Origin: an uncultured Verrucomicrobiales bacterium
GTDB taxonomy: Bacteria; Verrucomicrobiota; Verrucomicrobiia; Verrucomicrobiales; Akkermansiaceae
Length of the DNA: 64,000 nucleotides
Direction of reading: 5' to 3'
NCBI GenBank assembly: GCA_937905985.1
Contig: CALCWC010000026.1
Span: 24,376 to 88,375, forward strand
In this document: piece by piece, positions 1-64,000 of the stretch
Layout of the letters: every line of letters starts with the position of its first letter
How positions within the stretch are numbered: the stretch's first letter is position 1
Translations under genes and position numbers: made by a program
The notes under the pieces: generated by a model
The model's input: only the letters and a program-made list of their open reading frames with translations
The model's database searches: none
What the model was told of the DNA's origin: nothing

Positions 1-981
1 GTAGGTCTCGTAGCCGTTTTCGTCAATACCGTTGGAGATGGTGGAGGTCACGGTAGCCACCTTGGCCTCCAGCGGGGAGGGCAGATAGTCCACCACGGCG
101 TCCAGCAGGGCCTGCACGCCCTTGTTCTTGAAGGCGGAGCCACCGGCAACGGGCACAAACTTGTTGGCGATGGTGGCGCGGCGGATGGCGGCCTTGAGCG
201 TCTGGGCGTCAATCGGCTCCTCCATCAGGAAGAGCTCGGCCAGCTCGTCGTCCACGTCGGCCACCTTCTCCTTGAGCTCCAGCAGGGCGGCCTCGGCCTC
301 CTCCTTGAGCTCGTCGGGAATCTCGGTCACCTCGTAGGTGGAACCCAGGCGGTCGTTGTCGGAGTACATGATGGCCTTCTGGTTCACCACGTCAATCTGG
401 CCGCGCAGCTGGTCCTCGGCGCCGATGGGCACCAGGATGGAGGCGGCGTTGGCATGCAGCTTGTTGCGGATGCCGTCCAGCACGTTGGCGAAATTGGCGC
501 CCGTGCGGTCCATCTTGTTGACGAAGCAGATGCGGGGCACGTTGTACTTGGTGGCCTGGCGCCACACGGTCTGGGTCTGGGGCTGCACGCCGGCCACACC
601 GCAGAACACAACGATGGCACCGTCGAGCACGCGCAGGGATCGCTCCACCTCAGCGGTGAAGTCCACGTGCCCGGGGGTGTCAATCACGTTGAGCTGGAAG
701 TTCTCGTTCTCGTAGATCTTGTAGCAACCCTCGGCAGGGAGCTGTTTCCAGTTGGTGGTGACGGCGGCGGAGGTGATGGTGATACCGCGCTCCTGCTCCT
801 GCTCCATCCAGTCGGTCGTCGCAGACCCTTCGTGGGTCTCGCCGATCTTGTGGATCATGCCGGTGTAGAAGAGGATGCGTTCGGAGAGCGTGGTTTTGCC
901 ACCGTCAATGTGAGCGGCGATACCGAAGTTGCGGTAGCGCTCAAGCGGGGCCTTGCGGTCGGGGCTGCTTACACTTGCCAT
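1..981 (-). CDS. fusA: Elongation factor G, N-terminal ~327 codons (3' part lies beyond the left window edge)
   Basis: The minus frame is open from the ATG at 979-981 to position 1. Translation [31 protein letters not shown]...DTPGHVDF...NKMDR carries the G1, G3 and G4 GTPase motifs. It lies downstream of rpsL-rpsG as in the str operon. It is absent from the ORF track because no stop lies in the window. Confidence 0.95.
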
Positions 982-1051
982 AATGGTAATATGAATGTTT
1001 GGGGTTCAGAGATTACTTTTTGCGAAAAAACGAGAATCTTCCGCCGGCTGC

Positions 1052-1525
1052 TTACCAGCGGAAGTGAGCGAATGCACGGTTGGCCTGGGCCATCTTGTGC
1101 ACGTCGTCGCGCTTGCGCACGGCGGCACCCTGGTTGGCGGCGGCTTCCTTGATTTCGTTTGCCAGAGCCTTGGCCATGGGAACGCCCTTGCGGTTGCGGG
1201 CGTAGTTGATGAGCCAGCGCATGGCCAGAGCCTCGGAACGGTCGGGAGCCACCTCCAGCGGCACCTGGTAGGTTGCACCGCCCACGCGGCGGCTCTTCAC
1301 CTCCACGCGAGGCTTCGCGTTCTCGATGGCGCGGGTCAGGACTTCAAGCGGGCTCACGGTGTCCGTTCCCTCGTTGGCGAGGTCGATCGCCTTGTAGACG
1401 ATACGCTCAGCCAGGGAACGCTTGCCACCCAGCATCACCTTGCCGATAAGCTTGCCGACAAGGACGGAATCGTAACGGGAGTCACGATGTTCAATCTTCT
1501 TATAGACGCGTTTGCGACGGGCCAT
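1052..1525 (-). CDS. rpsG: 30S ribosomal protein S7
   Basis: 157-aa ORF MARRKRVYKK...GGATYQVPLEV...AFAHFRW is a typical S7 sequence, positioned between rpsL and fusA. Confidence 0.97.
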   Translation of the reverse strand: MARRKRVYKKIEHRDSRYDSVLVGKLIGKVMLGGKRSLAERIVYKAIDLANEGTDTVSPLEVLTRAIENAKPRVEVKSRRVGGATYQVPLEVAPDRSEALAMRWLINYARNRKGVPMAKALANEIKEAAANQGAAVRKRDDVHKMAQANRAFAHFRW

Positions 1526-1549
1526 AACAGTATTCTATATTAGGGGTTC

Positions 1550-1936
1550 TTACTTCTTGGCGGCTTCCTTGGGGCGCTTGGCACCGTACTTCGAGCGGCC
1601 GCGGCGGCGCTTCTCTACGCCAAGGCAGTCCAGCGCGCCACGAACAATGTGGTAGCGCACACCGGGAAGGTCCTTCACACGGCCACCGCGCACCAGCACA
1701 ATGCTGTGCTCCTGCAGGTTGTGGCCTTCACCGCCAATGTAGGCGATCACTTCTTCGCCATTGGTCAGGCGAACTTTTGCAACTTTACGAAGAGCGGAGT
1801 TCGGCTTCTTCGGCGTGCGGGTCATCACCTGGAGGCAGACCCCGCGGCGCTGCGGGCAGCTGTGAAGAGCGCGAGACTTCGACTTCTCTTCCGGTACGGT
1901 TCGTCCCTTGCGGACGAGTTGATTGATGGTCGGCAT
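1550..1936 (-). CDS. rpsL: 30S ribosomal protein S12
   Basis: 128-aa [15 protein letters not shown]...[10 protein letters not shown]...[19 protein letters not shown] is the canonical S12 sequence. Confidence 0.97.
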
Positions 1937-2080
1937 GTTTCCTTCTAGTTTGTGGTTTTACGGGGCTTTGCCGGCAATCTTGCAAGCCCCTCTCCCTAGA
2001 GGAAACCTGCCGTTTTTCCGGCGGCGGACCCGATAGTTCCCTGCGTATTTTGCCTAATATGACGGCATGCAGGGGCGCTC

Positions 2081-2108
2081 ATTCTACCCGTTTTTTCCCA
2101 TTTGGCAA
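2081..2108 (-). promoter_or_regulatory. Putative sigma70-type promoter of the str operon
   Basis: The minus strand reads TTGCCA-16nt-TAGAAT. An A/T-rich UP-like tract lies at 2111-2135, about 140 nt upstream of the rpsL ATG. Confidence 0.55.
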
Positions 2109-2213
2109 GCCTTTTTTTTTAAATTTTGGATTTTTTTTGCTTTTTTCATAATGCTTAAGATAGGTTAAATAATAGCACGCCGCCGGAATATATGATTTTT
2201 TTGGGACGAGAAT

Positions 2214-2666
2214 GGCGTGGTTGGTAGGCAATGATTGGCGCGGACGAACGCGATTAGTATGCATGCGTTAGCGTGAATAGGGGTGGTTGGTCGGCATGCG
2301 TTGGCGTGTATCCACCCCGCGCCCGTCTTCGCGCGTTGCGCTACGCCGAGGCAGGCAAGGCGGGGTTACGTGCCGAGACGTATCGGGCGTGGTTACCCCC
2401 CAGGCTTCCGCCTGGGGCTGGAAAAAGTGAACGCCGCCAAGGCGGCTCAATATAGCGCGCCGTTCGGCGCGGTGCATATATTCCCGCACGCGGAGCGTGC
2501 CAAAATTGAGCCGCCGTGCGGCGACAACCTTTTTCAGCCCCGGTCGTAAGACCGGGGGGTGTCCCCCTTCGCACTTACAATTAACGTAACCCCGCCCACG
2601 CGCGGGGTGGATACACGCTAAGGGTGGCACCTCTCCGTGGCCCGCTGCCACCAATCATGGCACGCC
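2214..2666. repeat. Mosaic nested-palindrome intergenic repeat, family B, copy 1
   Basis: Shares modules with 21888-22125: CAATGATTGGYGC..GACGARCGCGATTAGTATGCA, ATCCACCCCGCGC...GCGGGGTGGATAC inverted repeats, and GGCTGGAAAAAG..GCCGCCAAGGCGGCTCAATATAGCGCGCC. Confidence 0.8.
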
Positions 2667-2703
2667 GATTTCGGATTTGGGATTTCGGATTTATGATTTA
2701 GGA
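2667..2703. repeat. Heptamer tandem array (GATTTNG)x5
   Basis: Reads gatttcg gatttgg gatttcg gatttat gatttag. It abuts the stop codon of the squalene-synthase-like gene. Confidence 0.85.
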
Positions 2704-3585
2704 TATGCTGGGGCCGGTGCAGGCGCACCAGGCGGCGCGGAGCATGGAGGCGTAGACGGCGCGGCGGGGGATTTTCACGCGCTCAGTGCCCTTGCGGGCG
2801 CGGATGAGGCGCAGGGTCTTCACCCCCAGCAGGGCGGGCAGCATGCTGGCGAAACGCAGGCGGAAGCCGCCGAGCCGCCGCGCGTAATCGATGCCGTCTG
2901 CCAGGTAGCGTTCCGCGCGGTCGGCCCACACGGCGGGGTCGGAGGCCAGGTATTGGCGGCCGCGCGCGGCATCCTCCTGCAAATCGCGCAGGATGTTGAC
3001 GAGTTGCAGTCCCTTACCGTAGCGCACGGCGGCCTGGCACATGATTTCCACCCTTGCGGCGGGGCAGAAGGCGTCGCCCAGGGACTCGCGGCCGAGGCGG
3101 GTCCAGAACTCGCCCACGCAGCCGGCCACGCGGTAGGCGTAGAGGTCGGTCATGGCGTCGTCCGCCACGGCGGTGCAATCCGGGGTAAAGTAGGTGAGGT
3201 CCCAGAGCTGGCCCTCGATGATGGTGGCGAGCACCCTGCGGATGAGCCCTCGCAGCGCGGCGGGTGCGGCGTCCAGCTCCTGCAGCAGCCGGGGGAAGCA
3301 GCGCAGCAGTTCGGCTTCCGATGCCTTGTCCTGCGCGGGGGCCAGGCGCTCCGCCAGGGTTTGGCAGAGGCCGGCGGCGTCCTCACCTTCCCCGGCGATG
3401 ACGCGGCCCATGCGCTGCAGGGCGTCCGCGCGCTCCTGCACGGCGGCGGTGGAGGTGTCGGCCACGCTGTCGGTGGCGCGGGCGAGCATGTAGGCCAGGG
3501 CCACGGCATCCCTCATGGCGGGCGGCAGCCACGCCATGCTCAGGTAGAACGAGCGGGAAACGCGCTTGAGAAGCTCGCGGTCCAT
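2698..3585 (-). CDS. Squalene/phytoene synthase family protein (HpnC/HpnD-like)
   Basis: 295 aa with an ATG start. It carries the SRSFYLS motif, a first Asp-rich region (ARATDSVAD) and a second (NILRDLQEDAARGRQYL), all typical of trans-isoprenyl diphosphate synthase head-to-head enzymes. Confidence 0.8.
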   Translation of the reverse strand: MDRELLKRVSRSFYLSMAWLPPAMRDAVALAYMLARATDSVADTSTAAVQERADALQRMGRVIAGEGEDAAGLCQTLAERLAPAQDKASEAELLRCFPRLLQELDAAPAALRGLIRRVLATIIEGQLWDLTYFTPDCTAVADDAMTDLYAYRVAGCVGEFWTRLGRESLGDAFCPAARVEIMCQAAVRYGKGLQLVNILRDLQEDAARGRQYLASDPAVWADRAERYLADGIDYARRLGGFRLRFASMLPALLGVKTLRLIRARKGTERVKIPRRAVYASMLRAAWCACTGPSIS

Positions 3586-3593
3586 GGATTGAG

Positions 3594-4187
3594 TCAGCTG
3601 AGGTGCCGCAGCGCGCCGCGAATCAATTCGTCGGTCTCCGCCTGCGGGTTGTCCTTCACGAGATTGGCGATGGTCTTGCGGGCATCCACCTGCTTGAAGC
3701 CGAGGGCGACGAGGGCGAGCTCGGCATCCGCGGCGGCCTGGGAAGTGGTGCCCTGCTGCTGGGCCTCCCAGGTGGAGGCGAGGCCGACCTTGTCCTTGAG
3801 TTCCAGGATGATACGCTCCGCGGTGCGCTTGCCCACGCCCTTGGCGCGGGCGATGGCCTGGACATCGCCGTTGACGACGGCGGCCTTGAAGGTGTTCACG
3901 TTCAAGCCGCTGAGGATGGAGATGGCGGTGGCGGGGCCGATGCCGCTCACGCGGTCGATGAGCAGGCGGAAGATATCCCGCTCCGCATCCGTGGCAAAGC
4001 CGTAGAGCACCTGGGCGTTCTCGCGCACATGCATGTGGATTTTCAATTTGACGGGCTGCCCCTCCATGGGGTTGAGGGCGTCGAAGGTGGAGAGCGGCAC
4101 CTGAACCTCATAGCCCACGCCGTTCACATCCACCACCAGGCACTGCGGCATGGCCTCCTCTACTGTTCCTCGCAAGAATGAAATCAT
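3594..4187 (-). CDS. ruvA: Holliday junction DNA helicase subunit RuvA
   Basis: The internal ATG at 4185-4187 gives MISFLRGTVEE...VVDVNGVGYEVQVPLSTF...GIGPATAISILS...GVGKRTAERIILELKDK, 197 aa. The 41-codon upstream extension in the ORF track has no RuvA similarity. Confidence 0.9.
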   Translation of the reverse strand: MISFLRGTVEEAMPQCLVVDVNGVGYEVQVPLSTFDALNPMEGQPVKLKIHMHVRENAQVLYGFATDAERDIFRLLIDRVSGIGPATAISILSGLNVNTFKAAVVNGDVQAIARAKGVGKRTAERIILELKDKVGLASTWEAQQQGTTSQAAADAELALVALGFKQVDARKTIANLVKDNPQAETDELIRGALRHLS

Positions 4188-4199
4188 GGATATGCTGGC

Positions 4200-4227
4200 A
4201 TTATACCGCGTGGGCGCGCGCGTGCAA
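4200..4227 (-). promoter_or_regulatory. Putative ruvA promoter
   Basis: The minus strand reads TTGCAC-16nt-TATAAT. The -10 element ends 12 nt before the ruvA ATG, giving a very short leader. Confidence 0.5.
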
Positions 4228-4251
4228 GAAAAAACGGGCGGCGGAATTGGC

Positions 4252-4279
4252 TTGCACAGGGCGTGGGTTCTGGTACAAT
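4252..4279 (+). promoter_or_regulatory. Putative promoter of the lipoprotein/hexapeptide-transferase pair
   Basis: TTGCAC-16nt-TACAAT with an extended TGg. It is divergent from the ruvA promoter and lies 18 nt upstream of the ATG at 4298. Confidence 0.5.
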
Positions 4280-4297
4280 ATGGCATTGCAGAATGCC

Positions 4298-4756
4298 ATG
4301 AAAACGACAATAGCCAGATTAGCCACGCTTGTTGCCGCCGGATTCACGCTCGCAGCCTGCCAGCAGGGAAACGGCGCACTCAGCCAGGGGGCCGTGCGCG
4401 CCACGCTCGCGGCCAAGACCCTGATGGTCACGCCGTCCGACCCGGAATGGCTGCTGCAGGCCGGGGAACAGCACAAGCTCACAGATGTGCAGCGCGCGCA
4501 GCTGAGACGCCTGCTCAAAAACGCGCAGGTGCGCGAGGTGCCGGATTCCATGTACCGCTCCGCAGAGGAAGGCAACCGCCATGACTCCTCCAACCGGATT
4601 TTCTACATCTACGGCAGCAACGGCCAGTGCCTCGGCGCACGCGTGATCGACCAGCGCGTGATGCTGGACGACTTGCAGCTGGACGTAGCCACGCAGCAGA
4701 AGCTCTACAGGCTGCTGAAGCCGCACCTGCTCAAGCTCTTCAAGAAACTGCCCTGA
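4298..4756 (+). CDS. Hypothetical lipoprotein
   Basis: The ATG at 4298 gives MKTTIARLATLVAAGFTLAAC-QQ, a signal peptide plus lipobox. 152 aa with no recognisable domain. Confidence 0.6.
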   Translation: MKTTIARLATLVAAGFTLAACQQGNGALSQGAVRATLAAKTLMVTPSDPEWLLQAGEQHKLTDVQRAQLRRLLKNAQVREVPDSMYRSAEEGNRHDSSNRIFYIYGSNGQCLGARVIDQRVMLDDLQLDVATQQKLYRLLKPHLLKLFKKLP

Positions 4757-5316
4757 TGCCGGAGCAGGCCCCACCCTGGGAGCAGCTGGAGGCCGCGGCC
4801 GCCAGCCTCTCCCGCATGCAGGCGGATATCCGCGGCACGGTGCATCCGCAAGCCACCGTGCTGGGCACGCTGCAGCTGGGGGAGGGTTCCACCATCCTGC
4901 CCGGCACCGTCATCGACGGCCATGTGCGCATCGGCCGCAACTGCACCATCGGCCCGCACGCATATGTGCGCGGCAACACCCTGATTGAGGACGATTGCCA
5001 CATCGGCCATGCGGTGGAGGTGAAGAGCAGCATCATCCGCCGGGGCACGCACATCGCCCACCTCTCCTACGTGGGGGATTCCATCCTGGAGGAGGACGTC
5101 AACCTGGGCGGCGGGTGCATCTGCAGCAATTTCCGGCACGATGCCGCCAACATCCGCATGCCGTACAACGGCGTGCTCACCGACAGCGGGCGCAACAAGC
5201 TCGGCTGCGTCATCGGCGCCCACTCCCGCATCGGCTGCAATTGCACCATCCTGCCGGGACGCGTGCTGCCGCCCCACACCGCCACCGCCCCCGGCACCGT
5301 GGTTTCCCGCCCTTGA
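4756..5316 (+). CDS. Hexapeptide-repeat (left-handed beta-helix) transferase family protein
   Basis: The ATG overlaps the upstream stop (TGATG). The 186-aa product has repeated [LIV]G-x4 hexapeptides (IGRNCTIGPHAYVRGNTLIEDDCHIGHAVEVK...IGAHSRIGCNCTI). Confidence 0.7.
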   Translation: MPEQAPPWEQLEAAAASLSRMQADIRGTVHPQATVLGTLQLGEGSTILPGTVIDGHVRIGRNCTIGPHAYVRGNTLIEDDCHIGHAVEVKSSIIRRGTHIAHLSYVGDSILEEDVNLGGGCICSNFRHDAANIRMPYNGVLTDSGRNKLGCVIGAHSRIGCNCTILPGRVLPPHTATAPGTVVSRP

Positions 5317-5372
5317 ACGCGGGGAATGGGTTTGGGAGATGTTGGGAACGGCCTACGAGTGGAGCGACCCTT

Positions 5373-5775
5373 GGCGTGAACGGGCGTGGTTGGTTGCGCA
5401 CGCCCACACCGGCCCACACCGCCATTCGGCGGCGTTACCGTGGTGTGTATGCGGGGGTGGTTACCCACGGGTTAAAGAACCCGTGGCTTGCGCATCGCCG
5501 CCCCCAAAGGGGGCTTCATATAGCCGCGCCAGAGGCGCGGTAGATTACAAGTTTCATCTGGCATACTGCCAGATGAAACATCATTGCCTCGCGCCCTGTG
5601 GGCGCGCTAACTGTAACCCCGCCAGGGGTGATGGTGCGCAAGCCACGGCATCTTTATGCCGTGGGTCACCCGGCACGCCAACCAATCCACGGTAACCCCG
5701 CCTTGTGCGGGGTGGTGCCGGTGTGGGCGTGCGTATCCCGCCACCCCCGTTGGCACCAACCATTGCATACCCAAA
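5373..5775. repeat. Nested-palindrome ~400-bp element, family A, copy 1 (MITE-like)
   Basis: Carries 17-bp terminal inverted repeats CGCACGCCCACACCGGC (5397-5413) and GCCGGTGTGGGCGTGCG (5717-5733), plus inner inverted arms at 5464-5494 and 5635-5665 and a central hairpin at 5551-5579. It is homologous to 18623-19050. Confidence 0.85.
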
Positions 5776-5878
5776 GGCCGCGCCGAATCGTAAAATCCGG
5801 CACAGTGCCACATTTTTCGCCTCGGCGTGAAGAAAAAGCTTGAATGGGGCGGGGAAATGTGCTAAAGAGGAAACGTCT

Positions 5879-6511
5879 ATGAAAAAAGTTCTTTCTACAT
5901 TGACCATTCTGGCAGGCCTTGCAAGCGTTGCCAGCGCCGCCCCGTATGTGCTCCCGGAGAACCAGCCCGGTGCCAACACCAAGTATGACTGGACTCCCGA
6001 GTACAGCATCGACGCCCTCTACGCCATCGGCGATGAGAAACACATGCCCGACATGTGGGGCGTCCGCGTGGGCTTCAACCTGTACTCCATGCAGCGCGCC
6101 TCCGTGCGCCACCAGTTCTCGCTGTCCGTGGCCTACGAGGCCGGCAACGAGAAATACACGGAGGTGGACTACCAGGGCTACAGCATGCACTACAAGGACG
6201 AGATGTACGCCATGCCCATCACCCTGGGCTACCACGTGCACCTGGCCGTCAGCGACGAGGTCTCCTTCTTCCTTGGAGGCCGCGCCGGCTACTCCATCGG
6301 CCAGGTCAAGTCGAAGGATGGGTATGGCACGGACAAAATTGACACGGACGGCTTCACGTTCAGCGTGGGCGGCGGCATTCAGGTGCAGTGCAGCGACACC
6401 GTGTACGTGCGCCTGGGCTACGAGTTCGGCCGCACCTATGTTGACAAGAAGGACGTGAAGGGCAACTACGGCCAGCACACCATCTCCCTGGGTGTGGGCT
6501 GCTGGTTCTAA
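5879..6511 (+). CDS. Outer-membrane beta-barrel protein (OmpA-like/porin family)
   Basis: AAGAGG Shine-Dalgarno sequence, then an ATG at 5879. The signal peptide is MKKVLSTLTILAGLASVASA. Alternating amphipathic strands follow, with an aromatic C-terminus (...GVGCWF). Confidence 0.65.
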   Translation: MKKVLSTLTILAGLASVASAAPYVLPENQPGANTKYDWTPEYSIDALYAIGDEKHMPDMWGVRVGFNLYSMQRASVRHQFSLSVAYEAGNEKYTEVDYQGYSMHYKDEMYAMPITLGYHVHLAVSDEVSFFLGGRAGYSIGQVKSKDGYGTDKIDTDGFTFSVGGGIQVQCSDTVYVRLGYEFGRTYVDKKDVKGNYGQHTISLGVGCWF

Positions 6512-6538
6512 AACCCGTCTGAAAATCAAAACCTTAAC

Positions 6539-6570
6539 AAAACGGGGCGGCCGCAAGGTCGCCCCGTTTC
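6539..6570. terminator. Bidirectional intrinsic terminator between convergent genes
   Basis: Stem AACGGGGCG (6541-6549) pairs with CGCCCCGTT (6560-6568). It is flanked by an A-run upstream and a T-run downstream. Confidence 0.6.
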
Positions 6571-6591
6571 CATTTGGTGAATTGATTGAGC

Positions 6592-9312
6592 TCAGCAGTA
6601 GCGGCGGAGGACGTACGGCAAAATGCCGCCGGCGCGGAGGTATTCCAGCTCCATGGGAGTGTCCACGCGCACGGTGAGCGGCAGGTCGAATGCAGGGGCA
6701 TCCGCCGGCTGCACGTGCAGGGTGGCCTTGCCGCGCGGGGTCAAAGCCGCGCCCAGCCCCGTGATGGAGAACGTGGCGTCCGCCAGGTCCTTCACACGGT
6801 CGTAGTCCGCAGGGTCGGCAAAGTTGAGGGGCAACACACCCATGCCGATAAGGTTGCTGCGGTGGATGCGCTCGAAGCTCTTGGAAACAACGGCTTGCAC
6901 GCCGAGGAGGGCGGTACCCTTGGCGGCCCAGTCGCGGCTGGAGCCCATGCCGTAGTCTTCACCCGCAATGACGATGGTGGGGGTGCCGTCCTGACGGTAG
7001 GCCATGCCCGCATCATAGATGAACGTGGGCGTGCCGGAGGGGGCGGCGATGTCCACATCCGGCGCAGAGACGGGCTGCGTGCCGAAGTAGAGCGTGTAGC
7101 CGCCCTCCACGCCGGGAGTCATGCGGTTCTTGATACGCACGTTGGCAAAGGTGCCGCGCACCATGACAAGGTCGTTGCCGCGGCGGGAGCCGTAGGTGTT
7201 GAAATCCTTCTGCTGCACGCCGAGGGAGGCGAGGAAGCGTCCGGCAGCCCCCGTGGGCTTGATGGCCCCGGCGGGTGAGATGTGGTCTGTGGTCACGCTG
7301 TCGCCAAAGATGCCGAGGGCGCGGGCGCCTGTGATGTCCTGGACATCGTGGGGCTGCTTGGTGAAGGCATCGAAGAACGGCGGGCGGTGGATGTAGGAGG
7401 AATCTGTATTCCAGGCGAAGGTGGCACCCTGCGGGGCGGTCACGCCGTCCCATTGCGCCACGTGCTCCGCGTAGGAGGCGCGGTAGTCCTGCGGCGCGGC
7501 GGTGCGTGCCTGTGCGGCGGCTATCTCGTCGGAAGTCGGCCAGATGTCGCGCAGATACACGGGGTGCCCGTCCGTAGCCGTACCCAGCGGCTCGTTGAGC
7601 ATGTCGATATCCACGCGGCCGGCCAAGGCGAAGGCAATCACCAGCGGGGGCGACATGAGGAAGTTGGCCTTGACCATGGGGTGAATGCGGGCCTCGAAAT
7701 TGCGGTTGCCGGAAAGCACGGAGCAGGAAACGAGCCCCTGTTCCGCCACGGCCTGCTCCAGCTGGGGGTTGAGCGGGCCGGAATTGCCGATGCAAGTGGT
7801 GCAGCCGAAGCCGACGATGGAGAAGCCGATGGCATCCAGAGCCTCCGTAAGGCCGTTGTTGGCAAAGTAGCGCGTTGCAATGCGGGAGCCGGGAGCCATG
7901 CTGGTCTTCACGTGCGCGGGCACGCGCAAGCCGAGCGCGGCGGCCTTCTTGGCCAGCAGGCCCGCGGCGAGCATGAGCCCCTCGTTGCTGGTGTTGGTGC
8001 AGCTGGTGATGGCCGCCACCAGGATGGAGCCGTCCGTCAGCTCGACATCATGCGTGGTGTCGGCATCGGGGTTTCCGGCATCGCCGTGCATGGTCACCTT
8101 CACGGATTCGGCGCGCTGCTCGTGGCCGTACACGCCGGTGCAGAGCTCCGCGAAATTCTTCTTCAAATCCGCCAGGGCAATGTGGTCCTGCGGGCGCTTG
8201 GGGCCCGCGACCGCGGGAACGATGTCCGCCAGGTCCAGCTCCAGCACGGCGGAGTAGTCCAGCTGCCCCGCGTGCGGCATGCCGAAAAGGCCCTGTGCCT
8301 TGAGATAGGCCACGCAGGTATCCACCTGTTGTTGAGGGCGGCCGGTGGCGCGCAGGTATTCCGCGCTCACCTCGTCGAAGGGGAAGAAACCCATGGTGGC
8401 GCCGTATTCCGGGGCCATGTTGGCCACGGTGGCGCGGTCCGGCAGGGAAAGCGCGGCGGCGCCCTCCCCGAAGAATTCAACGAACTTGCCCACCACGCCG
8501 TGCTTGCGCAGCATGCGCGTGACGTGCAGCGCCAAATCCGTGGCGGTCACCCCCTCCCGCAGCTTGCCGGCAAGGTGCACGCCCACCACCTCCGGCGCCA
8601 GGAAGGTCACCGGCTGGCCGAGCATGCCGGCCTCCGCCTCAATGCCGCCCACGCCCCAGGCCACAATGCCCAGGCCGTTGATCATGGTGGTGTGGGAATC
8701 CGTGCCCACCAGGGTATCCGGGTAGAACACGCCATCCTGCTCCATCACGCCGCGGGCCAGGTGCTCCAGGTTCACCTGGTGTACAATGCCGGTGCCGGGC
8801 GGCACCACGGAGAAGGACTTGAAGGCCTGCTGCCCCCATTTGAGGAATTCATAGCGCTCGGTGTTGCGCTCAAACTCGCGCTCCAAATTCTTGTGGTAGG
8901 CGGCGGGGAATCCCGCCCAGTCCACCTGCACGGAATGGTCCACCACCAAATCCACCGGCACCAGCGGCTCCATGGCCGCGGGATCGGCCCCCTGCCCTTC
9001 CACCGCCGCGCGCATCGCCGCCAAATCCACCAGCAGCGGCACGCCAGTAAGGTCTTGCAGGATGATGCGCCCCACCGTGAACGGGATTTCAAAGTCATGC
9101 GCCTGCCCCGCCTTCCATGAGGCCAGGTTCTCCACGTCGCGCTCCGTCACGCGCATGCCGTCGCAGTTGCGCAGCAGGCTCTCCAGCACAATACGCAAGC
9201 TCACCGGCATGCGGTTGATGCCAGGGTGGCCGCCCTCTGCCAGTGCGGGCAGGGAGTAGAAACATCCCTCTCCCCCGCCGGGTATCTCAAAGCTTCTTTT
9301 TACGTCTTTCAT
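6592..9312 (-). CDS. acnA: Aconitate hydratase A
   Basis: 906 aa from the ATG at 9310-9312 (the ORF-track start at 9327 is a GTG). It shows full-length similarity to aconitase/IRP proteins: LQDLTGVPLLVDLAAMR, GTDSHTTMINGLG, ITSCTNTSN, CTTCIGNSG, SGNRNFEARIH. Confidence 0.95.
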   Translation of the reverse strand: MKDVKRSFEIPGGGEGCFYSLPALAEGGHPGINRMPVSLRIVLESLLRNCDGMRVTERDVENLASWKAGQAHDFEIPFTVGRIILQDLTGVPLLVDLAAMRAAVEGQGADPAAMEPLVPVDLVVDHSVQVDWAGFPAAYHKNLEREFERNTERYEFLKWGQQAFKSFSVVPPGTGIVHQVNLEHLARGVMEQDGVFYPDTLVGTDSHTTMINGLGIVAWGVGGIEAEAGMLGQPVTFLAPEVVGVHLAGKLREGVTATDLALHVTRMLRKHGVVGKFVEFFGEGAAALSLPDRATVANMAPEYGATMGFFPFDEVSAEYLRATGRPQQQVDTCVAYLKAQGLFGMPHAGQLDYSAVLELDLADIVPAVAGPKRPQDHIALADLKKNFAELCTGVYGHEQRAESVKVTMHGDAGNPDADTTHDVELTDGSILVAAITSCTNTSNEGLMLAAGLLAKKAAALGLRVPAHVKTSMAPGSRIATRYFANNGLTEALDAIGFSIVGFGCTTCIGNSGPLNPQLEQAVAEQGLVSCSVLSGNRNFEARIHPMVKANFLMSPPLVIAFALAGRVDIDMLNEPLGTATDGHPVYLRDIWPTSDEIAAAQARTAAPQDYRASYAEHVAQWDGVTAPQGATFAWNTDSSYIHRPPFFDAFTKQPHDVQDITGARALGIFGDSVTTDHISPAGAIKPTGAAGRFLASLGVQQKDFNTYGSRRGNDLVMVRGTFANVRIKNRMTPGVEGGYTLYFGTQPVSAPDVDIAAPSGTPTFIYDAGMAYRQDGTPTIVIAGEDYGMGSSRDWAAKGTALLGVQAVVSKSFERIHRSNLIGMGVLPLNFADPADYDRVKDLADATFSITGLGAALTPRGKATLHVQPADAPAFDLPLTVRVDTPMELEYLRAGGILPYVLRRYC

Positions 9313-9330
9313 GTAACAGGAAGTCACGCG

Positions 9331-9358
9331 AGTATAATCGCATTTCCCCTTCTTTCAA
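9331..9358 (-). promoter_or_regulatory. Putative acnA promoter
   Basis: The minus strand reads TTGAAA-16nt-TATACT. The -10 element ends 18 nt upstream of the ATG at 9312. Confidence 0.5.
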
Positions 9359-9407
9359 GGAGAAAAGACCTCTTATGCCACAATTCGCTGAAAAGCGCGC
9401 TTCTTTC

Positions 9408-9436
9408 TTGCCGCGTTCGTGCAGCTATGCTAGAAT
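9408..9436 (+). promoter_or_regulatory. Putative promoter overlapping the annotated start of the SBP gene
   Basis: TTGCCG-17nt-TAGAAT with an extended TGc. The last bases of the -10 element overlap the ATG at 9435 (TAGAATGGG). Confidence 0.45.
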
Positions 9437-10403
9437 GGGAATCGTGCCTAAGCTGGTATTGCTCATCACTCTTGTTGCTTGCGCGCTTTCCGTTCTGCAT
9501 GCAGAGCTGAAAGAGGTGGTTTTTGCACCGCAATGGATTCCCCAAAACCAGTTCGCGGGGTTCTATGTGGCCAAGGAAAAGGGGTTCTACGAGGATGAGG
9601 GACTCGATGTCAAGTTCAAGCACATGGGCATCAACTCCAATAAAACATCCCTGCAGCTCCTGCAGGCAGGGCAGACTGACATTGCCGGCTTGCAGCTCCT
9701 GCAGGCCATCGCCGCCCGCGCGCAGGGCGCTCCCATCGTCAACGTGGGACAAATCACCCAGATGAGCGGGCTGTGGGTGGTGGCACACCGCCCCATCAGG
9801 GAACCCAAGGACCTGAACCACATGCACGTTGCCCGCTGGCAGTTCGGCCACTCCGAGCTGTTCGATGTGCTGTGCCACGAGTTCAACCTGGATCTGGAGA
9901 CCGTGCCGTTCAGCCACAACCTGAGCCTGTTCACCTACGATGCCGTGGACGCCACCCTGTGCTACAGCTACAACGAGTACCTGCGCCTGCTGCTGGCCAT
10001 AGGCCGCGTGCCGGAGGAAAACGTGCTGCGCTGCCACGACCACCTGCCCAGAACCCCGGAAGACGGGCTCTACGTCTCCGAGGAATACTACAAGGCAAAC
10101 AAAGCCACCATAGCCGCCTTTATGCGCGCCACCAAAAAGGGCTGGGACTACGCCGCCGAACACATGGAGGAAGCCTGCGCCATCACCCACAGATACATCG
10201 AGTCTGGCCACGTGAGCAGCAACCCGGCCATAGAGCGCCTGATGCTCAAGGAGTTCCTGCGCCTGCAGGTGAACCCAACCACCGGCACGCGGGATTACGC
10301 CCAAGTTCCGGAAGATGTGTTCAACAAGCTGGTGGACTCCATGTTCCGCGCCGCCCTCATCAAGAAACCCATTCGCTACGACGAGATGATACGCCATGAG
10401 TAA
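9435..10403 (+). CDS. NMT1/THI5-like (NitT/TauT-type) periplasmic solute-binding protein
   Basis: Signal peptide MGIVPKLVLLITLVACALSVLHA, followed by VVFAPQWIPQNQFAGFYVAKEKGFYEDEGLDV, typical of the family. The start is uncertain: alternatives are the ATG at 9375 (AAGGAG lies upstream) or the GTG at 9444 if the 9408-9436 promoter is used. Confidence 0.75.
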   Translation: MGIVPKLVLLITLVACALSVLHAELKEVVFAPQWIPQNQFAGFYVAKEKGFYEDEGLDVKFKHMGINSNKTSLQLLQAGQTDIAGLQLLQAIAARAQGAPIVNVGQITQMSGLWVVAHRPIREPKDLNHMHVARWQFGHSELFDVLCHEFNLDLETVPFSHNLSLFTYDAVDATLCYSYNEYLRLLLAIGRVPEENVLRCHDHLPRTPEDGLYVSEEYYKANKATIAAFMRATKKGWDYAAEHMEEACAITHRYIESGHVSSNPAIERLMLKEFLRLQVNPTTGTRDYAQVPEDVFNKLVDSMFRAALIKKPIRYDEMIRHE

Positions 10404-12291
10404 ACGCAAATCCTTTGCACAGAGGTTGAGCCTCATCGTCATTGCTCTCATCTCCGTCCTCTTCGTCGGAGTGCTGGCCATTGCCGCACAAACCTGCCGC
10501 CACCTCATCGCGGAAGAAGCCACCAAATCCGCCACCAACCTGCTGGACGCCACAATCGCGGACGTGGAGAAAGAGCTGCGCAGCGTGGAGGTGGCCACCG
10601 CCAACACCGCCTGGATGGTGGAGGGGCATGAGAACGATGACGCCTACCTGCTGCACCTCACCCGCAAACTGGTGGAATCCAACGAACACATCGTGGGCAG
10701 TGCCGTGGCCTTTGTGGCAGACTACCACGAGGGCAGGCACTACTACGCCCCGTACACCTGGATGGATGAGGACACGGAGGACGTGAAGCACTCCCACCTG
10801 GGAAGCGAGACGTACGACTACTTCCTGATGGACTGGTTCCAGATACCGTACCTCACCAAGAAGGCGTGCTGGACGGAGCCGTACTACGACGAGGGAGGCG
10901 GCGAGCAATGGATTTGCACCTACAGCCGCCCGATATTCGACAAGGAGGGCAGGCTGTACGCCGTAATCACCGCGGATATCGCGCTGAACTGGCTTTACCA
11001 CAAGTTCGGTGACATCCACCCGTACAAGGACTCCTTCACCATCCTCATCAGCCGCAACGGCTCCTACGTCGCTGCACCGGACCGCTCCTGGCTGCGCGGC
11101 TCCACTATCTTCTCCGTGGCGGCAGAGAAAGAGGACGAACGCGCCTGGAATACAGCCCTGGACATGGTGGCGGGGCTCAAGGGCAGCTCGGAATTCGAGA
11201 AGGACGGCAAATCATACTTCGGCGTGTACGGCCCGCTCTCCAACGGGTGGTCCGCCTCCATCATCTGCCCGTACAGCTCGGTGCTGGCCCGCGCCACGGA
11301 AATGAACCTGGTGGTCGTTGTGCTTGCGGTGGCGGGTTTGTTCGGCCTGTTCCTCCTGTGCCGGGCGTCCATCGAGCGGGCCGCCTCGCCGCTTCGCAAA
11401 TTCTCGGAAAGCGCCATGAGCATCGCCAAGGGCAACTTCAACACCAAGCTCCCGGATATCCAGACCGATGACGAAATCCGACAGCTGCGCGACTCCTTCG
11501 ACTACATGCAGGGCTCGCTCACCCAGTACATCCAGGACTTGAAGAGCACCACCGCCGGCAAGCAGCGCCTGGAAAGCGAGCTCAACATCGCCCACAACAT
11601 CCAGATGCAGATGCTGCCCAAGAACTTTGCAGACATCAAACTCGCGGATGTGTACGCGGACATCCACCCCGCCAAGGAGGTGGGCGGCGATTTGTACGAC
11701 GTGACCGCGCGCAATAACATGTTGTACTTCGCCGTGGGTGATGTGTCCGGCAAGGGCGTGTCCGCCGCGCTCATCATGGCCATTACCCGTAGCTCCCTGC
11801 GCTTTGTGGGCGGCCACGGCATCGACCTCTCGGAAATGGCGGGCAAGATCAACCGCAGCCTTACGGAGAACAATGAGAGCGGCATGTTCGTCACCCTCCT
11901 GCTCTGCCGCTTCAACACAGAAACCCGCGTGCTGAACTACTGCAACGCCGGCCACAATCCGCCCGTTGTCATCCCCCGCAACGGCGAGCCCTACTTCCTG
12001 CCGCTCATCCCCAACCTCGTGGTCGGCGTCATGGACGACTTCGAGTTCAAAATGCAGACCCGCCAGATGGAGGAGGGCGACACCATTGTGCTGTACACCG
12101 ACGGCGTGACCGAGGCGGAAGACCCGGACAAGAACCAGTACGGTGAGCAGCGCCTCATGGCCTGGGCCCGCACCGTCACCCCGCAGATGTCCGCCAGGGA
12201 GGCCACCGACCGCCTCTCCGCAGACCTTAAGCGCTTCACACGCGGCAACGAGCAGAACGACGACATCACCATCCTCATCATCCGCACCTGA
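10396..12291 (+). CDS. Membrane sensor phosphatase: Cache-like domain - HAMP - PP2C/SpoIIE (RsbU-like)
   Basis: 631 aa. After an N-terminal TM helix comes a periplasmic Cache-like region (YYAPYTW...CWTEPYYDEGG...YSRPIFDKEGRLYAVITADI) and a second TM helix. These are followed by a HAMP domain (AKGNFNTKLPDIQTDDEIRQLRDSF) and a SpoIIE domain (GGDLYD...FAVGDVSGKGVSAAL...LYTDGVTEA). The start overlaps the upstream stop by 8 nt. Confidence 0.85.
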   Translation: MSKRKSFAQRLSLIVIALISVLFVGVLAIAAQTCRHLIAEEATKSATNLLDATIADVEKELRSVEVATANTAWMVEGHENDDAYLLHLTRKLVESNEHIVGSAVAFVADYHEGRHYYAPYTWMDEDTEDVKHSHLGSETYDYFLMDWFQIPYLTKKACWTEPYYDEGGGEQWICTYSRPIFDKEGRLYAVITADIALNWLYHKFGDIHPYKDSFTILISRNGSYVAAPDRSWLRGSTIFSVAAEKEDERAWNTALDMVAGLKGSSEFEKDGKSYFGVYGPLSNGWSASIICPYSSVLARATEMNLVVVVLAVAGLFGLFLLCRASIERAASPLRKFSESAMSIAKGNFNTKLPDIQTDDEIRQLRDSFDYMQGSLTQYIQDLKSTTAGKQRLESELNIAHNIQMQMLPKNFADIKLADVYADIHPAKEVGGDLYDVTARNNMLYFAVGDVSGKGVSAALIMAITRSSLRFVGGHGIDLSEMAGKINRSLTENNESGMFVTLLLCRFNTETRVLNYCNAGHNPPVVIPRNGEPYFLPLIPNLVVGVMDDFEFKMQTRQMEEGDTIVLYTDGVTEAEDPDKNQYGEQRLMAWARTVTPQMSAREATDRLSADLKRFTRGNEQNDDITILIIRT

Positions 12292-12327
12292 GTGCGGCAG
12301 GGGGGGCACCTCCCCAAACTTTTTTTC
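12282..12327 (+). terminator. Possible intrinsic terminator
   Basis: Hairpin CCGCAC-ctga-GTGCGG overlaps the stop codon. A weak GGGG/CCCC hairpin and a T7 run (12320-12326) follow. Confidence 0.4.
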
Positions 12328-12378
12328 ACATTTTTCATTTTTTACCGTGCATTCGGCCGTTTTCGCGCTTAAGGGGGT

Positions 12379-13263
12379 ATGGAAAACGTTATGGACACAA
12401 TGAACAATCCCGTTTGGAGAAAAGCCTTCCGCGGCGTTTGCTATCTGGTGTATGCCCTGCTGTGCCTGCTTTACGTGGGCGGGTGGTGGGCGGTGGTGGA
12501 ATCCATCGGCAAGGCGCCGTGGTACGAGCTGCAACCCTGGCTGGGCGACAAGCCGGAAATAACCGATTGCGACTGGTTCAACGGCCACCTGAGCGTCACC
12601 ATGAACGCCACGCCGCAACAGGTGGCAGACTACGCCGCCGCGCTGCAGCTGCAGCAAGGGGAAACGGCCGAGAATGGCACCGTGCACTATGCCTCCCCCG
12701 GCCCCTGCTGCCTGCGCACGCAGGAGGGCCGGGTTTCCCATGAAAGCGTGGATATCACCATGCAAAGCCGCGGCAACTCCTGCACCGTCACCATATGCGA
12801 CCATTTCCCTTTCGCAATGGGCGAGGGGCAGGGAAAGCCGCAGCCCCGCACCATCCCCGCGCGCTTCCCCTCCCGGGAGTCCTGGCTGGATGACCTCCCG
12901 GCCTCCTGGGTGGGCTTCTTCAACAAGAACGCCGGGCTGACGTCATTCGTCTCCGGCATCATCCTGCTCAGCTGGGCGGCGTTGTTTTTCGGGCAGAGCC
13001 TGCTGGTGGACGGCGCGCTGCTGCTGCGGTGGCGGCGTCCGCCGCACGGTTTTAGGCGGTGGGCGGCGTGGCTGCTGCTGCCGCTGGCGCTGCTGGGTCC
13101 CGCCCTGCTGGCGCACCTGCTTTCCATGCCGGAATGGGACTTCGTGGCCATTTTCGTCACCTTTGTGCTCGGCATTGTGCTGGGCGGCGTCAGCGTGCTA
13201 TGCTCCTGGCTGCTGAGCTTTGTCTCCCAACTCCTCCTGGCGGCGGACAAGAAGCTGGCGTGA
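12379..13263 (+). CDS. Hypothetical membrane protein
   Basis: AAGGGGG Shine-Dalgarno sequence, then an ATG. 294 aa with one N-terminal and about 3-4 C-terminal hydrophobic helices. No recognisable domain. Confidence 0.5.
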   Translation: MENVMDTMNNPVWRKAFRGVCYLVYALLCLLYVGGWWAVVESIGKAPWYELQPWLGDKPEITDCDWFNGHLSVTMNATPQQVADYAAALQLQQGETAENGTVHYASPGPCCLRTQEGRVSHESVDITMQSRGNSCTVTICDHFPFAMGEGQGKPQPRTIPARFPSRESWLDDLPASWVGFFNKNAGLTSFVSGIILLSWAALFFGQSLLVDGALLLRWRRPPHGFRRWAAWLLLPLALLGPALLAHLLSMPEWDFVAIFVTFVLGIVLGGVSVLCSWLLSFVSQLLLAADKKLA

Positions 13264-13277
13264 AGGGTGGAAAAAAC

Positions 13278-13306
13278 TTGACCCTGCCGGGGGGAATCGC
13301 TAATAT
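13278..13306 (+). promoter_or_regulatory. Putative promoter giving a leaderless mRNA
   Basis: TTGACC-17nt-TAATAT. The -10 element ends 6 nt before the ATG at 13313, so the expected transcription start coincides with the A of the ATG. Confidence 0.5.
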
Positions 13307-13312
13307 CGCAGT

Positions 13313-14104
13313 ATGATGGTACGCAAATTCGCATCCTGCCTTATTGCGCTGGTCATGGCGGCCGGCTTTGTCAGTGTGAGCTCTTGCTCACACGCGGATT
13401 TCAATAGAATTCCCAAGACAAGCGGCTTCTTCCAGCACCTGGAGAAGAGCAAGTATGAGAGCACTCCCATGGTGGCCTACTGGGACGATATGGATGACGC
13501 CGAATGGGATGCGCGCGTGCACGGCACCAACGGCAAGAGCCAAACCATCATACTCAAGCCCGTAACTCTGGACTACTTCACCCCGCGCCCCAAGGACGCC
13601 GCCCTCGCCACCCGCATCGAGAACATGCGCGACTATTTCGACAAGGAGCTCCAGAAGGAATTCCAGCGTCTGGACAAGGACCCCAACAACAACCTGCACC
13701 TCACAACCAAGCCCGGGCGCGGCGTGTACACGCTGGAAGTCGCCATGCTCTCCGTCAAATCCACCAACGTGGCCAAGAACGTGGCCATGCAGGTGCCGGG
13801 CTTCTTCATCAAGGGCGGCAGCGCGGCGGCTTCGCTCGTGCTGGGGCAGAAGGACGACACCGGCTACATCTCCTTCGGCGCGCGCCTGATTGACGACCGC
13901 GGCAAGGTGATTTGCGAGACCGGCGACTTCGAGTACGGCATGCAGTCCGTGATAGGCCGCATCGGCTTCGATTCCAAGGATTACCGCCCCTACGCCTACC
14001 AGAAGCAGACCATCGATTTCTGGGTGGAGGAGATCGGACAGCTCATGACCACGGATTCCAAGACCTCGGTCTCCAAGCCCAAGGTTTCCTTCAACCCGTT
14101 CTAA
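13313..14104 (+). CDS. Hypothetical lipoprotein
   Basis: MMVRKFASCLIALVMAAGFVSVSSC is a signal peptide with a lipobox-like Cys. 263 aa with no domain recognised by eye. Confidence 0.6.
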   Translation: MMVRKFASCLIALVMAAGFVSVSSCSHADFNRIPKTSGFFQHLEKSKYESTPMVAYWDDMDDAEWDARVHGTNGKSQTIILKPVTLDYFTPRPKDAALATRIENMRDYFDKELQKEFQRLDKDPNNNLHLTTKPGRGVYTLEVAMLSVKSTNVAKNVAMQVPGFFIKGGSAAASLVLGQKDDTGYISFGARLIDDRGKVICETGDFEYGMQSVIGRIGFDSKDYRPYAYQKQTIDFWVEEIGQLMTTDSKTSVSKPKVSFNPF

Positions 14105-14153
14105 AGGTAACAGGCGGTGCATAACCGCGCCTGCACGCGGCGGTTTTCCGGGG

Positions 14154-14180
14154 TTGACACCGGGGCGGAAAGGCTATAGA
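14154..14180 (+). promoter_or_regulatory. Putative promoter of the IdeS-like PEP-CTERM gene
   Basis: TTGACA-15nt-TATAGA. The -10 element ends 8 nt before the ATG at 14189. The short spacer lowers confidence. Confidence 0.4.
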
Positions 14181-14188
14181 GTTTCCGC

Positions 14189-16588
14189 ATGAAGATTTGC
14201 ACCCCTGTCATGGCATTGCTGCTGGCCTGCGCCGGCGTTCAGGCTGAAATCCGGCTGGCGGACGCCACCGTGTGCGACGTGGAGCAGGGCCGCGCAGAGA
14301 AGCCGGACAATTGGATGAGCTGGGCCGCGGCGGATGCCAACCTGATTCAGGCGTGGCAGGATGTCTATTACAACAGGCACGACGAGGGAGAGACCCCGCC
14401 CACGGGCTCGGGAACGGGCATGGCGCGCTCTGCGGAGGTTTACCGCGCATTCCTGGACGGCTGGAAGACGGACGGCTATTCCTACATCCCGAACGGCGTG
14501 ACCTGGTGGTTTCAGGGCGGGGAGTACCAGTTGCCGTTCGGGGCCATCACGGCCAGCGTGAACGAGCCCGCCGTGCATGCGGAGCGAGACTCGGGGTACT
14601 ACAACACGGTGTTCGGGAATTCCGTGCTCTCAGAGGATGTGGATGTGGAAACCGGCGAGCCCAAGCCCTGCTTCAACGATGTGAACGGCTACGGCACGGA
14701 TCTTGCCGTGCGCACCGGCAGCACCGGGGGACGCCAGGTATCCTACGCGGAGCTCAAGGAGGGACTTGACCAGGCTTTTCAATACAAGGGACACGCCGCC
14801 GCGCTGGGCATCTACTGCCATAGCAGCGTGCTCTCCGCCACCACCATGCACGCGCTCACCTGCTGGGGATATGAGGCCGATGACAACGGCAACGTGCAGG
14901 CCCTGTACGTCACCGACTCGGCCGATGGCCGCACCGGGCTGGTGAAGATGGGCGTGACGGCCAATGGCAAGGATGAGGACGGGAAGGAGTTGCTGTACCT
15001 CGTTCCCGAGGATGCGAAAGGCATATACAGCCTGGGCGCGTTCTGCATCAAGTCCGTGACCGGCATCGCCACCCCGCAGGATGTGGCGGTGAAGGCGGAG
15101 GACCGCTCCATCCTGCCTACCGACGGCACGCTGACCGGCAACACGGGGCTGAACGCAGACACCACCGTTCACCAGACCGTTACCGTGGGAGAATGGCTGC
15201 TGCTGGCCTCTGCCCATGATGCCAAGCTGACCATCGACAACGCGGAGGGCAACGGCCTGGTGGTGGAGGCCAACGGCACGGCGCAGCTGCACGCCACTGC
15301 AATCCATGCCTGCTCCGGCTCCGGCATGCATGTGGCCGGCGGTGTTGAGGTGGATGGTCAGGGGCTCGCCATCTCGCAGAACCAGGGTTCCGGCGTGGCG
15401 GTTTCCGGCAGCATGCAGGTGCGAGAGGCGGATGTATCCATCACCGGCAACAGCACCGCGCAGGATGGCGGCGGCATCCGCGTCGCCTTCGGCGGCAGCA
15501 TGACCGTCACCGCGGCGGATTCCCTGCCGAACCTGGCTGTCTCCGGCAACTCCGCCTCAGGAAACGGCGGCGGCATCTGCAATGCGGGCTCCCTGGTCAT
15601 CATGAATCTCGGTACCGTCACCTTGGCGGGCAACCGCGCCGAACAGGGCTCCGCCATCTACAACTCGGGAGACCTCTCCATCTCCGGCATTTGGAATGGC
15701 GTCAACATCTCCGCGCCGCAGGGCAGCTCCGCCGCCATCGTCCACAACGCCGCCGGGGCCTCCCTGGAGCTGGCGGACTGCTACGGGAATATCACCATCA
15801 GCGGCGCCCCTATCGGCATTGAGAACCACGGCACGCTCTTCCTCGGCACAGATGAGGAGAACCCCATCGTCTTCCAAGATTGCGCGCTCACCGGCAGCGG
15901 CACCGCATACCTCGGCATGGATGCCATGCAAAGCCTGTATTATGGCAGGGGCGTGGTCTTCACTCAAGGCGACAAAAGCACCGCCGTGGGCTCCTCCGCT
16001 GACGACGACACCGCCACCCTGCAAGCCGCCACCCTGGCCGCAGGCTCCCTGGTGGGCCTCAATCAAAACGCCTGCCTGTCACGCGCCTCCATTGCAGCAG
16101 ATGCCGATTTCCGGGCAGAGGATGTGCAGCTGGATGCCGTGGACATGCAGGTTGACGGCGCCCTGGCGCTCACCAACGTGCGCACCGCCTCAGATTCCAC
16201 CTACGCCGCGCTCTCCATCACCCTGCAGGATGTCACGCTCATCCTGAACCCCGCCGCTGACACCGCCCCCCTGTTCGCCGCCAAAGCACCGGAGATGGCC
16301 CTGGATGCCTCCGGCGTGTTCAACACAGGGGAACTCTCCGGCTCCCTCACCCTCGTGCAGGACGACATCACGCGCTCCATGCGCGCGGCGGGCGTCTCCC
16401 GCCTCAGGGTGGATTTCGGAGAAAGCGCCCGCCTGGCCCAGGATATCTCCATGCTCATGCAGGGGCTGCAATACGATGGTGTCGTCGGCAGCTCCGCCTT
16501 TTTCACCCTCCGCGTGCCGGAACCCTCCGCTCCTGCCCTCGCGCTGCTGGCCATCGCCGCCTGCGCCGCCCGCAGGAGAACGCGCTGA
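14189..16588 (+). CDS. Surface protein: IdeS/Mac-like (C66-like) domain + Pmp-type beta-helix repeats + PEP-CTERM anchor
   Basis: Signal peptide MKICTPVMALLLACAGVQA. Segment MHALTCWGYEADDNGNVQALYVTDSADG matches, from memory, IdeS NHVINLWGADFDSNGNLKAIYVTDSD. The middle region has GGGI/GSAIYN repeats as in polymorphic membrane proteins. The C-terminus is VPEPSAPALALLAIAACAARRRTR. Confidence 0.75.
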   Translation: MKICTPVMALLLACAGVQAEIRLADATVCDVEQGRAEKPDNWMSWAAADANLIQAWQDVYYNRHDEGETPPTGSGTGMARSAEVYRAFLDGWKTDGYSYIPNGVTWWFQGGEYQLPFGAITASVNEPAVHAERDSGYYNTVFGNSVLSEDVDVETGEPKPCFNDVNGYGTDLAVRTGSTGGRQVSYAELKEGLDQAFQYKGHAAALGIYCHSSVLSATTMHALTCWGYEADDNGNVQALYVTDSADGRTGLVKMGVTANGKDEDGKELLYLVPEDAKGIYSLGAFCIKSVTGIATPQDVAVKAEDRSILPTDGTLTGNTGLNADTTVHQTVTVGEWLLLASAHDAKLTIDNAEGNGLVVEANGTAQLHATAIHACSGSGMHVAGGVEVDGQGLAISQNQGSGVAVSGSMQVREADVSITGNSTAQDGGGIRVAFGGSMTVTAADSLPNLAVSGNSASGNGGGICNAGSLVIMNLGTVTLAGNRAEQGSAIYNSGDLSISGIWNGVNISAPQGSSAAIVHNAAGASLELADCYGNITISGAPIGIENHGTLFLGTDEENPIVFQDCALTGSGTAYLGMDAMQSLYYGRGVVFTQGDKSTAVGSSADDDTATLQAATLAAGSLVGLNQNACLSRASIAADADFRAEDVQLDAVDMQVDGALALTNVRTASDSTYAALSITLQDVTLILNPAADTAPLFAAKAPEMALDASGVFNTGELSGSLTLVQDDITRSMRAAGVSRLRVDFGESARLAQDISMLMQGLQYDGVVGSSAFFTLRVPEPSAPALALLAIAACAARRRTR

Positions 16589-16613
16589 TGCCCCTCACCC
16601 ACGCCACGTACCT

Positions 16614-16650
16614 AAAAACCCCTCCCGCTTCGCAGCAGGGAGGGGCTTTG
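16614..16650. terminator. Bidirectional intrinsic terminator
   Basis: Stem CCCCTCCC (16619-16626) pairs with GGGAGGGG (16638-16645). An A-run precedes it and CTTT follows. It lies between convergent genes. Confidence 0.6.
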
Positions 16651-16673
16651 TCAAACCTTCTTCGGCGCTACCT

Positions 16674-17477
16674 TTACTTGCGGCGACGGCGAGCGGCAAG
16701 GCCCGCAAGCGCAAGCAGGGAAAGCGTGCCCGTCGCAGGCTCCGGTACGTTCTGCATGGTAAAAATGGCGCGGTTGGACGCCAAAGCATCATCCTTGCTC
16801 AGCGTCTTGTCATACAGCGCCACCTTGGCAACATAATCCGGATTCACCTTGAGAGTATCCATCACAAAGTCGCTCCAACGAAGTCCGCTATCCGCCATGA
16901 ACGGGGTCCCTACACTGGGGATTGTCTCGTAATAAGATTCACCAGATCCAGGGATTTCGTATTTGATTGTAGTATAAAGCTTAGTTCCTTCATTATTGCT
17001 CATGTTGGCGGTCAGCGTCAGAGAAATGCCCAGAGGAGAGTCCAGACATTCCATCGCTTCCGTATTCACACCAAGCCAGTTGTTGTTTTTCGTGGCGCGG
17101 TAATTGGTTGTCTGCACATTCTTTCCGGCATCGGTAATGGCCATGAACGCGCCGCCTTGAGTAATAATGCCTTGTGCATCCGAGCTGTAGCCCATGCCAA
17201 CACCGAACTTTTCGCCAGTATTTTCACCAATCACGGAAATCAGGGACTTGCTCATGTTAGTTTTGGAGCTGCCAACATACTCGGCAATCAAGTTTACACC
17301 CGCTGGATTGAGCTCGAAGGTGTAGGAGAAATCCTTATTGGTTGACGTCGGGTCGGTCAACGTGTAGCTTTCCGGCGAGGAGGTGGTGAAGAACAGCTTT
17401 TGGAATGCTGTGTCGGTAATATCCCCAGCCATAGCCAAGCTGCCGAGGGTGATGAGTGCAAGTAGTGTTGCTTTCAT
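16674..17477 (-). CDS. PEP-CTERM domain protein
   Basis: 267 aa with an ATG start. Signal peptide MKATLLALITLGSLAMA. The C-terminus is VPEPATGTLSLLALAGLAARRRRK (PEP motif + TM helix + Arg-rich tail). Confidence 0.8.
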   Translation of the reverse strand: MKATLLALITLGSLAMAGDITDTAFQKLFFTTSSPESYTLTDPTSTNKDFSYTFELNPAGVNLIAEYVGSSKTNMSKSLISVIGENTGEKFGVGMGYSSDAQGIITQGGAFMAITDAGKNVQTTNYRATKNNNWLGVNTEAMECLDSPLGISLTLTANMSNNEGTKLYTTIKYEIPGSGESYYETIPSVGTPFMADSGLRWSDFVMDTLKVNPDYVAKVALYDKTLSKDDALASNRAIFTMQNVPEPATGTLSLLALAGLAARRRRK

Positions 17478-17562
17478 TTTTTCAGTTTCTATTGTAGGTT
17501 AAGTGCAAGGGCTTGCGGAGGGACACCTCGTCACTCTCCTGAACCGTCGTTTGCGAGGAAAG

Positions 17563-17576
17563 CCTACAGTATTTGG
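17563..17576. promoter_or_regulatory. Half-site of the CCTACAGTATT palindrome
   Basis: CCTACAGTATTTGG lies 86 nt upstream of the minus-strand PEP-CTERM gene start. Confidence 0.35.
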
Positions 17577-17716
17577 AAACCTTATGCAAGTCTAAATTGA
17601 AAACAAATTGAATTTTTGAGGTTTGGCGGGTGCTTAATTTTTCCCAAATAATTTGGCGAGGGGTTCCTGAAGCCTGAATTTGCAGATTTCCGTAAGGGAA
17701 ACGGCGCGCGCAGGCG

Positions 17717-17740
17717 CCTACAGTATTCCAAATACTGTAG
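17717..17740. promoter_or_regulatory. Palindromic operator-like site CTACAGTATT-cca-AATACTGTAG
   Basis: Perfect 10-bp arms with a 3-nt spacer, nested inside a second inverted repeat CGCGCGCAGG...CCTGCGCGCG. It lies 93 nt upstream of the ATG at 17833. The same motif occurs at 29801 and 29958. Confidence 0.55.
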
Positions 17741-17832
17741 ACTGCCCCTGCGCGCGGCGGGAACGGAAGAGCGCACGAAAGACCTTCCCTACCCACCCCA
17801 CGCAACTAACTTACAACAAAAACAAAACAGAT

Positions 17833-18549
17833 ATGAAAGCAACACTACTTGCACTCCTGACACTGGGCAGCCTGGCCTTCGGCTTGGATACAAGTCAGGC
17901 CCTCACCCTGAGCACCGATTTCACCAAGGGCAGCTCCTCCGGCGGCAATGGTTATACCGGCATTGCCTTCCAGCTCACCCCCGGAACTGATCGTTACACG
18001 AATAGCAACCTTCTTACCGAGAATGCGACCTACGAATTGACGGGCATCACCATTCAGTGGCGCAATAACACCAATCCCACAACAAAGGTTGAAGATGGAG
18101 TCCAGCTTGTTGTGACAAATGCCTCGGACCAGAAGGTTCTCGGCATTTCGAACAGTATTACCTCGTTGGTTGCCGGGCCGCTTCCGGGCAAGGAAGGGGA
18201 CCAGATCAACCTGGCAGTGCATACATTCGAGACTCCCATCACGCTTGCTCTCAAGACCCCCTATTATGCCTTCTATGTTACGGATGCGAAAGTCCAGGAC
18301 ATAGAGGTTGGACAGCCGTTGACAGTGGCCAGCGTGGCTCCGGTCAACCTGATGGCACAGGGCGGGGCTAGCGCCTATACGAATCCCAACACTGATTTCG
18401 GCACGGCGCAGGGGTTGGCTCCGTATGGACCTAACTTTGCTCCCATTGGCTATCTTTCGATCACAAAGAAGAGCAACGTACCTGAGCCGACGACGGGCAC
18501 GCTGAGCCTGCTGGCGCTGGCTGGCCTTTGCATCCGTCGCCGCAAGTAA
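17833..18549 (+). CDS. PEP-CTERM domain protein
   Basis: The ATG at 17833 gives MKATLLALLTLGSLAFG (signal peptide). The C-terminus is VPEPTTGTLSLLALAGLCIRRRK. 238 aa. Confidence 0.8.
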   Translation: MKATLLALLTLGSLAFGLDTSQALTLSTDFTKGSSSGGNGYTGIAFQLTPGTDRYTNSNLLTENATYELTGITIQWRNNTNPTTKVEDGVQLVVTNASDQKVLGISNSITSLVAGPLPGKEGDQINLAVHTFETPITLALKTPYYAFYVTDAKVQDIEVGQPLTVASVAPVNLMAQGGASAYTNPNTDFGTAQGLAPYGPNFAPIGYLSITKKSNVPEPTTGTLSLLALAGLCIRRRK

Positions 18550-18574
18550 GGCGACCTGCAAAGTAGGTTTTACC

Positions 18575-18612
18575 AAAGCCCCTCCCGCCGAAAAGCGGGA
18601 GGGGCTTTTATA
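18575..18612 (+). terminator. Intrinsic terminator
   Basis: Stem AAAGCCCCTCCCGC pairs with GCGGGAGGGGCTTT around loop cgaaaa, followed by TTATATA. Confidence 0.7.
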
Positions 18613-18622
18613 TACAACCATG

Positions 18623-19050
18623 GGCGTGAACAGGCGTGATTAGTTACGCACGCCCACACCGGCCCACACCGCCGTTCGGCGGCGTTACCGTGGTGGGTTT
18701 TCGGGCGTGGTTACCCACGGGTTAAAGAACCCGTGGCTTGCGCATCGCCGCCCCCGGAGGGGGGCTCATAATACCGCGACCGTCTTCGCAGAAGTTACGC
18801 CGAGACAGGCCAGGGGCGGATTATTACAAGTTCCATCTGGCATTCTGCCAGATGGAACATCATTGTCACGCGCCCTACGGGCGCGCTAACTGTAACCCCG
18901 TCAGGGGTGATGGTGCGCAAGCCACGGGTTCTTTAACCCGTGGGTCACCCGGCATGCCAACCAATCCACGGTAACCCCGCTTCCGCGGGGTGGTGCCGGT
19001 GTATCGCCCGCCTACCAACTACCCCCGTTCGCGCCAATCATTGTCCACCA
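18623..19050. repeat. Nested-palindrome element, family A, copy 2
   Basis: Collinear with 5373-5775, with a perfect inner inverted repeat CCCACGGGTTAAAGAACCCGTGGCTTGCGCA. It carries an extra module (CCGTCTTCGC..GTTACGCCGAGACAGGC) shared with family B. Confidence 0.85.
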
Positions 19051-19082
19051 ACCCCCGCGCCGCTAGGCGCGGCGAACTTTCC

Positions 19083-19116
19083 AAATCGTAAATCGTCAAT
19101 CGTCAATTGTAAATCC
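19083..19116. repeat. Heptamer tandem array (AAATCGT-like)x5
   Basis: Reads aaatcgt aaatcgt caatcgt caattgt aaatcc. It is preceded by hairpin CGCGCCGCTAGGCGCG and abuts the stop of the lplT-like gene. It is the reverse complement of the module at 61854-61905. Confidence 0.85.
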
Positions 19117-19123
19117 TAGGGCT

Positions 19124-21772
19124 CTACGCCAGCTCAGCAAGGAAGCCGCTCTCGTCCAGATACAGGTTGTCCGGCAGGGAGAAGGCGCTGAGGAGGCTTG
19201 GGCCGCAAACGGAGGTGCCGCCCTGTTCGCGCGCGCCCAGGATGGCAAATCCGGGCAGCAAGACGCCGCGGGTGCGGGGACGCGTGCCGAGCTGGCTGGT
19301 GCCGTCACCAATCTTGAAGACGCTGCGGCACATGCTCATGGAAATGATGATGTGGCGCGGAGTGGCGAGGCAGGGACGCCAGCGCATGTTGGGAGTGGAG
19401 ATGGCGGAGCCGCCGCTGAAATCAAAGAAGGGAGCCTGGTGGTGAGGAATGGACTTGTAGAGGATGCCGCGCATGTGTGAGCCACCCACCATCTGCTCCA
19501 CCTCCGCGGGCAGCATCTCCTGCGGTGTTTCCACGAGGTAAACCGGGGTGTGGGTGACAACGGGCCAGAGCACGGCGAGGACGAGTTCCTGCGGCTCCTG
19601 GTGGCCCACGGTGGCAAGCACAGGCACGCCGGGCTTGAGGGCGTTGACGCGGCAGACCTGCTGCACGTTCATCCAATAGCGGTGAAGCGGAAGGATATCC
19701 TTGGAAGCCTCCTGCAGCAGCTCCATCCAGCGCACCAGCAGCGGGTCCCAATCCTCTCCGGGTTCACGGCTGATGAGAGCGGCGGCCACCTGGAAGCCGG
19801 TGAGGCACTGCCCGCCCTGGGCATGCACCAGCGGGGTGTTGCCCATCTGCTCCAAATGGCGGATAAGGCCGTCACGGCTGCTGGCATCCGTGGTTTCCAG
19901 GCACTGGGCGGAAAGGGAGCGGAAGGAGCGCATCACGCTGTCGGCGCTGCATTCCCGCGGGGTGAAGGGCTCACCCACGGCCACGGTGTACGGGTACGGG
20001 TAGCGCAGCGGCAGCTTGGTGAAGAAACGGTTGCCGAAGTAGGAGAACACGCTGCCCCACAAGCCATCCATGTAGATGGGAATCACGGGCACCTTGGCAC
20101 GGCGGGTGATGACCTCCACCCCGCGGCGGATGGGGGTGATGCAGCCGTGGCGTGTGAGCTGCCCCTCCGGGAAGATGCAGATGATATCGCCGTTCTCCAG
20201 GCCCATCTCCGCCTCATGAATGGCATGGCGCGGGTTGCTGCTGGAGATGGGCAGCGAGTTGAACAGCTCCAGAATCCAGCCCACAAAGCGCACCGAGGTG
20301 AACTCCTCGTCCACAATGAAACGGATGGGACGCCGCACCACCATCGTCAGGAACAGCGCATCTGCATACGTCACATGGTTCACCACCAGCAGCGCGCCGC
20401 CGCGCTCCGGGATGCGGTCCACGTTGAGCACACGCGCCCGGTAGAACAGGTGCATGAACCACATGCCCAGCATGCGGATGAAGTCCTGCGGAATCAAGCG
20501 CAAGGCGGATATCAGGATGAAGAGGCTGATGAGGAAGAGGACGAAGAACTGCATCTGCGGCGATGCGCCGAATTGGTACATCAGCCACATGAGCGCCACG
20601 GCCACCAGGCCCATCAGGTTGTCGATCAGGTTGCCCGCCGCAATGATATTGCCGCGGTTGGAGGGGTCGCAGTTGTCCTGAAGGTAGGCGTTGAGCGGCA
20701 CCAGGTAGGCCGCGCCGAAGGCCCCCGTGAGCGCCAGCAGGATGTTGCTGGGCAGCGTGTTGACGGGCAGCATGGCCAGCAGGAGCGTGCTGACCGTGAT
20801 GCCGATGGCACCGAGGGGGATGAGCCCCAGCTCGTTGGCCCCCTTGCACAGGCGGGAGGCTGTAACGCCACCGACGACCACGCCGCCGGTGAGCCAGGCC
20901 ATGAGGATGCCGCATTCCAGACTGAAGTTCACGTTCGGGTCCGCGGCCTGCATGGCCTTGGCAATCTGGATGAGGATGAGGAAGAGGGAGCCGGCCAGGC
21001 ACCAGAAGTAGCAGATGCCCATCTCGCTGAGCCTCAGGTTGCGGTCGCGCCACAGGTACTTCACCTGGGAGAAATGCTCCCAGAGCAGGCTCCAGCTGAA
21101 CGGGCGCGGGGGTTTGACCGCATAGCGCGGGAGGAAGAAGGAAGCCACGGCCACCACGCTCGCCAGGCTCAGGAACACCCAGGTGGGCAGCTTCACCGCG
21201 CTCCACCCGGCCTCCACGGCCCCGTCCGGCTGCGCAGCGTACACATCCAGCAGGTAGCTGAACCAGAAGAACACGCCGATCTGCGCCACCAGCAGCACAA
21301 ACACCATGCTCATTTCAATGATGCCGGAGCCGAAGGAGATGTAGCGCGAGCCCAGCAGGTCCTTCACAATGCCCTTCTTGGCGGGGGAGAGGATGGTGGC
21401 CTGCGTGGCAAACACGGTGAACCAGATGATGGCCGCCGTCATGTCGTGCATGTAGAAGCAGAACTGCATGCAGCTCATCACAAAGATTTGCAGCAGGCAC
21501 ATCACCTGGATGATGCGCGTCTTGCAGAAACAATCCGCCAACCACCCCACCAGCGGGGAAAAGAGGATGTAGGGCAGCACAAAGATGGCGCCCAGCGTGT
21601 ATTCCAGCGTGCTGCCGGACGCGCCCCACAGCCACACACCCAGCGGTATCAGCAGGAACTGGACCGCCTTTTCGTTGAACGCGTTTTGCGCCTGAACGGC
21701 CACAAGCGTCCAGAAGCCCCTCCATTCCTTTTTGGAAGGCTCCTTGTAGAACTGTTCAATATCATCCGCCAT
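19124..21772 (-). CDS. Fusion protein: MFS lysophospholipid transporter (LplT-like) + PlsC-type acyltransferase + divergent C-terminal domain
   Basis: 882 aa with an ATG start. About 12 TM helices in the N-terminal ~430 aa. Acyltransferase motifs are VNHVTYAD (HX4D) and IFPEGQLTRHG. The last ~300 aa lack clear AMP-binding motifs. Confidence 0.85.
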   Translation of the reverse strand: MADDIEQFYKEPSKKEWRGFWTLVAVQAQNAFNEKAVQFLLIPLGVWLWGASGSTLEYTLGAIFVLPYILFSPLVGWLADCFCKTRIIQVMCLLQIFVMSCMQFCFYMHDMTAAIIWFTVFATQATILSPAKKGIVKDLLGSRYISFGSGIIEMSMVFVLLVAQIGVFFWFSYLLDVYAAQPDGAVEAGWSAVKLPTWVFLSLASVVAVASFFLPRYAVKPPRPFSWSLLWEHFSQVKYLWRDRNLRLSEMGICYFWCLAGSLFLILIQIAKAMQAADPNVNFSLECGILMAWLTGGVVVGGVTASRLCKGANELGLIPLGAIGITVSTLLLAMLPVNTLPSNILLALTGAFGAAYLVPLNAYLQDNCDPSNRGNIIAAGNLIDNLMGLVAVALMWLMYQFGASPQMQFFVLFLISLFILISALRLIPQDFIRMLGMWFMHLFYRARVLNVDRIPERGGALLVVNHVTYADALFLTMVVRRPIRFIVDEEFTSVRFVGWILELFNSLPISSSNPRHAIHEAEMGLENGDIICIFPEGQLTRHGCITPIRRGVEVITRRAKVPVIPIYMDGLWGSVFSYFGNRFFTKLPLRYPYPYTVAVGEPFTPRECSADSVMRSFRSLSAQCLETTDASSRDGLIRHLEQMGNTPLVHAQGGQCLTGFQVAAALISREPGEDWDPLLVRWMELLQEASKDILPLHRYWMNVQQVCRVNALKPGVPVLATVGHQEPQELVLAVLWPVVTHTPVYLVETPQEMLPAEVEQMVGGSHMRGILYKSIPHHQAPFFDFSGGSAISTPNMRWRPCLATPRHIIISMSMCRSVFKIGDGTSQLGTRPRTRGVLLPGFAILGAREQGGTSVCGPSLLSAFSLPDNLYLDESGFLAELA

Positions 21773-21793
21773 GGGAGGTGGTGGTACGCGCGT

Positions 21794-21821
21794 ATTATCT
21801 CACAGCATCGACAATTGGCAA
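21794..21821 (-). promoter_or_regulatory. Putative promoter of the lplT-like gene
   Basis: The minus strand reads TTGCCA-16nt-GATAAT with an extended TGa. It lies 21 nt upstream of the ATG at 21772. Confidence 0.5.
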
Positions 21822-21887
21822 GCGCAAACTGTTGCAGCACTGACGCACTTGGACGATCACATGTGTCCCAATTGTTTTTTGGAAGGG

Positions 21888-22125
21888 ACGTGATTGGTGT
21901 GCAATGATTGGTGCCGACGAGCGCGATTAGTATGCAACCCTTGGCGCTAATCCACCCCGCGCGAGGCGGGGTTATGTGCCGATACGTATCGAGCGTGGTT
22001 ACCCCCACGCCTTACGGCGTGGGCTGGAAAAGGTTGTCGCCGCCAAGGCGGCTCAATATAGCGCGCCTGGCGGCGCGAAGACGGGTGCGGGGTGGATACA
22101 CGCCAACGCCTGCAGCTCTCCGCGC
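21888..22125. repeat. Mosaic nested-palindrome repeat, family B, copy 2
   Basis: Shares its terminal module GCAATGATTGGTGCCGACGAGCGCGATTAGTATGCA, the ATCCACCCCGCGC/GCGGGGTGGATAC inverted repeat and the GGCTGGAAAAGG..CAAGGCGGCTCAATATAGCGCGCC core with 2214-2666. Confidence 0.8.
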
Positions 22126-22225
22126 GTTTTTCGCCGCGTTTTTATGGAATGGCAATGGTCCCGAAAAAAAACGCAGCCTGCACAGGCAGGCTGCGAAAAA
22201 CAAGAAAAACAGATATGATGAAAGA

Positions 22226-22561
22226 TTAATAGCGCACCTCGTAGTTGCCGGGCTCGCGGGGCTCTTCAGGCTCGCGCTCGCAGGGGGGCAGCATGGAGTT
22301 GAGGTGGTGGCGCTGGATGGTCTTCTTCATTCCCTTGTCGTTGCGGACGGTGATTTCCTTGGCGTCCTTGATGGCGGCCTCACGGTCCTTCTCGGCCTTT
22401 TCACGGGCCTTGTTGTACTTGTCGATGCTGGCCTTCTGGCGCGGGGTGGCGATATCCTTGAGGGTTTCCTCGGAAAGGTCCTTCGCGTTGTCCACAACGG
22501 GGGCGGCCTGCACGGCAAGCGCGGCGGCAAGGGAGAATGTAAGGATGGAAAGAGTCTTCAT
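22226..22561 (-). CDS. Small secreted hypothetical protein
   Basis: 111 aa with an ATG start. Signal peptide MKTLSILTFSLAAALAVQA. The mature part is Lys/Glu-rich. Its own promoter lies at 22579-22606. Confidence 0.55.
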   Translation of the reverse strand: MKTLSILTFSLAAALAVQAAPVVDNAKDLSEETLKDIATPRQKASIDKYNKAREKAEKDREAAIKDAKEITVRNDKGMKKTIQRHHLNSMLPPCEREPEEPREPGNYEVRY

Positions 22562-22578
22562 GGCTGAATTTCAATACC

Positions 22579-22606
22579 AGTATAGGCAAGAAGGCGACGG
22601 TGTCAA
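22579..22606 (-). promoter_or_regulatory. Putative promoter of the small secreted protein gene
   Basis: The minus strand reads TTGACA-16nt-TATACT. It lies 17 nt upstream of the ATG at 22561. Confidence 0.55.
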
Positions 22607-22644
22607 GCCAATTTTCCGCGCAAGGTGGAATTTTCTCGCAAAAA

Positions 22645-25170
22645 TCACTCCTGCGGCGGGTTCATGCCGCCGTCCAGCAGGGCAAACATGTCCATTTGCC
22701 CCTCAGCGGCCTCCGGCGCGGGCATGCCGGTTTCCGCGGCCTTCTTCCGGCGCGCGGCCCTGGTCTTGGGCTCGTGGGTGGCGGCGTGCATCTCCAGGTG
22801 GGTGAGAATCTGCTTGGCGCGGTCAATGATGGGCTTGGGCAGCCCCGCCAGGCGCGCCACCTGGATGCCGTACGATTTGTCCGCCGGGCCGGGCAGCACC
22901 TTGCGCAGGAAGACGATTTCGTCCTTCCACTCGCGCACCTCCACGTGGCGGTTGCTCACGGCGGGGTGGGTTTGCTCCAGGTCTGTCATCTCATGGTAGT
23001 GGGTGGCGAAGAGGGTGCGCGCGCCGATGACGTCGTGCAAATGCTCCGCCACGGCCCAGGCGATGGAGAGGCCGTCGAAGGTGGCGGTACCGCGGCCGAT
23101 TTCATCCAAAATGACCAGTGAGCGGTTGCCGGCGTTGTTGAGGATGAGGGCGGTCTCGCTCATCTCCACCATGAAGGTGGACTGGCCCTGCGCGATGTCG
23201 TCGCTGGCGCCCACGCGGCAGAAGATGCGGTCCACCAGGCCGATGCGGGCTGAATCCGCGGGCACATAGGAACCGATTTGCGCCATGAGCGCGATGAGGG
23301 CCACCTGACGGATGTAGGTGCTCTTGCCGGCCATGTTCGGCCCGGTGAGGATGAGCACGCGGTTGGCCTCCGCGTCCATGTCGGTGTCGTTGGGCACGAA
23401 GGAGGTGTCGGTGAGCACCTGCTCGATGACGGGATGGCGGCCGTTGAGGATTTGCAAATCGCGGCTGGTGTCCAGCTGGGGGCGGCAGTAGCGGTACAGC
23501 TGCGCTTTCTCCGCCAGGGAGAGCAGCACGTCCACCTCCGCCAGAGTCTCGCTGGTGGCCTGGATGCGGTCGATGTATTCGCCCACCTTGGCGCGCAGGT
23601 TGCAGAAGAGCTCGTACTCCAGCTGGCGCGCGCGCTCGTCCGCACCCAGGATAGTGCCCTCCATCTTCTTGAGCTCGTCGGTCACGAACCTTTCCGCGTT
23701 GGCGAGGGTCTGCTTGCGAACGTAGCGCCCCTCCGGCACCTTGGAGTAGTTGGCCTTGGTAACCTCGATGTAGTACCCGAAGACGTTGTTGAAGCGGATT
23801 TTGAGGGAGTCGATTCCGGTTTCCCGGCGCTCGCGTGCCTCCAGCTCGGCGAGCCAGTTCTTGCCATCGCGCGAGGCGGCGCGCAGCTCGTCCAGCCGGG
23901 CATCGTAGCCGTCGCGGATCATGCCGCCCTCCTTGATGGTGACGGGAGGTTCGTCCACCATGGCGTGCAGCAGCAGCTCCGTGAGCTCCGCGAAGTCACC
24001 CACCTGCCCCGGCAGCGGCGCAAAGACGGGAGCCTTGGCGGCCAGGGCGGTCAAATCGGCCGAGATGTCCGGCAGCTGCTGCAGGGATGCGCCCAGCGCC
24101 AGCAGATCCCGCCCGTTTCCGGCGCCCTGGGAGAGGCGGGAGACCAGGCGCTCGGTGTCGCGCACGCCTTTCAGCGAGCTGCGCAGCTTGGTCATGAGGA
24201 AGGGCTCCTGCAGGAAGCCGGCAATGATTTCCTGGCGGCGCAGCAGCGCGTCCATGTCGCAGATGGGATGCAAAATCCAATCGCGGAGCTTGCGTGCGCC
24301 CATGGGGGTGGAGGTGTTGTCCAGCGCGCCGAGGAGGGTGTTCTTCACGCCGCCGCGGGCCTCCACCAAATCAAGGTTGCGGCGGCTTGCGGTGTCGATG
24401 AGCACGGCGTTGTCCGTGGCGCGCAGGGAGAGTTTCCGCAGGTGGTCCGTAGTGCGGCGCAGCTGGTGTTTCAGGTAGTGCAGGATGGCTGCTGCGGCAC
24501 CGAGCGCGGCGCCCAGGTGCGCGCAGCCGAAGCCTTGCAGGGAATGCACGCGGAAGTGGCTCTCCAGGAACGGCACCGCCACGCCGGGAAGGAAGGTGTA
24601 GCCGTCGTAGTACTGCGTCACGGGCACGCCGGGGAAGGCATCGCGCTGTTCGTCGCTCAGCAGCAGCTCGCTGGGGCGGATGCGCTCCAGCTCGTCCGCC
24701 AGGGACTCCAGGCTGGGGTAGTCCGCCACGGTGAACTCGCCGGTGGTGTGGTCGGCGCAGGCCAATCCCCAGGCGTTTTTCTCATGGTAGCAGGCGGCAA
24801 TGTAGTTGTGCTCCCCGCTCTCCAGAAGCGAGAGGTCCGCCAGCGTGCCGGCGGAGACGATGCGCGTGATCTCGCGCTCCACCAGCTTGCCCGGCACGGG
24901 GTCGGTCATCTGGTCTGCAATGGCCACGCGCTTGCCCAGCTTCACAATCTGGCCGATGTAGCCCTCCGCCGCGTGGAACGGCACGCCGCACATCGGGATG
25001 GTCTGACGCTTGGTGAGCGTGAGCCCCAGCGCCGCGGAGCACTCCTGCGCGTCCTCGAAAAACATCTCGTAGAAGTCCCCCACGCGGAAGAACAGCCACA
25101 CATCCTCCGGCAGCGCCTGCTTCATCCGCAGGTACTGGTCCATCATCGGGCTGAGCGTGTTTTCCGCCAT
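22645..25170 (-). CDS. mutS: DNA mismatch repair protein MutS
   Basis: The ATG at 25168-25170 gives MAENTLSPMMDQYLRMKQ (the ORF-track start at 25188 is a TTG). Walker A is GPNMAGKST. Also present are DEIGRGTATFDG and FATHYHE. 841 aa. Confidence 0.95.
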   Translation of the reverse strand: MAENTLSPMMDQYLRMKQALPEDVWLFFRVGDFYEMFFEDAQECSAALGLTLTKRQTIPMCGVPFHAAEGYIGQIVKLGKRVAIADQMTDPVPGKLVEREITRIVSAGTLADLSLLESGEHNYIAACYHEKNAWGLACADHTTGEFTVADYPSLESLADELERIRPSELLLSDEQRDAFPGVPVTQYYDGYTFLPGVAVPFLESHFRVHSLQGFGCAHLGAALGAAAAILHYLKHQLRRTTDHLRKLSLRATDNAVLIDTASRRNLDLVEARGGVKNTLLGALDNTSTPMGARKLRDWILHPICDMDALLRRQEIIAGFLQEPFLMTKLRSSLKGVRDTERLVSRLSQGAGNGRDLLALGASLQQLPDISADLTALAAKAPVFAPLPGQVGDFAELTELLLHAMVDEPPVTIKEGGMIRDGYDARLDELRAASRDGKNWLAELEARERRETGIDSLKIRFNNVFGYYIEVTKANYSKVPEGRYVRKQTLANAERFVTDELKKMEGTILGADERARQLEYELFCNLRAKVGEYIDRIQATSETLAEVDVLLSLAEKAQLYRYCRPQLDTSRDLQILNGRHPVIEQVLTDTSFVPNDTDMDAEANRVLILTGPNMAGKSTYIRQVALIALMAQIGSYVPADSARIGLVDRIFCRVGASDDIAQGQSTFMVEMSETALILNNAGNRSLVILDEIGRGTATFDGLSIAWAVAEHLHDVIGARTLFATHYHEMTDLEQTHPAVSNRHVEVREWKDEIVFLRKVLPGPADKSYGIQVARLAGLPKPIIDRAKQILTHLEMHAATHEPKTRAARRKKAAETGMPAPEAAEGQMDMFALLDGGMNPPQE

Positions 25171-25191
25171 TTTCAAGTCTTTCCGCAAGGC

Positions 25192-27573
25192 CTAGCGGTT
25201 CTGGATATCACCGCCGCGCTTGCGGATGCGCTCCGGCTGGGGCTTCTTGAGGCGGAGTTCAATCTTGCGTCCGCTCTTCCTGATGGTTTTGGTGGAGAAG
25301 AGCTCCGCGCTCACCTCATGGCCGGCACCGGCGGGGGATGCGGTGGGGGCGGCGTCCACGGGGCGGGCGATGCGCTGCAGGCGGGTCTCGAAGGCGGCAT
25401 CATTGGCGGCGGCGGCATCACTGGCCACCTGGGCCTCCTCCTGCTGCCGGTGCTCCTCCAGTATCTGCTGCATCTCGGTGTCCTCCTCGCGCAGCTTGGC
25501 GGCCTCGTCCTCCGGGGTCACGGTTTCCACCAGGTCGGTTCCGGGCTTGGCGGTGTTGTCGGGGTGGTTGCGGAGGTAGTCCTCGAATTCGGGGTCGGGT
25601 TCCGCACCGTAGTGGATGGAGCGGTCGTAGGCGCGCGCGGCTTCCGGTATCTTCTTGGCCTCAGCGTAGATGCGCGCCATGTTGTAGTGGGCGTCGGCGA
25701 TGGCGGGCTTGAGCTTGATGGCGGCGGCGTAGTGCTTGAGCGCGCGCTCATGCTCGCCGCGCAGGCCCTCGATGTTGGCGAGGTAGAAGAAGGATTCAGC
25801 GTTGGCGGGGTCCAGCTCGATGGTGCGCGCGAAGAGGCGGCGCGCCTCGTCCATGCGGTCCAGGCGGTAGTAGCTGATGGCCGCCAGGTAGTACGGCACG
25901 GCCAGGTTGGGGGAAAGGCGCCGCGCGCGTTCCAGGTACTCCACGGATTCCTCGCAGTGGTTGCGGTAGAGCAGGATGGTGCCCAGGTTCACCAGACCGG
26001 GCACGTTGTCCGGCTCTGCATCCACAAGCGTGCGGTACAGCTGCTCTGCGGCGGTGTAGCGTTTCTTGGAGAAGGCTTTTTGGGCGAGGGATGCAAGGGC
26101 TTGCGTCTCCAGCCCGGCACGCACGGCGCGCACGGCCTGCTCGCCAATGTTGACCGGGGATTCCTTGCCATCCTCCGCCACCTTGATGGTGTCCACCACG
26201 CGGCGCTCGGCATCGGTGAGGTCGGGGTTGCTCTCATCCTCCAGGCGTTGGAGAGCGCCGACGGTTTCCGCGTCCGCGTTCTTCATCTGCTTGTAGGTTT
26301 CAATGAGCAGCTTGCGGCCTTCCGCCTGGATGCTGAGCGTGCGCTTCTGCTTGGCGACAACCTCGCGCAGCACCTGGTTTTCCTCCGCCAGGGCGGGGTC
26401 CACGGTGGGCTTGGCGGCCTGTGCCTCCAGCTCGGCCTCCAGGTTGTTGAGGCGTTCGGTGAGGGTGGACACGCGGTTGCGGTAGGCCATGTTCTCATCG
26501 TAGAGGCCGGTCATGTCCTCGCGCAGGCGGTCGGCCTCCTTGCGGGCGGCCTCCAGCTGCTGGGCGAGCACGGAGCGCTCGTCTCCCTCCGCCTCCATGC
26601 GGCTTTCCAGCTCCTGCACGCGGTTGAGGGCCTCCTTGAGCTTCTGGTCCAGCGTGAGGTTCTGGTCCAGCAGGGCCTTGGTCTTCTCCGGGCTGTTGAG
26701 GTCCACGATGGCGTGGAGCTGCTCGTTCTCCTGCTTGAGGGTATCACGCTCCAGGGTGACCTTCTCCAGCTCCAGGCGGGTTTGTTCCAGCGTGGAATTG
26801 AGCTCCTCAATGCGCGTTTCCGCCTGGCGGCGCGCATCATCCGCCGCACGGTACTTGGCGGACATCTCCGCCAGCTGGCGGTTGAGGGAGTCCACCACCT
26901 GGTTGCCGGCGGCGCGCTCGGTCTCGATGTGCTGCTGGAGCTCCGCATATCGCTCCTTGTACTGGCGGCTCTCCAGCTCGGCGCCCACCACGCGGCGCTG
27001 CAGGGCGGCCGCCTTGTCGCTGAGCTCCTTGTAGGCATCCGAGAGGCGGCGCACCTCCTCCTGGGAGCGCGCCAGCTCAGAGCGCAGCTGCTGCGTGCGG
27101 GCGGACTCATCATCCGTGCCGCCGCTGGGGCGCGTCTCCGGCGGGATATAGGTGGGGGAGGCGGGCGTGTGCTCGCGGGAGGCAATGCTGCCGGGCTCGC
27201 GGCGGGGCTGCGAGGGTTGCGCCTTGGCCCTTTCCTCATAGGTGGCCAGGTTGCGGGCCAGCGTGGTGCGTCGGTACTGCACCAGGTTGGGCTTCCAGGT
27301 CGGGAAGTCGCGCACGATGGCCGCCAGCAGGCGCTCCGCGTCCCGCCCCTTGCGCAGCGCACTGCGGTAATCCTTCTGCTCCGCCAGCTTCTCCGCCTCC
27401 TGAATGAGCTGGTACGCGCCCAGGTAGTATTCCCCGGGGTCGACCACGCCGCGGCGGGCGTTGCCCACGGAGGCCGACTGCCCGCCGCGCAGCGATTGGG
27501 CGGCAAGCGGCTGCGCTGCAGCCAGGGCCAGGCTGCAGACGATGGTGGCCAGTGCGGTGTATCGCGTGCTCAT
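25192..27573 (-). CDS. Secreted coiled-coil + TPR repeat protein
   Basis: The ATG at 27571-27573 gives MSTRYTALATIVCSLALAAAQPLAAQ (signal peptide). A long heptad-rich Glu/Arg/Leu region is followed by TPR repeats (YYLAAISYYRLDRMDEARRLFARTIELDP...). The stop lies 21 nt before the mutS ATG. Confidence 0.8.
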   Translation of the reverse strand: MSTRYTALATIVCSLALAAAQPLAAQSLRGGQSASVGNARRGVVDPGEYYLGAYQLIQEAEKLAEQKDYRSALRKGRDAERLLAAIVRDFPTWKPNLVQYRRTTLARNLATYEERAKAQPSQPRREPGSIASREHTPASPTYIPPETRPSGGTDDESARTQQLRSELARSQEEVRRLSDAYKELSDKAAALQRRVVGAELESRQYKERYAELQQHIETERAAGNQVVDSLNRQLAEMSAKYRAADDARRQAETRIEELNSTLEQTRLELEKVTLERDTLKQENEQLHAIVDLNSPEKTKALLDQNLTLDQKLKEALNRVQELESRMEAEGDERSVLAQQLEAARKEADRLREDMTGLYDENMAYRNRVSTLTERLNNLEAELEAQAAKPTVDPALAEENQVLREVVAKQKRTLSIQAEGRKLLIETYKQMKNADAETVGALQRLEDESNPDLTDAERRVVDTIKVAEDGKESPVNIGEQAVRAVRAGLETQALASLAQKAFSKKRYTAAEQLYRTLVDAEPDNVPGLVNLGTILLYRNHCEESVEYLERARRLSPNLAVPYYLAAISYYRLDRMDEARRLFARTIELDPANAESFFYLANIEGLRGEHERALKHYAAAIKLKPAIADAHYNMARIYAEAKKIPEAARAYDRSIHYGAEPDPEFEDYLRNHPDNTAKPGTDLVETVTPEDEAAKLREEDTEMQQILEEHRQQEEAQVASDAAAANDAAFETRLQRIARPVDAAPTASPAGAGHEVSAELFSTKTIRKSGRKIELRLKKPQPERIRKRGGDIQNR

Positions 27574-27589
27574 TCGTGCGCTCCCGCAT

Positions 27590-27617
27590 ATCATACAGCA
27601 TCCACGCCGCAACGCAA
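27590..27617 (-). promoter_or_regulatory. Putative promoter of the TPR-mutS operon
   Basis: The minus strand reads TTGCGT-16nt-TATGAT. It lies 16 nt upstream of the ATG at 27573. Confidence 0.5.
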
Positions 27618-27648
27618 GCCGGAATCGCGCATGGGCGTGAACCAAGTG

Positions 27649-27676
27649 TTGCATCCTCCCGCGGTTGTGTTAGAAT
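27649..27676 (+). promoter_or_regulatory. Putative promoter overlapping the annotated EamA start
   Basis: TTGCAT-16nt-TAGAAT with an extended TGt. The -10 element overlaps the ATG at 27675 (TAGAATGGG). GGGAGG followed by the GTG at 27696 is an alternative start. Confidence 0.45.
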
Positions 27677-28571
27677 GGGCGGGAGGAAAAAGAAGGTGAA
27701 CTCGCAAGTCAAAGCGCTGGTTTGTGCCGTGGTGGCAAGCGTGCTAATGGGCACGCTGGGTGTGTTTGTGAAGGAGTCTCAATGCGCGGCGCAGACCTGT
27801 TCCTTCGTTCGCTTCGCCATCGGCCTGCTGCTGGTGCTGCCGCTTTTCCTGCTGCGCCCGGGAAGCAAGGCCTTTTCCTGGCAGTCGGCGGTGTCGGGCA
27901 TCGGCATCAGCCTGTGCATCCTGTTCTACTTCTACGCCATCTGCGGGCTATCCGTGGGCGTGGCGGCACTGCTGCTCTACACGGGGCCAGTGTTTGCGGC
28001 GGCGGGCGAGGCGGTGATACGGCGGCGCATGCCGAGCGCGCGTGATTTCCTGTTGATGCTGGCCTCTCTGGTGGGTATCGCGCTGGTGTGCGGGCCGAGC
28101 GTGGGCGCGGGCGGCCAGGCGCTGGATGTGGTGTACGGCATCCTCTCCGGCGTGTGCTACGCGGCGTATATCCTCTTCAACCGCCTGATTCCGGGCCACG
28201 TGACCATGCTGCAGCGCACCTTCTGGCAGTTTGTGGCGGGAGTGACCGTGCTGGCAGGGCCCTTCCTTATGCAGGGGAACCCGCTGGAGCATGTGGACAC
28301 GGGCTGGCCGTACCTCCTGTGCATCGGCGTGCTGCAGGGCTTCCTGGTGCTGCTGCTGGTGGCCTATGCCGTGAAACACCTCTCCGCCATCCGCTACGGC
28401 ACCATCGCCTATGTGGAGCCCGTGCTCGCCGTGGCACTCGGCTGGATGGTCTACCAGGACTCCATGAGCCCGCTGCAATGGCTCGGCGTGGTGCTGGTGC
28501 TGGCCGCCTCCGCCGCGCAATCCCTGCTGCCGCAGGAGCAAAAACCATCTTCCTCTCCACAACATGACTGA
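27675..28571 (+). CDS. EamA/DMT-family transporter
   Basis: About 10 TM helices in two EamA-like halves (VKALVCAVVASVLMGTLGVFVK...; ...AYVEPVLAVALGWMVYQDSMSPLQWLGVVLVLAASA). The start is either the ATG at 27675 or the GTG at 27696. Confidence 0.8.
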   Translation: MGGRKKKVNSQVKALVCAVVASVLMGTLGVFVKESQCAAQTCSFVRFAIGLLLVLPLFLLRPGSKAFSWQSAVSGIGISLCILFYFYAICGLSVGVAALLLYTGPVFAAAGEAVIRRRMPSARDFLLMLASLVGIALVCGPSVGAGGQALDVVYGILSGVCYAAYILFNRLIPGHVTMLQRTFWQFVAGVTVLAGPFLMQGNPLEHVDTGWPYLLCIGVLQGFLVLLLVAYAVKHLSAIRYGTIAYVEPVLAVALGWMVYQDSMSPLQWLGVVLVLAASAAQSLLPQEQKPSSSPQHD

Positions 28572-29595
28572 CCATCCTGAAAGCGAACCCTCCCTGCACT
28601 GCCTGGACCTCCATGCCGCAGGCGAGCCCTGCCGCGTGCTGCGCGACGCCCGACTCACCGCCGTGCCCGGCGCCACCATGCGCGAGCGGCTGGACTACGT
28701 GAAGGCGAACCTCGACGAGCTGCGCAGCGCTGTCATGCTGGAGCCGCGCGGCCACGAGGCCATGTTCGGCTCCATCATCATGCCCCCGGCCACACCGGAT
28801 GCGGACGTGGGCGTGCTCTACATCTGCCCCGGCGGCTACCTGGACATGTGCGTGCACGGCACCATCTGCACCTGCCGCGCCGCAGCCGAGCTTGGGCTGC
28901 CGCTGCACGACCCCGGCCGCGTGGTCATCGATGCCGTGTGCGGTCGCATCACCGGCGAGCTGCAGCGGGATGCACAAGGCAGGGCCAAGACCATCACCAT
29001 CCAGAACGTGCCGTCCTTCGTGTACACGCCAGAGCCGGTGATGCTGGAGGTGGCGGGCCTGGCGAGCCCGGTGCCGGCGCACGTGGTGTTTGCGGGCAAC
29101 TTCTTTGTGCTGGTGGACTACGCCGCGCTGGGGCAAACCCCCGCCCTGCTGGAGGACCACCCCGCGCGCAACCTGCAGGACTTGGGCATCGCCATTCGAG
29201 ATGCCGCCAACGCCGCCGTCAAGGTGGCACACCCCACCAACCCCTCCACCAACGAAATCACCCTCACCGTCCTCTACGAACGCAAGGGCGACACCCCCAA
29301 GCACATGCGCAACGCCGTCGTCTTCGGCGAGGGCCAGATGGACCGCAGCCCCTGCGGCTCCGGCACCTCCGCACTCATGACCCTGCTGCACCACCTGGGA
29401 GAGCTGGAGCTCAACCAGCAGATGATTTCGGAATCCTACATCGGCTCCGTTTTCCACGGCGAGCTGCGCGACGGCGGCACCGTCGGCCCCTACAACGCCG
29501 TCATCCCACGCATCACCGGCCAGGCCTTCCTCACCGGCCGCAGCGAATTCTTCCGCGAACCCGACGACCCCTTCCGCTGCGGGTTCTCCGTTTAG
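28564..29595 (+). CDS. Proline racemase / 4-hydroxyproline 2-epimerase family protein
   Basis: 343 aa. The start overlaps the EamA stop by 8 nt. Family hallmarks are present (LEPRGHEAMFG, both catalytic Cys contexts DMCVHGT and DRSPCGSGTSA), so a Cys/Cys racemase or epimerase type is expected. Confidence 0.85.
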   Translation: MTDHPESEPSLHCLDLHAAGEPCRVLRDARLTAVPGATMRERLDYVKANLDELRSAVMLEPRGHEAMFGSIIMPPATPDADVGVLYICPGGYLDMCVHGTICTCRAAAELGLPLHDPGRVVIDAVCGRITGELQRDAQGRAKTITIQNVPSFVYTPEPVMLEVAGLASPVPAHVVFAGNFFVLVDYAALGQTPALLEDHPARNLQDLGIAIRDAANAAVKVAHPTNPSTNEITLTVLYERKGDTPKHMRNAVVFGEGQMDRSPCGSGTSALMTLLHHLGELELNQQMISESYIGSVFHGELRDGGTVGPYNAVIPRITGQAFLTGRSEFFREPDDPFRCGFSV

Positions 29596-29614
29596 CGCCG
29601 CAATCCCATAAAAA

Positions 29615-29745
29615 ACGCTCGGACCCGTCTTCGCCAACCCGTCTCCGCTAAAGCTTCGCCGAGGCCTACGGGTGGAGCTCCAACGCCCGCTTACTAACCG
29701 CGCTCGTTGACACCAATTATTGCATACCCATTCTCGTCACGCCGT
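29615..29745. repeat. Fragments of the mosaic repeat families
   Basis: CCGTCTTCGCC...CTTCGCCGAGGC resembles the module at 2320 and 18781. CGCTTACTAACCGCGCTCGTTGACACCAATTATTGCATACCC is the reverse complement of the terminal module at 2227 and 21901. Confidence 0.6.
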
Positions 29746-29800
29746 AGCCCGCAGGGCGTAGGCGGAAGGCCCTTCCTAAAATTCATTGGGCACATGTGAA

Positions 29801-29825
29801 CCTACAGTATTCCCAATACTGTAGG
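29801..29825. promoter_or_regulatory. Palindromic operator-like site CCTACAGTATT-ccc-AATACTGTAGG
   Basis: Perfect 11-bp arms with a 3-nt spacer, 217 nt upstream of the PEP-CTERM gene at 30042. Confidence 0.55.
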
Positions 29826-29957
29826 TCAAGCCCAATCGCGCAAAAAATTGCCGTTCAGGCGTTTTTGTATCGGCAGGTTGTCTCTCATAGCCGCGCCGTC
29901 CCTCCCGCCGCCCCGCCGCAAACCCCGCCGCCACTAGGCTTCCCCGCCCTTGGCAAG

Positions 29958-29982
29958 CCTACAGTATTGGGAATACTATAAT
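29958..29982. promoter_or_regulatory. Second operator-like site overlapping a TATAAT box
   Basis: CCTACAGTATT-ggg-AATACTATAAT. The degenerate right arm runs into TATAAT (29977-29982), about 60 nt upstream of the ATG at 30042. No good -35 element is seen. Confidence 0.5.
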
Positions 29983-30041
29983 CATCGGCATGCGGGCACA
30001 ATTGCGTCCGTACCTTTATTAACCATCATCAAAGAACAACA

Positions 30042-31103
30042 ATGAAAAACACATTATACCTCTCAATCCTCGCTGCCGCCCTGATGGGTGGGCAGGTGTT
30101 CGCGGCGGATCCAATCCCCACCGCGCTGGAAGGGTGCAAGGCTGGAGAGAACAACTACTACTACGGCGCGTATAAAGACGACGGCAGCGATGCAAGCGGT
30201 GGCAATGTCTCCGTTTCCGCATCCGCAACTGGCTCCGACTTTAGCCATGCCTTTGTGGAGGGCGGCCGTTCCACCCAAGGGGGGGCCTCCAACAACAAAA
30301 TCACTATGACCGGAGGGCAAGTGCTTGTACTTACCGGGGGAGACGGAAAAACCTCTGCCTCCGGAAATACCGCCATCATGACCGGCGGCAGTGTAACCAT
30401 GATGTATGGCGGCCAGAGCATGAAAGACGCCTCTGGAAACATTGCCATTGTGGCGGGAGACAGCGTCGTAGGCACGCTTGGGGGCGGGTATATCATGATG
30501 GGTGGTGATGCCGCCAACGACAACAAAATCTATCTGGTGGGCAAAGGTGCCACCGCCACCATTGCCGATGCCCAAGGCAACAAGGCTGCATATACGGGCG
30601 GCGCAATCTCGTTGGGCAATGTTGCTGGTGGAAGATGCTCCGTTTCGGCAGGCAACTCCATTGACATCTACGGCACCGGCATTACCGTTTCTAATAGTGT
30701 ACTGAATACGCAGATTTTCAACTTCCACATTGCCGACGGGTTACGGCTCTCTCAGGAAGCCATGATTAGCATGACATCGAAGTACAATGGACTTGACCTC
30801 CCCGGGGTGAATCTGGGCTTCTACAACGATGACGTGCAGGACTGGAGCGCGTTCGACGGCCAGACCATCACGCTGGTGAGCACCGCCAAGTCCATCACGG
30901 TTGGGGAAGGCAGCCTGGGAGACGTGGAAATCAAGGGCGCGGATGGCGCGACGGTTGCCACGGCCACGCTGGGGCTGGGGAACGAGAATAAGAGCCTGGT
31001 GCTGAGCAACATCAAGGGCACGGCGCCTGTTCCCGAGCCGACCACAGGCACGCTCTCGCTGCTGGCGCTGGCTGGGCTTTGCATCCGCCGCCGGAGGAAG
31101 TAA
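30042..31103 (+). CDS. PEP-CTERM domain protein with autotransporter-like G-rich repeats
   Basis: Signal peptide MKNTLYLSILAAALMGGQVFA. Repeats of the form N-x-I-x-MTGG-x-V occur. The C-terminus is VPEPTTGTLSLLALAGLCIRRRRK. 353 aa. Confidence 0.8.
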   Translation: MKNTLYLSILAAALMGGQVFAADPIPTALEGCKAGENNYYYGAYKDDGSDASGGNVSVSASATGSDFSHAFVEGGRSTQGGASNNKITMTGGQVLVLTGGDGKTSASGNTAIMTGGSVTMMYGGQSMKDASGNIAIVAGDSVVGTLGGGYIMMGGDAANDNKIYLVGKGATATIADAQGNKAAYTGGAISLGNVAGGRCSVSAGNSIDIYGTGITVSNSVLNTQIFNFHIADGLRLSQEAMISMTSKYNGLDLPGVNLGFYNDDVQDWSAFDGQTITLVSTAKSITVGEGSLGDVEIKGADGATVATATLGLGNENKSLVLSNIKGTAPVPEPTTGTLSLLALAGLCIRRRRK

Positions 31104-31124
31104 GATTTACCTTGCAGGTATTTT

Positions 31125-31168
31125 CCCCGCCCCGCTTGGCTTTGGGCCTTGCGGGGCGGTTTTTTTTG
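31125..31168 (+). terminator. Intrinsic terminator
   Basis: Stem CCCCGCCCCGC pairs with GCGGGGCGG, followed by a T8 run (31160-31167). Confidence 0.75.
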
Positions 31169-31480
31169 ACACGCGGGGAGAGGGAATGAACGTCTATGCC
31201 ACCCCGCAATCCGCCAAGTGCGCGCCTGCGTACAAAGCCGCACCCCGCACGCTTTAAGCATGCGGGGTGCAACCCAACTTACTACCTATGAAACTCGGCC
31301 TTCCTGTCTAGCGGGATGCGAATGCTCTCTCCTTCATTCGCAACCGGAAGTACCGATGAAGGGTAGACACCGCCACCATTCAAACCGTTCAATCTTTGTT
31401 TCAGGGGCAAAAAAAGGGGGATGGGGAGGGTGCCCGCGCCGCCATGCGCGAGAATTCGCCCCATTGCAAATTTGTTGGGA

Positions 31481-31509
31481 TTGCCAAGCGGTTTTGTTTC
31501 TGCTACAAT
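31481..31509 (+). promoter_or_regulatory. Putative promoter of the polyprenyl synthase operon
   Basis: TTGCCA-17nt-TACAAT with an extended TGc. The -10 element ends 24 nt before the ATG at 31534. Confidence 0.55.
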
Positions 31510-31533
31510 GTCGGCCACCCGCCTATTCAGGCC

Positions 31534-32541
31534 ATGGCATTTTCATTCTTCAACAAGCTGCGCGACAAGAGGGAGCACCTGAAGCTCATCCGTGATGAGC
31601 TGGACAAGGTGCGCGCCGTCATTGCGCGCCAGGTAGAGCCTTTCGGACCCAGCGTCCGCCCGTATCTGGAGCACGTTTGCCGCGGGCGCGGCAAGCTCAT
31701 CCGCCCGGGGCTGGTGCTGCTCACCGCCGCCTCCACCGGCGGCATCACCGAACGCCACCTCACCTTTGCCGCCATGCTGGAGATGCTGCACATGGCATCC
31801 CTGGTGCATGACGACGTTCTGGACAAGGCGGACACGCGCCGCGACGAGCCGACACCGAACGCGCTGTGGGGCAACGAACTTGCGGTGCTGCTGGGAGATT
31901 CCCTGCTGGCCCAGGCCATGGTGATGGGCAGCGAGCTGGGCGACCTGCGCTTCATCCGCCGCCTGGCCCTGGCCACGCGCGACCTCTGCGAGGGCGAGGT
32001 GGAGCAGTCCACCCGCCTGTGGGACATGGAAATGTCGCGCGCGGACTACTACGAGCTGATCCGCAAGAAGACGGCCACGCTGTTCTCCATGGCCATGTGC
32101 GGCGCCGCCATGCTGCAGGAGATGGATGACGAGATGGTGGACCACCTGGAGCGCATGGGCACGCTGCTCGGCATTGCCTACCAAATCTACGACGACTGCC
32201 TGGACCTCACCGGCAGCGAGGATGTGGCCGGCAAGACGCTCGGCACAGACGCCGCCAAGGGCAAGCTCACCCTCCCCGTCTTCTTCCTCATGGAATCCAG
32301 CAGGGACGACGTGGCCAACTATGTGCGCCGCTGCGTGGAGCACCGCGAGGAAATCGACTTCTCCAGCCTGCGCGGCACAGATGCCTTCCACGAGGCCATC
32401 TGCCTGTCAGCGGACGAGGGCCGCGCGCGCACAGCGGAGGCTCGCGAGGTACTGTGGATGCTCCCGGAGAGCGATGGCCGCACCGCGCTCGCGGAAATGA
32501 CCTACCGTCTGGACGAGCTGCTGGACGAGTGCTGCAATTGA
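31534..32541 (+). CDS. Polyprenyl (hepta/octaprenyl) diphosphate synthase
   Basis: The ATG at 31534 gives a 335-aa product. The first DDxxD motif is LVHDDVLDKADTRR and the second is QIYDDCLD. GKTLGTDAAKGKLTLP is typical of long-chain trans-IPPS enzymes. Confidence 0.9.
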   Translation: MAFSFFNKLRDKREHLKLIRDELDKVRAVIARQVEPFGPSVRPYLEHVCRGRGKLIRPGLVLLTAASTGGITERHLTFAAMLEMLHMASLVHDDVLDKADTRRDEPTPNALWGNELAVLLGDSLLAQAMVMGSELGDLRFIRRLALATRDLCEGEVEQSTRLWDMEMSRADYYELIRKKTATLFSMAMCGAAMLQEMDDEMVDHLERMGTLLGIAYQIYDDCLDLTGSEDVAGKTLGTDAAKGKLTLPVFFLMESSRDDVANYVRRCVEHREEIDFSSLRGTDAFHEAICLSADEGRARTAEAREVLWMLPESDGRTALAEMTYRLDELLDECCN

Positions 32542-32571
32542 TTTTCATCCCCCGCGCCACCTACCGCCGGC

Positions 32572-34146
32572 ATGATTCAGGAGCTGGACATCCACCTGCC
32601 GCTTGCCGCTTCCCTGCGTGAGGACGCGCGCCGCAAGGCCGTGGCGCAATCCCTCCAAATCTCACCAAAGCGCGTGCTCGGCATGCGGCTGGTCAAGGAG
32701 AGCATCGACGCCCGCCGCCGCCCCGTCTGCAAGCAGCTGCGCCTGCTGGTGGGCATAGACGAGCCGCTGCCGCCCTACGAGCCGCCGCAGCGGCACTACG
32801 CGCCCGTGGCGGCGGATGCCAGGCGCGTGGTCATCGTGGGCAGCGGCCCCGGCGGCTTGTTCGCCGCGCTGCGCTGCCTGGAGCTGGGGCTGAAACCCGT
32901 GGTGGTGGAGCGCGGCAAGGACGTCTCCGCCCGCCGGTTCGACCTGCAGCCCGTCAACTGCCAGGGCTATGTGGTGGAGGATTCCAACTACTGCTTCGGC
33001 GAGGGCGGTGCCGGCACGTTCTCCGACGGCAAGCTCTTCACCCGCGCCACCAAGCGCGGCCCCGTCATGGAGGTGTACGAAACCTTCGTGGCCCACGGCG
33101 CCGCCCCGGAAATCCTCACGGACGCCCACCCGCACATCGGCTCCAACCGCCTCCCCAACATCATCAAGGCCATGCGAGCCTCCATCCTGGAAGCCGGGGG
33201 CGAGGTGCATTTCCAATCCCGCGTGGTCGGCCTCCTCAAATCCGCGGACGGCAAGCGCGCGCGCGGCGTGCGCACCGCCGACGGCACCGAGATTGCCGCG
33301 GACGCCGTCATCCTGGCCACCGGGCACAGCGCGCGCGATGTGTACCGCATGCTGCAGGCGGAGGGCGTGCGGCTGGAGCGCAAACCCTTTGCCGTGGGCG
33401 TAAGAATCGAGCACCCGCAGGCGCTGGTGGACGCCGCGCAGTACCACCTGCGCCCCGGCCAACCCCGCCCGGATGCCCTGCCCGCCGCCAGCTACACCCT
33501 GGCCACCAAGATCCGCGAGCGCGGCGTGCACTCCTTCTGCATGTGCCCCGGCGGGTTTATTGTGCCCGCCGCCACAGAGAACGATGAGGTGGTGGTCAAC
33601 GGCATGTCCCTTTCCCGCCGCAACTCCCCCTTCGCCAACTCCGGCTTTGTGGTCACCGTGGAACCGGAGGACACGGATGATTTCCTGCCGGAGCACGGCG
33701 TGCTCTCCGGCATTGCCTTCCAGAAGGCGCTGGAGACGGCCACCTCACGCGCCGGCGGCGGCATGATGAAAGCACCCGCCCAACGCGTGGTGGACTTTCT
33801 CGCCCACCGCGTCTCGCAAACTCTCCCCGCCACTAGCTACCACCCCGGCATCTCCCCGTGGGACCTCCATGCCCTGCTGCCGCGCGGCATTGCGGAACGC
33901 ATGCAGGAGGGGCTGCTCCTCTTCAACCGCAAACTGCGCGGATTCGCGGGAGAGGATGCCCTGCTCATCGGCTGTGAGACGCGCACCAGCTCCCCCGTGC
34001 GCATCCCCCGCAACCCTGATTCCCTTCAAAGCCCGGACCTGGAGATGCTCTTCCCCTGCGGCGAGGGCGCAGGCTTTGCCGGCGGCATCGTTTCCGCCGC
34101 CCTGGATGGCCGCCGATGCGCCGAAGCCGCCGCCGCTCTCCTCTAA
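32572..34146 (+). CDS. FAD-dependent oxidoreductase (COG2509-like uncharacterised dehydrogenase)
   Basis: 524 aa. Dinucleotide-binding motif VVIVGSGPGGLFAAL. CFGEGGAGTFSDGKL and FCMCPGG are typical of this family. Confidence 0.85.
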   Translation: MIQELDIHLPLAASLREDARRKAVAQSLQISPKRVLGMRLVKESIDARRRPVCKQLRLLVGIDEPLPPYEPPQRHYAPVAADARRVVIVGSGPGGLFAALRCLELGLKPVVVERGKDVSARRFDLQPVNCQGYVVEDSNYCFGEGGAGTFSDGKLFTRATKRGPVMEVYETFVAHGAAPEILTDAHPHIGSNRLPNIIKAMRASILEAGGEVHFQSRVVGLLKSADGKRARGVRTADGTEIAADAVILATGHSARDVYRMLQAEGVRLERKPFAVGVRIEHPQALVDAAQYHLRPGQPRPDALPAASYTLATKIRERGVHSFCMCPGGFIVPAATENDEVVVNGMSLSRRNSPFANSGFVVTVEPEDTDDFLPEHGVLSGIAFQKALETATSRAGGGMMKAPAQRVVDFLAHRVSQTLPATSYHPGISPWDLHALLPRGIAERMQEGLLLFNRKLRGFAGEDALLIGCETRTSSPVRIPRNPDSLQSPDLEMLFPCGEGAGFAGGIVSAALDGRRCAEAAAALL

Positions 34147-34192
34147 AATTGCCCTTCCTGCAAAAAAAAGCAGGAAAAAATTCTAAAATCTC

Positions 34193-34221
34193 TTGACAAC
34201 ACGCCCCGCCCTGCGTATACT
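34193..34221 (+). promoter_or_regulatory. Putative tRNA-Gln promoter
   Basis: TTGACA-17nt-TATACT. The -10 element ends 20 nt before tRNA position 1. Confidence 0.6.
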
Positions 34222-34241
34222 CCCGCCGTTCCAACCTACAC

Positions 34242-34313
34242 AGGGCTATGGTGTAATTGGCAACACATCGGTTTCTGGCACCGCTATTCGGGGTTCGAGT
34301 CCCTGTAGCCCTA
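34242..34313 (+). tRNA. tRNA-Gln(CUG), copy 1
   Basis: Cloverleaf folded by hand: acceptor stem AGGGCTA/TAGCCCT, D stem GTGT/ACAC with GG in the loop, anticodon stem CGGT/ACCG, anticodon loop TTCTGGC (anticodon CTG), T stem CGGGG/CCCTG with loop TTCGAGT, discriminator A. CCA is not encoded. Confidence 0.75.
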
Positions 34314-34323
34314 CTCTCAAAGG

Positions 34324-34358
34324 CCGCCCGCTCACTGAGCCGGGCGGTTTCCTTTTTA
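34324..34358 (+). terminator. Intrinsic terminator after tRNA copy 1
   Basis: Stem CCGCCCG pairs with CGGGCGG, followed by TTTCCTTTTTATT. Confidence 0.65.
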
Positions 34359-34451
34359 TTGCATCCAGATTCCAGGGGTATGTCTGAAACGCTGGTTGAC
34401 ACAGCGCAGCGGAGGCATACAATAGCTATAGAAGGCAAGTTCCCATAACAC

Positions 34452-35196
34452 ATGAACCGACATTCACTCGTTCCCTGCGAAGAAATCTGCCGTCGCCACG
34501 CCTCTCCCCACTCCTGGGTGGAAGGGCGCGACTTGGAGTTCAAATCCTCTGCAGAGAAAGATTGTCTCGGAACAGGGCCTCACTGGGCACAAGCAAATCC
34601 ACCAACTGCTGCCATACGTTCACGCCGCAGACTTGAGTGCGTGCCTTTCCCATCTGGTGGATAAGGGCTGCCTAAGCCGGGCGGGGAGAACAACTGCGGC
34701 CCAGTATAGCCTTGTGGCAGAATACAAAGGGCAATGCTGGAATGCGGATACCGCCCCCACGACAACCGCCCGAACTGCACCCGGCGCTTCCGTGGAGCAT
34801 TCCGGAGCTCTGGTCACAACGGAGGAAAGCTCTGGTCATAACGGGGCTGGGACTCTGGTCACAACGGAGGAAAGCTCTGGTCATAACGGGGCTGGAGCTC
34901 TGGTCACATACGAGTGGATGAAATCCCTGCCGTATTCATTGCCGGAGGCTGTTTGCCGGCAAATAGAGATTCTGCGCAGCAGGCAGCGGGTTTCCCTGGA
35001 GGAACTTGACGACGTGATTAAACAAATATGCGCGTGCGAATGGGTTACACTGCCCCAGCTCAGCCAGATGCTGGACCGCGCCCCCGGCTACTTGCGCAAG
35101 CGCAGCCTTCAATCATTGGTGCGCCACGGCCTGCTTTCCATGAAATACAAGGAGCCGACCCACCCAAAACAGGCGTACCATACCATTCCATCCTAG
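34452..35196 (+). pseudogene. Decayed AlbA_2/Schlafen-type ATP-binding regulator (COG2865-like) remnant
   Basis: One frame gives WVEGRDLEFKSS (the hallmark N-terminus of the AlbA_2 domain). A shifted frame gives ...HQLLPYVHAADLSACLSHLVDKGCLSRAGRTTAAQYSLV and a second wHTH ending ...KYKEPTHPKQAYHT. The ATPase core is missing and the stop abuts tRNA copy 2. Confidence 0.55.
34808..34912 (+). repeat. 45-bp tandem repeat (2.3 copies) inside the remnant
   Basis: Units start at 34808, 34853 and 34898 (ctctggtcacaacggaggaaagctctggtcataacggggctgg). They encode LVTTEESSGHNGAG twice. Confidence 0.85.
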
Positions 35197-35198
35197 AC

Positions 35199-35270
35199 AG
35201 GGCTATGGTGTAATTGGCAACACATCGGTTTCTGGCACCGCTATTCGGGGTTCGAGTCCCTGTAGCCCTA
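35199..35270 (+). tRNA. tRNA-Gln(CUG), copy 2 (identical)
   Basis: By my reading, 35197-35278 is identical to 34240-34321 over 82 bp. No promoter motif lies upstream. Confidence 0.75.
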
Positions 35271-35280
35271 CTCTCAAAAA

Positions 35281-35308
35281 CGTCCGGCTTACCCCCGGGC
35301 GTTTTTTT
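35281..35308 (+). terminator. Intrinsic terminator after tRNA copy 2
   Basis: Stem CGTCCGG pairs with CCGGGCG (one G-T pair), followed by a T7 run. Confidence 0.65.
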
Positions 35309-35497
35309 GCGCCCGTCTCAAATACCGTTGGCTGGCAGGAGCAATAACAAAGTTGCCTGCCCTATGCCTGAGGAAATCCCCTGCCGCCGGAGATGCAAAA
35401 AGCCGCGAAGCGGCAACGCAAGCCCGGGGCCGCCGAATCCCGGGAAGCCCTCAAACGCTTGGATGCGGCGTGTTGGAGAAGGGATGACGATGCTCTC

Positions 35498-38400
35498 TTA
35501 TGCCTTCTTCTCAACGGGCACGGACACCAGGTGTGCCTTGCCCGCATTCTTGCGGGGCACAGCCACGAGCGTGGTTTCCACTTTGCCGATATCCAGGTTG
35601 AGCGCCTTTGCTACGGCTTTGCGGTAGGCCGACATTTGAGCGGCATACTCCCCGCGCAAAGTGTCATCATGAACATCCACATCATCACTTTGCATGGTGT
35701 TAGTCTTGTAGTCATAGATGTGGGCGCGGAGAGCTGTCTCACCGTCTTCCGCATATTCCACAACCAAGCGGTCAATCACCCCGGAGACCCACACCTCTTT
35801 GCCGTCCATGGTGTCGATGTAGTCGATATCCTGCTCGTTGAACGCTTCCGTGCACGTGTTGGGGCGCCTAAAGATGGCTGCGATATCCGGATTCCGCAGG
35901 GCGGTACGCACTGCCTCGCCGGCTTCGGAATCATTTCCCGAAAACAGCTCGGCTGCGTTCGCATCCAGCCATTCCAGCTGCTCAAAGCAGGCATGCACAG
36001 CCGTGCCGTAGGTGCTGCTTTCCAGTGAGAACGCGCCATGCACCGGCCCAGCCTTGGCTTCCGGGGCGGCGGCTTGTTCCTGAGCAATGAGGGAGGGGCT
36101 CACCTTGCGACGACGAGAGGTCACCTGCTCTTTCAGCGGCATCGGCCCGTCGCCCCTGGCGGCGGGTTTGGGCTTGAATTCGTTGTGCTCGTACCACTTC
36201 GGGTCACCCCATTGCTCCGGCAGGTCGCAGAGGTACATCATGCCGGAGTAGGTGGTGTCCACGGCATCGTCGTTCACCATGATGTAGTTGGCGCACTTGG
36301 CGCGCGTGACGGCCACGTACAGGACATTGAGGGCTTCCGAGAGGACGCCGGCGGCCCAGCGGGAAAACATCTTGCAATAGGGGGAATTCTTATAGCCCAG
36401 GTCAACCACGCCGGGGTCCAGCAGAATGCCGGTGGTGACAGCGCGGCCCTCGCAAACGGATTCGCTCTTGTAGAGCGTGCGCTGGTTCCCGCCCAGCATG
36501 GAGTTGCAGGCGTTCATGGGAAGGAACACCACGTCATACTCCGCGCCCTTGCTCTTGTGGTAGGTCATGACGTGCACGTAGCTCTTGGGCGGAACCATCT
36601 TCACCTCCAGGTTCTCGATGTAGAGGAGCCACTCGTCCAGGTCTCCGCCACTCACATCGAATGCACGCGCGGCGTTGATCCATTCCAGGAAGATGGCATC
36701 GTTATGGATGTCCGGCACGCCGTGCACAACGCGCTGGATGACGGCGGCAATCCCCTGCTCCTCCAGCATGCGGCGCAGGGCGTGCCATTCCGAGCGGGAT
36801 GATGCGCCGCTGCGCTTGAGCACCTGTAGGGGGGAAGCCTGAAGCAGCGAGCGGGAGTAATCGTTGCCGGGATGCTGCAGCCACTTGAAGAGGTGGAACA
36901 GCAGCTCTCCCAGGAATGAGGCCTGGCTCACCCGCACCTCGCCCATGGGCATCACGGGCACGTTTGAATTCTCGCAGAACCACTTGTAGACGGTCAGCAC
37001 ATCCGCATTGGTGCGCACCAGGATGGCGGCGGTGACCTGGCGCTCGCCGCCCGCAAAGTTGATGCCCGCCGGGCCCAGGTGCTCTGCAATGCGCGCGCAC
37101 ATGCGCTCCAGGATGGACGAGTCATCCAAGGCGGCGACGGTCTCCTCCATCTGCTGCACGGGGTTCGCCTCCGGGTCCGGCTCCACATCTTTCTTGCTGA
37201 AATGTTCAATGGAGACGCAGCCCTTCAACCCGGCCACGCGCGGTGCAATGTCATGGTGGCGGAAGCGGTCGAAATCAAATCCGGGCAGCATGGGTTGCTG
37301 GGTGCGCTCCAATGCGGCGAACAGGGCGTTCACAAACCCCGTGCGCCCGCCCGCGGACACGGCTCCGGCGGCTTCCCCGTTCCACGTGCCCATGATGGTG
37401 TCCGCGCTGCGCTGGCTGACATTTTGCTCGGACTTCTTGAGCACGCTGTTCCACTCTGCGGAATTCTGCAAATGGGCAAACAGTTGCGGGGAGGCCCCGC
37501 GGAAGCCGTATATGCTCTGCTTCTCGTCACCCACCACAAAGAGACTGCGCCGGGCCTGCAGGTCTGTTGCCTCCAAAACATCGTCGCGCACCTGCTCCAG
37601 CAGGGGGCGCAGGGCATCCCACTGCGCGGGCGAGGTGTCCTGGAACTCGTCCAGCATCCAGTGGTCCGCGCGCGAATCCAGACGGTACGCAATGTTGTTC
37701 TCGTTCGTCAGGTCAAGCAGGCGCGGAACGGCGCGCGTGATGTCGTCGAACACCAGCTTGCCCGCCCCGCGGACATCCTCATCGTATATCTTGTCGAACT
37801 TTTCCATGAGCGCGCGCAGATTGCGCGTCTTGAGGATGGCTGGCAGCATGATGATGGTGTCGCGGGCTAGGATGGCCAAGTTGCGGAGCCCGTCCGCCTC
37901 CCTTGCGGCATCCAGGTCCACAAACTTCTCCACGTCTTTCCTGTAGTTGGTGCGGGCAGTGCGTCTCCCGCGGCATTTTTCAATGAGGGCGCGGATTTTC
38001 TTCATCTCGGCCGGGGCGGCGGGAGGCAACGCCTCGATTTCAGTCTCGAAGCGCGCCACAGTGGCCTCGTCAATCCGCGGATCCGCCTGTTCCGCGGTTT
38101 CAACGAGCTCCAGCACCTTCCTGCGCAGCGGTTCAAGGCGCTTGTTGCATTCCTCATCTTTGTAGAGGAAATCCAGCATCTTGGCGCCGGCGGGCTGTTC
38201 CTTGCCGGCCAGGAAATTCTTGGTGATGTTCCCGATACCATTGCGGGCATTGTAGTCGAGGGCGTTTCCCGCCTTGTCGAGCTTGGCCTCCAAATCCCTG
38301 TCCATTTGCTCCACGAGCCTACGCAGTTCCTGCTCCCTCCGGTCGATGGGGCATTGCTCCAGGCATTCCACCATGGCCGCGAGGTGCGGGAAGGCGGCGC

Positions 38401-39070
38401 AGTTTCCCCACGCCTCCGGGCTCACATCCTTGTACATGGAATAGAAGCGGTTGGTGTTCTTGAGCAGCACGTTCAGGGATCCCTTTTCCCGGCAGTTCAA
38501 TTCCTCTGCATCATGCAGCAGTACCTTCAACGCCGCCACCTCATCCTCGTTGTCGCACAGCAGGAGCGATTTCAACGCGCGGCACTGCACCTTCACCAGC
38601 TCGGCGTCCGACATTTGGCGGATGGAGCTGTAGCCGAGTTCCAGGCTGTGGGAGGTGACGAGCCGATTGAAGAAGCTGTCGTTCGTGGAGAGCTGCAGCT
38701 TGGCCAGGCTGGCAACGACGCGCTTGAGCAAATCGCGGAAGAACGCGCTGGTGAAGGCATCCGCATTCTGCAGACGGGGGCAGAGCGGCACCATTTTGCC
38801 CTCTGCATCACCCAGGCAGGTGCGCCGGATGCGTTCCCGCAGCTCGGCCGCGCCGGTGTCGCTCTCGGCACCCTTGGCCAGGTCGTTGAGGATGCGTTCC
38901 TTGAATTCACCGGCGGCGTTGCGGGTGAAGGTGAGGGCGATGAGGTTTTCCGGCGGGTAGCCCAGGGCCAGGAGTGCAATAAAGCGGGATGAGAGCTGGT
39001 ATGTCTTCCCCGTTCCGGCGGAAGCGGAGATGAGGTTGCTGGTAACGGGGAGCTGGTTGGAATTGTTCAT
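35498..39070 (-). CDS. addA: UvrD-family helicase / PD-(D/E)XK nuclease, AddA-like
   Basis: 1190 aa. Walker A is ASAGTGKTY. UvrD motifs are present (LDEFQDTSPAQW, VGDEKQSIYGFRGA, TYHKSKGAEYDVVF, YVAVTRA). The C-terminal nuclease motif is GVIDRLVV...IYDYKT...QMSAYR. Confidence 0.9.
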   Translation of the reverse strand: MNNSNQLPVTSNLISASAGTGKTYQLSSRFIALLALGYPPENLIALTFTRNAAGEFKERILNDLAKGAESDTGAAELRERIRRTCLGDAEGKMVPLCPRLQNADAFTSAFFRDLLKRVVASLAKLQLSTNDSFFNRLVTSHSLELGYSSIRQMSDAELVKVQCRALKSLLLCDNEDEVAALKVLLHDAEELNCREKGSLNVLLKNTNRFYSMYKDVSPEAWGNCAAFPHLAAMVECLEQCPIDRREQELRRLVEQMDRDLEAKLDKAGNALDYNARNGIGNITKNFLAGKEQPAGAKMLDFLYKDEECNKRLEPLRRKVLELVETAEQADPRIDEATVARFETEIEALPPAAPAEMKKIRALIEKCRGRRTARTNYRKDVEKFVDLDAAREADGLRNLAILARDTIIMLPAILKTRNLRALMEKFDKIYDEDVRGAGKLVFDDITRAVPRLLDLTNENNIAYRLDSRADHWMLDEFQDTSPAQWDALRPLLEQVRDDVLEATDLQARRSLFVVGDEKQSIYGFRGASPQLFAHLQNSAEWNSVLKKSEQNVSQRSADTIMGTWNGEAAGAVSAGGRTGFVNALFAALERTQQPMLPGFDFDRFRHHDIAPRVAGLKGCVSIEHFSKKDVEPDPEANPVQQMEETVAALDDSSILERMCARIAEHLGPAGINFAGGERQVTAAILVRTNADVLTVYKWFCENSNVPVMPMGEVRVSQASFLGELLFHLFKWLQHPGNDYSRSLLQASPLQVLKRSGASSRSEWHALRRMLEEQGIAAVIQRVVHGVPDIHNDAIFLEWINAARAFDVSGGDLDEWLLYIENLEVKMVPPKSYVHVMTYHKSKGAEYDVVFLPMNACNSMLGGNQRTLYKSESVCEGRAVTTGILLDPGVVDLGYKNSPYCKMFSRWAAGVLSEALNVLYVAVTRAKCANYIMVNDDAVDTTYSGMMYLCDLPEQWGDPKWYEHNEFKPKPAARGDGPMPLKEQVTSRRRKVSPSLIAQEQAAAPEAKAGPVHGAFSLESSTYGTAVHACFEQLEWLDANAAELFSGNDSEAGEAVRTALRNPDIAAIFRRPNTCTEAFNEQDIDYIDTMDGKEVWVSGVIDRLVVEYAEDGETALRAHIYDYKTNTMQSDDVDVHDDTLRGEYAAQMSAYRKAVAKALNLDIGKVETTLVAVPRKNAGKAHLVSVPVEKKA

Positions 39071-39082
39071 GGGAAAGTGGAT

Positions 39083-42000
39083 TTAGAGGTTCCTGAGGTT
39101 GCCGAAAAGGTTGCGGGGGTCTTGGAGGTTGGCCATGGCGGAGAACGCGGAATAGCTGGTGCGGCCCAGGCTCTCCGCGGAGTACAGGCACAACCCGTCC
39201 TTCATGCAGAGCATGGCGCTCTTGGCCCATTGCATCACGTTCTCCCACGCGCCCGGCGCGGCAGACATCTCTGTCATCTCGCTGTACGCGGCGGGCCTGC
39301 CCGGTTTGCGCGGCATGTTGTAGTACGCCACCGCCGGGAATTCGCTGCACTGCATGGTCTCTTTCAGCCAATGCGCGTACAGGGGCAGCTGGACGTCTGT
39401 CCAGCATCTGCCGCGCTCTTTCCAGACAAGCAGTGGGAACCCTGGCATGAGTTCCTCGAAGTACTTTTCGTCCGCCATGGTGGACGTGTGCTTGCTCCAC
39501 GGCTTGTACTCATGGGTCTTGTAGTCGATGATGCGCCAGGTGTACCCGCCCTCGCACGGTTTGCGGTCGATGCGGTCTGCCCGCATGTTGAGCTTGGCCA
39601 CGGAGCCGTCCTGCAGGGGGATTTCCCAATCCGTGACCTTGTGTTCGCAATCGTAGCATTCCCAGCCGTCCTGCAGGCCGGTGAAGTGCCAATGCACGAA
39701 CGCGGGCAGCAGGTCCGCGATTCTCTGGCGCTGGATTTCCAGGGAGGCGAGGCGCGTTTGCCCGTAGCGTTCCGCGAAGCGCGCCTCCAGGCGCTCCTGC
39801 GCGTAGTGTTTCACCTCATCCTCCGTCAGGCCCTCTTTCATGGCGGGGTAGTGGCGCGCCACGTCCTCCGCCAGGTGGTGCACCATGTTGCCGAACTCGT
39901 TGGCCTCCATCTCCACCTTGTCGTCCGGGTGGATGTCCCAGGTGGAGATGCCCAGGATCTGCTTCATCCAGAACCGCAGCGGGCAGGTCAGGAAGGCGTT
40001 GATGTCCGAAGGCGAGAACTTCATGTTTCGGAACTTGTTGTCATTCCCGGGGCCGAGCAGGGCTATGGATTCCATGCCCGCCGCCTTCGGTTCGTCCGCC
40101 CCGCCCCCGCGGAGCCGCCACACGCGGCCGTGGTCCGCGCCGTCGTCCTCCACTGGGATTTCCCGGTACAGCTTGTCCTTCACGCGCGGCACCAGCTCGT
40201 CTGCGCTGCAATGCAGCAGCAGGGACGACGGCGAGACGAGCGAGCCGGAGCCGTCCGCCGACATGCGGGAGAGCAGGATGCGCACGTTGCAATTCTTCCT
40301 CATCAAAAGGGACATGAGGATGAACATGTCGCGCGCCTCCCTGGCTTTGGCGCAGGGAAGCCCCAGGGCCTCCTTCACGGAATCCGGCAGGAAGGAGTCG
40401 TGCGCCACGGCTTCCGGCACGCAGCCGTGGTGGAAGCCCGTGAGGATGATGGTTCCGCCCCTGCTGTAGGGCAGCTCTCGCCAGCCGAGCAGGTCCGCGT
40501 GCGTGTGCTCCCGGCGCTGGGTCTGTACCTGCATGCCTGACTGGGAGAGCAGGTGGTCCAGAATGGCAAGGGCCTTCCGGGAATCCATGGGGTGCCTGTC
40601 CAAGAACGCCTTGAACTCCGCCAGGGTTGCCTTGAACGCCGAAACGGCGGCGCCGTAGCCGGCCACACGCGCCGCCGCCCGCGCAGCCGCTTCCTCATCC
40701 TCTTCCACTGCGGTGCTCCCTCCGTCCTGCGCGCACCGCTGGTGAAGCCTATCGCACAGTTCCTTGAGGGCGGCGGGCAAATCCTCGCGGCAGCGCTGGA
40801 CGAACCGGCACACATCGCTTGCATAGAACGAGTACTCCGCCCTCCTGTCCCTTTCAAGGAAGATGACATCCAGCTCGTCCGTGGCCTCAGGGTCGGCTTC
40901 CGTCTCCGCGCCGGGCAGCTTGCCGATGGCGTTCCGCAATGCCGGCAGGTGTTTTTTCACATTGAGCAGATCCAGCAGGTACCCGGTGCGCGCGGGGAAG
41001 TAGAGCTTCACCAGCTTGTCCAGCACCAGGCCAAATGCATAGCCGTCCCAACCCTCCCTGGCAAAACAGCGCTGCACAACCACGTTGCGCAGCAGGGGCT
41101 CCAGGGCGGCCACGCTCTCCGGTTCCGCACAGCATGCGGCAAGCTGGCCCGGGATGGCCAGGGCGTCCGTGTTCATCATGGTGCGGCCCTCCGGCAGATG
41201 GAGCTGCCAGCCGTACCGCCTGAATTCCGTTTCAATGTAGGGGGAGAAACTGGCATCGCAGGAAGCCAGCACCACGTCTTCGGGGGCCACTCCCTTGGCG
41301 CAGGCCACGGCACGCTGGGCCATTTTCACCGCGGTTCCCTCCACATAGATTTGCTCATCGCGCAGCGTACCGGGATTCGGCTCGTAAACGCTCCACGGCC
41401 CCACTTTCGGGCGCCCGCAGTGGGCGGCGTCGAACATGGCGCGCCACTGCTCCTCGTTTGGTGCGTTCACCCACACCGTGACTGTGCCGGGCCAGCGCCG
41501 TTCCACCGCCTGCAGGTAGGATTCCGTCTGCGGCGTGATTTCGGGGATGCACGCCACGAAGAGGAGCGTGCCGGGGCGGTGGTGGCGGAGATGGGCCACC
41601 TCGTCCGCCCGCACCTTCCAGGCGGGTATCCTGTCCCACCGGTCCAGCGTGGATTCCACCGCGTTGAAAATCTGCTGGATCTCGCCCCAGCGCAGCACCT
41701 CGTTGTCAGTGACCCCCTTCCATTTCTGCAAATCGGTTTCAGGCGCGGCGAACCCGCCGTTGAGGTGCTTGACGACGCCCTGGGTGGTGACCTCGTACTT
41801 CTCCAGGAGGGAATGCAGGGAGGCCAGGGACGAAGCCGCGTTCATGGCCCAGGTGAACAGGTGCTTCTCCGTGATTTGCTCCGGGAACAAGTGCGGCCAT
41901 TTCTCATGCGGCGGCTGCGCGGAAAGCACCTCCACCCAAGCGGCGAACTCCTCTTGCGCCGTGGCTGCGCGCGGGTGCTCGCTGCTGATGAGATGCCCCA

Positions 42001-42229
42001 CCAACACCACCTTCGGCATCAGCAGGGCCGTCTTGCCGCCCATATTGTCGGCATCGCCGGATTTCACCTTCTCCGCCAAGTACTCCTTGAGCCTGCGCCC
42101 GCTCTCAGCCGTGGGCACCACCACCGTGGCATGCGCAAAATCGCGCGCGCGCTTGGCCGCCAGTTCCAACAAAAGGTCGCCAACCTCTTCCACGGCAGAC
42201 CTCTCCCAGCCTATATGTTCGATATTCAT
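39083..42229 (-). CDS. addB: AddB-like PD-(D/E)XK nuclease subunit
   Basis: 1048 aa, ending 12 nt upstream of addA. The C-terminal nuclease motif is RADRIDRKP...WRIIDYKT...QLPLYAHW. No clear Walker A or Fe-S cysteine cluster was seen by eye. Confidence 0.8.
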   Translation of the reverse strand: MNIEHIGWERSAVEEVGDLLLELAAKRARDFAHATVVVPTAESGRRLKEYLAEKVKSGDADNMGGKTALLMPKVVLVGHLISSEHPRAATAQEEFAAWVEVLSAQPPHEKWPHLFPEQITEKHLFTWAMNAASSLASLHSLLEKYEVTTQGVVKHLNGGFAAPETDLQKWKGVTDNEVLRWGEIQQIFNAVESTLDRWDRIPAWKVRADEVAHLRHHRPGTLLFVACIPEITPQTESYLQAVERRWPGTVTVWVNAPNEEQWRAMFDAAHCGRPKVGPWSVYEPNPGTLRDEQIYVEGTAVKMAQRAVACAKGVAPEDVVLASCDASFSPYIETEFRRYGWQLHLPEGRTMMNTDALAIPGQLAACCAEPESVAALEPLLRNVVVQRCFAREGWDGYAFGLVLDKLVKLYFPARTGYLLDLLNVKKHLPALRNAIGKLPGAETEADPEATDELDVIFLERDRRAEYSFYASDVCRFVQRCREDLPAALKELCDRLHQRCAQDGGSTAVEEDEEAAARAAARVAGYGAAVSAFKATLAEFKAFLDRHPMDSRKALAILDHLLSQSGMQVQTQRREHTHADLLGWRELPYSRGGTIILTGFHHGCVPEAVAHDSFLPDSVKEALGLPCAKAREARDMFILMSLLMRKNCNVRILLSRMSADGSGSLVSPSSLLLHCSADELVPRVKDKLYREIPVEDDGADHGRVWRLRGGGADEPKAAGMESIALLGPGNDNKFRNMKFSPSDINAFLTCPLRFWMKQILGISTWDIHPDDKVEMEANEFGNMVHHLAEDVARHYPAMKEGLTEDEVKHYAQERLEARFAERYGQTRLASLEIQRQRIADLLPAFVHWHFTGLQDGWECYDCEHKVTDWEIPLQDGSVAKLNMRADRIDRKPCEGGYTWRIIDYKTHEYKPWSKHTSTMADEKYFEELMPGFPLLVWKERGRCWTDVQLPLYAHWLKETMQCSEFPAVAYYNMPRKPGRPAAYSEMTEMSAAPGAWENVMQWAKSAMLCMKDGLCLYSAESLGRTSYSAFSAMANLQDPRNLFGNLRNL

Positions 42230-42249
42230 GGGTAAAAACTTGTTTTTGG

Positions 42250-42278
42250 AGTCTAGCGCATTTCAAATTTGCTTGCAA
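42250..42278 (-). promoter_or_regulatory. Putative addBA promoter
   Basis: The minus strand reads TTGCAA-17nt-TAGACT. The -10 element ends 20 nt before the ATG at 42229. Confidence 0.5.
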
Positions 42279-42489
42279 GCGGTTTTTTGGGGCTTGAATG
42301 GATGAACTACTGGATTGATAGTACAAAACAACCCCTCGGCACCGCCTGCCGATTCAGGGTGGGCATGCTGGAGCCCTACCGGTTCCTCCGCGCCGCCCCG
42401 ATTCCATGCTCGCCACGAATCTCTGCCCGGACGGCATCCGCACCCCCCGCCCGGTCAAGAAACGCAATTAACGCGAACATGCGCCCCGC

Positions 42490-43536
42490 CTACCCCTGCG
42501 GCGGGGTGTCGATTCCCAGCTCGGTGAGCAGGCCGCGGGAGGGCTTGGAGGCCTGCTTGAAGGCGTTGCGGATGGTGGAGGCCTCCCGCTCGCCCGCCTC
42601 GGAAAGGCGGCGCAGCAGGTCCCGCGTGTCCAGCTCCCTGCCGGTGGGAATGGAGATGCGCAGCACCGTGCCGTGGAAATCCGTGGCGCCGCGCTCGAAC
42701 GTGCCGTCCTTGCGCAGCGAGATGTAGTTGCCGTAGCTGGCCAGCAGGAACTTGCCGCCAAGCTCGCGGCAGATGCCGCTCACCATGTACAGCCCGTAGC
42801 CGGAGTTCTCCCACTGGCTGCGCTTGTTCGGCTTGTACGAGGGCTGGAAGGATTGCGAGATGCCCGGCTTCACCGCCCACTGCAGCGCCTGTCCGTTGTC
42901 TGTGATGTACTCGCGGTGCTTGGGGTTGCTCGCCAGGCTGTTGAAGATGCCTATGCCCTCGTCCAGGATGGTGAGCTCTGCAAAGCTGCTCTTCCACCTC
43001 TGCGCGCATATCCACATCTCGTCCGCGTTCCCGTGCTCCGGGATGTTGCGCAGGATCTCGCGGATGAGGAAGCCCATCAGCGGCGCAAGCTCCGGCGTGT
43101 GCGCCGTGACCACCCGCGCCAGCCGCTGCGCCTGCTCCTCTATCAAATCGCCCGCCTCCAGGAACCGCCGCTGCTCGAACGCCGCCTTGAACAGCTCCTT
43201 CATGGACAGGCGGGTGATGGGCAAATGCGTGCCCTCGTCCTGCTCCGCCTCCTTCAGCCCCTCCACCGGAAGTGCCTCATCCAGCAGGTGTTTCATCCCC
43301 ATGTACCCCGCATAGTTCTCCACCGCATCGCGTTGAAACCCGGTGAAACTCAACCGGCACCCCTTCCCTGCCAGCACCCGCCGCAGCGCCGTCCCCAGCG
43401 CCAGCATGTAGAACGATGTCAAGACATTCACCCGCCCAAAGTCCAACTCCACCTCATCACCCGCCCCAATCTCCGGCAGTGCGGCAATATACTCCAGCAC
43501 CTCCCGAGATCCCGATTTCGGCAGCTCCAGTCTCAT
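42490..43536 (-). CDS. STAS-like domain + GHKL (HATPase_c, RsbW/SpoIIAB-like) ATPase
   Basis: The ATG at 43534-43536 gives a 348-aa product. The N-terminus (VELDFGRVNVLTSFYMLALGTAL) resembles STAS/anti-anti-sigma domains. The GHKL boxes are: N box REILRNIPEHG, G1 ILDEGIGIF, G2 NSGYGLYMVSG. Confidence 0.7.
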   Translation of the reverse strand: MRLELPKSGSREVLEYIAALPEIGAGDEVELDFGRVNVLTSFYMLALGTALRRVLAGKGCRLSFTGFQRDAVENYAGYMGMKHLLDEALPVEGLKEAEQDEGTHLPITRLSMKELFKAAFEQRRFLEAGDLIEEQAQRLARVVTAHTPELAPLMGFLIREILRNIPEHGNADEMWICAQRWKSSFAELTILDEGIGIFNSLASNPKHREYITDNGQALQWAVKPGISQSFQPSYKPNKRSQWENSGYGLYMVSGICRELGGKFLLASYGNYISLRKDGTFERGATDFHGTVLRISIPTGRELDTRDLLRRLSEAGEREASTIRNAFKQASKPSRGLLTELGIDTPPQG

Positions 43537-43653
43537 GCAACCACTATACACGAAACCCCATCTGCAGTCAACGTGCGGCGCGGAAGAAAAAAATTGACTT
43601 CTTTCTGCATGTGATGCAAGATACCGATAAGGACTCAACCTGAACACAAAGCC

Positions 43654-45393
43654 ATGCCAGAAGAAAACGAAGGAAATCAATTTCGCTCACAAGGCACTGC
43701 AAACGAGCAAAACTCAGACCGCTCCATCACTGCAGAAAATTTTAAAAGATACTTTGAAACCCACAAAAGCAATTTTCAAGACTCCGCGCTCGATGATATT
43801 ATTAATCCAAAGAAATGGTGGGGTCTCGAAGGCAGGCTAAAAACAGAGAAATGCTTTGATGTTACGGATGGCGAGAATAAACTTTCCGTAAATGAATTGA
43901 ATTTATGCCCGCAATATAACAACTTCCAAGGTGCTTTCACTCTAGCAAAAGTGCATCATGTTGTAGTCATAAATTTTGAAACAAACGATGATACGCAAAA
44001 TCTTCAATGTATTAGAATAAAATACTTCTATTATTTATGCGATAAGTTAAAGGACCACCCAAGCAACTGGAAGATATTCATCCAAGATGAGTCAAGCCCA
44101 CACGCAAAACAGAATCCCTCAGCGCGGAATCGCCGCATGCTAAAAATTTTCTTTGACAACGGCATTACCGGAACGACGGATGAGGATTTTCAAAAATGGA
44201 TCGGACTCTTCGATGAAGTATATAACTTTCTGGCTGAAAACCGACCAAGTCCAGATGAGCTCAACACGATTCCAACGCCAGACTACACTTCAGGCTGGAA
44301 GGTACGTGGCCCTTTGGAAGGTTTTTGCCAAAAAACATACAACGCGAACATGAATACAGATACTGAAAAAAAAGATAAGATAGAAGCTCGCAACTGCATA
44401 TGGGCGGGTGCCCCAGGAACGGGTAAGAGTTTTAAATTGAATCAAGCAGCGAACATCCAGTTCGAAGATAAAACCATGCGTGTAACATTCCACCCGGAAT
44501 ACACCTACTATGATTTTGTGGGAACATACCGTCCCAGAATGGCAAAGAACGACGAGGGCAATACGATGGGGAAAATAGAGTATGCCTTTGTTCCCGGACC
44601 GTTTGCAAAGATGCTCAAAAAAGCCCTTTGGAACCGAAATGCAAATTACTGCCTGATTATTGAGGAAATCAACCGCGCCAACGCGGCGGCCGTGTTTGGC
44701 GATGTGTTCCAGCTATTGGACCGAGCTTCACAAAACAGCAAGGACGGCAGCGTGGTAAAGCATGAAAGCGAGTACGCTATTTGTCCCTCCGAGGAACTTT
44801 ACGAGTACTTGCTGAATGAGCGGGAAGGCAACAAAGAGATGCCAGGCACACGCCCAAGTGACGGTATCATGAACGAACTGCGCTTGCCCGACAACTTGTA
44901 CATCTGGGCCACCATGAACAGCGCAGACCAGGGGGTGTTCCCCATGGACACGGCATTCAAACGCCGCTGGAGCTTTGAGAACATGGCTATCAATCCCTCA
45001 GAGGGGCAAGATCCTGACTACGATTCAAAGAGCGCTTGGGACAAGATTCGCAGGGGCATCAACGATATGCTGCTGAAACATCATGTGCAGGAAGACAAAC
45101 TGATGGGATACTACTTCTTGAAGAAGGAAGAGCGGGATAGCAAAGAAAACTTGGAAAAAGCACTTAAAGAGAAGGTGTTGCTGTACTTGTTTGAGGATGC
45201 TGCAAAACCATTTAGGGGAAAAATATTCAAGAATGAGTACAATACTTGTGAAAAATTGCGAGGGAAACTCGTTGTAGATGATCCGAATCTCGGCGTATTC
45301 TTTGAAAAAGTGTGGGATGGCATACCGCAACAGTCGAAGCCAGAGGACACTAAACAAGCAACTGAAGACGTTGACAACGACGACAATCCGTAA
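43654..45393 (+). CDS. McrB-like AAA+ GTPase (LlaJI.R1-like) with uncharacterised N-terminal domain
   Basis: 579 aa. Walker A is GAPGTGKS, Walker B is LIIEEINRAN. McrB signatures MNSADQG and AFKRRW are present. The first ~240 aa are AT-rich and unassignable by eye. Confidence 0.85.
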   Translation: MPEENEGNQFRSQGTANEQNSDRSITAENFKRYFETHKSNFQDSALDDIINPKKWWGLEGRLKTEKCFDVTDGENKLSVNELNLCPQYNNFQGAFTLAKVHHVVVINFETNDDTQNLQCIRIKYFYYLCDKLKDHPSNWKIFIQDESSPHAKQNPSARNRRMLKIFFDNGITGTTDEDFQKWIGLFDEVYNFLAENRPSPDELNTIPTPDYTSGWKVRGPLEGFCQKTYNANMNTDTEKKDKIEARNCIWAGAPGTGKSFKLNQAANIQFEDKTMRVTFHPEYTYYDFVGTYRPRMAKNDEGNTMGKIEYAFVPGPFAKMLKKALWNRNANYCLIIEEINRANAAAVFGDVFQLLDRASQNSKDGSVVKHESEYAICPSEELYEYLLNEREGNKEMPGTRPSDGIMNELRLPDNLYIWATMNSADQGVFPMDTAFKRRWSFENMAINPSEGQDPDYDSKSAWDKIRRGINDMLLKHHVQEDKLMGYYFLKKEERDSKENLEKALKEKVLLYLFEDAAKPFRGKIFKNEYNTCEKLRGKLVVDDPNLGVFFEKVWDGIPQQSKPEDTKQATEDVDNDDNP

Positions 45394-45405
45394 CCCCCCG
45401 TGATA

Positions 45406-46833
45406 ATGGCAGAGGAGAAACTGGCACAGGTGTGGGCTAGGGAGCAGCAGCACTACAACTCTCAGCGGATGCGGGAGTTGCTGGGCATCGGCTATTCCGA
45501 GGAAGATGACAAACGCTTGTCAGATGCCCTGCAGCAGCTTAAGTGTGCCAAAATCCTGCGCACGGTCGTTACAAAATCTGACGAAGCCTATGATACAGAA
45601 GACGATGATACGGACTCATCTTGGGACAGTCGGTACATAAACAAATACGACTACTGTTTCCGGTATGTGGGATTGATTCAGTTCGGCAAGCGTGTTCTAT
45701 ATATTTTGCCCAAGTATTGCGCCGAAGTAAAAGACAACGCCCAATCAGAAGCGCGCATGGAGTCATTCCGCACCGTCATGCGGGTCATTGCCCGCTACAA
45801 AAAGGAAGCCAGCAGCACAGGCGAGGAGGATTCGGAGGATGCTTGGCATGATTTTCTTCATGTCATGGTGGAGCTGGTGATGGATTTCCAGGCGAACGGC
45901 GTATACCGGGTGAATGAGAACATCAACGAGCTGAACGGCAAGGGGCGCATCATGTGGCCGCGCACCATCCGGAGGGTGTTGCCGCTCATTCAGGACGGAC
46001 GCCCCTACTACATGGAGTTGCACACGCGCAGGAAGCAGGCGGACACTGCCCATATCATCACGCGCCTGCACAAATATCTCGTATGGCAAGCGTGGCAGAA
46101 ATTGGAGGAGCTCCATCTGTCGGATTTGCTGGAGCTTCCCGCCATAACAGATCCGCCCGACCACGATGAGGAATTTTCAGATTTGGAATATCTGGTGCGC
46201 ATAATCAAGAAAGAGCAAACCCAGCGGTTCGACAACCGCCGGCGGTACCTGCTGGACCTGATGCTGCGTTATCTTGAGGAGAAGGAAGAAGATACGACGG
46301 ACGGCATATACCTGTTCGGCAAGAGCGGTTTCCATGTTGTGTGGGAGGAAGCCTGCCGCGTGGCGTTCGGCATGGAGAAATCCACCCCGGAGCAGATGGA
46401 GGCATCCAAGCCGAAATGGAATTTTGTTGGCGCCAAAGACGTATACCGCGGCTCTGCACTGGAAGCCGACATGGTGAAAGTTGACGGGAACAAACAGACT
46501 TTCACCATTTATGATGCCAAATACTATGTACCCCCAAAAGGTTGCGAGGCGGAGGATATCGTGAAAAAAATGCCAGGCGGCTATGATGTCATCAAGCAGC
46601 AGTTGTACGAGCTGGCACTGAAAAACAGATACCCGGAGTACAAAATCACCCAGAATGTGTTCATCTTACCTATGATGGAAGGCGATGATTCTGGCGATGG
46701 TGTCAACATGGGCACGGTCCGCGTGCCCATGCTTGAGGAACTGGAGCTTGCGCCTGTGGAAATATGCAAGATGAAACCTGACACCATTTGGGAAGCCTAC
46801 CTGAATCACAACACCATCGACATTCCAAAATGA
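45406..46833 (+). CDS. LlaJI/McrC-like restriction endonuclease subunit
   Basis: The start is the ATG at 45406 (or the GTG at 45400), 12 nt after the McrB-like stop. The C-terminal PD-(D/E)XK-like segment is LEADMVKVDG...TIYDAKYYVPP. 475 aa. Confidence 0.7.
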   Translation: MAEEKLAQVWAREQQHYNSQRMRELLGIGYSEEDDKRLSDALQQLKCAKILRTVVTKSDEAYDTEDDDTDSSWDSRYINKYDYCFRYVGLIQFGKRVLYILPKYCAEVKDNAQSEARMESFRTVMRVIARYKKEASSTGEEDSEDAWHDFLHVMVELVMDFQANGVYRVNENINELNGKGRIMWPRTIRRVLPLIQDGRPYYMELHTRRKQADTAHIITRLHKYLVWQAWQKLEELHLSDLLELPAITDPPDHDEEFSDLEYLVRIIKKEQTQRFDNRRRYLLDLMLRYLEEKEEDTTDGIYLFGKSGFHVVWEEACRVAFGMEKSTPEQMEASKPKWNFVGAKDVYRGSALEADMVKVDGNKQTFTIYDAKYYVPPKGCEAEDIVKKMPGGYDVIKQQLYELALKNRYPEYKITQNVFILPMMEGDDSGDGVNMGTVRVPMLEELELAPVEICKMKPDTIWEAYLNHNTIDIPK

Positions 46834-46843
46834 TATAAGCCCC

Positions 46844-48118
46844 TCACTCCGTGGCTCCGGCGGCTTGGAGGAGTTGGATGCATTCCGCGTGGGTGGGGGT
46901 GCAGTTGTTTTCGCGGGCGGCTTTGAGGGCGGTCATGCCGTGGAAGCGACCGCCTTGGACCTTGGCGTTCACGTTGGCGCCGGACTCGATGAGCAGGCGG
47001 GCGCAGTCTGCGTGGCCGCGGTGGCAGGCCATCGACAACGCGGTGATGCCCTCCTGGGTCTCGGCATTCACATCCGCGCCCGCCTCGATGAACTGGCGGG
47101 CGAGCTCCCCGAAATTGCGGAAGACCGCGTATATCAGGGGGGTGTAGCCCTCTTTGTCCTGCACGGAGACATCCGCGCCAGCGGCCAGGAGAAGGTGCGC
47201 GCATTTACCGTACCCCTCTTGGCATGCTTTCATCAGAGCGGTCTCACCATACGAGTTTCTGGCGTTCACGTCCGCCCCCGCCGCAAGCAGCACGCGGGCG
47301 CAATCCTCATCGGAGCATGAAAAGAGGAGAGGTGTATTGCCGAGGCTGTCGGTGGCATTGACATCTGCGCCCGCCTCAATGAGCATGCGCGTGAATTCCA
47401 CGGATCCCCCACCGCAGATACGCATCAGGAGCGTGCTGCCGTCCGGACCCGTGCCAACCCAGTCGCGCGCACCCGCGGCGTTCACATCCGCGCCCGCGGC
47501 AATGAGTATGCGCGCGAGCTCCATATCGTTCATCATGCAGGCATACGCCAGTGGAGTGGAGCCATGCCAGTCCGCAGCGTTCACGTCGGCTCCGGATTCC
47601 AGCAGCAGTCGGGCGAGCTCCGCTTTGCCCCTCTTGCAGACGCGCATCAGGGCGGTCATGCCCCACACGTCCGCGGCATTCACGTCCGCGCCCGCTTCAA
47701 GGAGCGGCCGCACAAACTCCCCGTTCCCCTCACTGCACGCATACATCAAGGGAGTTTGCCCTTCCCAGTCCCTGGCGTTCACGTCCGCGCCCGCATCCAG
47801 CAGCATGCGGAAGCACTCCGCGTGGCTTTTCCGCAAGGCGGCATGCAAGGCGGTTGCGCCGCCACGATTCTTGAATTCCCTTTTGTAGTACACATTCACG
47901 TCAGCCCCGGCGGCAATGAGCGCCCGCAGGCAGTCCGCGCGCCCCGACACAGCGGCGAGCGTCAGCGGCGTGTGTCCGTCAAAGACCTTGTGATTCATCT
48001 TCACATTCACGTCAGCCCCGGCGGCAATGAGCGCCCGCAGGTCATCGAGCTCGCCCATGTACGCGGCGTAGAGGAGGTCGTTCTCCATGGAATTGGTGTT
48101 TGGATCGCTTGTTTTCAT
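46844..48118 (-). CDS. Ankyrin-repeat-only protein (~11-12 repeats)
   Basis: 424 aa with an ATG start and no signal peptide. It has 33-residue repeats with TPLxxAxxxGxxxxxxxLIxAGADVN. A perfect 40-bp internal DNA repeat occurs at 47891-47930 and 48002-48041. Confidence 0.9.
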   Translation of the reverse strand: MKTSDPNTNSMENDLLYAAYMGELDDLRALIAAGADVNVKMNHKVFDGHTPLTLAAVSGRADCLRALIAAGADVNVYYKREFKNRGGATALHAALRKSHAECFRMLLDAGADVNARDWEGQTPLMYACSEGNGEFVRPLLEAGADVNAADVWGMTALMRVCKRGKAELARLLLESGADVNAADWHGSTPLAYACMMNDMELARILIAAGADVNAAGARDWVGTGPDGSTLLMRICGGGSVEFTRMLIEAGADVNATDSLGNTPLLFSCSDEDCARVLLAAGADVNARNSYGETALMKACQEGYGKCAHLLLAAGADVSVQDKEGYTPLIYAVFRNFGELARQFIEAGADVNAETQEGITALSMACHRGHADCARLLIESGANVNAKVQGGRFHGMTALKAARENNCTPTHAECIQLLQAAGATE

Positions 48119-48139
48119 ATCGGTGTATGGGGTTGGGGG

Positions 48140-49525
48140 TTACTCGGCAAAGCCGATGGGTTTGCGGTGGTTGTTTCGGGCTTCCTGATGTTGGAGCAAA
48201 TCGTCGATGGCGAGGGAAAGGTCCGCCTCCTCCACGCGCTTGCGGCGGGCGCGGGCGGCACACATGGCGGCCTCGTCCACCGCGTGGGTCACATCGGAGA
48301 GCGGGTGGTCCAGCAAGCGCTCCGCGTGCGGGCGCAGGCCAAACTCCTGGTGCGGGCGCTTCTCCAGCGCATGCGCCAGCACCTCCTGCACCTCCTCCAG
48401 GGAGGGCATGCCCACCCTGATGTGCGTGCCCAGACGCCCGGTGCGCAGGATGGCGGGGTCGACAGACTCGATGTGGTTGGTCATGCCGGCCACTAGGATA
48501 TGCCTCTCCTCGGCACGCTGCAGGCATTGCAAAAAGCTGTCCACCTCCTCCACCCTGTGGTTGTCATGTTCGGAAAGATTGCCGCGGTTGCGGGTGAAAG
48601 CCTCCATTTCGTCAATGATGACGATGGAGGGAGCGTTCTCTGCGGCCTCTTGGAACTTCTCCTGAATCTTCTTGGAGGTACCGTGGATGAAGGTGCTGCC
48701 AATGCTGCCGGAATCGATGCGAACGATATTCCACTTGAGATGTTCTGCCAGACGCTCCACGGCAAAGGTCTTGCCGCAGCCGGGCGGCCCCTCCAGGATG
48801 AACCCCTTGGGGAAGTGGATGCCGAGCAGGGCGTAGTGTTCACTGTTGTTGACGATGTCCACCACCTGCTCGTTGAGGAACTTTTCCAGTTCCTCGCGGC
48901 CGCGAAGCCGGAAGGGCCCCTCCGTGGGATTCAGGAGCTTGCGCTCCTCCTCGCGGGCGGCTGCGTCCGCGCGCAGCTGCTCCAGCTCCGCCTTGAACTC
49001 GTCCGCCACCTCCAGCGGCTTCTCGTCCACATGCTCGTCGAAGTAGTGCACCATGGCGGTGTACACGCGCGGGGGCATCATGCGGGCGGCGTAGGCGTCC
49101 GCAAGCTCGCGGTTGAAATGCTGGCGGATGAGCACCGTGAACGTGGCATCGTCCACGTCCTCCAAGTTCATGATACGGAGCCTCTTCACAAACTCCTCAA
49201 TGCCCGGAATCTGCCGCGTCGGGCCCATCTTCTTGAAGAGCCTCAGCACCTCTTCCTTGCGTTCTTCCTGCGGAGACTTCTCCGGCTTGCCGTCGGTTTC
49301 GGTTTCCTGCTTGTCGAGCACCCGCCTGCGACGCAGCGGACGCGGCATCTCCGGCTCGCCCTTGAGCTTGTCGATGGCATCCAGGAGGATTCGGATTTCG
49401 CGTTCATGCGCCTTGGCCTGGTCGACCAGCAGGTCCGCCTGCTGCTTGACCATTTCTTCCAGTTCCCGCTTCTTCATAGACTTTTTCGGGGCCGTGCCCT
49501 TTGTGTTTTTGGTGCTCTTTTGCAT
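48140..49525 (-). CDS. Classic-clade AAA+ ATPase with Lys/Glu-rich coiled-coil N-terminal half
   Basis: 461 aa with an ATG start. Walker A is GPPGCGKT, Walker B is IVIIDEME. The second region of homology is DPAILRTGRLGTHIRVGMP. The stop lies 21 nt upstream of the ankyrin gene ATG. Confidence 0.9.
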   Translation of the reverse strand: MQKSTKNTKGTAPKKSMKKRELEEMVKQQADLLVDQAKAHEREIRILLDAIDKLKGEPEMPRPLRRRRVLDKQETETDGKPEKSPQEERKEEVLRLFKKMGPTRQIPGIEEFVKRLRIMNLEDVDDATFTVLIRQHFNRELADAYAARMMPPRVYTAMVHYFDEHVDEKPLEVADEFKAELEQLRADAAAREEERKLLNPTEGPFRLRGREELEKFLNEQVVDIVNNSEHYALLGIHFPKGFILEGPPGCGKTFAVERLAEHLKWNIVRIDSGSIGSTFIHGTSKKIQEKFQEAAENAPSIVIIDEMEAFTRNRGNLSEHDNHRVEEVDSFLQCLQRAEERHILVAGMTNHIESVDPAILRTGRLGTHIRVGMPSLEEVQEVLAHALEKRPHQEFGLRPHAERLLDHPLSDVTHAVDEAAMCAARARRKRVEEADLSLAIDDLLQHQEARNNHRKPIGFAE

Positions 49526-49533
49526 AAGTTCTA

Positions 49534-49562
49534 TTTATAATGAAAGTTTGCTTAACGTTGAA
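49534..49562 (-). promoter_or_regulatory. Putative promoter of the AAA+/ankyrin operon (leaderless)
   Basis: The minus strand reads TTCAAC-17nt-TATAAA. The -10 element ends 8 nt before the ATG at 49525. Confidence 0.45.
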
Positions 49563-49656
49563 TTATTCGACAACAAATGGCGCGCTCCGACTTTTGCGGG
49601 AGAAAACGCTTATGGATTGGTTATCAGTTATTTGGGTGTCTATAAGGGCAGGCCCT

Positions 49657-49680
49657 GGGTGTTGGGTGTCGGGCGTTGGG
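49657..49680 (+). other. Canonical G-quadruplex motif G3N4G3N4G3N4G3
   Basis: GGGtgttGGGtgtcGGGcgttGGG lies about 130 bp upstream of the AAA+ gene start, on the non-template side. Confidence 0.5.
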
Positions 49681-49774
49681 TGACTTCGAGTGTGTTGTGA
49701 TTCACAGGATGGTCGCAGTATAATACAACGGATCCCCCTTGTCAAGCCAAATCGTCTTTCCCTTGTCGATTTTC

Positions 49775-50170
49775 CCGGCCAACACCCACCCGGCATCGCC
49801 GCACTCTTCCAATGCAACGGAAACCAGGTGGCCTACGCAGAGCAGGACATCGACGCCATCGATTCCCTCAACGGAAAGGAAGTCTGGGTTTCCGGCACCA
49901 TCGACCGCCTCGTCCTCACCATGCAAGGCGGCGCCGTCGCCGCCGCAAGCATCATCGACTTCAAGACCGACAAGCGCCGCGGCCCCACCCCCCAGGACGA
50001 GGACGCCACCCTGCGCGAACACCACTTCCCCCAAATGAAGGCCTACCACAACCTCGTCTCCTCCGCCTTCTCCCTCCCCTCCCACAAGGTCACCGTCACC
50101 CTAGTCTCCTGCCCCTCCAACTCCGCTCCCCCCCCGCGCCATCCCCTACCCACCGGACACCCAGTGGTAA
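49775..50170 (+). pseudogene. 3' remnant of a second addA-like helicase-nuclease gene (junction repeat R1)
   Basis: It encodes ...HPPGIAALF...AEQDIDAIDSLNGKEVWVSGTIDRLVL...IIDFKTDK...FPQMKAYHNLV..., collinear with the last ~125 aa of AddA (NEQDIDYIDTMDGKEVWVSGVIDRLVV...IYDYKT...AAQMSAYRKAV). No 5' part is present. Confidence 0.7.
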
Positions 50171-50208
50171 TGTCGTATAACCGCGAATTCAGGAGTTTCA
50201 CATTTTGC

Positions 50209-50238
50209 TTGCCCGCCCGCCCGAGCGCGTGGTAGACT
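50209..50238 (+). promoter_or_regulatory. Promoter copy following R1
   Basis: TTGCCC-18nt-TAGACT preceded by GTGG. It parallels the GTGGTATACA box at 52223 and the GTGGTAGATT box at 53535. Confidence 0.4.
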
Positions 50239-50283
50239 GCGGGTGGACTGTCTGGAACTGCACCCCCTCACGCTCCGGGCGCA

Positions 50284-50496
50284 ATGCTATACAAGGTTAT
50301 GAGTGACGACAAGATACACGCGGTTGGCAGGAACATCGCTGAAAAGGCCACCAAGATTGGCTATGAGATACCCATGACCAGGTACTTCTACAAGTACCAG
50401 CCGCCTGAACCGGCGGAGGACATCGCCGCACGCATCACGTCCTTGGAGACCGACATTGCGAACACCCTGAAAAGTCTTTTCCACAAGGAGGATTGA
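50284..50496 (+). pseudogene. 3' remnant of a type I hsdM-type methyltransferase gene
   Basis: The 70-aa ORF ...KIGYEIPMTRYFYKYQPPEPAEDIAARITSLETDIANTLKSLF matches, from memory, the GYEI-x-F-x-RYFY-x-Y-x-PPR...EI C-terminus of HsdM proteins. The catalytic N-terminal ~400 aa are absent. Confidence 0.55.
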
Positions 50497-50564
50497 GCCG
50501 AATGATACATCCGACATTTGCAACAACTGAGGAATATACAAGCTGCCACCCCTACTGATACATC

Positions 50565-51644
50565 ATGGAAACATCCAAGATTTTTGAGCTTCAACAGCAT
50601 TTTGACACCCTTGCCCACCACATACAAGGCGAACCCGCCTTGGAATATTGGACTGCCAGAGAATTGCAGCCCCACTTCGGATACAGCAAATGGGAGAATT
50701 TCGAATCCGCCATCGAGAAAGCAATGACATCTTGCCAAAATGCCGGCGGAACAGTTTCTGACCACTTCCTTCGCTTTGAAGAATCCCGCACAACAGGGAA
50801 AGGTGCCTCTCTGTCCATTTGCAACTACAAACTTACCCGTTATGCATGCTACCTCATTGCTCAGAACGGCGATCCAAGGAAATCGGAAATTGCCTTTGCT
50901 CAAAGTTATTTTGCGGTTCAAACCCGTCGCACAGAGATAATAAGCGAGCGTATTGCATTCATAGAGCGTTCTACTGCCCGCAATCAATTGAGAGCAGCAG
51001 AAAGAGAATTATCCCAAAATATTTATGAACGAGGGGTCGATGATGCGGGATTTGGACGAATCCGTTCCAAGGGTGACCAAGCTCTATTCGGTGGAAATAC
51101 GACGGCTGACATGAAGGCAAAATTCAATGTGGCCCAGCACCGCCCCTTGGCGGATTTTCTTCCGACCGTGACTATAGCGGCAAAGAATCTTGCCACCGAG
51201 ATGACTAATTACAATGTCAAGCAGAATGATTTGCATGGTGAGCAGCCTATCACAAAAGAGCATATTCACAACAATGCCTCTGTTCGCAAAATGTTGACTG
51301 ACCGCGGAATCTATCCTGAAAACCTGCCTGCAGAGGAAGATTTTGCAAAACAGGAACGGAGAGCCAAGGCTGACGCAAGGAAAATTCAAGCCTCTAGACT
51401 TACCCAAGCAACAGAGACAGTTTCCCTGCCGAACCAAACCTCCCTTCAGCTTCCCCATCCTGATGATGAAAAACTTCTGCGCTTCCTTGCCGCCCACCCT
51501 GCCGCTTCTTACAAGGATGTCAAACAAGCTCTCGACATTAGTCCGGCTACATTCTATCGCCGCACGGCGGCTCTGCAAAAAATAGGGATTCTTGAGAGAT
51601 GCGGATCCGCTCGCAAAGGCACTTGGAAAGTATCTTTCCCCTGA
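50565..51644 (+). CDS. dinD: DNA-damage-inducible protein D (DinD) with C-terminal wHTH extension
   Basis: 359 aa. WTARELQPHFGYSKWENF...LTRYACYLIAQNGDPRKSEIAFAQSYFAVQTRR closely parallels E. coli DinD. The tail (...YKDVKQALDISPATFYRRTAALQKIGILER) looks like a winged helix. Confidence 0.85.
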   Translation: METSKIFELQQHFDTLAHHIQGEPALEYWTARELQPHFGYSKWENFESAIEKAMTSCQNAGGTVSDHFLRFEESRTTGKGASLSICNYKLTRYACYLIAQNGDPRKSEIAFAQSYFAVQTRRTEIISERIAFIERSTARNQLRAAERELSQNIYERGVDDAGFGRIRSKGDQALFGGNTTADMKAKFNVAQHRPLADFLPTVTIAAKNLATEMTNYNVKQNDLHGEQPITKEHIHNNASVRKMLTDRGIYPENLPAEEDFAKQERRAKADARKIQASRLTQATETVSLPNQTSLQLPHPDDEKLLRFLAAHPAASYKDVKQALDISPATFYRRTAALQKIGILERCGSARKGTWKVSFP

Positions 51645-51905
51645 TGCGGTTATAATCGCTATCAATCACTATCACGTGACCTCGGACAACACTGGCAAAT
51701 GTGAACGCAACACATTTATTATAAACTCTTTAATCAATTTCCCGACGTCGGGAAGTTGATACGCCAACCAAAGGACTTCCTTATGCATTTCATCTCGCCA
51801 GTTCCAATGTCTTTCAGGTCTCTTGGATTCCGCATTCATCCAGCAGACCTCGGCAAGCGCCTCGCCCGCCTCGTCGGTCTTGGCCTGCTTAAACCCTCCG
51901 GACGC

Positions 51906-52100
51906 GGCCGCGGCCCCACCCCCCAGGACGAAGACGCCACGCTGCGCGAACGCCACTTCCCCCAAATGAAGGCCTACCACAACCTCGTCTGCACCGCCTT
52001 CAACCTCCCCTCCCACAAGGTCACCGTCACCCTCGTCTCCTGCCCCTCCAACTCCGCCTCCCCCCGCGCCATCCCCTACCCCCCGGACACCCAGTGGTAA
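51906..52100 (+). pseudogene. addA-like 3' end, junction repeat R2
   Basis: 51909-52100 aligns with 49976-50170 (about 195 bp, roughly nine-tenths identical by eye). It encodes GPTPQDEDATLRERHFPQMKAYHNLV...KVTVTLVSCPSNSA... Confidence 0.7.
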
Positions 52101-52202
52101 CGCAGAACCGCCCACCACCAATTCCTGGGCATCCCATGCACCGCCATGGATTCCCGCCCCCGGCACACTTGCGCGCATTTGCGACATTTTTTCATTTGGG
52201 GC

Positions 52203-52232
52203 TTGACTCGGCAACACAAGATGTGGTATACA
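52203..52232 (+). promoter_or_regulatory. Promoter copy following R2 (drives Abi gene)
   Basis: TTGACT-18nt-TATACA with an extended TGg. Confidence 0.45.
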
Positions 52233-52335
52233 GGAACCACGAAGCGGTTCCGAAAGGACGTCGCCCCGCGACGCATAAATCCGCATGTTCTATTTGCCGC
52301 CAGGTCTCAAGCCCGGCGGCATCTTATTTCCACCC

Positions 52336-53316
52336 ATGTCCATCAAACCGTTCAAGACGTACGCTGAACAGGCATCCATCCTTATCTCCCGCGGATTGGG
52401 GGATGAGGCTATTCGGGGCGTGATGGAGCGCCGCTTGGCTGCTGTCGGGTACTATCGCTTGTCGGCATACAGCTACCCGTTTCGGAAAACGGTAGAAAAC
52501 GACGGGCAGGTACAGAAACTGAATGAATTCCGCGAGGGAACAACGTTTGACCGAGTGTGGGATTATTACCTGTTTGACCGACGTCTGCGTTTGTTGATTA
52601 TCGATGCCATTGAGCGCGTGGAAGTGGCGTGGCGCGTCCAAATCGCATACGAATGGGCATTACGGGAAGGCATCCCAAATCCGCAGAGCAGGCCAGGCAG
52701 CTTTGCCACCAAGTTCCGCAAGATATCGAAGGAGGAGCGCCTGAAAACTTTTCAGTACTACTACAACATCAGTACCGAGGACTTTGCCTGTCACCATCGG
52801 GAAGATTTGAAAATCGCAAAGGTGGAGGATTTGCCCGCATGGGTGTTTATCCAGTTTTCCACATTCGGCAGCTTGCACAAACTGTTTGAGGATGGTTTGC
52901 CTTTAGGACTCAAGCAAACGATTGCACGTCGTTTCGGCTTTCAAGATGAGGGCTTTTTCACCCAGGTGTTCGCCTTGCTCCTGGCTGCCAGAAACGCATG
53001 CGCCCATCATGCTCGCGTATGGAACAAGGAATGGTTGTACGATGCCGAGAACGATAAGCATCCTTTGCGAAAGAGGTTCGTCTCCATTTGCGGCCTGACA
53101 TCGGATCCGAACTGGTCCTCGCTCATGGCGCAATTCGACCGCACCAAAACGGCATTCCTACTCTCCTTGCTGTGCGTCCTGCTGAAGAAAACGGCATCTA
53201 CCAGTCATTGGAAGGACAGGGTAAAGAAGCTCTTGACAGAACGGGCGCCCGTTCCCAGCATAACCCGGGAAATGGGCTTCCCTGTAGGCTGGCAGCAGCA
53301 TCCCCTGTGGAAATAA
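52336..53316 (+). CDS. Abi-like (Abi_2/AbiD-F family) abortive infection protein
   Basis: The ATG at 52336 gives MSIKPFKTYAEQASILISRGL...LAAVGYYRLSAYSYPFR...LAARNACAHHARVWN, hallmarks of Abi_2. 326 aa. Confidence 0.8.
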   Translation: MSIKPFKTYAEQASILISRGLGDEAIRGVMERRLAAVGYYRLSAYSYPFRKTVENDGQVQKLNEFREGTTFDRVWDYYLFDRRLRLLIIDAIERVEVAWRVQIAYEWALREGIPNPQSRPGSFATKFRKISKEERLKTFQYYYNISTEDFACHHREDLKIAKVEDLPAWVFIQFSTFGSLHKLFEDGLPLGLKQTIARRFGFQDEGFFTQVFALLLAARNACAHHARVWNKEWLYDAENDKHPLRKRFVSICGLTSDPNWSSLMAQFDRTKTAFLLSLLCVLLKKTASTSHWKDRVKKLLTERAPVPSITREMGFPVGWQQHPLWK

Positions 53317-53390
53317 CCCTCCCCCCGCGCCATCCCCTACCCGCCGGATACGCCGTGATAACGGCCACCACCCATTTACCCGAATTCAGG
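53317..53390 (+). repeat. Junction repeat R3 (tail of addA-like gene plus downstream flank)
   Basis: CCCTCCCCCCGCGCCATCCCCTACCCGCCGGATACGCCGTGATAA starts immediately after the Abi stop. It matches 50121-50170 and 52052-52100. The downstream CGAATTCAGG is shared with R1. Confidence 0.7.
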
Positions 53391-53516
53391 CACAGAAAAA
53401 AGGTATATACAAGGAGCAATACGTTTTCCAGAATTCCCGCCCACCATGCGCTTTGGCGGCATTTTCTTTTGTAATACACAAACATGAATTTCATCGCCAA
53501 ATTTGCTCTTTTCTTC

Positions 53517-53544
53517 TTGCATGAAGCATGAGATGTGGTAGATT
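53517..53544 (+). promoter_or_regulatory. Putative hsdRMS promoter (copy following R3)
   Basis: TTGCAT-16nt-TAGATT with an extended TGg. The 50-nt leader contains GGTTAGCGCTACCCGCTAGCGGTTAG. Confidence 0.5.
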
Positions 53545-53594
53545 ATTGGGTTAGCGCTACCCGCTAGCGGTTAGTCAGAGTCGTTATACCCACC

Positions 53595-55961
53595 ATGGCC
53601 CCTATTCAATCCAAAAAAGAGATGAGTGAAGAGGATATCAAACGCCACTTCATCACACCCGCTTTGGAACGGCGGTGGGACAAGATGCAAATCTCCATGG
53701 AGGCCCCGATTACAGACGGCAGGGTCAATATCCAGGGCAACAAGCCCGTCCGGGAGAATCCCAAGAAGGCGGATTACCTGCTCTACTTGAACGACAACAA
53801 CCCCATTGCCGTGGTGGAGGCCAAGGACAACAAGCACAGCATCACGGCGGGCTTGCAGCAGGCCATGGAGTACGCGCAGATGATGGATTTGCCCTTTGCG
53901 TACAGCTCCAACGGCGACGGCTTCGCCGAGCATGATTTCCTGACCGGGAAGGAACGCATCTTCGGCATGGAGGAGTTCCCCACGCACGATGAGCTGGTGG
54001 CGCGCTTCTACGCGGCGCAGAACGGCGGCCAGGGTATCTCCGAGCCCCAGCAAAGGGCCATTGAGCAGCCCTATTATTCCGATATCAAGACACCCACCCC
54101 GCGCTACTACCAGCGCGTGGCCATCAACCGCACCATGGATGCCGTGGCGCGCGGACAAGACCGCATCCTGCTCGTCATGGCCACCGGCACGGGCAAGACC
54201 TACACCGCGTTCCAGATTGTCCACCGCCTGCTCAAAAGCGGCATGAAGCGCCGGGTGCTCTACTTGGCAGACCGCAATTTCCTGGTGGACACCTCCATCC
54301 AGCAGGATTTCAAGCCGCTGGAGAAGGTCACCCACAAGGTCAACTACCAGAAGGAGGACCCCGCCACCACCACCTCCTACCAGATGTATTTCTCCCTGTA
54401 CCAGCAGCTCGTGGGCGAGGACGGAGAGGAGGAGCATTACCGCACCTTGTTCACGGAGGACTTCTTCGACCTCATCATCGTGGACGAGTGCCACCGCGGC
54501 TCCGCCAAGGCGGATAGCCAGTGGCGCCGCGTGCTGCAGTATTTCAAGGGTGCCACGCAAATCGGCATGACCGCCACGCCCAAGGAAACCACGTACGCAT
54601 CCAATATCGACTACTTCGGCGAACCTCTATACACCTACAGCCTCAACCAGGGTATACAGGATGGTTTCCTCGCTCCCTTCCGCGTGATTACGCCACTCCT
54701 CAACATTGCAGAAGGGTGGCGGCCGTACAAGGACCAGGTGGACAAGTTCGGCAACCCCATCGAGGACCGCATCTACAACAACTGCGATTTCGACCGACAT
54801 ATCGTCCTAGAGGACCGAACGAGGGAGGTTGCCCAAACTGTCACCAACTTCCTGAAACGCACGGACCGCATGGCTAAGACCATTGTGTTCTGCGTGGATG
54901 AGGATGCGGCAGAGCGCATGCGCATGGAGCTCTCCAACATGAACGCCGACTTGGTGAAGCAAAACCCGGATTACGTGGTGCGTATCACCGGCAGCGATGT
55001 CTACGGCAAGAAAAAGCTCTCAGCCTTCCTCTCCGTGGGTGAGAAATACCCGGTCATTGCCACCACCTCCATGCTGCTCACCACTGGCGCAGATTGCAAG
55101 ATGACCAAGCTCATCGTGCTGGACAAGACCATCGGCTCCATGTCCGAGTTCAAGCAAATCATCGGGCGCGGCACCCGCTTGCGCTTCAATGACGGAAAGA
55201 CGCATTTCACCGTCATGGATCTGCGGCAGGTCACGCGCCTTTTTGCCGACCCGGATTGGGACGGTCCCATCATCCAAGACCCGGACTACGACCCCGAAGG
55301 AGGCAATGATTTGCAGGGAGGGGAAAATCTCCCGCCAGATCCGCCGCTGCCCCCGCTGCCGCCTCACCAGCACCACTACAAGCCCATCGTAGCCGCGGAC
55401 GGCTGCCGCGTGGAAACCACCCTCGTCACCGTGGCATACTATGATGCCGACGGCAGGCTGCTGCGCCAGGAAAGCATCACGGACTACACCAAAAAGAACG
55501 TCATGGCCGAGTACGCCTCGCTGGACGGTTTCATCCGCCACTGGTCCGCCGCCGACAAGAAGGCGCAAATCAAGTCCATGTTTGCAGAAAAGGGCATCGA
55601 CCTGGAGGGCGTGAAGAAAGAACAGGGCATGGAGGGTGTGGACGATTTCGATTTCATCTGCCACGTCGCGTTCGGCAGAAAGCCCCTCACCCGCCGTGAG
55701 CGTGCCAACAACGTCCGCAAGCAGGATTTCTTCGGCAAGTACAGCGGCCCCGCACGAGAAGTGCTGGAGGACCTGCTGGACCGCTACGCGGATGTGGGCG
55801 TGTACGAGCTGGAGGACATGAACGTGCTGAAGCTGGAGCCCTTCTGCCGAAGGGGCGCCGTGGCGCAAATCATCGGTGCCTTCGGCGGCAGGGACAACTA
55901 CCTCAGCGCTGTCCGCGAACTGGAGCGCGCCATCTATTCATCACAGGCTGTTAATTTATGA
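53595..55961 (+). CDS. hsdR: Type I restriction enzyme R subunit (EcoEI-like C-terminal domain)
   Basis: 788 aa. The N-terminal PD-(D/E)XK motif is DYLLYL...AVVEAKD. Helicase motifs are MATGTGKT, DECHR and MTATP. The C-terminal region resembles EcoEI_R_C. Confidence 0.92.
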   Translation: MAPIQSKKEMSEEDIKRHFITPALERRWDKMQISMEAPITDGRVNIQGNKPVRENPKKADYLLYLNDNNPIAVVEAKDNKHSITAGLQQAMEYAQMMDLPFAYSSNGDGFAEHDFLTGKERIFGMEEFPTHDELVARFYAAQNGGQGISEPQQRAIEQPYYSDIKTPTPRYYQRVAINRTMDAVARGQDRILLVMATGTGKTYTAFQIVHRLLKSGMKRRVLYLADRNFLVDTSIQQDFKPLEKVTHKVNYQKEDPATTTSYQMYFSLYQQLVGEDGEEEHYRTLFTEDFFDLIIVDECHRGSAKADSQWRRVLQYFKGATQIGMTATPKETTYASNIDYFGEPLYTYSLNQGIQDGFLAPFRVITPLLNIAEGWRPYKDQVDKFGNPIEDRIYNNCDFDRHIVLEDRTREVAQTVTNFLKRTDRMAKTIVFCVDEDAAERMRMELSNMNADLVKQNPDYVVRITGSDVYGKKKLSAFLSVGEKYPVIATTSMLLTTGADCKMTKLIVLDKTIGSMSEFKQIIGRGTRLRFNDGKTHFTVMDLRQVTRLFADPDWDGPIIQDPDYDPEGGNDLQGGENLPPDPPLPPLPPHQHHYKPIVAADGCRVETTLVTVAYYDADGRLLRQESITDYTKKNVMAEYASLDGFIRHWSAADKKAQIKSMFAEKGIDLEGVKKEQGMEGVDDFDFICHVAFGRKPLTRRERANNVRKQDFFGKYSGPAREVLEDLLDRYADVGVYELEDMNVLKLEPFCRRGAVAQIIGAFGGRDNYLSAVRELERAIYSSQAVNL

Positions 55962-57433
55962 GCAACGTATCGAGCTTTGTCAAACGTTTCCGCGACATCA
56001 TGCGGAACGACCCCGGTATCAACGGCGATGCCCAGCGCATCGAGCAGATTGCATGGATGCTTTTCCTCAAGGTCTACGACACCAAGGAGGCCGACTGGGA
56101 GGCCACCGAGGAGGATTACAAGTCCATCATCCCCGAACAATGCCGCTGGAGAAACTGGGCCGTGGACGACAAGCGCGGGCGCGCCTCCACCGGTGACGAG
56201 CTGCTGGAGTTTGTGAACGCCAAGCTCTTCCCCACGCTCCAGACACTGCCCGTTACCAGCAACACGCCCGTGCGGCAGGCCATCGTTCAGGCTGCCTTTG
56301 CAGACGTACACAACTACATGAAAGATGGCGTGCTGCTGCGCCAGGTGCTCAACGTCATTGACGAGCTGCGGCTCGACGACTACACGGAAAGCCACGCCTT
56401 CGCGGAGATTTACGAGTCCATCCTCCGCGAGCTCCAGAGCGCCGGCAGCTCCGGCGAGTTCTACACGCCGCGCGCCGTTACCGATTTCATCGCCAAGATG
56501 GTACAGCCCAAAATCGGCGAGACGATGGCGGACTTCGCCTGCGGCACCGGCGGCTTCATCACCTCATGGCTGAAGGTGCTTCAAAATCAAACAAAGCGAG
56601 TGGAAGATGTATCCACGCTCAATTCTTCCTTCTACGGCATCGAGAAGAAGCAATTCCCCTACACCCTTTGCATCACCAACCTCTTGCTTCATGGCTTGGA
56701 CTCCCCCAACGTGGTGCACGACAACTCGCTCTCCCGCGATTTGCTCGACTACACCGAGAGAGACGCCTTTGACGTCATTCTCATGAATCCTCCATACGGC
56801 GGCGCGGAAAAGGATTCCATCAAGCAGCACTTCCCCGCAGATTTGGCCAGCAGCGAGACCGCGGACCTCTTCATGGCCGTCATCCTCCGCCGCCTCAAGC
56901 GCGATGGCCGCGCCGCTGTCGTCCTGCCGGACGGCTTCCTCTTCGGAACGGATGGCGCCAAGGTCGCACTGAAGAAGAAGCTGCTCAAGGAGTTCAACCT
57001 CCATACCATCGTGCGCCTTCCCGGAAGCGTGTTCGCACCGTACACCTCCATCACCACCAATATCCTTTTCTTCGACCACACCCAACCCACCAAGGAGACC
57101 TGGTTCTACCGCTTGGATATGCCCCAGGGCTACAAGCATTTCTCCAAGACCAAGCCCATGCTGCTGGACCACTTCGCCCCCGTCATCGAATGGTGGAACA
57201 AGCGCAAGCCTATTCAGGAAGACGGCTTCGACAAGGCCCGCAAATTCTCCGCCAGGGAGCTGGCGGACAACGGCTACAACCTCGACCTCTGCGGCTTCCC
57301 CCACAAGTCGGAGGAAGTGCTCGATCCCCTCGACCTCATCCAGCAGTACCAGGAGCGCCGCGCTTCCCTCAACGCCAAGATTGACCGCACCCTCGCGGAT
57401 ATCACGGCCATGCTCAAAGGAACAGAAGAATGA
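55958..57433 (+). CDS. hsdM: Type I restriction-modification methyltransferase subunit
   Basis: 491 aa with an ATGA overlap with hsdR. The AdoMet motif is DFACGTGGF and the catalytic motif is NPPYGG. An HsdM_N-like N-terminus is present. Confidence 0.95.
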   Translation: MSNVSSFVKRFRDIMRNDPGINGDAQRIEQIAWMLFLKVYDTKEADWEATEEDYKSIIPEQCRWRNWAVDDKRGRASTGDELLEFVNAKLFPTLQTLPVTSNTPVRQAIVQAAFADVHNYMKDGVLLRQVLNVIDELRLDDYTESHAFAEIYESILRELQSAGSSGEFYTPRAVTDFIAKMVQPKIGETMADFACGTGGFITSWLKVLQNQTKRVEDVSTLNSSFYGIEKKQFPYTLCITNLLLHGLDSPNVVHDNSLSRDLLDYTERDAFDVILMNPPYGGAEKDSIKQHFPADLASSETADLFMAVILRRLKRDGRAAVVLPDGFLFGTDGAKVALKKKLLKEFNLHTIVRLPGSVFAPYTSITTNILFFDHTQPTKETWFYRLDMPQGYKHFSKTKPMLLDHFAPVIEWWNKRKPIQEDGFDKARKFSARELADNGYNLDLCGFPHKSEEVLDPLDLIQQYQERRASLNAKIDRTLADITAMLKGTEE

Positions 57434-58890
57434 CACCGGAACAGCTCAAAGCCAGCATCCTTCAGCTCGCCATCCAAGGCAAGCTCGTTCCCCAGCGCCC
57501 CGACGAAGGCACAGCAGAGGAATTCTACCAACAAATCCAGAGGGAAAAGAAAAAGCTCACCGCCGCCGGCAAGCTCAAGAAAGAAAAGCCCCTCCCTCCC
57601 ATCTCAGAAGACGAAATCCCCTTCGATATTCCAGAATCTTGGAAGTGGGTAAGGCTGGGGGAAATAGCGAAAGTTTTGGGTGGCAAGCGTATACCTGCTG
57701 GTAGAAGATTGACAATTGAAAATACAGGACATATTTATATCCGTGTATCGGATATGAAAGACGGCAGCGTATCAATGGAGAAATTGCAATATGTGCCATG
57801 TGATATCTACCAGTCAATATCCAAGTATGTTATACAAAAGGAAGATGTATACATCACAGTAGCTGGAACAATAGGGCGCGTGGGTAAAATACCAGCTCAG
57901 TTGGATGGCGCGAATCTCACAGAAAATGCTGACCGACTTATTATAAAGGAAATTAATCAAGATTGGTTCATATATTCCTTGAGTTCTTTCTGTGTACAGG
58001 AACAAATTGCAAATTGCACCACTAAGGTTGGACAACCTAAATTGGCAATCAAAAGAATTGAAGCGTTCCTTATCCCTCTCCCCCCATTGGCAGAGCAGCA
58101 GCGCATTGTGGAGAAGATAGAGCAGATGCTCCCGCTGGTGGAGCAGTACGGCGAAGCCTACACCGTCTTGGAATCCCTGGATGCCCGTTTCCCGGACGAC
58201 ATGCGCAAGAGCATTCTCCAGTACGCCATCCAAGGCAAGCTCGTTCCCCAGCGCCCGGAAGAAGGCACCGCAGAAGAACTCTACCAGCAAATTCAGAAGG
58301 AAAAGAAGAAGCTCAACGCCGCAGGCAAGCTCAAGAAAGAAAAGCCCCTCCCTCCCATCACAGAAGAAGAAATTCCCTTCGATATCCCAGATTCCTGGAA
58401 GTGGGTGCATATGGGGGATATATTCGCGCACAACACAGGCAAGGCGCAAAATTCCACTGCTGAAACGCGGAACGGCATTCTCCGAAAGTTTATCACAACC
58501 TCAAACGTGTACTGGAACCGCTTCGATTTTTCCAAAGTGAAAGAAATGCTGTTCACCGAGAATGAAATCGAAAAATGCACTGTACAAAAAGGGGACTTGC
58601 TCGTGTGCGAGGGAGGTGATTGTGGTAGGGCCGCCATCTGGCAAGATGACGAGAGCATGTGCATCCAGAACCATATTCACCGGCTTCGCCCCTATGTGGG
58701 TGTGGAGATCATGTTCTTCTATTACGTTTTCTGGTTATTGAAGCAGACTGGTTATTTAAACGGCAAAGGCGTAGGCATCAAAGGGCTATCAAGCAATACG
58801 CTCCACAAACTCCCATGCCCCTTGCCACCCTTGAAAGAGCAGCGCCGCATTGTAGAGAAGATGGTTGAAATACCGCCTATAATAAGTTGA
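57430..58890 (+). CDS. hsdS: Type I restriction-modification specificity subunit
   Basis: 486 aa with an ATGA overlap with hsdM. Two AT-rich target recognition domains are each preceded by a conserved region (ILQ.AIQGKLVPQRP.EGTAEE.YQQIQ.EKKKL.AAGKLKKEKPLPPI) and followed by PLPPL.EQ.RIVEK. Confidence 0.92.
   Translation: MTPEQLKASILQLAIQGKLVPQRPDEGTAEEFYQQIQREKKKLTAAGKLKKEKPLPPISEDEIPFDIPESWKWVRLGEIAKVLGGKRIPAGRRLTIENTGHIYIRVSDMKDGSVSMEKLQYVPCDIYQSISKYVIQKEDVYITVAGTIGRVGKIPAQLDGANLTENADRLIIKEINQDWFIYSLSSFCVQEQIANCTTKVGQPKLAIKRIEAFLIPLPPLAEQQRIVEKIEQMLPLVEQYGEAYTVLESLDARFPDDMRKSILQYAIQGKLVPQRPEEGTAEELYQQIQKEKKKLNAAGKLKKEKPLPPITEEEIPFDIPDSWKWVHMGDIFAHNTGKAQNSTAETRNGILRKFITTSNVYWNRFDFSKVKEMLFTENEIEKCTVQKGDLLVCEGGDCGRAAIWQDDESMCIQNHIHRLRPYVGVEIMFFYYVFWLLKQTGYLNGKGVGIKGLSSNTLHKLPCPLPPLKEQRRIVEKMVEIPPIIS
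57468..57650 (+). repeat. hsdS conserved-region direct repeat (partner at 58224-58405)
   Basis: About 180 bp are repeated within hsdS at high identity. This is the normal architecture that permits target-recognition-domain shuffling. Confidence 0.8.
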
Positions 58891-58964
58891 AATTGGTAGC
58901 AACAAAGAAAAGAAGTAGAAATGTGCTTCAGAAGAATATTTAAAATTCAATTAGAAAACTGTAT

Positions 58965-61577
58965 ATGTTACAAATAATAAAAAAATATCCTCTTGCTGTT
59001 AGCGCGCTGCTAACATTGATTTGCTATTCAGTATGGCGTGTATTCATAAGTTGCATTACATTTGAAAATTGGGGACAATTTATCGCGAAAAATTGGAATT
59101 TTCTTATTATTGGAGAAATACTCTCCATAGTTTGCGTAATTGAACTACATTTAAGGAAAAAACAGAATGGCATATTCTTCGTGACTCTAATTTTTGGCGC
59201 TCTGATTCTCTTTGCCCTTCTTGCCTGTGGCGATTGGGATGGTTGGCAAAAGATAATGGCAGCGATGGCCTATTGTTATGCAATGTTGCTATTGCTTCGA
59301 ATGCCCAATAATAATTCTGCGAAAGAGACGAAAGACGAAGGGGAAAACCTGAATCGCAGCAAATTGTACGGAGGAGTTTGTACATGGATTCGTAGGATGA
59401 GCATTACAGGGACGTCAGGTAAGGCGATTGCGATAACAGGTGAGTGGGGTTCAGGTAAATCGCACCTCAGCCGATATGTTAATAGGAACTTGACGAAAAA
59501 ATGGGACTTGGACAATAATTTTGACGGCTATATAGGTGAGTACGCGATATGTGAGATAGATCTGTGGGGCACTCGCAATATTGAAGATGTGTGGAGGATG
59601 GTAGAGCAGCAATTGATGGATGTCGTTGGTGAACCTGTGATAAGCAGAGTCGAGATAGGCAACAATATATTCTATTATTTGCTGAACTTCGTTTTAGGCG
59701 GGAATTCTGATATACATAATGCCGTCAGGAATTTAGTACAGAATGACGTTGCAGGAAAAGTAAAAGAAAGCGCAAATATTATAGCTGAAAAACTTATCAA
59801 ATCTAAAGATAAAAAGTTTGCAATAATTTTTTTTGATGATTTGGAAAGGGCAAACACTAAAGTCATTCAGAACTTGCTTCCATTGTTCGAAAGGCTGAAA
59901 TCAATTAAAAACTTATTTATTGTGTGCAATTATTCGCCTGCTGAAATTAACAATAAACTGCGGGGACGCGGAATAGGTTGCATAGACGCGGAGGCGTATC
60001 TTTCGAAAATTTTTGATGTGAAGTTCGATATACCCAAAATTCATGATCTCGCGTGTTCAGAATATATCAAAATGGTATTTGAAGAAAAAAAGTTCAACTC
60101 TCCTCTAGCTAGGCGTTTCATGCTGAGAGAAAAAATACATTTTGAAACACCTCGTCAAATTCAAAGGATTGCAGATAGGCTGGCGAGTGTTGAACATTTA
60201 TATATCTATGATTATTCTGACACCGCTTGGAAAAAATTATTTTCTGTAAAGGCTATATTTTTGGCCGTCTGTGCAGAGACTATTAAACCTGGTATATCCA
60301 GAGAAATGCTTGCTTATGGAGTGGCAGAATATTTGACAGATGTGCATGGTGGTACGTCCAGTCCCAATGCAGCTAGGCAAATTGCTTGGGATAATATTTG
60401 CCAGGAAACAAACAGGTTCATTCGTCAACATAGTGTTCTTGATGAGATAATTAAAAAAATGCAGGACTATATTGCGAACGAACATATTTCACGTTTGATA
60501 AATGCATTAAATAATTCATATATGTACAAGGCGGCCCTTACTCTTAGCGACGTTGAGGGAATGATTAGTTCCTTGGACATATCATCTAAATCTCGCGTAA
60601 AACGATTGATTTTGAATGGAGGCAACTCGGTCATCCCTTTACAAATGATGCTTTCAATCGAGCTGTTTTATAAAGTTTGCATGGAAAAAATCGATAATGA
60701 TAAAAAGTACTCATATGCTATATTTTCTACATTAAAGGCAGAGCGCAACAATTCAGCTTGGATTGTTGCAGATGATAAATTGCCGTATCAGCACCGCTCT
60801 CAATACTTTATTGACTTATTAAATTCATTGACTCGGACTAGCGATACGTCAATTACAAATTGTATTATAAAATCTTGCGTCCAGCTGATGCGTTGTACTG
60901 GGATCACGTCTTTAACGAAAATCTTGGACTATTTTTGTAATAATAGCATAACACACGAACGTTCTAGCAACAAATATACCATAGAATCGTCAAATCACTA
61001 TCATCCGCTTGAAGCATCTCGAAAATCAGGGAAATATCTATTTAAATATGCCTCGAATCAGTTAGGCGTCAAGTTTTGCATTTTTCTTCTTCGTTATTTC
61101 AAAAAACCCTCTGAGTCTTTTTTAGTAGATATTCGCCTTTTCCTTTTTCATGATAGCAGTCAAAACATATATGATGTTTATTCAACAATCACAAACGGCG
61201 TGTGCTACTTTCTTAGTAAGCGGCCTAGACTAATACCAGTTTTGCAAGTTGCAGCTATGAATTTCATTATTTGGCCTCGCTCTATACGGTCAAATGTGCG
61301 TATACATGGCCTGACCACTTTGGAATTCAGGATGGTTAAGGCTATTTTGGACTTTAGGCCTCAATCGAAGTTGCAGAGTTATGTCCATGTGGATGTCCCT
61401 TTTTTGCAGAAAGTCCTTTCTTCTGCAATCAATGCGCTCAATGAACGAACATACCATATGGATCCGTTCGGCAGAGACTTAGAGCATTTGATTCCTCAAC
61501 AAGATAAGGTAGAGCTGCTTGATTCTTTACAGTCTTTATATGCTTTTTATGCTGGTATTTACCCTGATTTTCATTAA
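58965..61577 (+). CDS. KAP-family P-loop NTPase with N-terminal ~4-TM membrane domain
   Basis: 870 aa and strongly AT-rich. About four hydrophobic helices lie in the first 115 aa. The KAP-type Walker A is AITGEWGSGKSH and the Walker B is IIFFDDLERAN. It starts 75 bp downstream of hsdS on the same strand. Confidence 0.8.
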   Translation: MLQIIKKYPLAVSALLTLICYSVWRVFISCITFENWGQFIAKNWNFLIIGEILSIVCVIELHLRKKQNGIFFVTLIFGALILFALLACGDWDGWQKIMAAMAYCYAMLLLLRMPNNNSAKETKDEGENLNRSKLYGGVCTWIRRMSITGTSGKAIAITGEWGSGKSHLSRYVNRNLTKKWDLDNNFDGYIGEYAICEIDLWGTRNIEDVWRMVEQQLMDVVGEPVISRVEIGNNIFYYLLNFVLGGNSDIHNAVRNLVQNDVAGKVKESANIIAEKLIKSKDKKFAIIFFDDLERANTKVIQNLLPLFERLKSIKNLFIVCNYSPAEINNKLRGRGIGCIDAEAYLSKIFDVKFDIPKIHDLACSEYIKMVFEEKKFNSPLARRFMLREKIHFETPRQIQRIADRLASVEHLYIYDYSDTAWKKLFSVKAIFLAVCAETIKPGISREMLAYGVAEYLTDVHGGTSSPNAARQIAWDNICQETNRFIRQHSVLDEIIKKMQDYIANEHISRLINALNNSYMYKAALTLSDVEGMISSLDISSKSRVKRLILNGGNSVIPLQMMLSIELFYKVCMEKIDNDKKYSYAIFSTLKAERNNSAWIVADDKLPYQHRSQYFIDLLNSLTRTSDTSITNCIIKSCVQLMRCTGITSLTKILDYFCNNSITHERSSNKYTIESSNHYHPLEASRKSGKYLFKYASNQLGVKFCIFLLRYFKKPSESFLVDIRLFLFHDSSQNIYDVYSTITNGVCYFLSKRPRLIPVLQVAAMNFIIWPRSIRSNVRIHGLTTLEFRMVKAILDFRPQSKLQSYVHVDVPFLQKVLSSAINALNERTYHMDPFGRDLEHLIPQQDKVELLDSLQSLYAFYAGIYPDFH

Positions 61578-61669
61578 GCGTATACTATCATAAATTTGCA
61601 TAACGTTTCGTCTGCCTTTTGATCTTTTACTTATGTAAGAGTAGCCCGTGTTACTCTTCTGGTGTTGGG

Positions 61670-61689
61670 AGCATGCCCTGCGGCATGCT
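61670..61689 (+). terminator. Possible terminator hairpin after the KAP gene
   Basis: Stem AGCATGCC pairs with GGCATGCT around loop ctgc. No T-run follows. A second hairpin AAGAGTA/TACTCTT lies just upstream. Confidence 0.35.
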
Positions 61690-61853
61690 TCTGTGAACGG
61701 GTTATTCTCCTCGAGTTATTGAAACTCGAGCAGGATGAACCTATAACGTGCTGCGAGCGGCTTGCTTGGCCTTGTATTGGGTGAGGGCGTAGTCTTGGGC
61801 TTGGTCCAGGGTTGCGATTTGGTTGTGGTTTCTGAGGAGGCGGGAGGCAGTTG

Positions 61854-61881
61854 GATTTACGATTTACGATTTACGATTTAA
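61854..61881. repeat. Heptamer tandem array (GATTTAC)x4
   Basis: Reads gatttac gatttac gatttac gatttaa, followed by hairpin CGCGCC-tag-CGGCGCG (61886-61903). It is the reverse-complement equivalent of 19050-19116. Confidence 0.85.
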
Positions 61882-62075
61882 GAAGTCAGCGCGCCTAGCG
61901 GCGCGAGTCAACGTGCGGCGGCATAATGCCGCCGCATAACGGGCGCACCGCGTCCGTTATCCGAGCCGCGCGCCAACCAGGCCGCGCGACACAATACTAC
62001 CCCCACACTACTATCTCCCCGCCAACAAAAACATTCCCCTCTCTCTTCTTCAGCGCTCGTTTACCAGTCTAAAAG

Positions 62076-62121
62076 TTGACATTTGTCCATGCCGTTGCAG
62101 GTGTGGATGGATAAATGTCAA
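62076..62121. promoter_or_regulatory. Large palindrome TTGACATTTGTCCAT-16nt-ATGGATAAATGTCAA
   Basis: 15-bp arms with one mismatch, about 225 bp downstream of the fucI stop. Function unknown. Confidence 0.3.
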
Positions 62122-62345
62122 TTGGGATTTGACTTTCGGGAGGCGCTGTTTGCGATTGCCGCTTCGTTGTAAAGTGAAGGCGTGGTTAAAAGGGGGTGGG
62201 TGATAGGGCAGAAAAGTGCCCCCATTCGGCGGGGAGCCGGATGGGGGCGGTGAATGGACGCGGGGTGCGCCGAACTTACAAATTGTACCTGGTACTTAGC
62301 CCGCCTCGGCGAAACCTTGGCGGAGAGGGGTACCTAGTACCTTCG

Positions 62346-64000
62346 TTAGCCGTTGTACTTGCCGTAGATGGGTCCGAAGTTCTTGCAGGCGCGGAAGTCT
62401 GCACCTTCGGGGTCTGCGGTGCCGAAGAGGTTCCATGCGGCGGGACGGTAGATGTCCTCCTCGGGCACGTTGTGGGCGTAGACGGGGATGCGGAGCATGG
62501 AAGCCAGGGTGATGATGTCTGCGCCGATGTGGCCGTAGGTCCAGGCGCCGTGGTTGGCACCCATGTTGGCCATGACGGAGTAGACGTCCTTGAAGGCGCC
62601 CTTTCCGGTGAGACGGGGGGCGAACCAGGTGGTGGGCCAACCGGGGTCGGTGCGCTCGTCGAGGGTCTTGTTGACCTCCTCCGGGAGGGAGCAGGTGTAG
62701 CCTTCAGCGATGACGAGCACGGGGCCCTGCCCCTTGACGAGGTTCATGCGGATCATGGTGATGGGCACATCACCCTTGGAGACGAAGTGCAGGGAGTAGC
62801 CGCCGCCGCGGAAGTACTCGCGGTTGGCGGGGCACCAGCAGGAGTTGTCCATCATGGCGTCGATATCTGCCTGGGTGGTCTCGCCGGTCTTCTTCATGCA
62901 GGGCTTGCCGTCCTTGTCGGTGGAGTACATGTTGCCGTCCAGTGCGGTGGAGCCGGAGTTGATGAGGTGCATGATGCCGTTGGCGGCGTGGCCCTCCATG
63001 GTGTGTCCCGTGACGCGCTTGACGGCGGCGGGAGACCAGTAGGTGCGGATATCGGAGAAGCAGGCGGCCTGGCCGGTGAGCTGGTGGAGCAGGAGCATGC
63101 ACACGCCGTTCATGGCATCGTTCTCCGTGGCGAAGGGAATGGCCTCGCGCGGGCCGTTCCAGTCGAAGGTGCTGTTGATGAGGGATTCCGCCATGTCGCC
63201 GTTGGGGTAGAAATCGGTCCAGTGGCGCTGGCCCTGGAAACCGCCGCAGATGGCGTTGAAGCCCAGGCCCTCCTCCTCGCGGTCGATGGTCTTGAGGTAG
63301 GGGTTGCCGTGCATCATGTCGCGGAAGATGATCATCATGAGGATGCTCTCACGCAGCGTGCGCTCCTTGTCCTCCGGGGAGAGGATGAGGTCCGGGCGGT
63401 TGCGCTCCGGGCCGATGTGGACGTAGCGCTTGGCCCACTCCATGGCGAGCTCGAACTCCTTCTCGTCGTAGATCTTGAGCTCCATGCGGCGCTTCACCTC
63501 GGTCATGTCGACGGGCTGGACGCGCATGCCCAGGTAGTCCTCCCAGAAGGGCTGGTCCAGGATGGAGCCGGCAATGCCCATGGCGCAGCCGCCGATGGAG
63601 AGGTAGCCCTTGCCCTTGAGGGTGGCCACGGCGATACCGGCGCGTGCGAAGCGCAGGATCTTCTCCGCCACGTCCTCCGGGATGGAGGTGTCGTCGGCGT
63701 CCTGCACGTCATGCCCGTAGATGGAGAAGGCAGGCACGCCCTTCTGGGCGTAGGCGGCCAGTGCGGCGGCGAGGTAGACGGCGCCGGGGCGCTCCGTGCC
63801 GTTGAAGCCCCAGATGGCCTTGGGGATGCGGTTGTCCGTCTCGAAGGTCTCCGTGATGTAGCACCAGCAGGGAGTGACGATGAGCGAGCAGCCCACGTTG
63901 TTCTCCGCAAACTTCTGGTTGGCGGCGGCGGCCTCTGCGGGACCGCCGATACAGGTGTCGGCGATGACGCACTTGACGGGCTGGCCGTTGGCGTGCTTGA
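62346..64000 (-). CDS. fucI: L-fucose isomerase (C-terminal ~550 codons; 5' end beyond the right window edge)
   Basis: Near-collinear with E. coli FucI: [83 protein letters not shown]. The frame stays open upstream of the ORF-track GTG at 63896 to position 64000 (...[23 protein letters not shown]...). Confidence 0.95.

Follow-up and report, generated by a model that had tools for sequence, protein, structure and literature searches.

IetAS (Gao_Iet; NCBIfam 'IteA') is an anti-phage pair in which an AAA ATPase is accompanied by a subtilisin-like protease. Other classical AAA+ ATPases, PAN/Rpt/Mpa, carry an N-terminal coiled coil and an OB domain, and they end in an HbYX or GQYL docking motif. 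It has been known that ankyrin modules work with AAA+ rings: gankyrin/Nas6 acts together with the proteasomal Rpt3, and human Skd3/CLPB is an ankyrin domain fused to an AAA+ disaggregase. On such classical or Clp-type AAA+ rings the ankyrin module serves as an assembly factor, a regulator or a substrate-binding element. In the NLR/STAND-type sensors, which include the bacterial NACHT proteins, Avs and the fungal NLRs, an oligomerising P-loop NTPase is combined with a variable array of ankyrin, TPR or WD40 repeats. Finally, Cdc48/SpoVK-like ATPases with leucine-rich repeats (LRR) extend the type III-A CoCoNuT operons, which are of the McrBC type, and the authors regard these add-ons as possible stand-alone defensive cassettes (PMC11090510). 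In these add-ons, LRR and beta-barrel domains are fused to tandem ATPase domains, and vWA genes lie on either side (PMC11090510).

Here we describe a gene pair encoding an AAA+ ATPase and an ankyrin-repeat protein (AAA-ANK) in a window of 64,000 nucleotides, the whole stretch of DNA that was analysed, from an uncultured Verrucomicrobiales bacterium of the Akkermansiaceae (contig CALCWC010000026.1). A sequence-only reading of this window had reported two co-directional genes for a 461-aa AAA+ protein and a 424-aa ankyrin protein, with a gap of 21 nt between them, a McrBC-like system on one side and RM/Abi genes on the other, and a 3' end that lies 10 bp from a convergent LlaJI-like stop without a terminator. 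Our measurements and annotation agree with this description in each of these points, and place both ORFs, for which no strand had been given, on the minus strand. The ANK stop occupies 46844-46846 and the convergent LlaJI-type ORF ends at 46833, 10 bp away, and no terminator-like site was found between the two stops. The features of the pair and of its surroundings are as follows.

42490..43560, minus strand: HATPase_c gene, conserved, closes the block and is co-directional with AAA-ANK (context)
43654-45393, plus strand: McrB-like AAA_5 GTPase, variable cargo (context, outside the pair)
45400-46833, plus strand: RE_LlaJI, LlaJI-type endonuclease, convergent variable cargo (43654..46833; context, outside the pair)
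46844..48118, minus strand: ankyrin-repeat gene, 424 aa, ATG start, about 12 repeats and no other domain
46847..46951, minus strand: signature C-terminal cap, GRFHGMT...THAECIQLLQAAGATE, ANK residues 390-424
48119..48139, minus strand: intergenic spacer between AAA and ANK, 21 nt, CCCCCAACCCCATACACCGAT
48140..49525, minus strand: AAA+ ATPase gene, ORF of 461 aa, ATG start, alternative start Met17 at 49477
48143..48163, minus strand: C-terminal tail KPIGFAE, which bears the conserved [RK]x[ILFM]GF motif
48173..48913, minus strand: AAA+ module, residues 205-451
48428-48460, minus strand: Arg-finger region, inside the AAA+ module
48476-48487, minus strand: sensor 1, inside the AAA+ module
48602-48625, minus strand: Walker B, inside the AAA+ module
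48677-48697, minus strand: pore loop 1, STFIHGT, inside the AAA+ module
48767-48790, minus strand: Walker A, inside the AAA+ module
48944..49276, minus strand: lineage-specific helical N-domain, about residues 84-194, pLDDT 85-94 in the full model
49292-49360, minus strand: disordered basic linker, about residues 56-78 (AF2)
49364..49474, minus strand: long N-terminal Lys/Glu-rich helix, about residues 18-54 (AF2 secondary structure, pLDDT, composition)
49717..49745, minus strand: promoter-like site TTGACA-17-TATACT, about 190 nt 5' of the AAA start, 11 of 12 consensus positions (consensus match only)
50565-51644: Bro-N/PDC-S13 neighbour
52285-53316: AbiD neighbour
53595-58890: type I RM neighbour
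58965-61577: KAP NTPase neighbour

The ATPase belongs to the classical-clade AAA+ ATPases, and PF00004 matches it over positions 2-130 of 131 (E=1.7e-27, 97 bits). The motifs quoted in the sequence-only reading were located at residues 246-253 (GPPGCGKT), 301-308 (IVIIDEME) and 356-366 (DPAILRTGRLG). Walker A, Walker B, sensor 1 and both arginines are invariant across 36 family members, and pore loop 1 is F-I-H, not aromatic-hydrophobic-Gly. The best PDB relatives are VAT, Cdc48, Afg2 and Rpt, and the predicted fold (AF2, mean pLDDT 83.7) matches Rpt, p97 and PAN, with a proteasomal Rpt subunit as the best Foldseek match. The N-terminal half had been described as a coiled coil; the AF2 model contains the long Lys/Glu-rich helix, but the rest of this half is a linker plus a compact helical domain. 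When the N-domain was modelled separately, no fold match was found in the PDB (E>6), and its profile recovered only 16 representatives among 1.84 billion proteins, with identical architecture in all of them. A hydrophobic segment fitting a signal peptide or a transmembrane helix is absent from both the AAA and the ANK proteins.

When we compared the pair with the named systems, it resembled IetAS in being a two-gene module headed by a classical-clade AAA ATPase, and IetA was the best PADLOC match of the ATPase (E=5.5e-28, 96 bits, vs 97 bits for the generic PF00004). However, we rejected membership in IetA, as NF042959 (IteA) gave 83 bits vs a cut-off of 510, below FtsH (111) and PAN (109). 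In addition, the partner is here an all-ankyrin protein and not the S8 protease IetS, and none of the neighbours scanned matched a peptidase family. The curated cut-offs likewise exclude the ATPase from PAN (107-109 bits vs 500), FtsH, Cdc48 and CdvC. It has a long N-terminal helix but, unlike in PAN/Rpt/Mpa, a helical domain follows this helix instead of an OB fold, and the C-terminus is ...PIGFAE rather than one of their docking motifs. Gankyrin/Nas6-Rpt3 and Skd3/CLPB are eukaryotic, whereas the two components are here encoded by separate genes in a bacterial operon without a proteasome context, and no specific sequence relationship to either of them was found. With the NLR/STAND-type sensors the pair shares a variable repeat array with changes at the binding surface and a shuffled or variable repeat number, as well as an oligomerising P-loop NTPase. 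In place of a STAND switch, however, the pair has a classical AAA+ unfoldase with pore loops; its repeats form a protein of their own, and it lacks an effector domain. The CoCoNuT add-ons are similar in that a classical AAA+ ATPase and a repeat scaffold are found beside McrBC-type restriction (PMC11090510), while in the present locus there is only one AAA module, the ankyrin repeats are encoded by a gene of their own, and the McrBC branch is another one, the LlaJI type. The earlier statement that no named system fits the pair was borne out, with the IetA, PAN and FtsH models far below their cut-offs and no description found in the literature searched on AAA+/ankyrin defence, Hsp70/AAA+ defence and Tn7 cargo with Hsp70.

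The closest relative of the Akkermansia ATPase module is the AAA+ protein of an operon that consists of an Hsp70-like gene, an AAA+ gene and a variable gene (45-49% identity over residues ~200-458), and the score to these Hsp70-linked AAA+ proteins is ~230 bits vs ~100 bits for the generic AAA models. Several hundred such operons were detected in Proteobacteria, Firmicutes, Nitrospirota and other phyla; no name for them was found in the libraries or literature searched, and the operon is apparently undescribed. The Akkermansia pair has the AAA+ subfamily and the GF tail of this operon, but not its upstream Hsp70 gene or a homologous N-domain. First, the FxLxGRxxLExFFNE motif just before the AAA module is common to both. 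Second, both have a pore loop of the (Y/F)-I-H type. Third, both have the C-terminal [RK]x[ILFM]GF motif, which is located within the last 25 residues in 142/145 Hsp70-linked relatives, and the GF of the tail is present in 36/36 Akkermansia family members. Finally, a non-enzymatic gene lies immediately downstream in both. On the contrary, while the Hsp70-like gene is directly upstream of the AAA+ gene in 109/117 loci outside Akkermansia, the Akkermansia loci are without it, and neither the scanned genes of the window nor those of the annotated Akkermansia loci matched an Hsp70 family. The N-terminal domains are unrelated to each other (hhalign of the two profiles, probability 0.1%). The downstream gene encodes the ankyrin protein in Akkermansia but a J-like/helical, membrane or peptidoglycan-binding protein in the Hsp70-linked operon, and an ankyrin ORF was found in only 1/145 Hsp70-linked loci. 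The Hsp70-linked operon is accessory and mobile: it adjoins Tn7-like tnsD/tnsE genes on an Aeromonas plasmid, it is found on three further plasmids and 6 IMG/VR contigs, and integrases or restriction genes are among its neighbours. A scan of the JGI metagenomes gave Hsp70-linked relatives only and no more loci of the Akkermansia type, and a search of the phage database gave no match.

The Ank families match the ANK protein with E=2.7e-81 in 10 Pfam stretches, and 12 segments close on GADVN-like motifs, which is consistent with the ~11-12 repeats and the lack of an enzymatic domain reported from the sequence. The motif of the C-terminal cap occurs in every operon-linked ANK, and also internally in ANK forms that resemble two fused ANK genes, and it is missing from the other ankyrin genes of the same loci. 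Repeat number, N-terminal repeat sets, duplication and fusion all differ among the loci. The substitutions between ANK orthologues are enriched at the canonical ankyrin binding positions (0.44 vs 0.17, p=3e-4). Relaxed constraint alone would also be expected to let the surface of a repeat protein vary. PADLOC PDC-M72A matches ANK with E=6e-68 in three repeat stretches, as for any long ankyrin protein, and this match is probably repeat-driven; the PDC-M72 models were unmatched in the other nine proteins scanned, and no description of this PADLOC candidate was found in the literature searched. A homologue search with ANK as the query was swamped by generic ankyrin proteins and missed the known orthologues too.

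We then compared the pair among the related Akkermansia loci. An ANK orthologue follows AAA in 9/9 of them, and the 21-nt spacer is identical in six of the nine and has one mismatch in two more, while the flanking coding sequence is ~20% diverged, so that the two genes form a conserved operon, as had been proposed. All nine pairs represent one orthologous chromosomal locus of one narrow Akkermansia clade, in which AAA-ANK is followed by variable restriction cargo and then by the conserved HATPase_c. This cargo is the LlaJI-type McrBC pair, a type IIG enzyme (L081) or GmrSD (L082), and at least two restriction or defence systems lie within 10 kb in every annotated Akkermansia island locus. The defence context claimed earlier thus holds in that every annotated copy is found amid restriction or defence genes, but it comes from one locus without independent replication: since all copies are in one orthologous locus, the association with defence genes counts as one independent case only. 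All loci with enough flank have the pair, which was never seen to be absent or to have moved with other defence islands; this constant presence fits a lineage-specific resident gene and a defence system equally well.

Across these loci, the AAA proteins are 63-79% identical and the ANK proteins 61-73%, except that of L165 at 96%, whereas HATPase_c and two core genes are 88-97% identical (92-96% over the regions of HATPase_c aligned by BLASTP). The dN/dS values were 0.37-0.47 for AAA and 0.45-0.81 for ANK, so that the whole-gene values of the pair stay below 1, and those of HATPase_c were 0.16-0.23 in four of five genome pairs and 0.46 in the fifth. The dS of the pair was 2-4 times that of HATPase_c in the same genome pairs (0.27-0.58 vs 0.10-0.14). 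A recombination breakpoint relative to L165 is located inside the AAA gene, at the junction of the N-domain and the ATPase module (the 3' edge of the N-domain). The divergence of the AAA-ANK pair is rapid and mosaic, and these sequence comparisons support the view that it evolves like a conflict locus.

Taken together, we tentatively suggest, with somewhat less than even confidence, that the pair is an unfoldase with a variable ankyrin adaptor that acts in conflict with mobile elements. As a fixed, fast-diversifying resident of a restriction/defence hotspot, it would most likely target mobile-element proteins, which would make it a candidate defence or defence-support module and a credible candidate for a new kind of anti-phage module. 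The operon would encode a matched pair of cytoplasmic proteins, of which the ATPase is predicted to be a catalytically intact, single-ring, classical-clade AAA+ unfoldase. Its module probably descends from the AAA+ component of the Hsp70-like/AAA+/variable-gene operon, and in the narrow Akkermansia clade the Hsp70 partner would have been lost, and a new N-terminal helix and a small helical domain gained. ANK would be its dedicated partner, with a constant C-terminal cap and variable, recombining N-terminal repeats. As the putative specificity subunit, it would bind a target protein by its variable concave surface, and either the constant cap or the N-domain of the ATPase may couple it to the hexamer. 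The ATPase would then unfold or dismantle the bound target, perhaps handing it to a peptidase via the conserved C-terminal IGF tail, and the most likely targets would be proteins of phages or other mobile elements. The pair contains no effector domain, and the model therefore needs the unfoldase itself or an unlinked peptidase as the effector. A further-reading version, which we consider unlikely, is a new immune module that works by targeted protein destruction: the hypervariable, 'antibody-like' ankyrin protein would capture phage or anti-restriction proteins, the AAA+ protein would unfold them, and the IGF tail would dock on a peptidase, e.g. ClpP, while the Hsp70-linked operon would be an unrecognised chaperone-based conflict system on Tn7-like elements, plasmids and prophage-like contigs.

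Here, we need to consider that the pair might instead be a lineage-specific proteostasis or regulatory pair with a cellular substrate that happens to flank a hotspot, an alternative that is possible but somewhat doubtful. The pair would then belong to a family of AAA+ remodellers that has expanded in Akkermansia, here equipped with an ankyrin adaptor, and hitch-hiking with cargo exchange plus relaxed constraint would account for its divergence. Such a role is in keeping with the size of the family, which has up to 7 AAA modules per MAG (L002, L005, L011, L014); most of these modules have housekeeping genes around them, in an order that is shared between MAGs. The paralogous AAA genes of the same genomes are found without an adjacent ANK near FabI/GatB, FGase, DAHP synthase and saccharopine dehydrogenase, and strong conservation was seen for at least one paralogue (dN/dS 0.09). 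It is also in keeping with the occurrence of AAA-ANK in every sampled locus, always at the same chromosomal position, with the lack of a fitting PADLOC or NCBIfam defence model, and with the hotspot itself, where a duplicated tRNA-Gln and repeated copies of an AddA 3' end are independent signs of serial insertion. The sequence-only reading had held that a conserved locus outside defence contexts would speak against a defence system, and a part of this is what we found, as there is one locus, the pair is always present and paralogues lie among housekeeping genes. However, HATPase_c, which borders this cargo on the opposite side, is undiverged in its dS, so that symmetric hitch-hiking is not seen. 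Moreover, in genomes with ~95% identity between the neighbouring proteins, 44% of the ankyrin binding surface differs, and a conserved cellular ligand would hardly explain this. It is only at this locus that AAA genes are duplicated in tandem and ANK genes duplicated or fused, and the sister operon linked to Hsp70 is mobile; both argue against this alternative.

It is quite unlikely that the pair is an accessory to the adjoining restriction systems, which might, for instance, capture anti-restriction proteins of phages and unfold them, or govern how the restriction enzymes beside it are assembled or turned over. In all loci with sufficient flanking sequence, a restriction nuclease system does directly separate ANK from HATPase_c, and a type I RM operon on a contig with Firmicutes relatives carries, as its fourth gene, a homologue of HATPase_c (41% identity). 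The Cdc48/SpoVK-like ATPase-LRR add-ons of the McrBC-type CoCoNuT operons offer a parallel to such an arrangement (PMC11090510). Against this, the cargo comes from three unrelated enzyme classes, which makes a regulator directed at a specific enzyme unlikely, and it is convergently transcribed. The identity ranking of LlaJI also differs from that of AAA/ANK, with L001 being the closest for AAA/ANK and the most distant for LlaJI. In the same way, we rejected AAA-ANK as a part of the LlaJI system itself, the cargo being swapped for unrelated enzymes and its divergence being uncorrelated with that of the pair. The eukaryote-like ankyrin effector that the sequence-only reading had offered as an alternative is very improbable; it would be aimed at the animal host, with the ATPase as its chaperone or export ATPase. 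In its favour, host-associated bacteria typically use ankyrin-only proteins as effectors, the organism lives as a gut symbiont, and the best NCBIfam names for ANK are Legionella Dot/Icm Ank effectors. However, these matches come from the repeats alone (AnkY best, 186 bits vs a cut-off of 600), there is no signal peptide or hydrophobic segment, no secretion-system genes were found among the annotated genes of the window and the island loci, the surroundings are restriction and Abi genes, and the ankyrin surface varies between close relatives.

If the unfoldase-adaptor pair is active against mobile elements, it would represent a mechanism that is not represented among the named bacterial defence systems, namely a diversifying repeat protein that directs a stand-alone unfoldase, without a nuclease, NADase or membrane effector, and it would parallel the eukaryotic ankyrin-AAA+ partnerships. 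If it is only a chaperone with its adaptor, it would still be a clear case of a new N-domain and a new partner grafted onto an existing ATPase motor. The pair also points to a much larger unnamed family, the Hsp70-like/AAA+/variable-gene operons. In Akkermansia, a genus of medical interest, the locus marks a recombination hotspot that exchanges restriction systems, and this is relevant to the barriers that individual strains pose to phages and to genetic manipulation.

The region 5' of the AAA gene in the window contains the promoter-like site and a remnant of an AddA-type gene, and the 230 nt upstream of the AAA gene are ~70% conserved in L002, L082 and L164. Rfam gave no match above noise on the operon and its 5' leader. 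Met17 of the ATPase is conserved without exception, and most orthologues start there; comparison of these sequences suggests that the true start may be Met17, giving a protein of 445 aa.

Both genes of the pair were found on the minus strand, which the sequence-only reading had not given:

46844-48118, minus strand: ANK, the ankyrin gene, 424 aa
48140-49525, minus strand: AAA, the AAA+ ATPase gene, 461 aa

The two ORFs are separated by 21 nt (48119-48139), and only 10 bp separate the stop codons of ANK and the convergent RE_LlaJI gene, with no terminator-like site in this gap. The AAA protein matches PF00004 (E=1.7e-27) and contains the previously quoted motifs for Walker A, Walker B, and the arginine finger; the earlier description of an AAA+/ankyrin operon is confirmed. 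The ANK protein consists only of ankyrin repeats, approximately 12 in number, and no segment with the hydrophobicity of a signal peptide or a membrane helix was detected in either protein. In the AlphaFold2 model of AAA (mean pLDDT 83.7), a long N-terminal helix leads through a disordered basic linker into a compact helical domain (residues ~84-194), which is followed by a standard AAA+ module; the top structural matches of the model were proteasomal Rpt subunits, p97, and PAN. AAA holds every catalytic residue of a working classical AAA+ motor as well as the pore loop, and its real start may be the invariant Met17. In the first two ankyrin repeats of ANK, two 40-nt stretches (47891-47930 and 48002-48041) are 100% identical, which points to a recent within-gene duplication or gene conversion.

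An orthologous ANK directly follows AAA in all nine loci of the clade of closest relatives (the window and the homologue-bearing contigs L001, L002, L004, L081, L082, L164, L165, and L175; L083 encodes the same protein as L082). In a neighbour-joining tree built on the ATPase module, eight of the nine AAA genes group as one clade; the L175 AAA and the third AAA copy of L002, whose sequence was read there in the wrong frame, lie on long separate branches. The operon-linked ANK proteins have a common C-terminal cap, GRFxGxT...HxECxRL, which is absent from the other ankyrin genes of the same loci. ANK is a dedicated partner of AAA, co-transcribed with it in a predicted operon and kept in linkage. 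The constant parts of the pair are the ATPase module, the C-terminal IGF tail, the spacer, and the ANK cap, and the variable parts are the AAA N-domain and the N-terminal ANK repeats. The spacer at 48119-48139 is more conserved than the genes on either side: it is identical in six of the nine loci and differs by one base in two more, while the flanking coding sequence has diverged by ~20%.

The window represents part of the chromosome of an Akkermansia relative, and all full-length AAA homologues come from Akkermansia MAGs. Core genes (aconitase, MutS, polyprenyl synthase, and an FAD protein) extend to ~34 kb and resume at 62.3 kb with fucose isomerase. The first part of the island between them contains two tRNA-Gln genes, an AddAB-like pair, HATPase_c, a McrB-like/LlaJI pair, ANK, and AAA, and the remainder contains an AddA-type remnant, Bro-N/PDC-S13, AbiD, a type I RM system, and a KAP NTPase:

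34226-34335 and 35183-35292: two tRNA-Gln(CTG) genes in a 110-nt direct repeat, copies 92% identical and 957 bp apart, left edge of the island
34808-34897: 45-nt tandem duplication between the two tRNA-Gln(CTG) genes
35498-42229, minus strand: intact AddAB-like pair
42490-43560, minus strand: HATPase_c gene
43654-46833, plus strand: McrB-like/LlaJI-type pair
49788-50170, 51907-52102, and 53318-53363: remnant of the 3' end of an AddA-type gene, and repeats
58965-61577, plus strand: KAP-family P-loop NTPase, 870 aa, right edge of the island

The earlier description of a defence island is borne out. The 110-nt direct repeat looks like a duplicated attachment site, and the KAP NTPase stretch has a GC content of 0.40-0.43 compared with ~0.60 for the window. 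Although the adjoining core genes are >90% identical, the AddAB-like pair shares only ~30% identity with its counterparts in L004 and L081; together with the AddA-type remnant at 49.8-50.2 kb, which shows 95% DNA identity to the intact L081 gene, this suggests replacement of one AddAB type by the other. The remnant recurs as 159-nt and 46-nt direct repeats that flank the Bro-N/PDC-S13 cassette and the AbiD gene, suggesting serial cassette insertion at a single site.

Every pair locus with sufficient flank shows the gene order AAA, ANK, variable cargo, and HATPase_c, and the three constant genes share direction in all of these loci. The cargo, i.e. the restriction genes between ANK and HATPase_c, was as follows:

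Convergent LlaJI-type McrBC pair: window, L001, L002, L004, and L175; partial in L164
Type IIG enzyme: L081
GmrSD: L082

BLASTP identities between the pair-locus genomes were 91-97% for HATPase_c and two core genes, 63-76% for AAA, 61-73% for ANK, and 47-78% for the LlaJI and McrB-like proteins. The identity ranking of AAA and ANK is unlike that of the LlaJI pair, indicating separate modules. Since the pair loci represent one locus, from which the pair was absent in no case among those compared, the association with defence genes is consistent but unreplicated in independent genomic contexts. The sequence-only reading had proposed a candidate undescribed defence system, to be doubted if the pair were a conserved core locus outside defence contexts. 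A defence role stays plausible, although the support comes from this one locus. HATPase_c, with 92-96% identity in the aligned regions among Akkermansia loci, matched no PADLOC or NCBIfam model. The next relatives, at ~40% identity, are named as Firmicutes; one of them, a homologue with 41% identity, occupies the fourth position in a type I RM operon on a contig with Firmicutes relatives, and another (~40%) is a solo insertion with variable flanks. HATPase_c may be an unrecognised restriction-associated gene.

We calculated dS and dN/dS with the window as reference:

AAA: dS 0.31-0.56; dN/dS 0.37-0.47
ANK: dS 0.27-0.58; dN/dS 0.45-0.81
HATPase_c: dS 0.10-0.14 for three of the five pairs and 0.17 and 0.36 for the remaining two; dN/dS 0.16-0.23 for four pairs and 0.46 for the other one

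When the DNA of the window was compared with that of L165, the ATPase module and ANK were ~97% identical while the 5' half of AAA was only 30-66% identical, indicating a recombination breakpoint at the junction of the N-domain and the ATPase module. The ANK proteins have 10-14 repeats with an N-terminal repeat set that differs between loci; L004 has two ANK genes, and several loci show apparent fusions of two ANK with an internal copy of the cap. Substitutions among the ANK orthologues are enriched at the canonical ankyrin binding positions (2, 3, 5, 13, 14, and 33), where the mean pairwise difference is 0.44 vs 0.17 (p=3e-4). Such a distribution is consistent with a binding surface that keeps pace with changing ligands, but relaxed constraint on surface residues would give the same result, so the pattern is supportive and not decisive.

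The AAA family is expanded in Akkermansia: four loci of one MAG hold seven AAA modules between them, with some copies in tandem and one in-frame AAA-AAA fusion among them. In L002 (9998-12559), tandem copies 2 and 3 are fused in frame into an 853-aa ORF with two AAA modules; this ORF could represent a two-ring ATPase of recent origin, or else an artefact (assembly or pseudogene). The paralogous AAA genes (40-60% identity) have no ANK directly downstream, and their neighbours are housekeeping genes (a pilin-like gene and DAHP synthase; FabI and GatB; an autotransporter and FGase; saccharopine dehydrogenase), with synteny kept between MAGs. At a second locus, seen in two MAGs (L006:5244-9673 and L012:6725-11098), a paralogous AAA is transcribed divergently from a saccharopine dehydrogenase gene and from an ankyrin gene of unrelated type; the latter lies on the opposite strand from AAA and is as diverged as AAA (50% identity between the two MAGs for each, 90% for saccharopine dehydrogenase). 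The Akkermansia AAA N-domain occurs in only 16 of 1.84 billion representative proteins, all with identical architecture, and showed no PDB fold match.

Outside Akkermansia, the match is confined to the ATPase module (residues ~200-458, 45-49% identity). There, an Hsp70-like gene (~830 aa) lies directly 5' of the AAA+ gene in 109 of 117 loci, while the Akkermansia family has no accompanying Hsp70-like gene. This sister operon (L015-L080, L084-L163, L168-L173, and L183; for example L031:6809-12436) comprises 3-5 genes: the Hsp70-like gene, the AAA+ gene (~489 aa), and a variable third gene (encoding a J-like/helical protein of ~548 aa, a small membrane protein, or a zinc-ribbon/TPR protein), frequently followed by one for a peptidoglycan-binding protein. 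Any ankyrin ORF was found in only one of 145 Hsp70-linked loci. Both AAA+ families share a motif immediately N-terminal to the AAA module, a (Y/F)-I-H pore loop, and, at the C-terminus, an [RK]x[ILFM]GF tail (36/36 Akkermansia proteins, window 48143-48163; 142/145 Hsp70-linked proteins), which presumably resembles the IGF peptidase-docking loop of ClpX.

By sequence, the unnamed Hsp70-linked family is the closest to the Akkermansia AAA, but two of its defining features, the Hsp70 partner and the N-domain, are missing from the Akkermansia pair, and no profile similarity was found between the two N-domains. The gankyrin-Rpt3 pair and Skd3 are possible parallels to the AAA-ankyrin pair. In the literature, the closest analogy is provided by McrBC-type CoCoNuT operons, some of which are extended by a Cdc48/SpoVK-like ATPase with leucine-rich repeats (PMC11090510). 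Other candidates were rejected: PAN/Rpt, since AAA has no OB domain or HbYX motif and scores under the cut-off; IetAS, with a generic AAA score (83 bits vs a cut-off of 510) and no protease partner; and Dot/Icm ankyrin effectors, the best of whose models ANK matches at 186 bits vs a cut-off of 600. The match of ANK to PDC-M72A is probably accounted for by the repeats. The pair is best filed as a variant on the theme of an AAA+ unfoldase with a repeat adaptor, confined to a narrow lineage. The ankyrin protein would select targets, putatively proteins from mobile elements, and the ATPase would unfold them, with the constant elements joining ANK to the ATPase and possibly the ATPase to a peptidase. 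That the pair acts in conflict with mobile elements is quite possible, if slightly doubtful. The pair is notable for its unusual architecture, its fast mosaic evolution, and its connection to a large, uncharacterised family of Hsp70/AAA+ operons.

No description of the sister operon was found in the literature searched, nor any PADLOC or NCBIfam family name for any of its parts. The operon is accessory and is spread over many phyla. It has integrases, M78 peptidases, and a small number of restriction or OLD-type genes among its neighbours, and it was found on four plasmids and in six IMG/VR contigs. On one of these plasmids, pKAM471_1 of Aeromonas caviae, it adjoins Tn7-like tnsD/tnsE, and its genes carry no annotation beyond 'Hsp70 family protein', 'ATP-binding protein', and 'peptidoglycan-binding'.

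Follow-up and report, generated by a model that had tools for sequence, protein, structure and literature searches.

A defence island within a 64-kb stretch of DNA from an uncultured Verrucomicrobiales bacterium (the whole stretch analysed, hereafter the window) contains three copies of the end of an addA gene, with separate sets of defence genes between and after them. This arrangement raises the question of how one gene tail came to delimit successive modules. A preliminary description had proposed serial insertion at a single anchor sequence, and we compared the repeats, their cargo and the corresponding loci of related genomes and contigs.

Three copies of an addA tail and their cargo

A repeat search found R1 (49786-50172), R2 (51907-52102) and R3 (53318-53363), all on the plus strand, to be direct copies of one shared sequence, as the preliminary description had claimed. 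The search returned a 159-nt pair (49976-50134 and 51907-52065, 94% identical) and a 46-nt family with three copies in the window (50127-50172, 52057-52102 and 53318-53363, 89-91%), and blastn merged R1 and R2 into one match of 209 nt at 92.3%. The core pattern CCCCGCGCCATCCCCTACCCNCCGGA had 3 exact matches in the window, against 0.00 expected from 100 dinucleotide-preserving shuffles. Alignment confirmed that the three segments are truly homologous and that their likeness is more than a shared run of C; a 22-nt stretch, CCCCCCGCGCCATCCCCTACCC, is invariant across R1, R2 and R3, with the cores only 89-91% alike outside it.

The copies differ in how much of the gene they retain. R1 holds the final ~128 codons and the stop codon of a foreign addA without its 5' part. 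It lies where the preliminary description had placed it, although homology begins at 49786-49789 and not at 49775. R1 carries the PDDEXK_1 domain (Pfam), the C-terminal PD-(D/E)XK part of AddA, collinear to the stop codon; UvrD helicase domains and a complete addA gene are absent at R1, homology stops upstream of 49786, and the gene next to R1 on that side encodes an AAA ATPase on the opposite strand. One surplus C at 50128, which relatives lack, puts the last 14 codons out of frame in the window. R2 is an allele distinct from R1 (94.4% identical to it) and consists of the final 64 codons and stop, with an intact frame ending in SPRAIPYPPDTQW before the stop codon; its flank is shared with contig L005 up to 52166 and with contig L118 up to 52138. 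R3 retains only the final ~14 codons, shares only these 46 nt with R1 and R2, and is followed by patchy spacer similarity reaching about 53390. No Rfam match was found for the repeats.

Discrete defence cargo occupies the intervals, in agreement with the preliminary description. After R1, the F1 spacer (50173-50283, plus strand) leads into an hsdM remnant (50284-50496, plus strand), a 70-aa ORF from an internally deleted hsdM in which ~25 N-terminal codons run on in frame into ~50 C-terminal codons from a second hsdM allele. Positions 50284-50358 lie within a 96% match to relative L001 that runs through the start of the L001 hsdM, and 50340-50496 match the end of that gene at 78%. A Bro-N/DinD-like gene follows (50565-51644, plus strand; PADLOC candidate defence family PDC-S13), nearly identical across many samples, and then an ORF remnant of ~50 codons (51756-51906, plus strand) fused to R2, with the same fusion in P0004/L002 and L005. 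This remnant has no Pfam match and may be the C-terminus of a winged-helix protein. Between R2 and R3 is an Abi_2/AbiD abortive-infection gene (52285-53316, plus strand; Pfam Abi_2 7e-40, PADLOC AbiD), whose TAA stop (53314-53316) adjoins R3 directly, the fusion that had been described before. R3 precedes a type I R-M operon, hsdR-hsdM-hsdS (53595-58890, plus strand; Pfam), an arrangement confirmed by L096, L097 and L098, and the final cargo gene, a KAP-family P-loop NTPase (58965-61577, plus strand; Pfam KAP_NTPase; GC 38%). The units measure 1.9 kb, 1.3 kb and 8.2 kb and carry R-M or defence genes without mobility genes (Pfam, PADLOC).

Upstream of R1, the left part of the island (42490-49525) encodes a HATPase, a McrB-like AAA_5 protein with LlaJI nuclease, an ankyrin protein (PDC-M72A) and an IetA-like AAA ATPase (Pfam, PADLOC), with a low-GC stretch at 43-47 kb. 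This part is also present in L005, with allelic differences.

The preliminary description had further reported related promoters after each copy. Each cargo is indeed preceded by its own predicted extended -10-like 10-mer, at sites that a sigma-70 scan did not call: GTGGTAGACT at 50229-50238 in F1, GTGGTATACA at 52223-52232 upstream of the Abi gene and GTGGTAGATT at 53535-53544 upstream of hsdR-hsdM-hsdS. The pattern GTGGTAKAYW occurs 3 times against 0.23 expected, having been built from these very sites. The 10-mers stand 57, 121 and 172 nt past the stop codons in sequence that is non-alignable between copies, repeat homology fades ~10-65 nt past the stop to leave each copy with its own diverged spacer, and the cargo after R2 in L005 has a different promoter-like sequence, TTGACA-17-TATAAG. 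The 10-mers thus exist without being part of the repeat, and judging from the sequence they are probably specific to the cargo.

A foreign source for the addA tail

R1 had been described as the end of a second addA-like gene of this genome. The window's own addA (35498-39070, minus strand) is intact, encoding 1190 aa with UvrD-helicase, UvrD_C and PDDEXK_1 domains (Pfam), and it was ruled out as the source of the repeat, as its protein tail (residues 1061-1176) shares only 44% amino acid identity with that of R1. R1 is rather a foreign addA 3' end. In L017, the MAG 'Akkermansia sp.' S28M_St_metabat_105, addA is intact, and its final 384 nt are 93.8% identical to R1 at the DNA level, while AddA and AddB are otherwise only 30-38% identical between the window genome and L017. 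The GC content of R1 (65%) is core-gene-like and the same as that of addBA in L017, compared to 38-56% for the cargo.

Both addB and addA are intact in L017 (AddA is 1139 aa), and a defence island begins just past the addA stop codon, with an SNF2 helicase, DUF4391, a methylase and a type III-like Res directly 3' of the gene. This is the intact addA followed by one cargo unit that the preliminary description had sought. The intact donor-type gene was found in this one genome, without stubs downstream, and a set of 5.8 billion proteins contained only 113- and 105-aa fragments of R1-type protein. The core is single-copy in L017 and likewise in L001.

R1, R2 and the L017 allele are roughly equidistant (92.9-94.4%), the lowest value being that of R2 to L017. 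Their substitutions are biased towards synonymous changes, with pN/pS of 0.2-0.5 in most allele pairs on 10-30 substitutions per pair, as expected if the divergence occurred inside working addA genes. These comparisons show that the repeat is the hitch-hiked 3' end of a distant lineage's addA and not of this genome's.

Variable cargo and tail lengths among relatives

The region has conserved flanks. On the left is the addB side, with the window's addB at 39083-42229 (minus strand; Pfam PDDEXK_1), which belongs to a cluster of 12 members at >=90% identity and is syntenic in L003/L005. On the right is a boundary at 61969-62089 that matches L001 11495-11618 at 82% despite different cargo there, with fucI next (62346-63896, minus strand). 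Defence content between these flanks varies among the window, L001, L005 and L118, so that relatives with the same anchor and different cargo exist, as had been anticipated. In L001 and L119, R1-F1 heads a complete hsdM-S-R operon followed by a helicase; L005 has a different 499-aa hsdM behind R2; L118 has a long tail with the F2 spacer and then a new Mrr-like gene; and in L098 the hsdRMS unit of the window is preceded by a longer addA tail of at least 81 nt. Several of the informative relatives are known from short metagenomic contigs ending within repeats, and some hybrid junctions (L002) could be assembly paths. A truly empty site was not found among the relatives; L001, with one tail and then other cargo, represents the single-anchor, single-cargo state that had been sought.

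Tail length before the stop codon differs by copy and strain: 431 nt in L118 (R2-type sequence with the F2 spacer), then 383, 195, at least 81 and 46 nt. Such different start positions in addA are what illegitimate or homologous junctions would give and do not fit an att site. The earlier proposal of serial insertion at one anchor therefore holds as far as homologous tails delimit the modules, and fails for a single defined site. The left junction of R1 in the window recurs in L001, L005 and L119, and R1 is also truncated in L001, L005 and L118. The left junction of L118 coincides with a CCCCCGC microhomology within the ankyrin gene. L118 also appears without most of Abi and the R3 core, and in our own reading of the sequence the lost part of Abi lies between two copies of GCATCCC.

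Comparison of the window with L005 revealed a step in divergence, with 16 differences in 49813-50128, 4 in 50129-51917 and 11 in 51918-52091. The dinD cassette is 0.2% diverged between the strains, and R1 and R2 5-6%. Few differences in the cassette compared to many in the flanking repeats show that the dinD cassette is much younger than the repeats around it, and the repeats also mark recombination breakpoints.

Proposed integrase-free exchange and its alternatives

We consider it probable, at roughly 60%, that R1, R2 and R3 are scars of repeated integrase-free swapping at a defence hotspot, with the foreign addA tail serving as a homology arm. The position right behind the addA stop codon would have been a hotspot of defence-gene exchange in a distant Akkermansia-like lineage, and hotspot DNA entering this species would have brought a piece of the donor addA 3' end (R1). 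Later modules may have been added or swapped by recombination that paired at one end through homology to the addA tail and spacer and closed the other end by an illegitimate, microhomology-type join, with each event leaving a truncated tail of differing length before the older module (R2, R3); this stacking could have taken place in the donor or in this lineage. Neither a dedicated recombinase nor an att site would be needed, and each module would come with a promoter of its own. The direct repeats, once in place, would be substrates of ordinary, presumably RecA-dependent homologous recombination, by which single cassettes could be swapped between strains or deleted, duplicated and reordered. 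All three copies in the window begin <400 nt from the stop, for which this reading needs an ascertainment argument, namely that incoming DNA with a long arm replaces resident cargo and DNA with a short arm stacks. The scars would then represent, in unusually readable form, a known kind of process, named 'insertion with long target duplication' for R-M units and 'displacement' for Rhs and T6SS effector-immunity arrays. Internal copies of a flank fragment would record successive events and point to the donor lineage.

A rather unlikely alternative is a RecA-driven cycle, in which recombination between tails excises a cassette as a circle with a hybrid tail, and the circle or a tandem amplification re-enters tail-bearing genomes, the tail acting as a portable integrase-free attachment arm. 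Such a cycle has been proposed for R-M units (PMC2853133). The ends of L002, a Logan contig of 1960 nt, share a 30-nt overlap (k-1), so that the contig closes into a cycle of 1930 nt that matches the R1-R2 spacing and carries a hybrid tail (R2-left, R1-right), but R1 and R2 share exact runs >31 nt, so this cycle can be a de Bruijn graph artefact. L006 links Abi and an R3/R1 hybrid to F1-dinD through a crossover within 21 identical nt, a length at which a k=31 graph would not collapse; however, tandem duplication or a different static gene order give the same junctions. The near identity of the dinD cassette between strains with differing flanking repeats would also suit a cycle, yet by our own reasoning the pattern in which the window and L005 differ at R1 and R2 does not suit one single-crossover insertion of the same circle.

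It is improbable that R2 and R3 arose within this genome as old tandem duplications of R1 by unequal crossing-over, with cargo inserted later. The copies are all direct and close together, and R1 and R2 co-occur in both the window and L005, as this would predict. However, R1 is about as similar to the foreign L017 allele (93.9%) as to R2 of the same genome (94.4%), the 431-nt tail in L118 is also of R2 type and has the F2 spacer, and a longer tail stands at the hsdRMS unit in L098. The diverged spacer particular to each copy and substitutions that resemble those of functional genes likewise argue against duplication in place.

Site-specific accretion, with the 22-46-nt C-rich core as an att-like site and serial insertion by a recombinase encoded elsewhere, as in integrons, CIMEs or ICEs, is very improbable. 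Integrons and tandem ICE/IME/CIME accretion at gene 3' ends give cassette arrays separated by direct repeats; the attC sites that end integron cassettes are imperfect inverted repeats able to form hairpins as single strands, and the cassettes themselves are promoterless and read from a common promoter. As in ICE/IME/CIME accretion, the repeats here derive from a gene 3' end and bound discrete modules; the 22-nt stretch is identical in three copies, and hybrid copies change type in or near the core (L006, L008, L011). Against this, the preliminary description had noted no recombinase nearby, and within the 64-kb window Pfam and PADLOC assigned no recombinase domain to the ORFs between 42.3 and 62.3 kb and found no IntI tyrosine recombinase beside the array; integrase, transposase and serine recombinase were also absent at the L001, L003/L005 and L017 loci. 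The repeats, unlike those of integrons and ICE/IME/CIME arrays, have neither a fixed boundary nor hairpin-forming attC-like sequence: a repeat search found no inverted repeats in or around R1, R2 and R3, and they show no hairpin or dyad symmetry, with fold energies equal to those of shuffles (z = 0.07, 0.63, -0.03). The cassettes also have promoter-like sequences of their own, which the sigma-70 scan did not call. In addition, the cores vary outside the 22 nt, the 150 nt of addA upstream of the R2 core are unexpected for an attR copy, and any crossover with R3 must be in the core, R3 having only 46 nt in common with the other copies. Mis-joining of strain variants is hardly credible as the origin of the tandem repeats and cargo order, even though the window probably comes from a MAG and many related contigs break inside repeats, because L015 spans 50075-53886 at 99.9%, L096 spans 51953-62300 at 99.97%, and L005, a 30.7-kb contig from another sample, spans addB through R1, dinD and R2.

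Integrase-free swapping at a gene-tail arm resembles several known systems. Defence or R-M units of <20 kb without mobility genes insert with long target duplications, forming direct repeats of ~46-420 bp (Nobusato/Furuta/Kobayashi; PMC2853133); the target is single-copy, often over a gene 3' end, and amplification and release of the units by way of the repeats have been proposed (PMC2853133). The repeats here similarly measure 46-195 nt, above the 30 bp looked for in such repeats, overlap the addA 3' end and are single-copy in L017 and L001, but they form three serial copies of unequal length and not one pair, AbiD and DinD-like genes add non-R-M defence to the cargo alongside R-M wreckage, and the 'target' is a transplanted foreign gene fragment instead of an intact resident gene.

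In the displacement arrays of Rhs/CDI orphan modules and Vibrio cholerae T6SS effector-immunity genes, a conserved upstream gene anchors incoming DNA, and new modules push older ones downstream, each older module keeping a stub of the upstream gene 3' region; no integrase is involved, and homology-facilitated illegitimate recombination has been proposed (PMC5361080). The R2 and R3 stubs precede the Abi and hsdRMS modules in the same way. In contrast to the alternative C-terminal toxin domains with immunity genes of those arrays, each module here is a complete anti-phage operon with a predicted promoter of its own, placed past a stop codon, and the array is headed by the truncated stub R1 and not by an intact gene.

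Core defence hotspots are a further parallel, together with the hsd 'immigration control region' of E. coli. One such hotspot is cDHS1 of Pseudomonas aeruginosa, which lacks marks of mobile elements and for which transfer by flank recombination is suspected (PMC10250203). The locus in the window shares with them conserved flanks (the addB side to the left and the boundary ahead of fucI to the right), strain-variable defence content and the absence of an integrase, and differs in its internal copies of flank fragments, as core hotspots are reported without internal scars.

Layout of the defence region and its repeated addA end

The resident addB (39083-42229) and addA (35498-39070) form an operon on the minus strand, and to its right lies a low-GC region, filled with defence genes by Pfam and PADLOC, that extends to ~62.1 kb and stops ahead of fucI. 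The left part of this region encodes a HATPase protein, a McrB-like AAA_5 ATPase with a LlaJI-type nuclease, and an ankyrin protein (PADLOC PDC-M72A) with an IetA-like AAA ATPase. The remainder is divided by three direct copies of an addA 3' end, R1 (49786-50172), R2 (51907-52102) and R3 (53318-53363). Between R1 and R2 are a 70-aa hsdM with an internal deletion and the Bro-N/DinD-like gene PDC-S13, between R2 and R3 is an Abi_2/AbiD gene whose TAA directly abuts R3, and after R3 come hsdR-M-S and then a KAP NTPase. The 70-aa ORF joins the start of an hsdM of the type found in L001, a related locus, to the end of another hsdM allele (78%). The KAP NTPase gene (58965-61577; 38% GC vs 60% for the window) is the most foreign-looking cargo, and its product has several predicted N-terminal hydrophobic stretches.

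The three addA-tail copies proposed in the preliminary description are real. A repeat search of the window returned the R1/R2 pair (49976-50134 and 51907-52065, 159 nt, 94%) and a three-copy family of 46 nt (50127-50172, 52057-52102 and 53318-53363), blastn lengthened the R1/R2 similarity to 209 nt, and a 26-nt core pattern matched the window at exactly R1, R2 and R3 against 0.00 expected. On translation, R1 gives the final ~128 residues of an AddA nuclease domain (GTIDRLV...DFKTD...QMKAY) and shares 44% identity with the tail of the window's own AddA. The window's R1 carries one extra C at 50128; in relatives and in R2 the frame is kept to ...SPRAIPYPPDTQW and the stop codon. Tail starts differ among copies and strains, lying 431, 383, 195, at least 81, or 46 nt before the addA stop, with at least two independent left junctions. 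The left junction of R2 (51895-51912) falls within GACGCGGCCGCGGCCCC, which contains the NotI-type palindrome GCGGCCGC; by eye, R1 reads AAGCGCCGCGGCCCC at the same place, so R2 was probably joined on a short GC-rich microhomology.

A word-indexed search of 5.8 billion proteins matched the tail only to fragments of 113 and 105 aa and returned no full-length AddA ending in it. The sole source of an intact gene was a scan with a degenerate pattern, run on one genome for each GTDB species. It found L017 ('MAG: Akkermansia sp. isolate S28M_St_metabat_105'), where an intact addA (1139 aa), with addB ahead, genuinely ends in this tail. Window positions 49789-50172 are 93.8% identical to the final 384 nt of this gene, whereas the remainder of AddA and AddB shares just 30-38% protein identity between the window and L017. 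Among the loci compared, the window's AddA and AddB come nearest to those of L017, yet at only 30% identity. GC content is 65% for R1, 66% for addBA of L017 and 38-56% for the cargo. Because of this identity contrast and the shared GC content, the tail is a piece of a foreign addA and not a relic of the resident gene or a second resident paralogue; the addA-like tail described earlier is thus real, but it belongs to another lineage's gene. Within 80 nt after the addA stop, L017 carries a SNF2 helicase, DUF4391, a methylase and a type III-like Res, which makes the spot behind addA a defence site there.

Over the common 195 nt, R1, R2 and the L017 allele are roughly equidistant (92.9-94.4%). Each copy is followed by its own diverged spacer (F1, F2 and F3), and homology therefore becomes patchy from 10-65 nt past the stop. 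Substitutions among the copies lean synonymous, with 14.5 synonymous vs 16.5 non-synonymous changes between R1 and L017 where ~1:3 is predicted under neutrality, and pN/pS of 0.2-0.5 in most pairs, on small counts. Because of this equidistance, spacer divergence and synonymous bias, the copies look like distinct alleles that diverged within working addA genes, not recent copies of each other. The pN/pS below 1 had also raised the idea of a functional mini-protein, which was dropped in view of the frameshift in the window copy and the far smaller size of R2 and R3; PADLOC and Pfam placed no defence family on the tail alone.

Each copy had also been described as followed by a related promoter. 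The three proposed 10-mers exist (50229, 52223 and 53535), relatives conserve the ones that follow R1 and R3, and all three resemble extended -10 elements (TGnTAnnnT), except that the R2 one lacks the final T; a sigma-70 scan called none of the three. Their distance from the stop varies, the surrounding sequence cannot be aligned between copies, and the cargo after R2 in the related contig L005 has other promoter-like sequence. The 10-mers are part of the cargo and not of the repeat. Just left of R1, at 49695-49745, the same scan predicted a divergent pair of strong sigma-70-like promoters, TTGACA-17-TATACT (11/12) facing the AAA/ankyrin genes and TTGTGA-18-TATAAT (10/12) facing into R1, from which the R1 stub may be transcribed.

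Different cargo behind the same anchor in relatives

Contigs from other samples of the same species, retrieved by exact protein look-up, were compared for cargo variation at the anchor, and cargo differed in L001/L119, L005 and L118. L001 and L119 share the left junction, R1 and F1 with the window and then carry a complete hsdM (588 aa)-hsdS-hsdR plus a helicase; in L001 the core is present once and the contig continues to a right boundary matching window 61969-62089. A 30.7-kb contig (L003/L005) has addB, the left island, R1, the dinD unit and R2 in order, after which a different 499-aa hsdM starts 64 nt past the R2 stop. In L098 the hsdRMS unit of the window lies behind a tail of at least 81 nt instead of the Abi stop plus 46 nt. 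In L118 (Logan SRR28795352), the ankyrin gene interior (window 47283) is fused via CCCCCGC microhomology to a tail of 431 nt, 49 nt longer than R1 and of R2 type with the F2 spacer. Past F2 (L118 760-1248) are 21 nt identical to the Abi_2 end including its stop, the R3 core is absent, and a new gene starts MANSFHQLLDK..., with a Mrr-like N-terminus by eye. L118 thus shows a fourth cargo type behind the same anchor, and Abi_2 was apparently deleted there at GCATCCC microhomology. Two separate assemblies (L015 and L096) have the window's gene order across R1-R2-R3 and on to fucI.

Proposed assembly of the locus and exchange of single cassettes

The stretch had been proposed as a cassette-accreting anchor without a recombinase. 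This outline is right, and no recombinase domain was found in any island ORF of the window or of the relatives examined (L001, L003/L005 and L017). The anchor, however, is a foreign gene stub without a fixed site, its starts ranging from 431 to 46 nt before the stop, and the putative promoters lie outside it. Because recombinase, folding and dyad signals are all absent, tail starts vary and at least two left junctions exist, the copies look like recombination scars rather than parts of a dedicated cassette system.

We propose that addA-linked hotspot DNA of the donor lineage entered the window species, where the foreign addA, being redundant, would have been trimmed to a stub by later deletions, unless it was already a stub on entry. 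Further modules would then arrive as addA tail, spacer and cargo. With a long tail arm, a module could recombine with the resident tail and replace the cargo (compare L001 with the window); with a short arm, or a failed crossover on that side, one end would be joined illegitimately, leaving a second, shorter tail ahead of the older module. Two other routes would give the same structure: displacement beside an intact addA while still in the donor, with the complete stack transferred afterwards, or insertion of circularised fragments by single crossover.

Two published cases follow the same logic: R-M units that carry long target duplications (PMC2853133), and Rhs/T6SS displacement arrays, made by sequential displacement behind a conserved upstream anchor (PMC5361080). 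The locus is therefore not a new kind of element; as an example of a known process it is new, clear and well documented. What it adds is that its scars identify the donor site and reveal exchange at the level of single cassettes. How defence hotspots lacking mobile-element genes are assembled is still described as an open question (PMC10250203), and here the process left readable marks. Every module retains part of the flank it arrived with, which names the donor site as the addA end of another lineage, the junctions reveal illegitimate joins, and the divergence profile reveals single-cassette exchange with breakpoints in the repeats. With these marks, the locus offers a natural test case of how defence islands can be assembled from flank anchors without a recombinase.

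The divergence profile comes from comparing the window with L005, whose left flank is ~2.4% different overall. R1 (49813-50128) has 16 differences and R2 (51918-52091) has 11, while the intervening spacer, hsdM remnant, dinD and ORF remnant (50129-51917) have 4. So few differences mean that the dinD cassette has a much more recent common ancestor than the repeats on either side, as expected if single cassettes are exchanged by crossovers in the repeats. Tail copies from other samples are mosaics of R1-, R2- and R3-type segments. In L006 (SRR18398383), Abi and an R3/R1 hybrid are linked to the dinD unit via a 21-nt identical stretch, and L002 (Logan SRR28794759) is a 1960-nt contig that starts and ends with the same 30 nt, giving a 1930-nt cycle of exactly one dinD cassette and one hybrid tail. 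Both junctions match the expectation for circles or tandem duplications, as leads only. L002 may represent a genuine circle or an amplification, but a cycle in the de Bruijn graph could also explain it, since the exact runs shared by R1 and R2 exceed the assembler k of 31.

A stronger reading, which we consider unlikely, makes the addA tail a portable, integrase-free attachment arm. Through the homologous recombination of the host, defence cassettes bounded by it would leave as circles or be amplified, and could re-enter any genome bearing a tail. Its footprints would be the L002 cycle, the Abi-R3/R1-dinD junction of L006 and the near-identical dinD between diverged repeats. If true, re-entry would extend across lineages whose AddAB are only about 30% identical, and the arm would do for anti-phage genes what an integron does, as a functional analogue that depends on RecA.

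A fixed att site is disfavoured because R2 keeps 150 nt of addA upstream of the shared core, which is unexpected for an att copy. The exact 26-nt core had zero matches in GTDB species representatives and JGI metagenomes, a pattern that was too strict because L017 and L001 read CCAGA where it read CCGGA; a 19-nt core gave 19 loci in JGI metagenomes, all chance matches with similarity going no further. An attC-like or terminator-like role was rejected since the three copies, folded as single strands, did not outperform shuffles; the repeat search found no dyad symmetry in them, and Rfam, at a permissive threshold, no RNA family at 49-54 kb. Tn7-like insertion downstream of a conserved gene was rejected, as transposition genes are absent and the duplications go far beyond a 5-bp target duplication.

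Other apparent rearrangements in and beside the defence region

Beyond the addA tails, hsdS of the window contains an internal direct repeat of 213 nt (87%; 57454-57666 and 58210-58422), and in the related contigs L097 and L098 a 112-aa ORF follows hsdM, with a separate piece next in L097. This arrangement suggests that hsdS halves recombine, altering specificity. Further left, window 48232-48856 (625 nt) is missing from L001 and L005, where both sides overlap by ~10 nt; the window's IetA-like AAA ATPase is therefore 461 aa long where these relatives have a 249-252-aa ORF. The McrB-like AAA_5 gene (window 43654-45393 vs L005 3425-5446; 579 vs 673 aa) is 65-69% identical between flanks of 90-94%, suggesting that the specificity part of the McrBC/LlaJI-type system was exchanged for another allele. 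Two tRNA-Gln(CTG) genes with the same anticodon (34242-34314 and 35199-35271) lie immediately downstream of the resident addA. Between them is a 187-codon ORF, the C-terminal part left over from an AlbA_2/HATPase_c_4 gene. The gene is intact in L003 (662 aa), the window being without 1.24 kb at 34559/34560, and the segment (34242-35271) looks like a small island inserted at tRNA-Gln.
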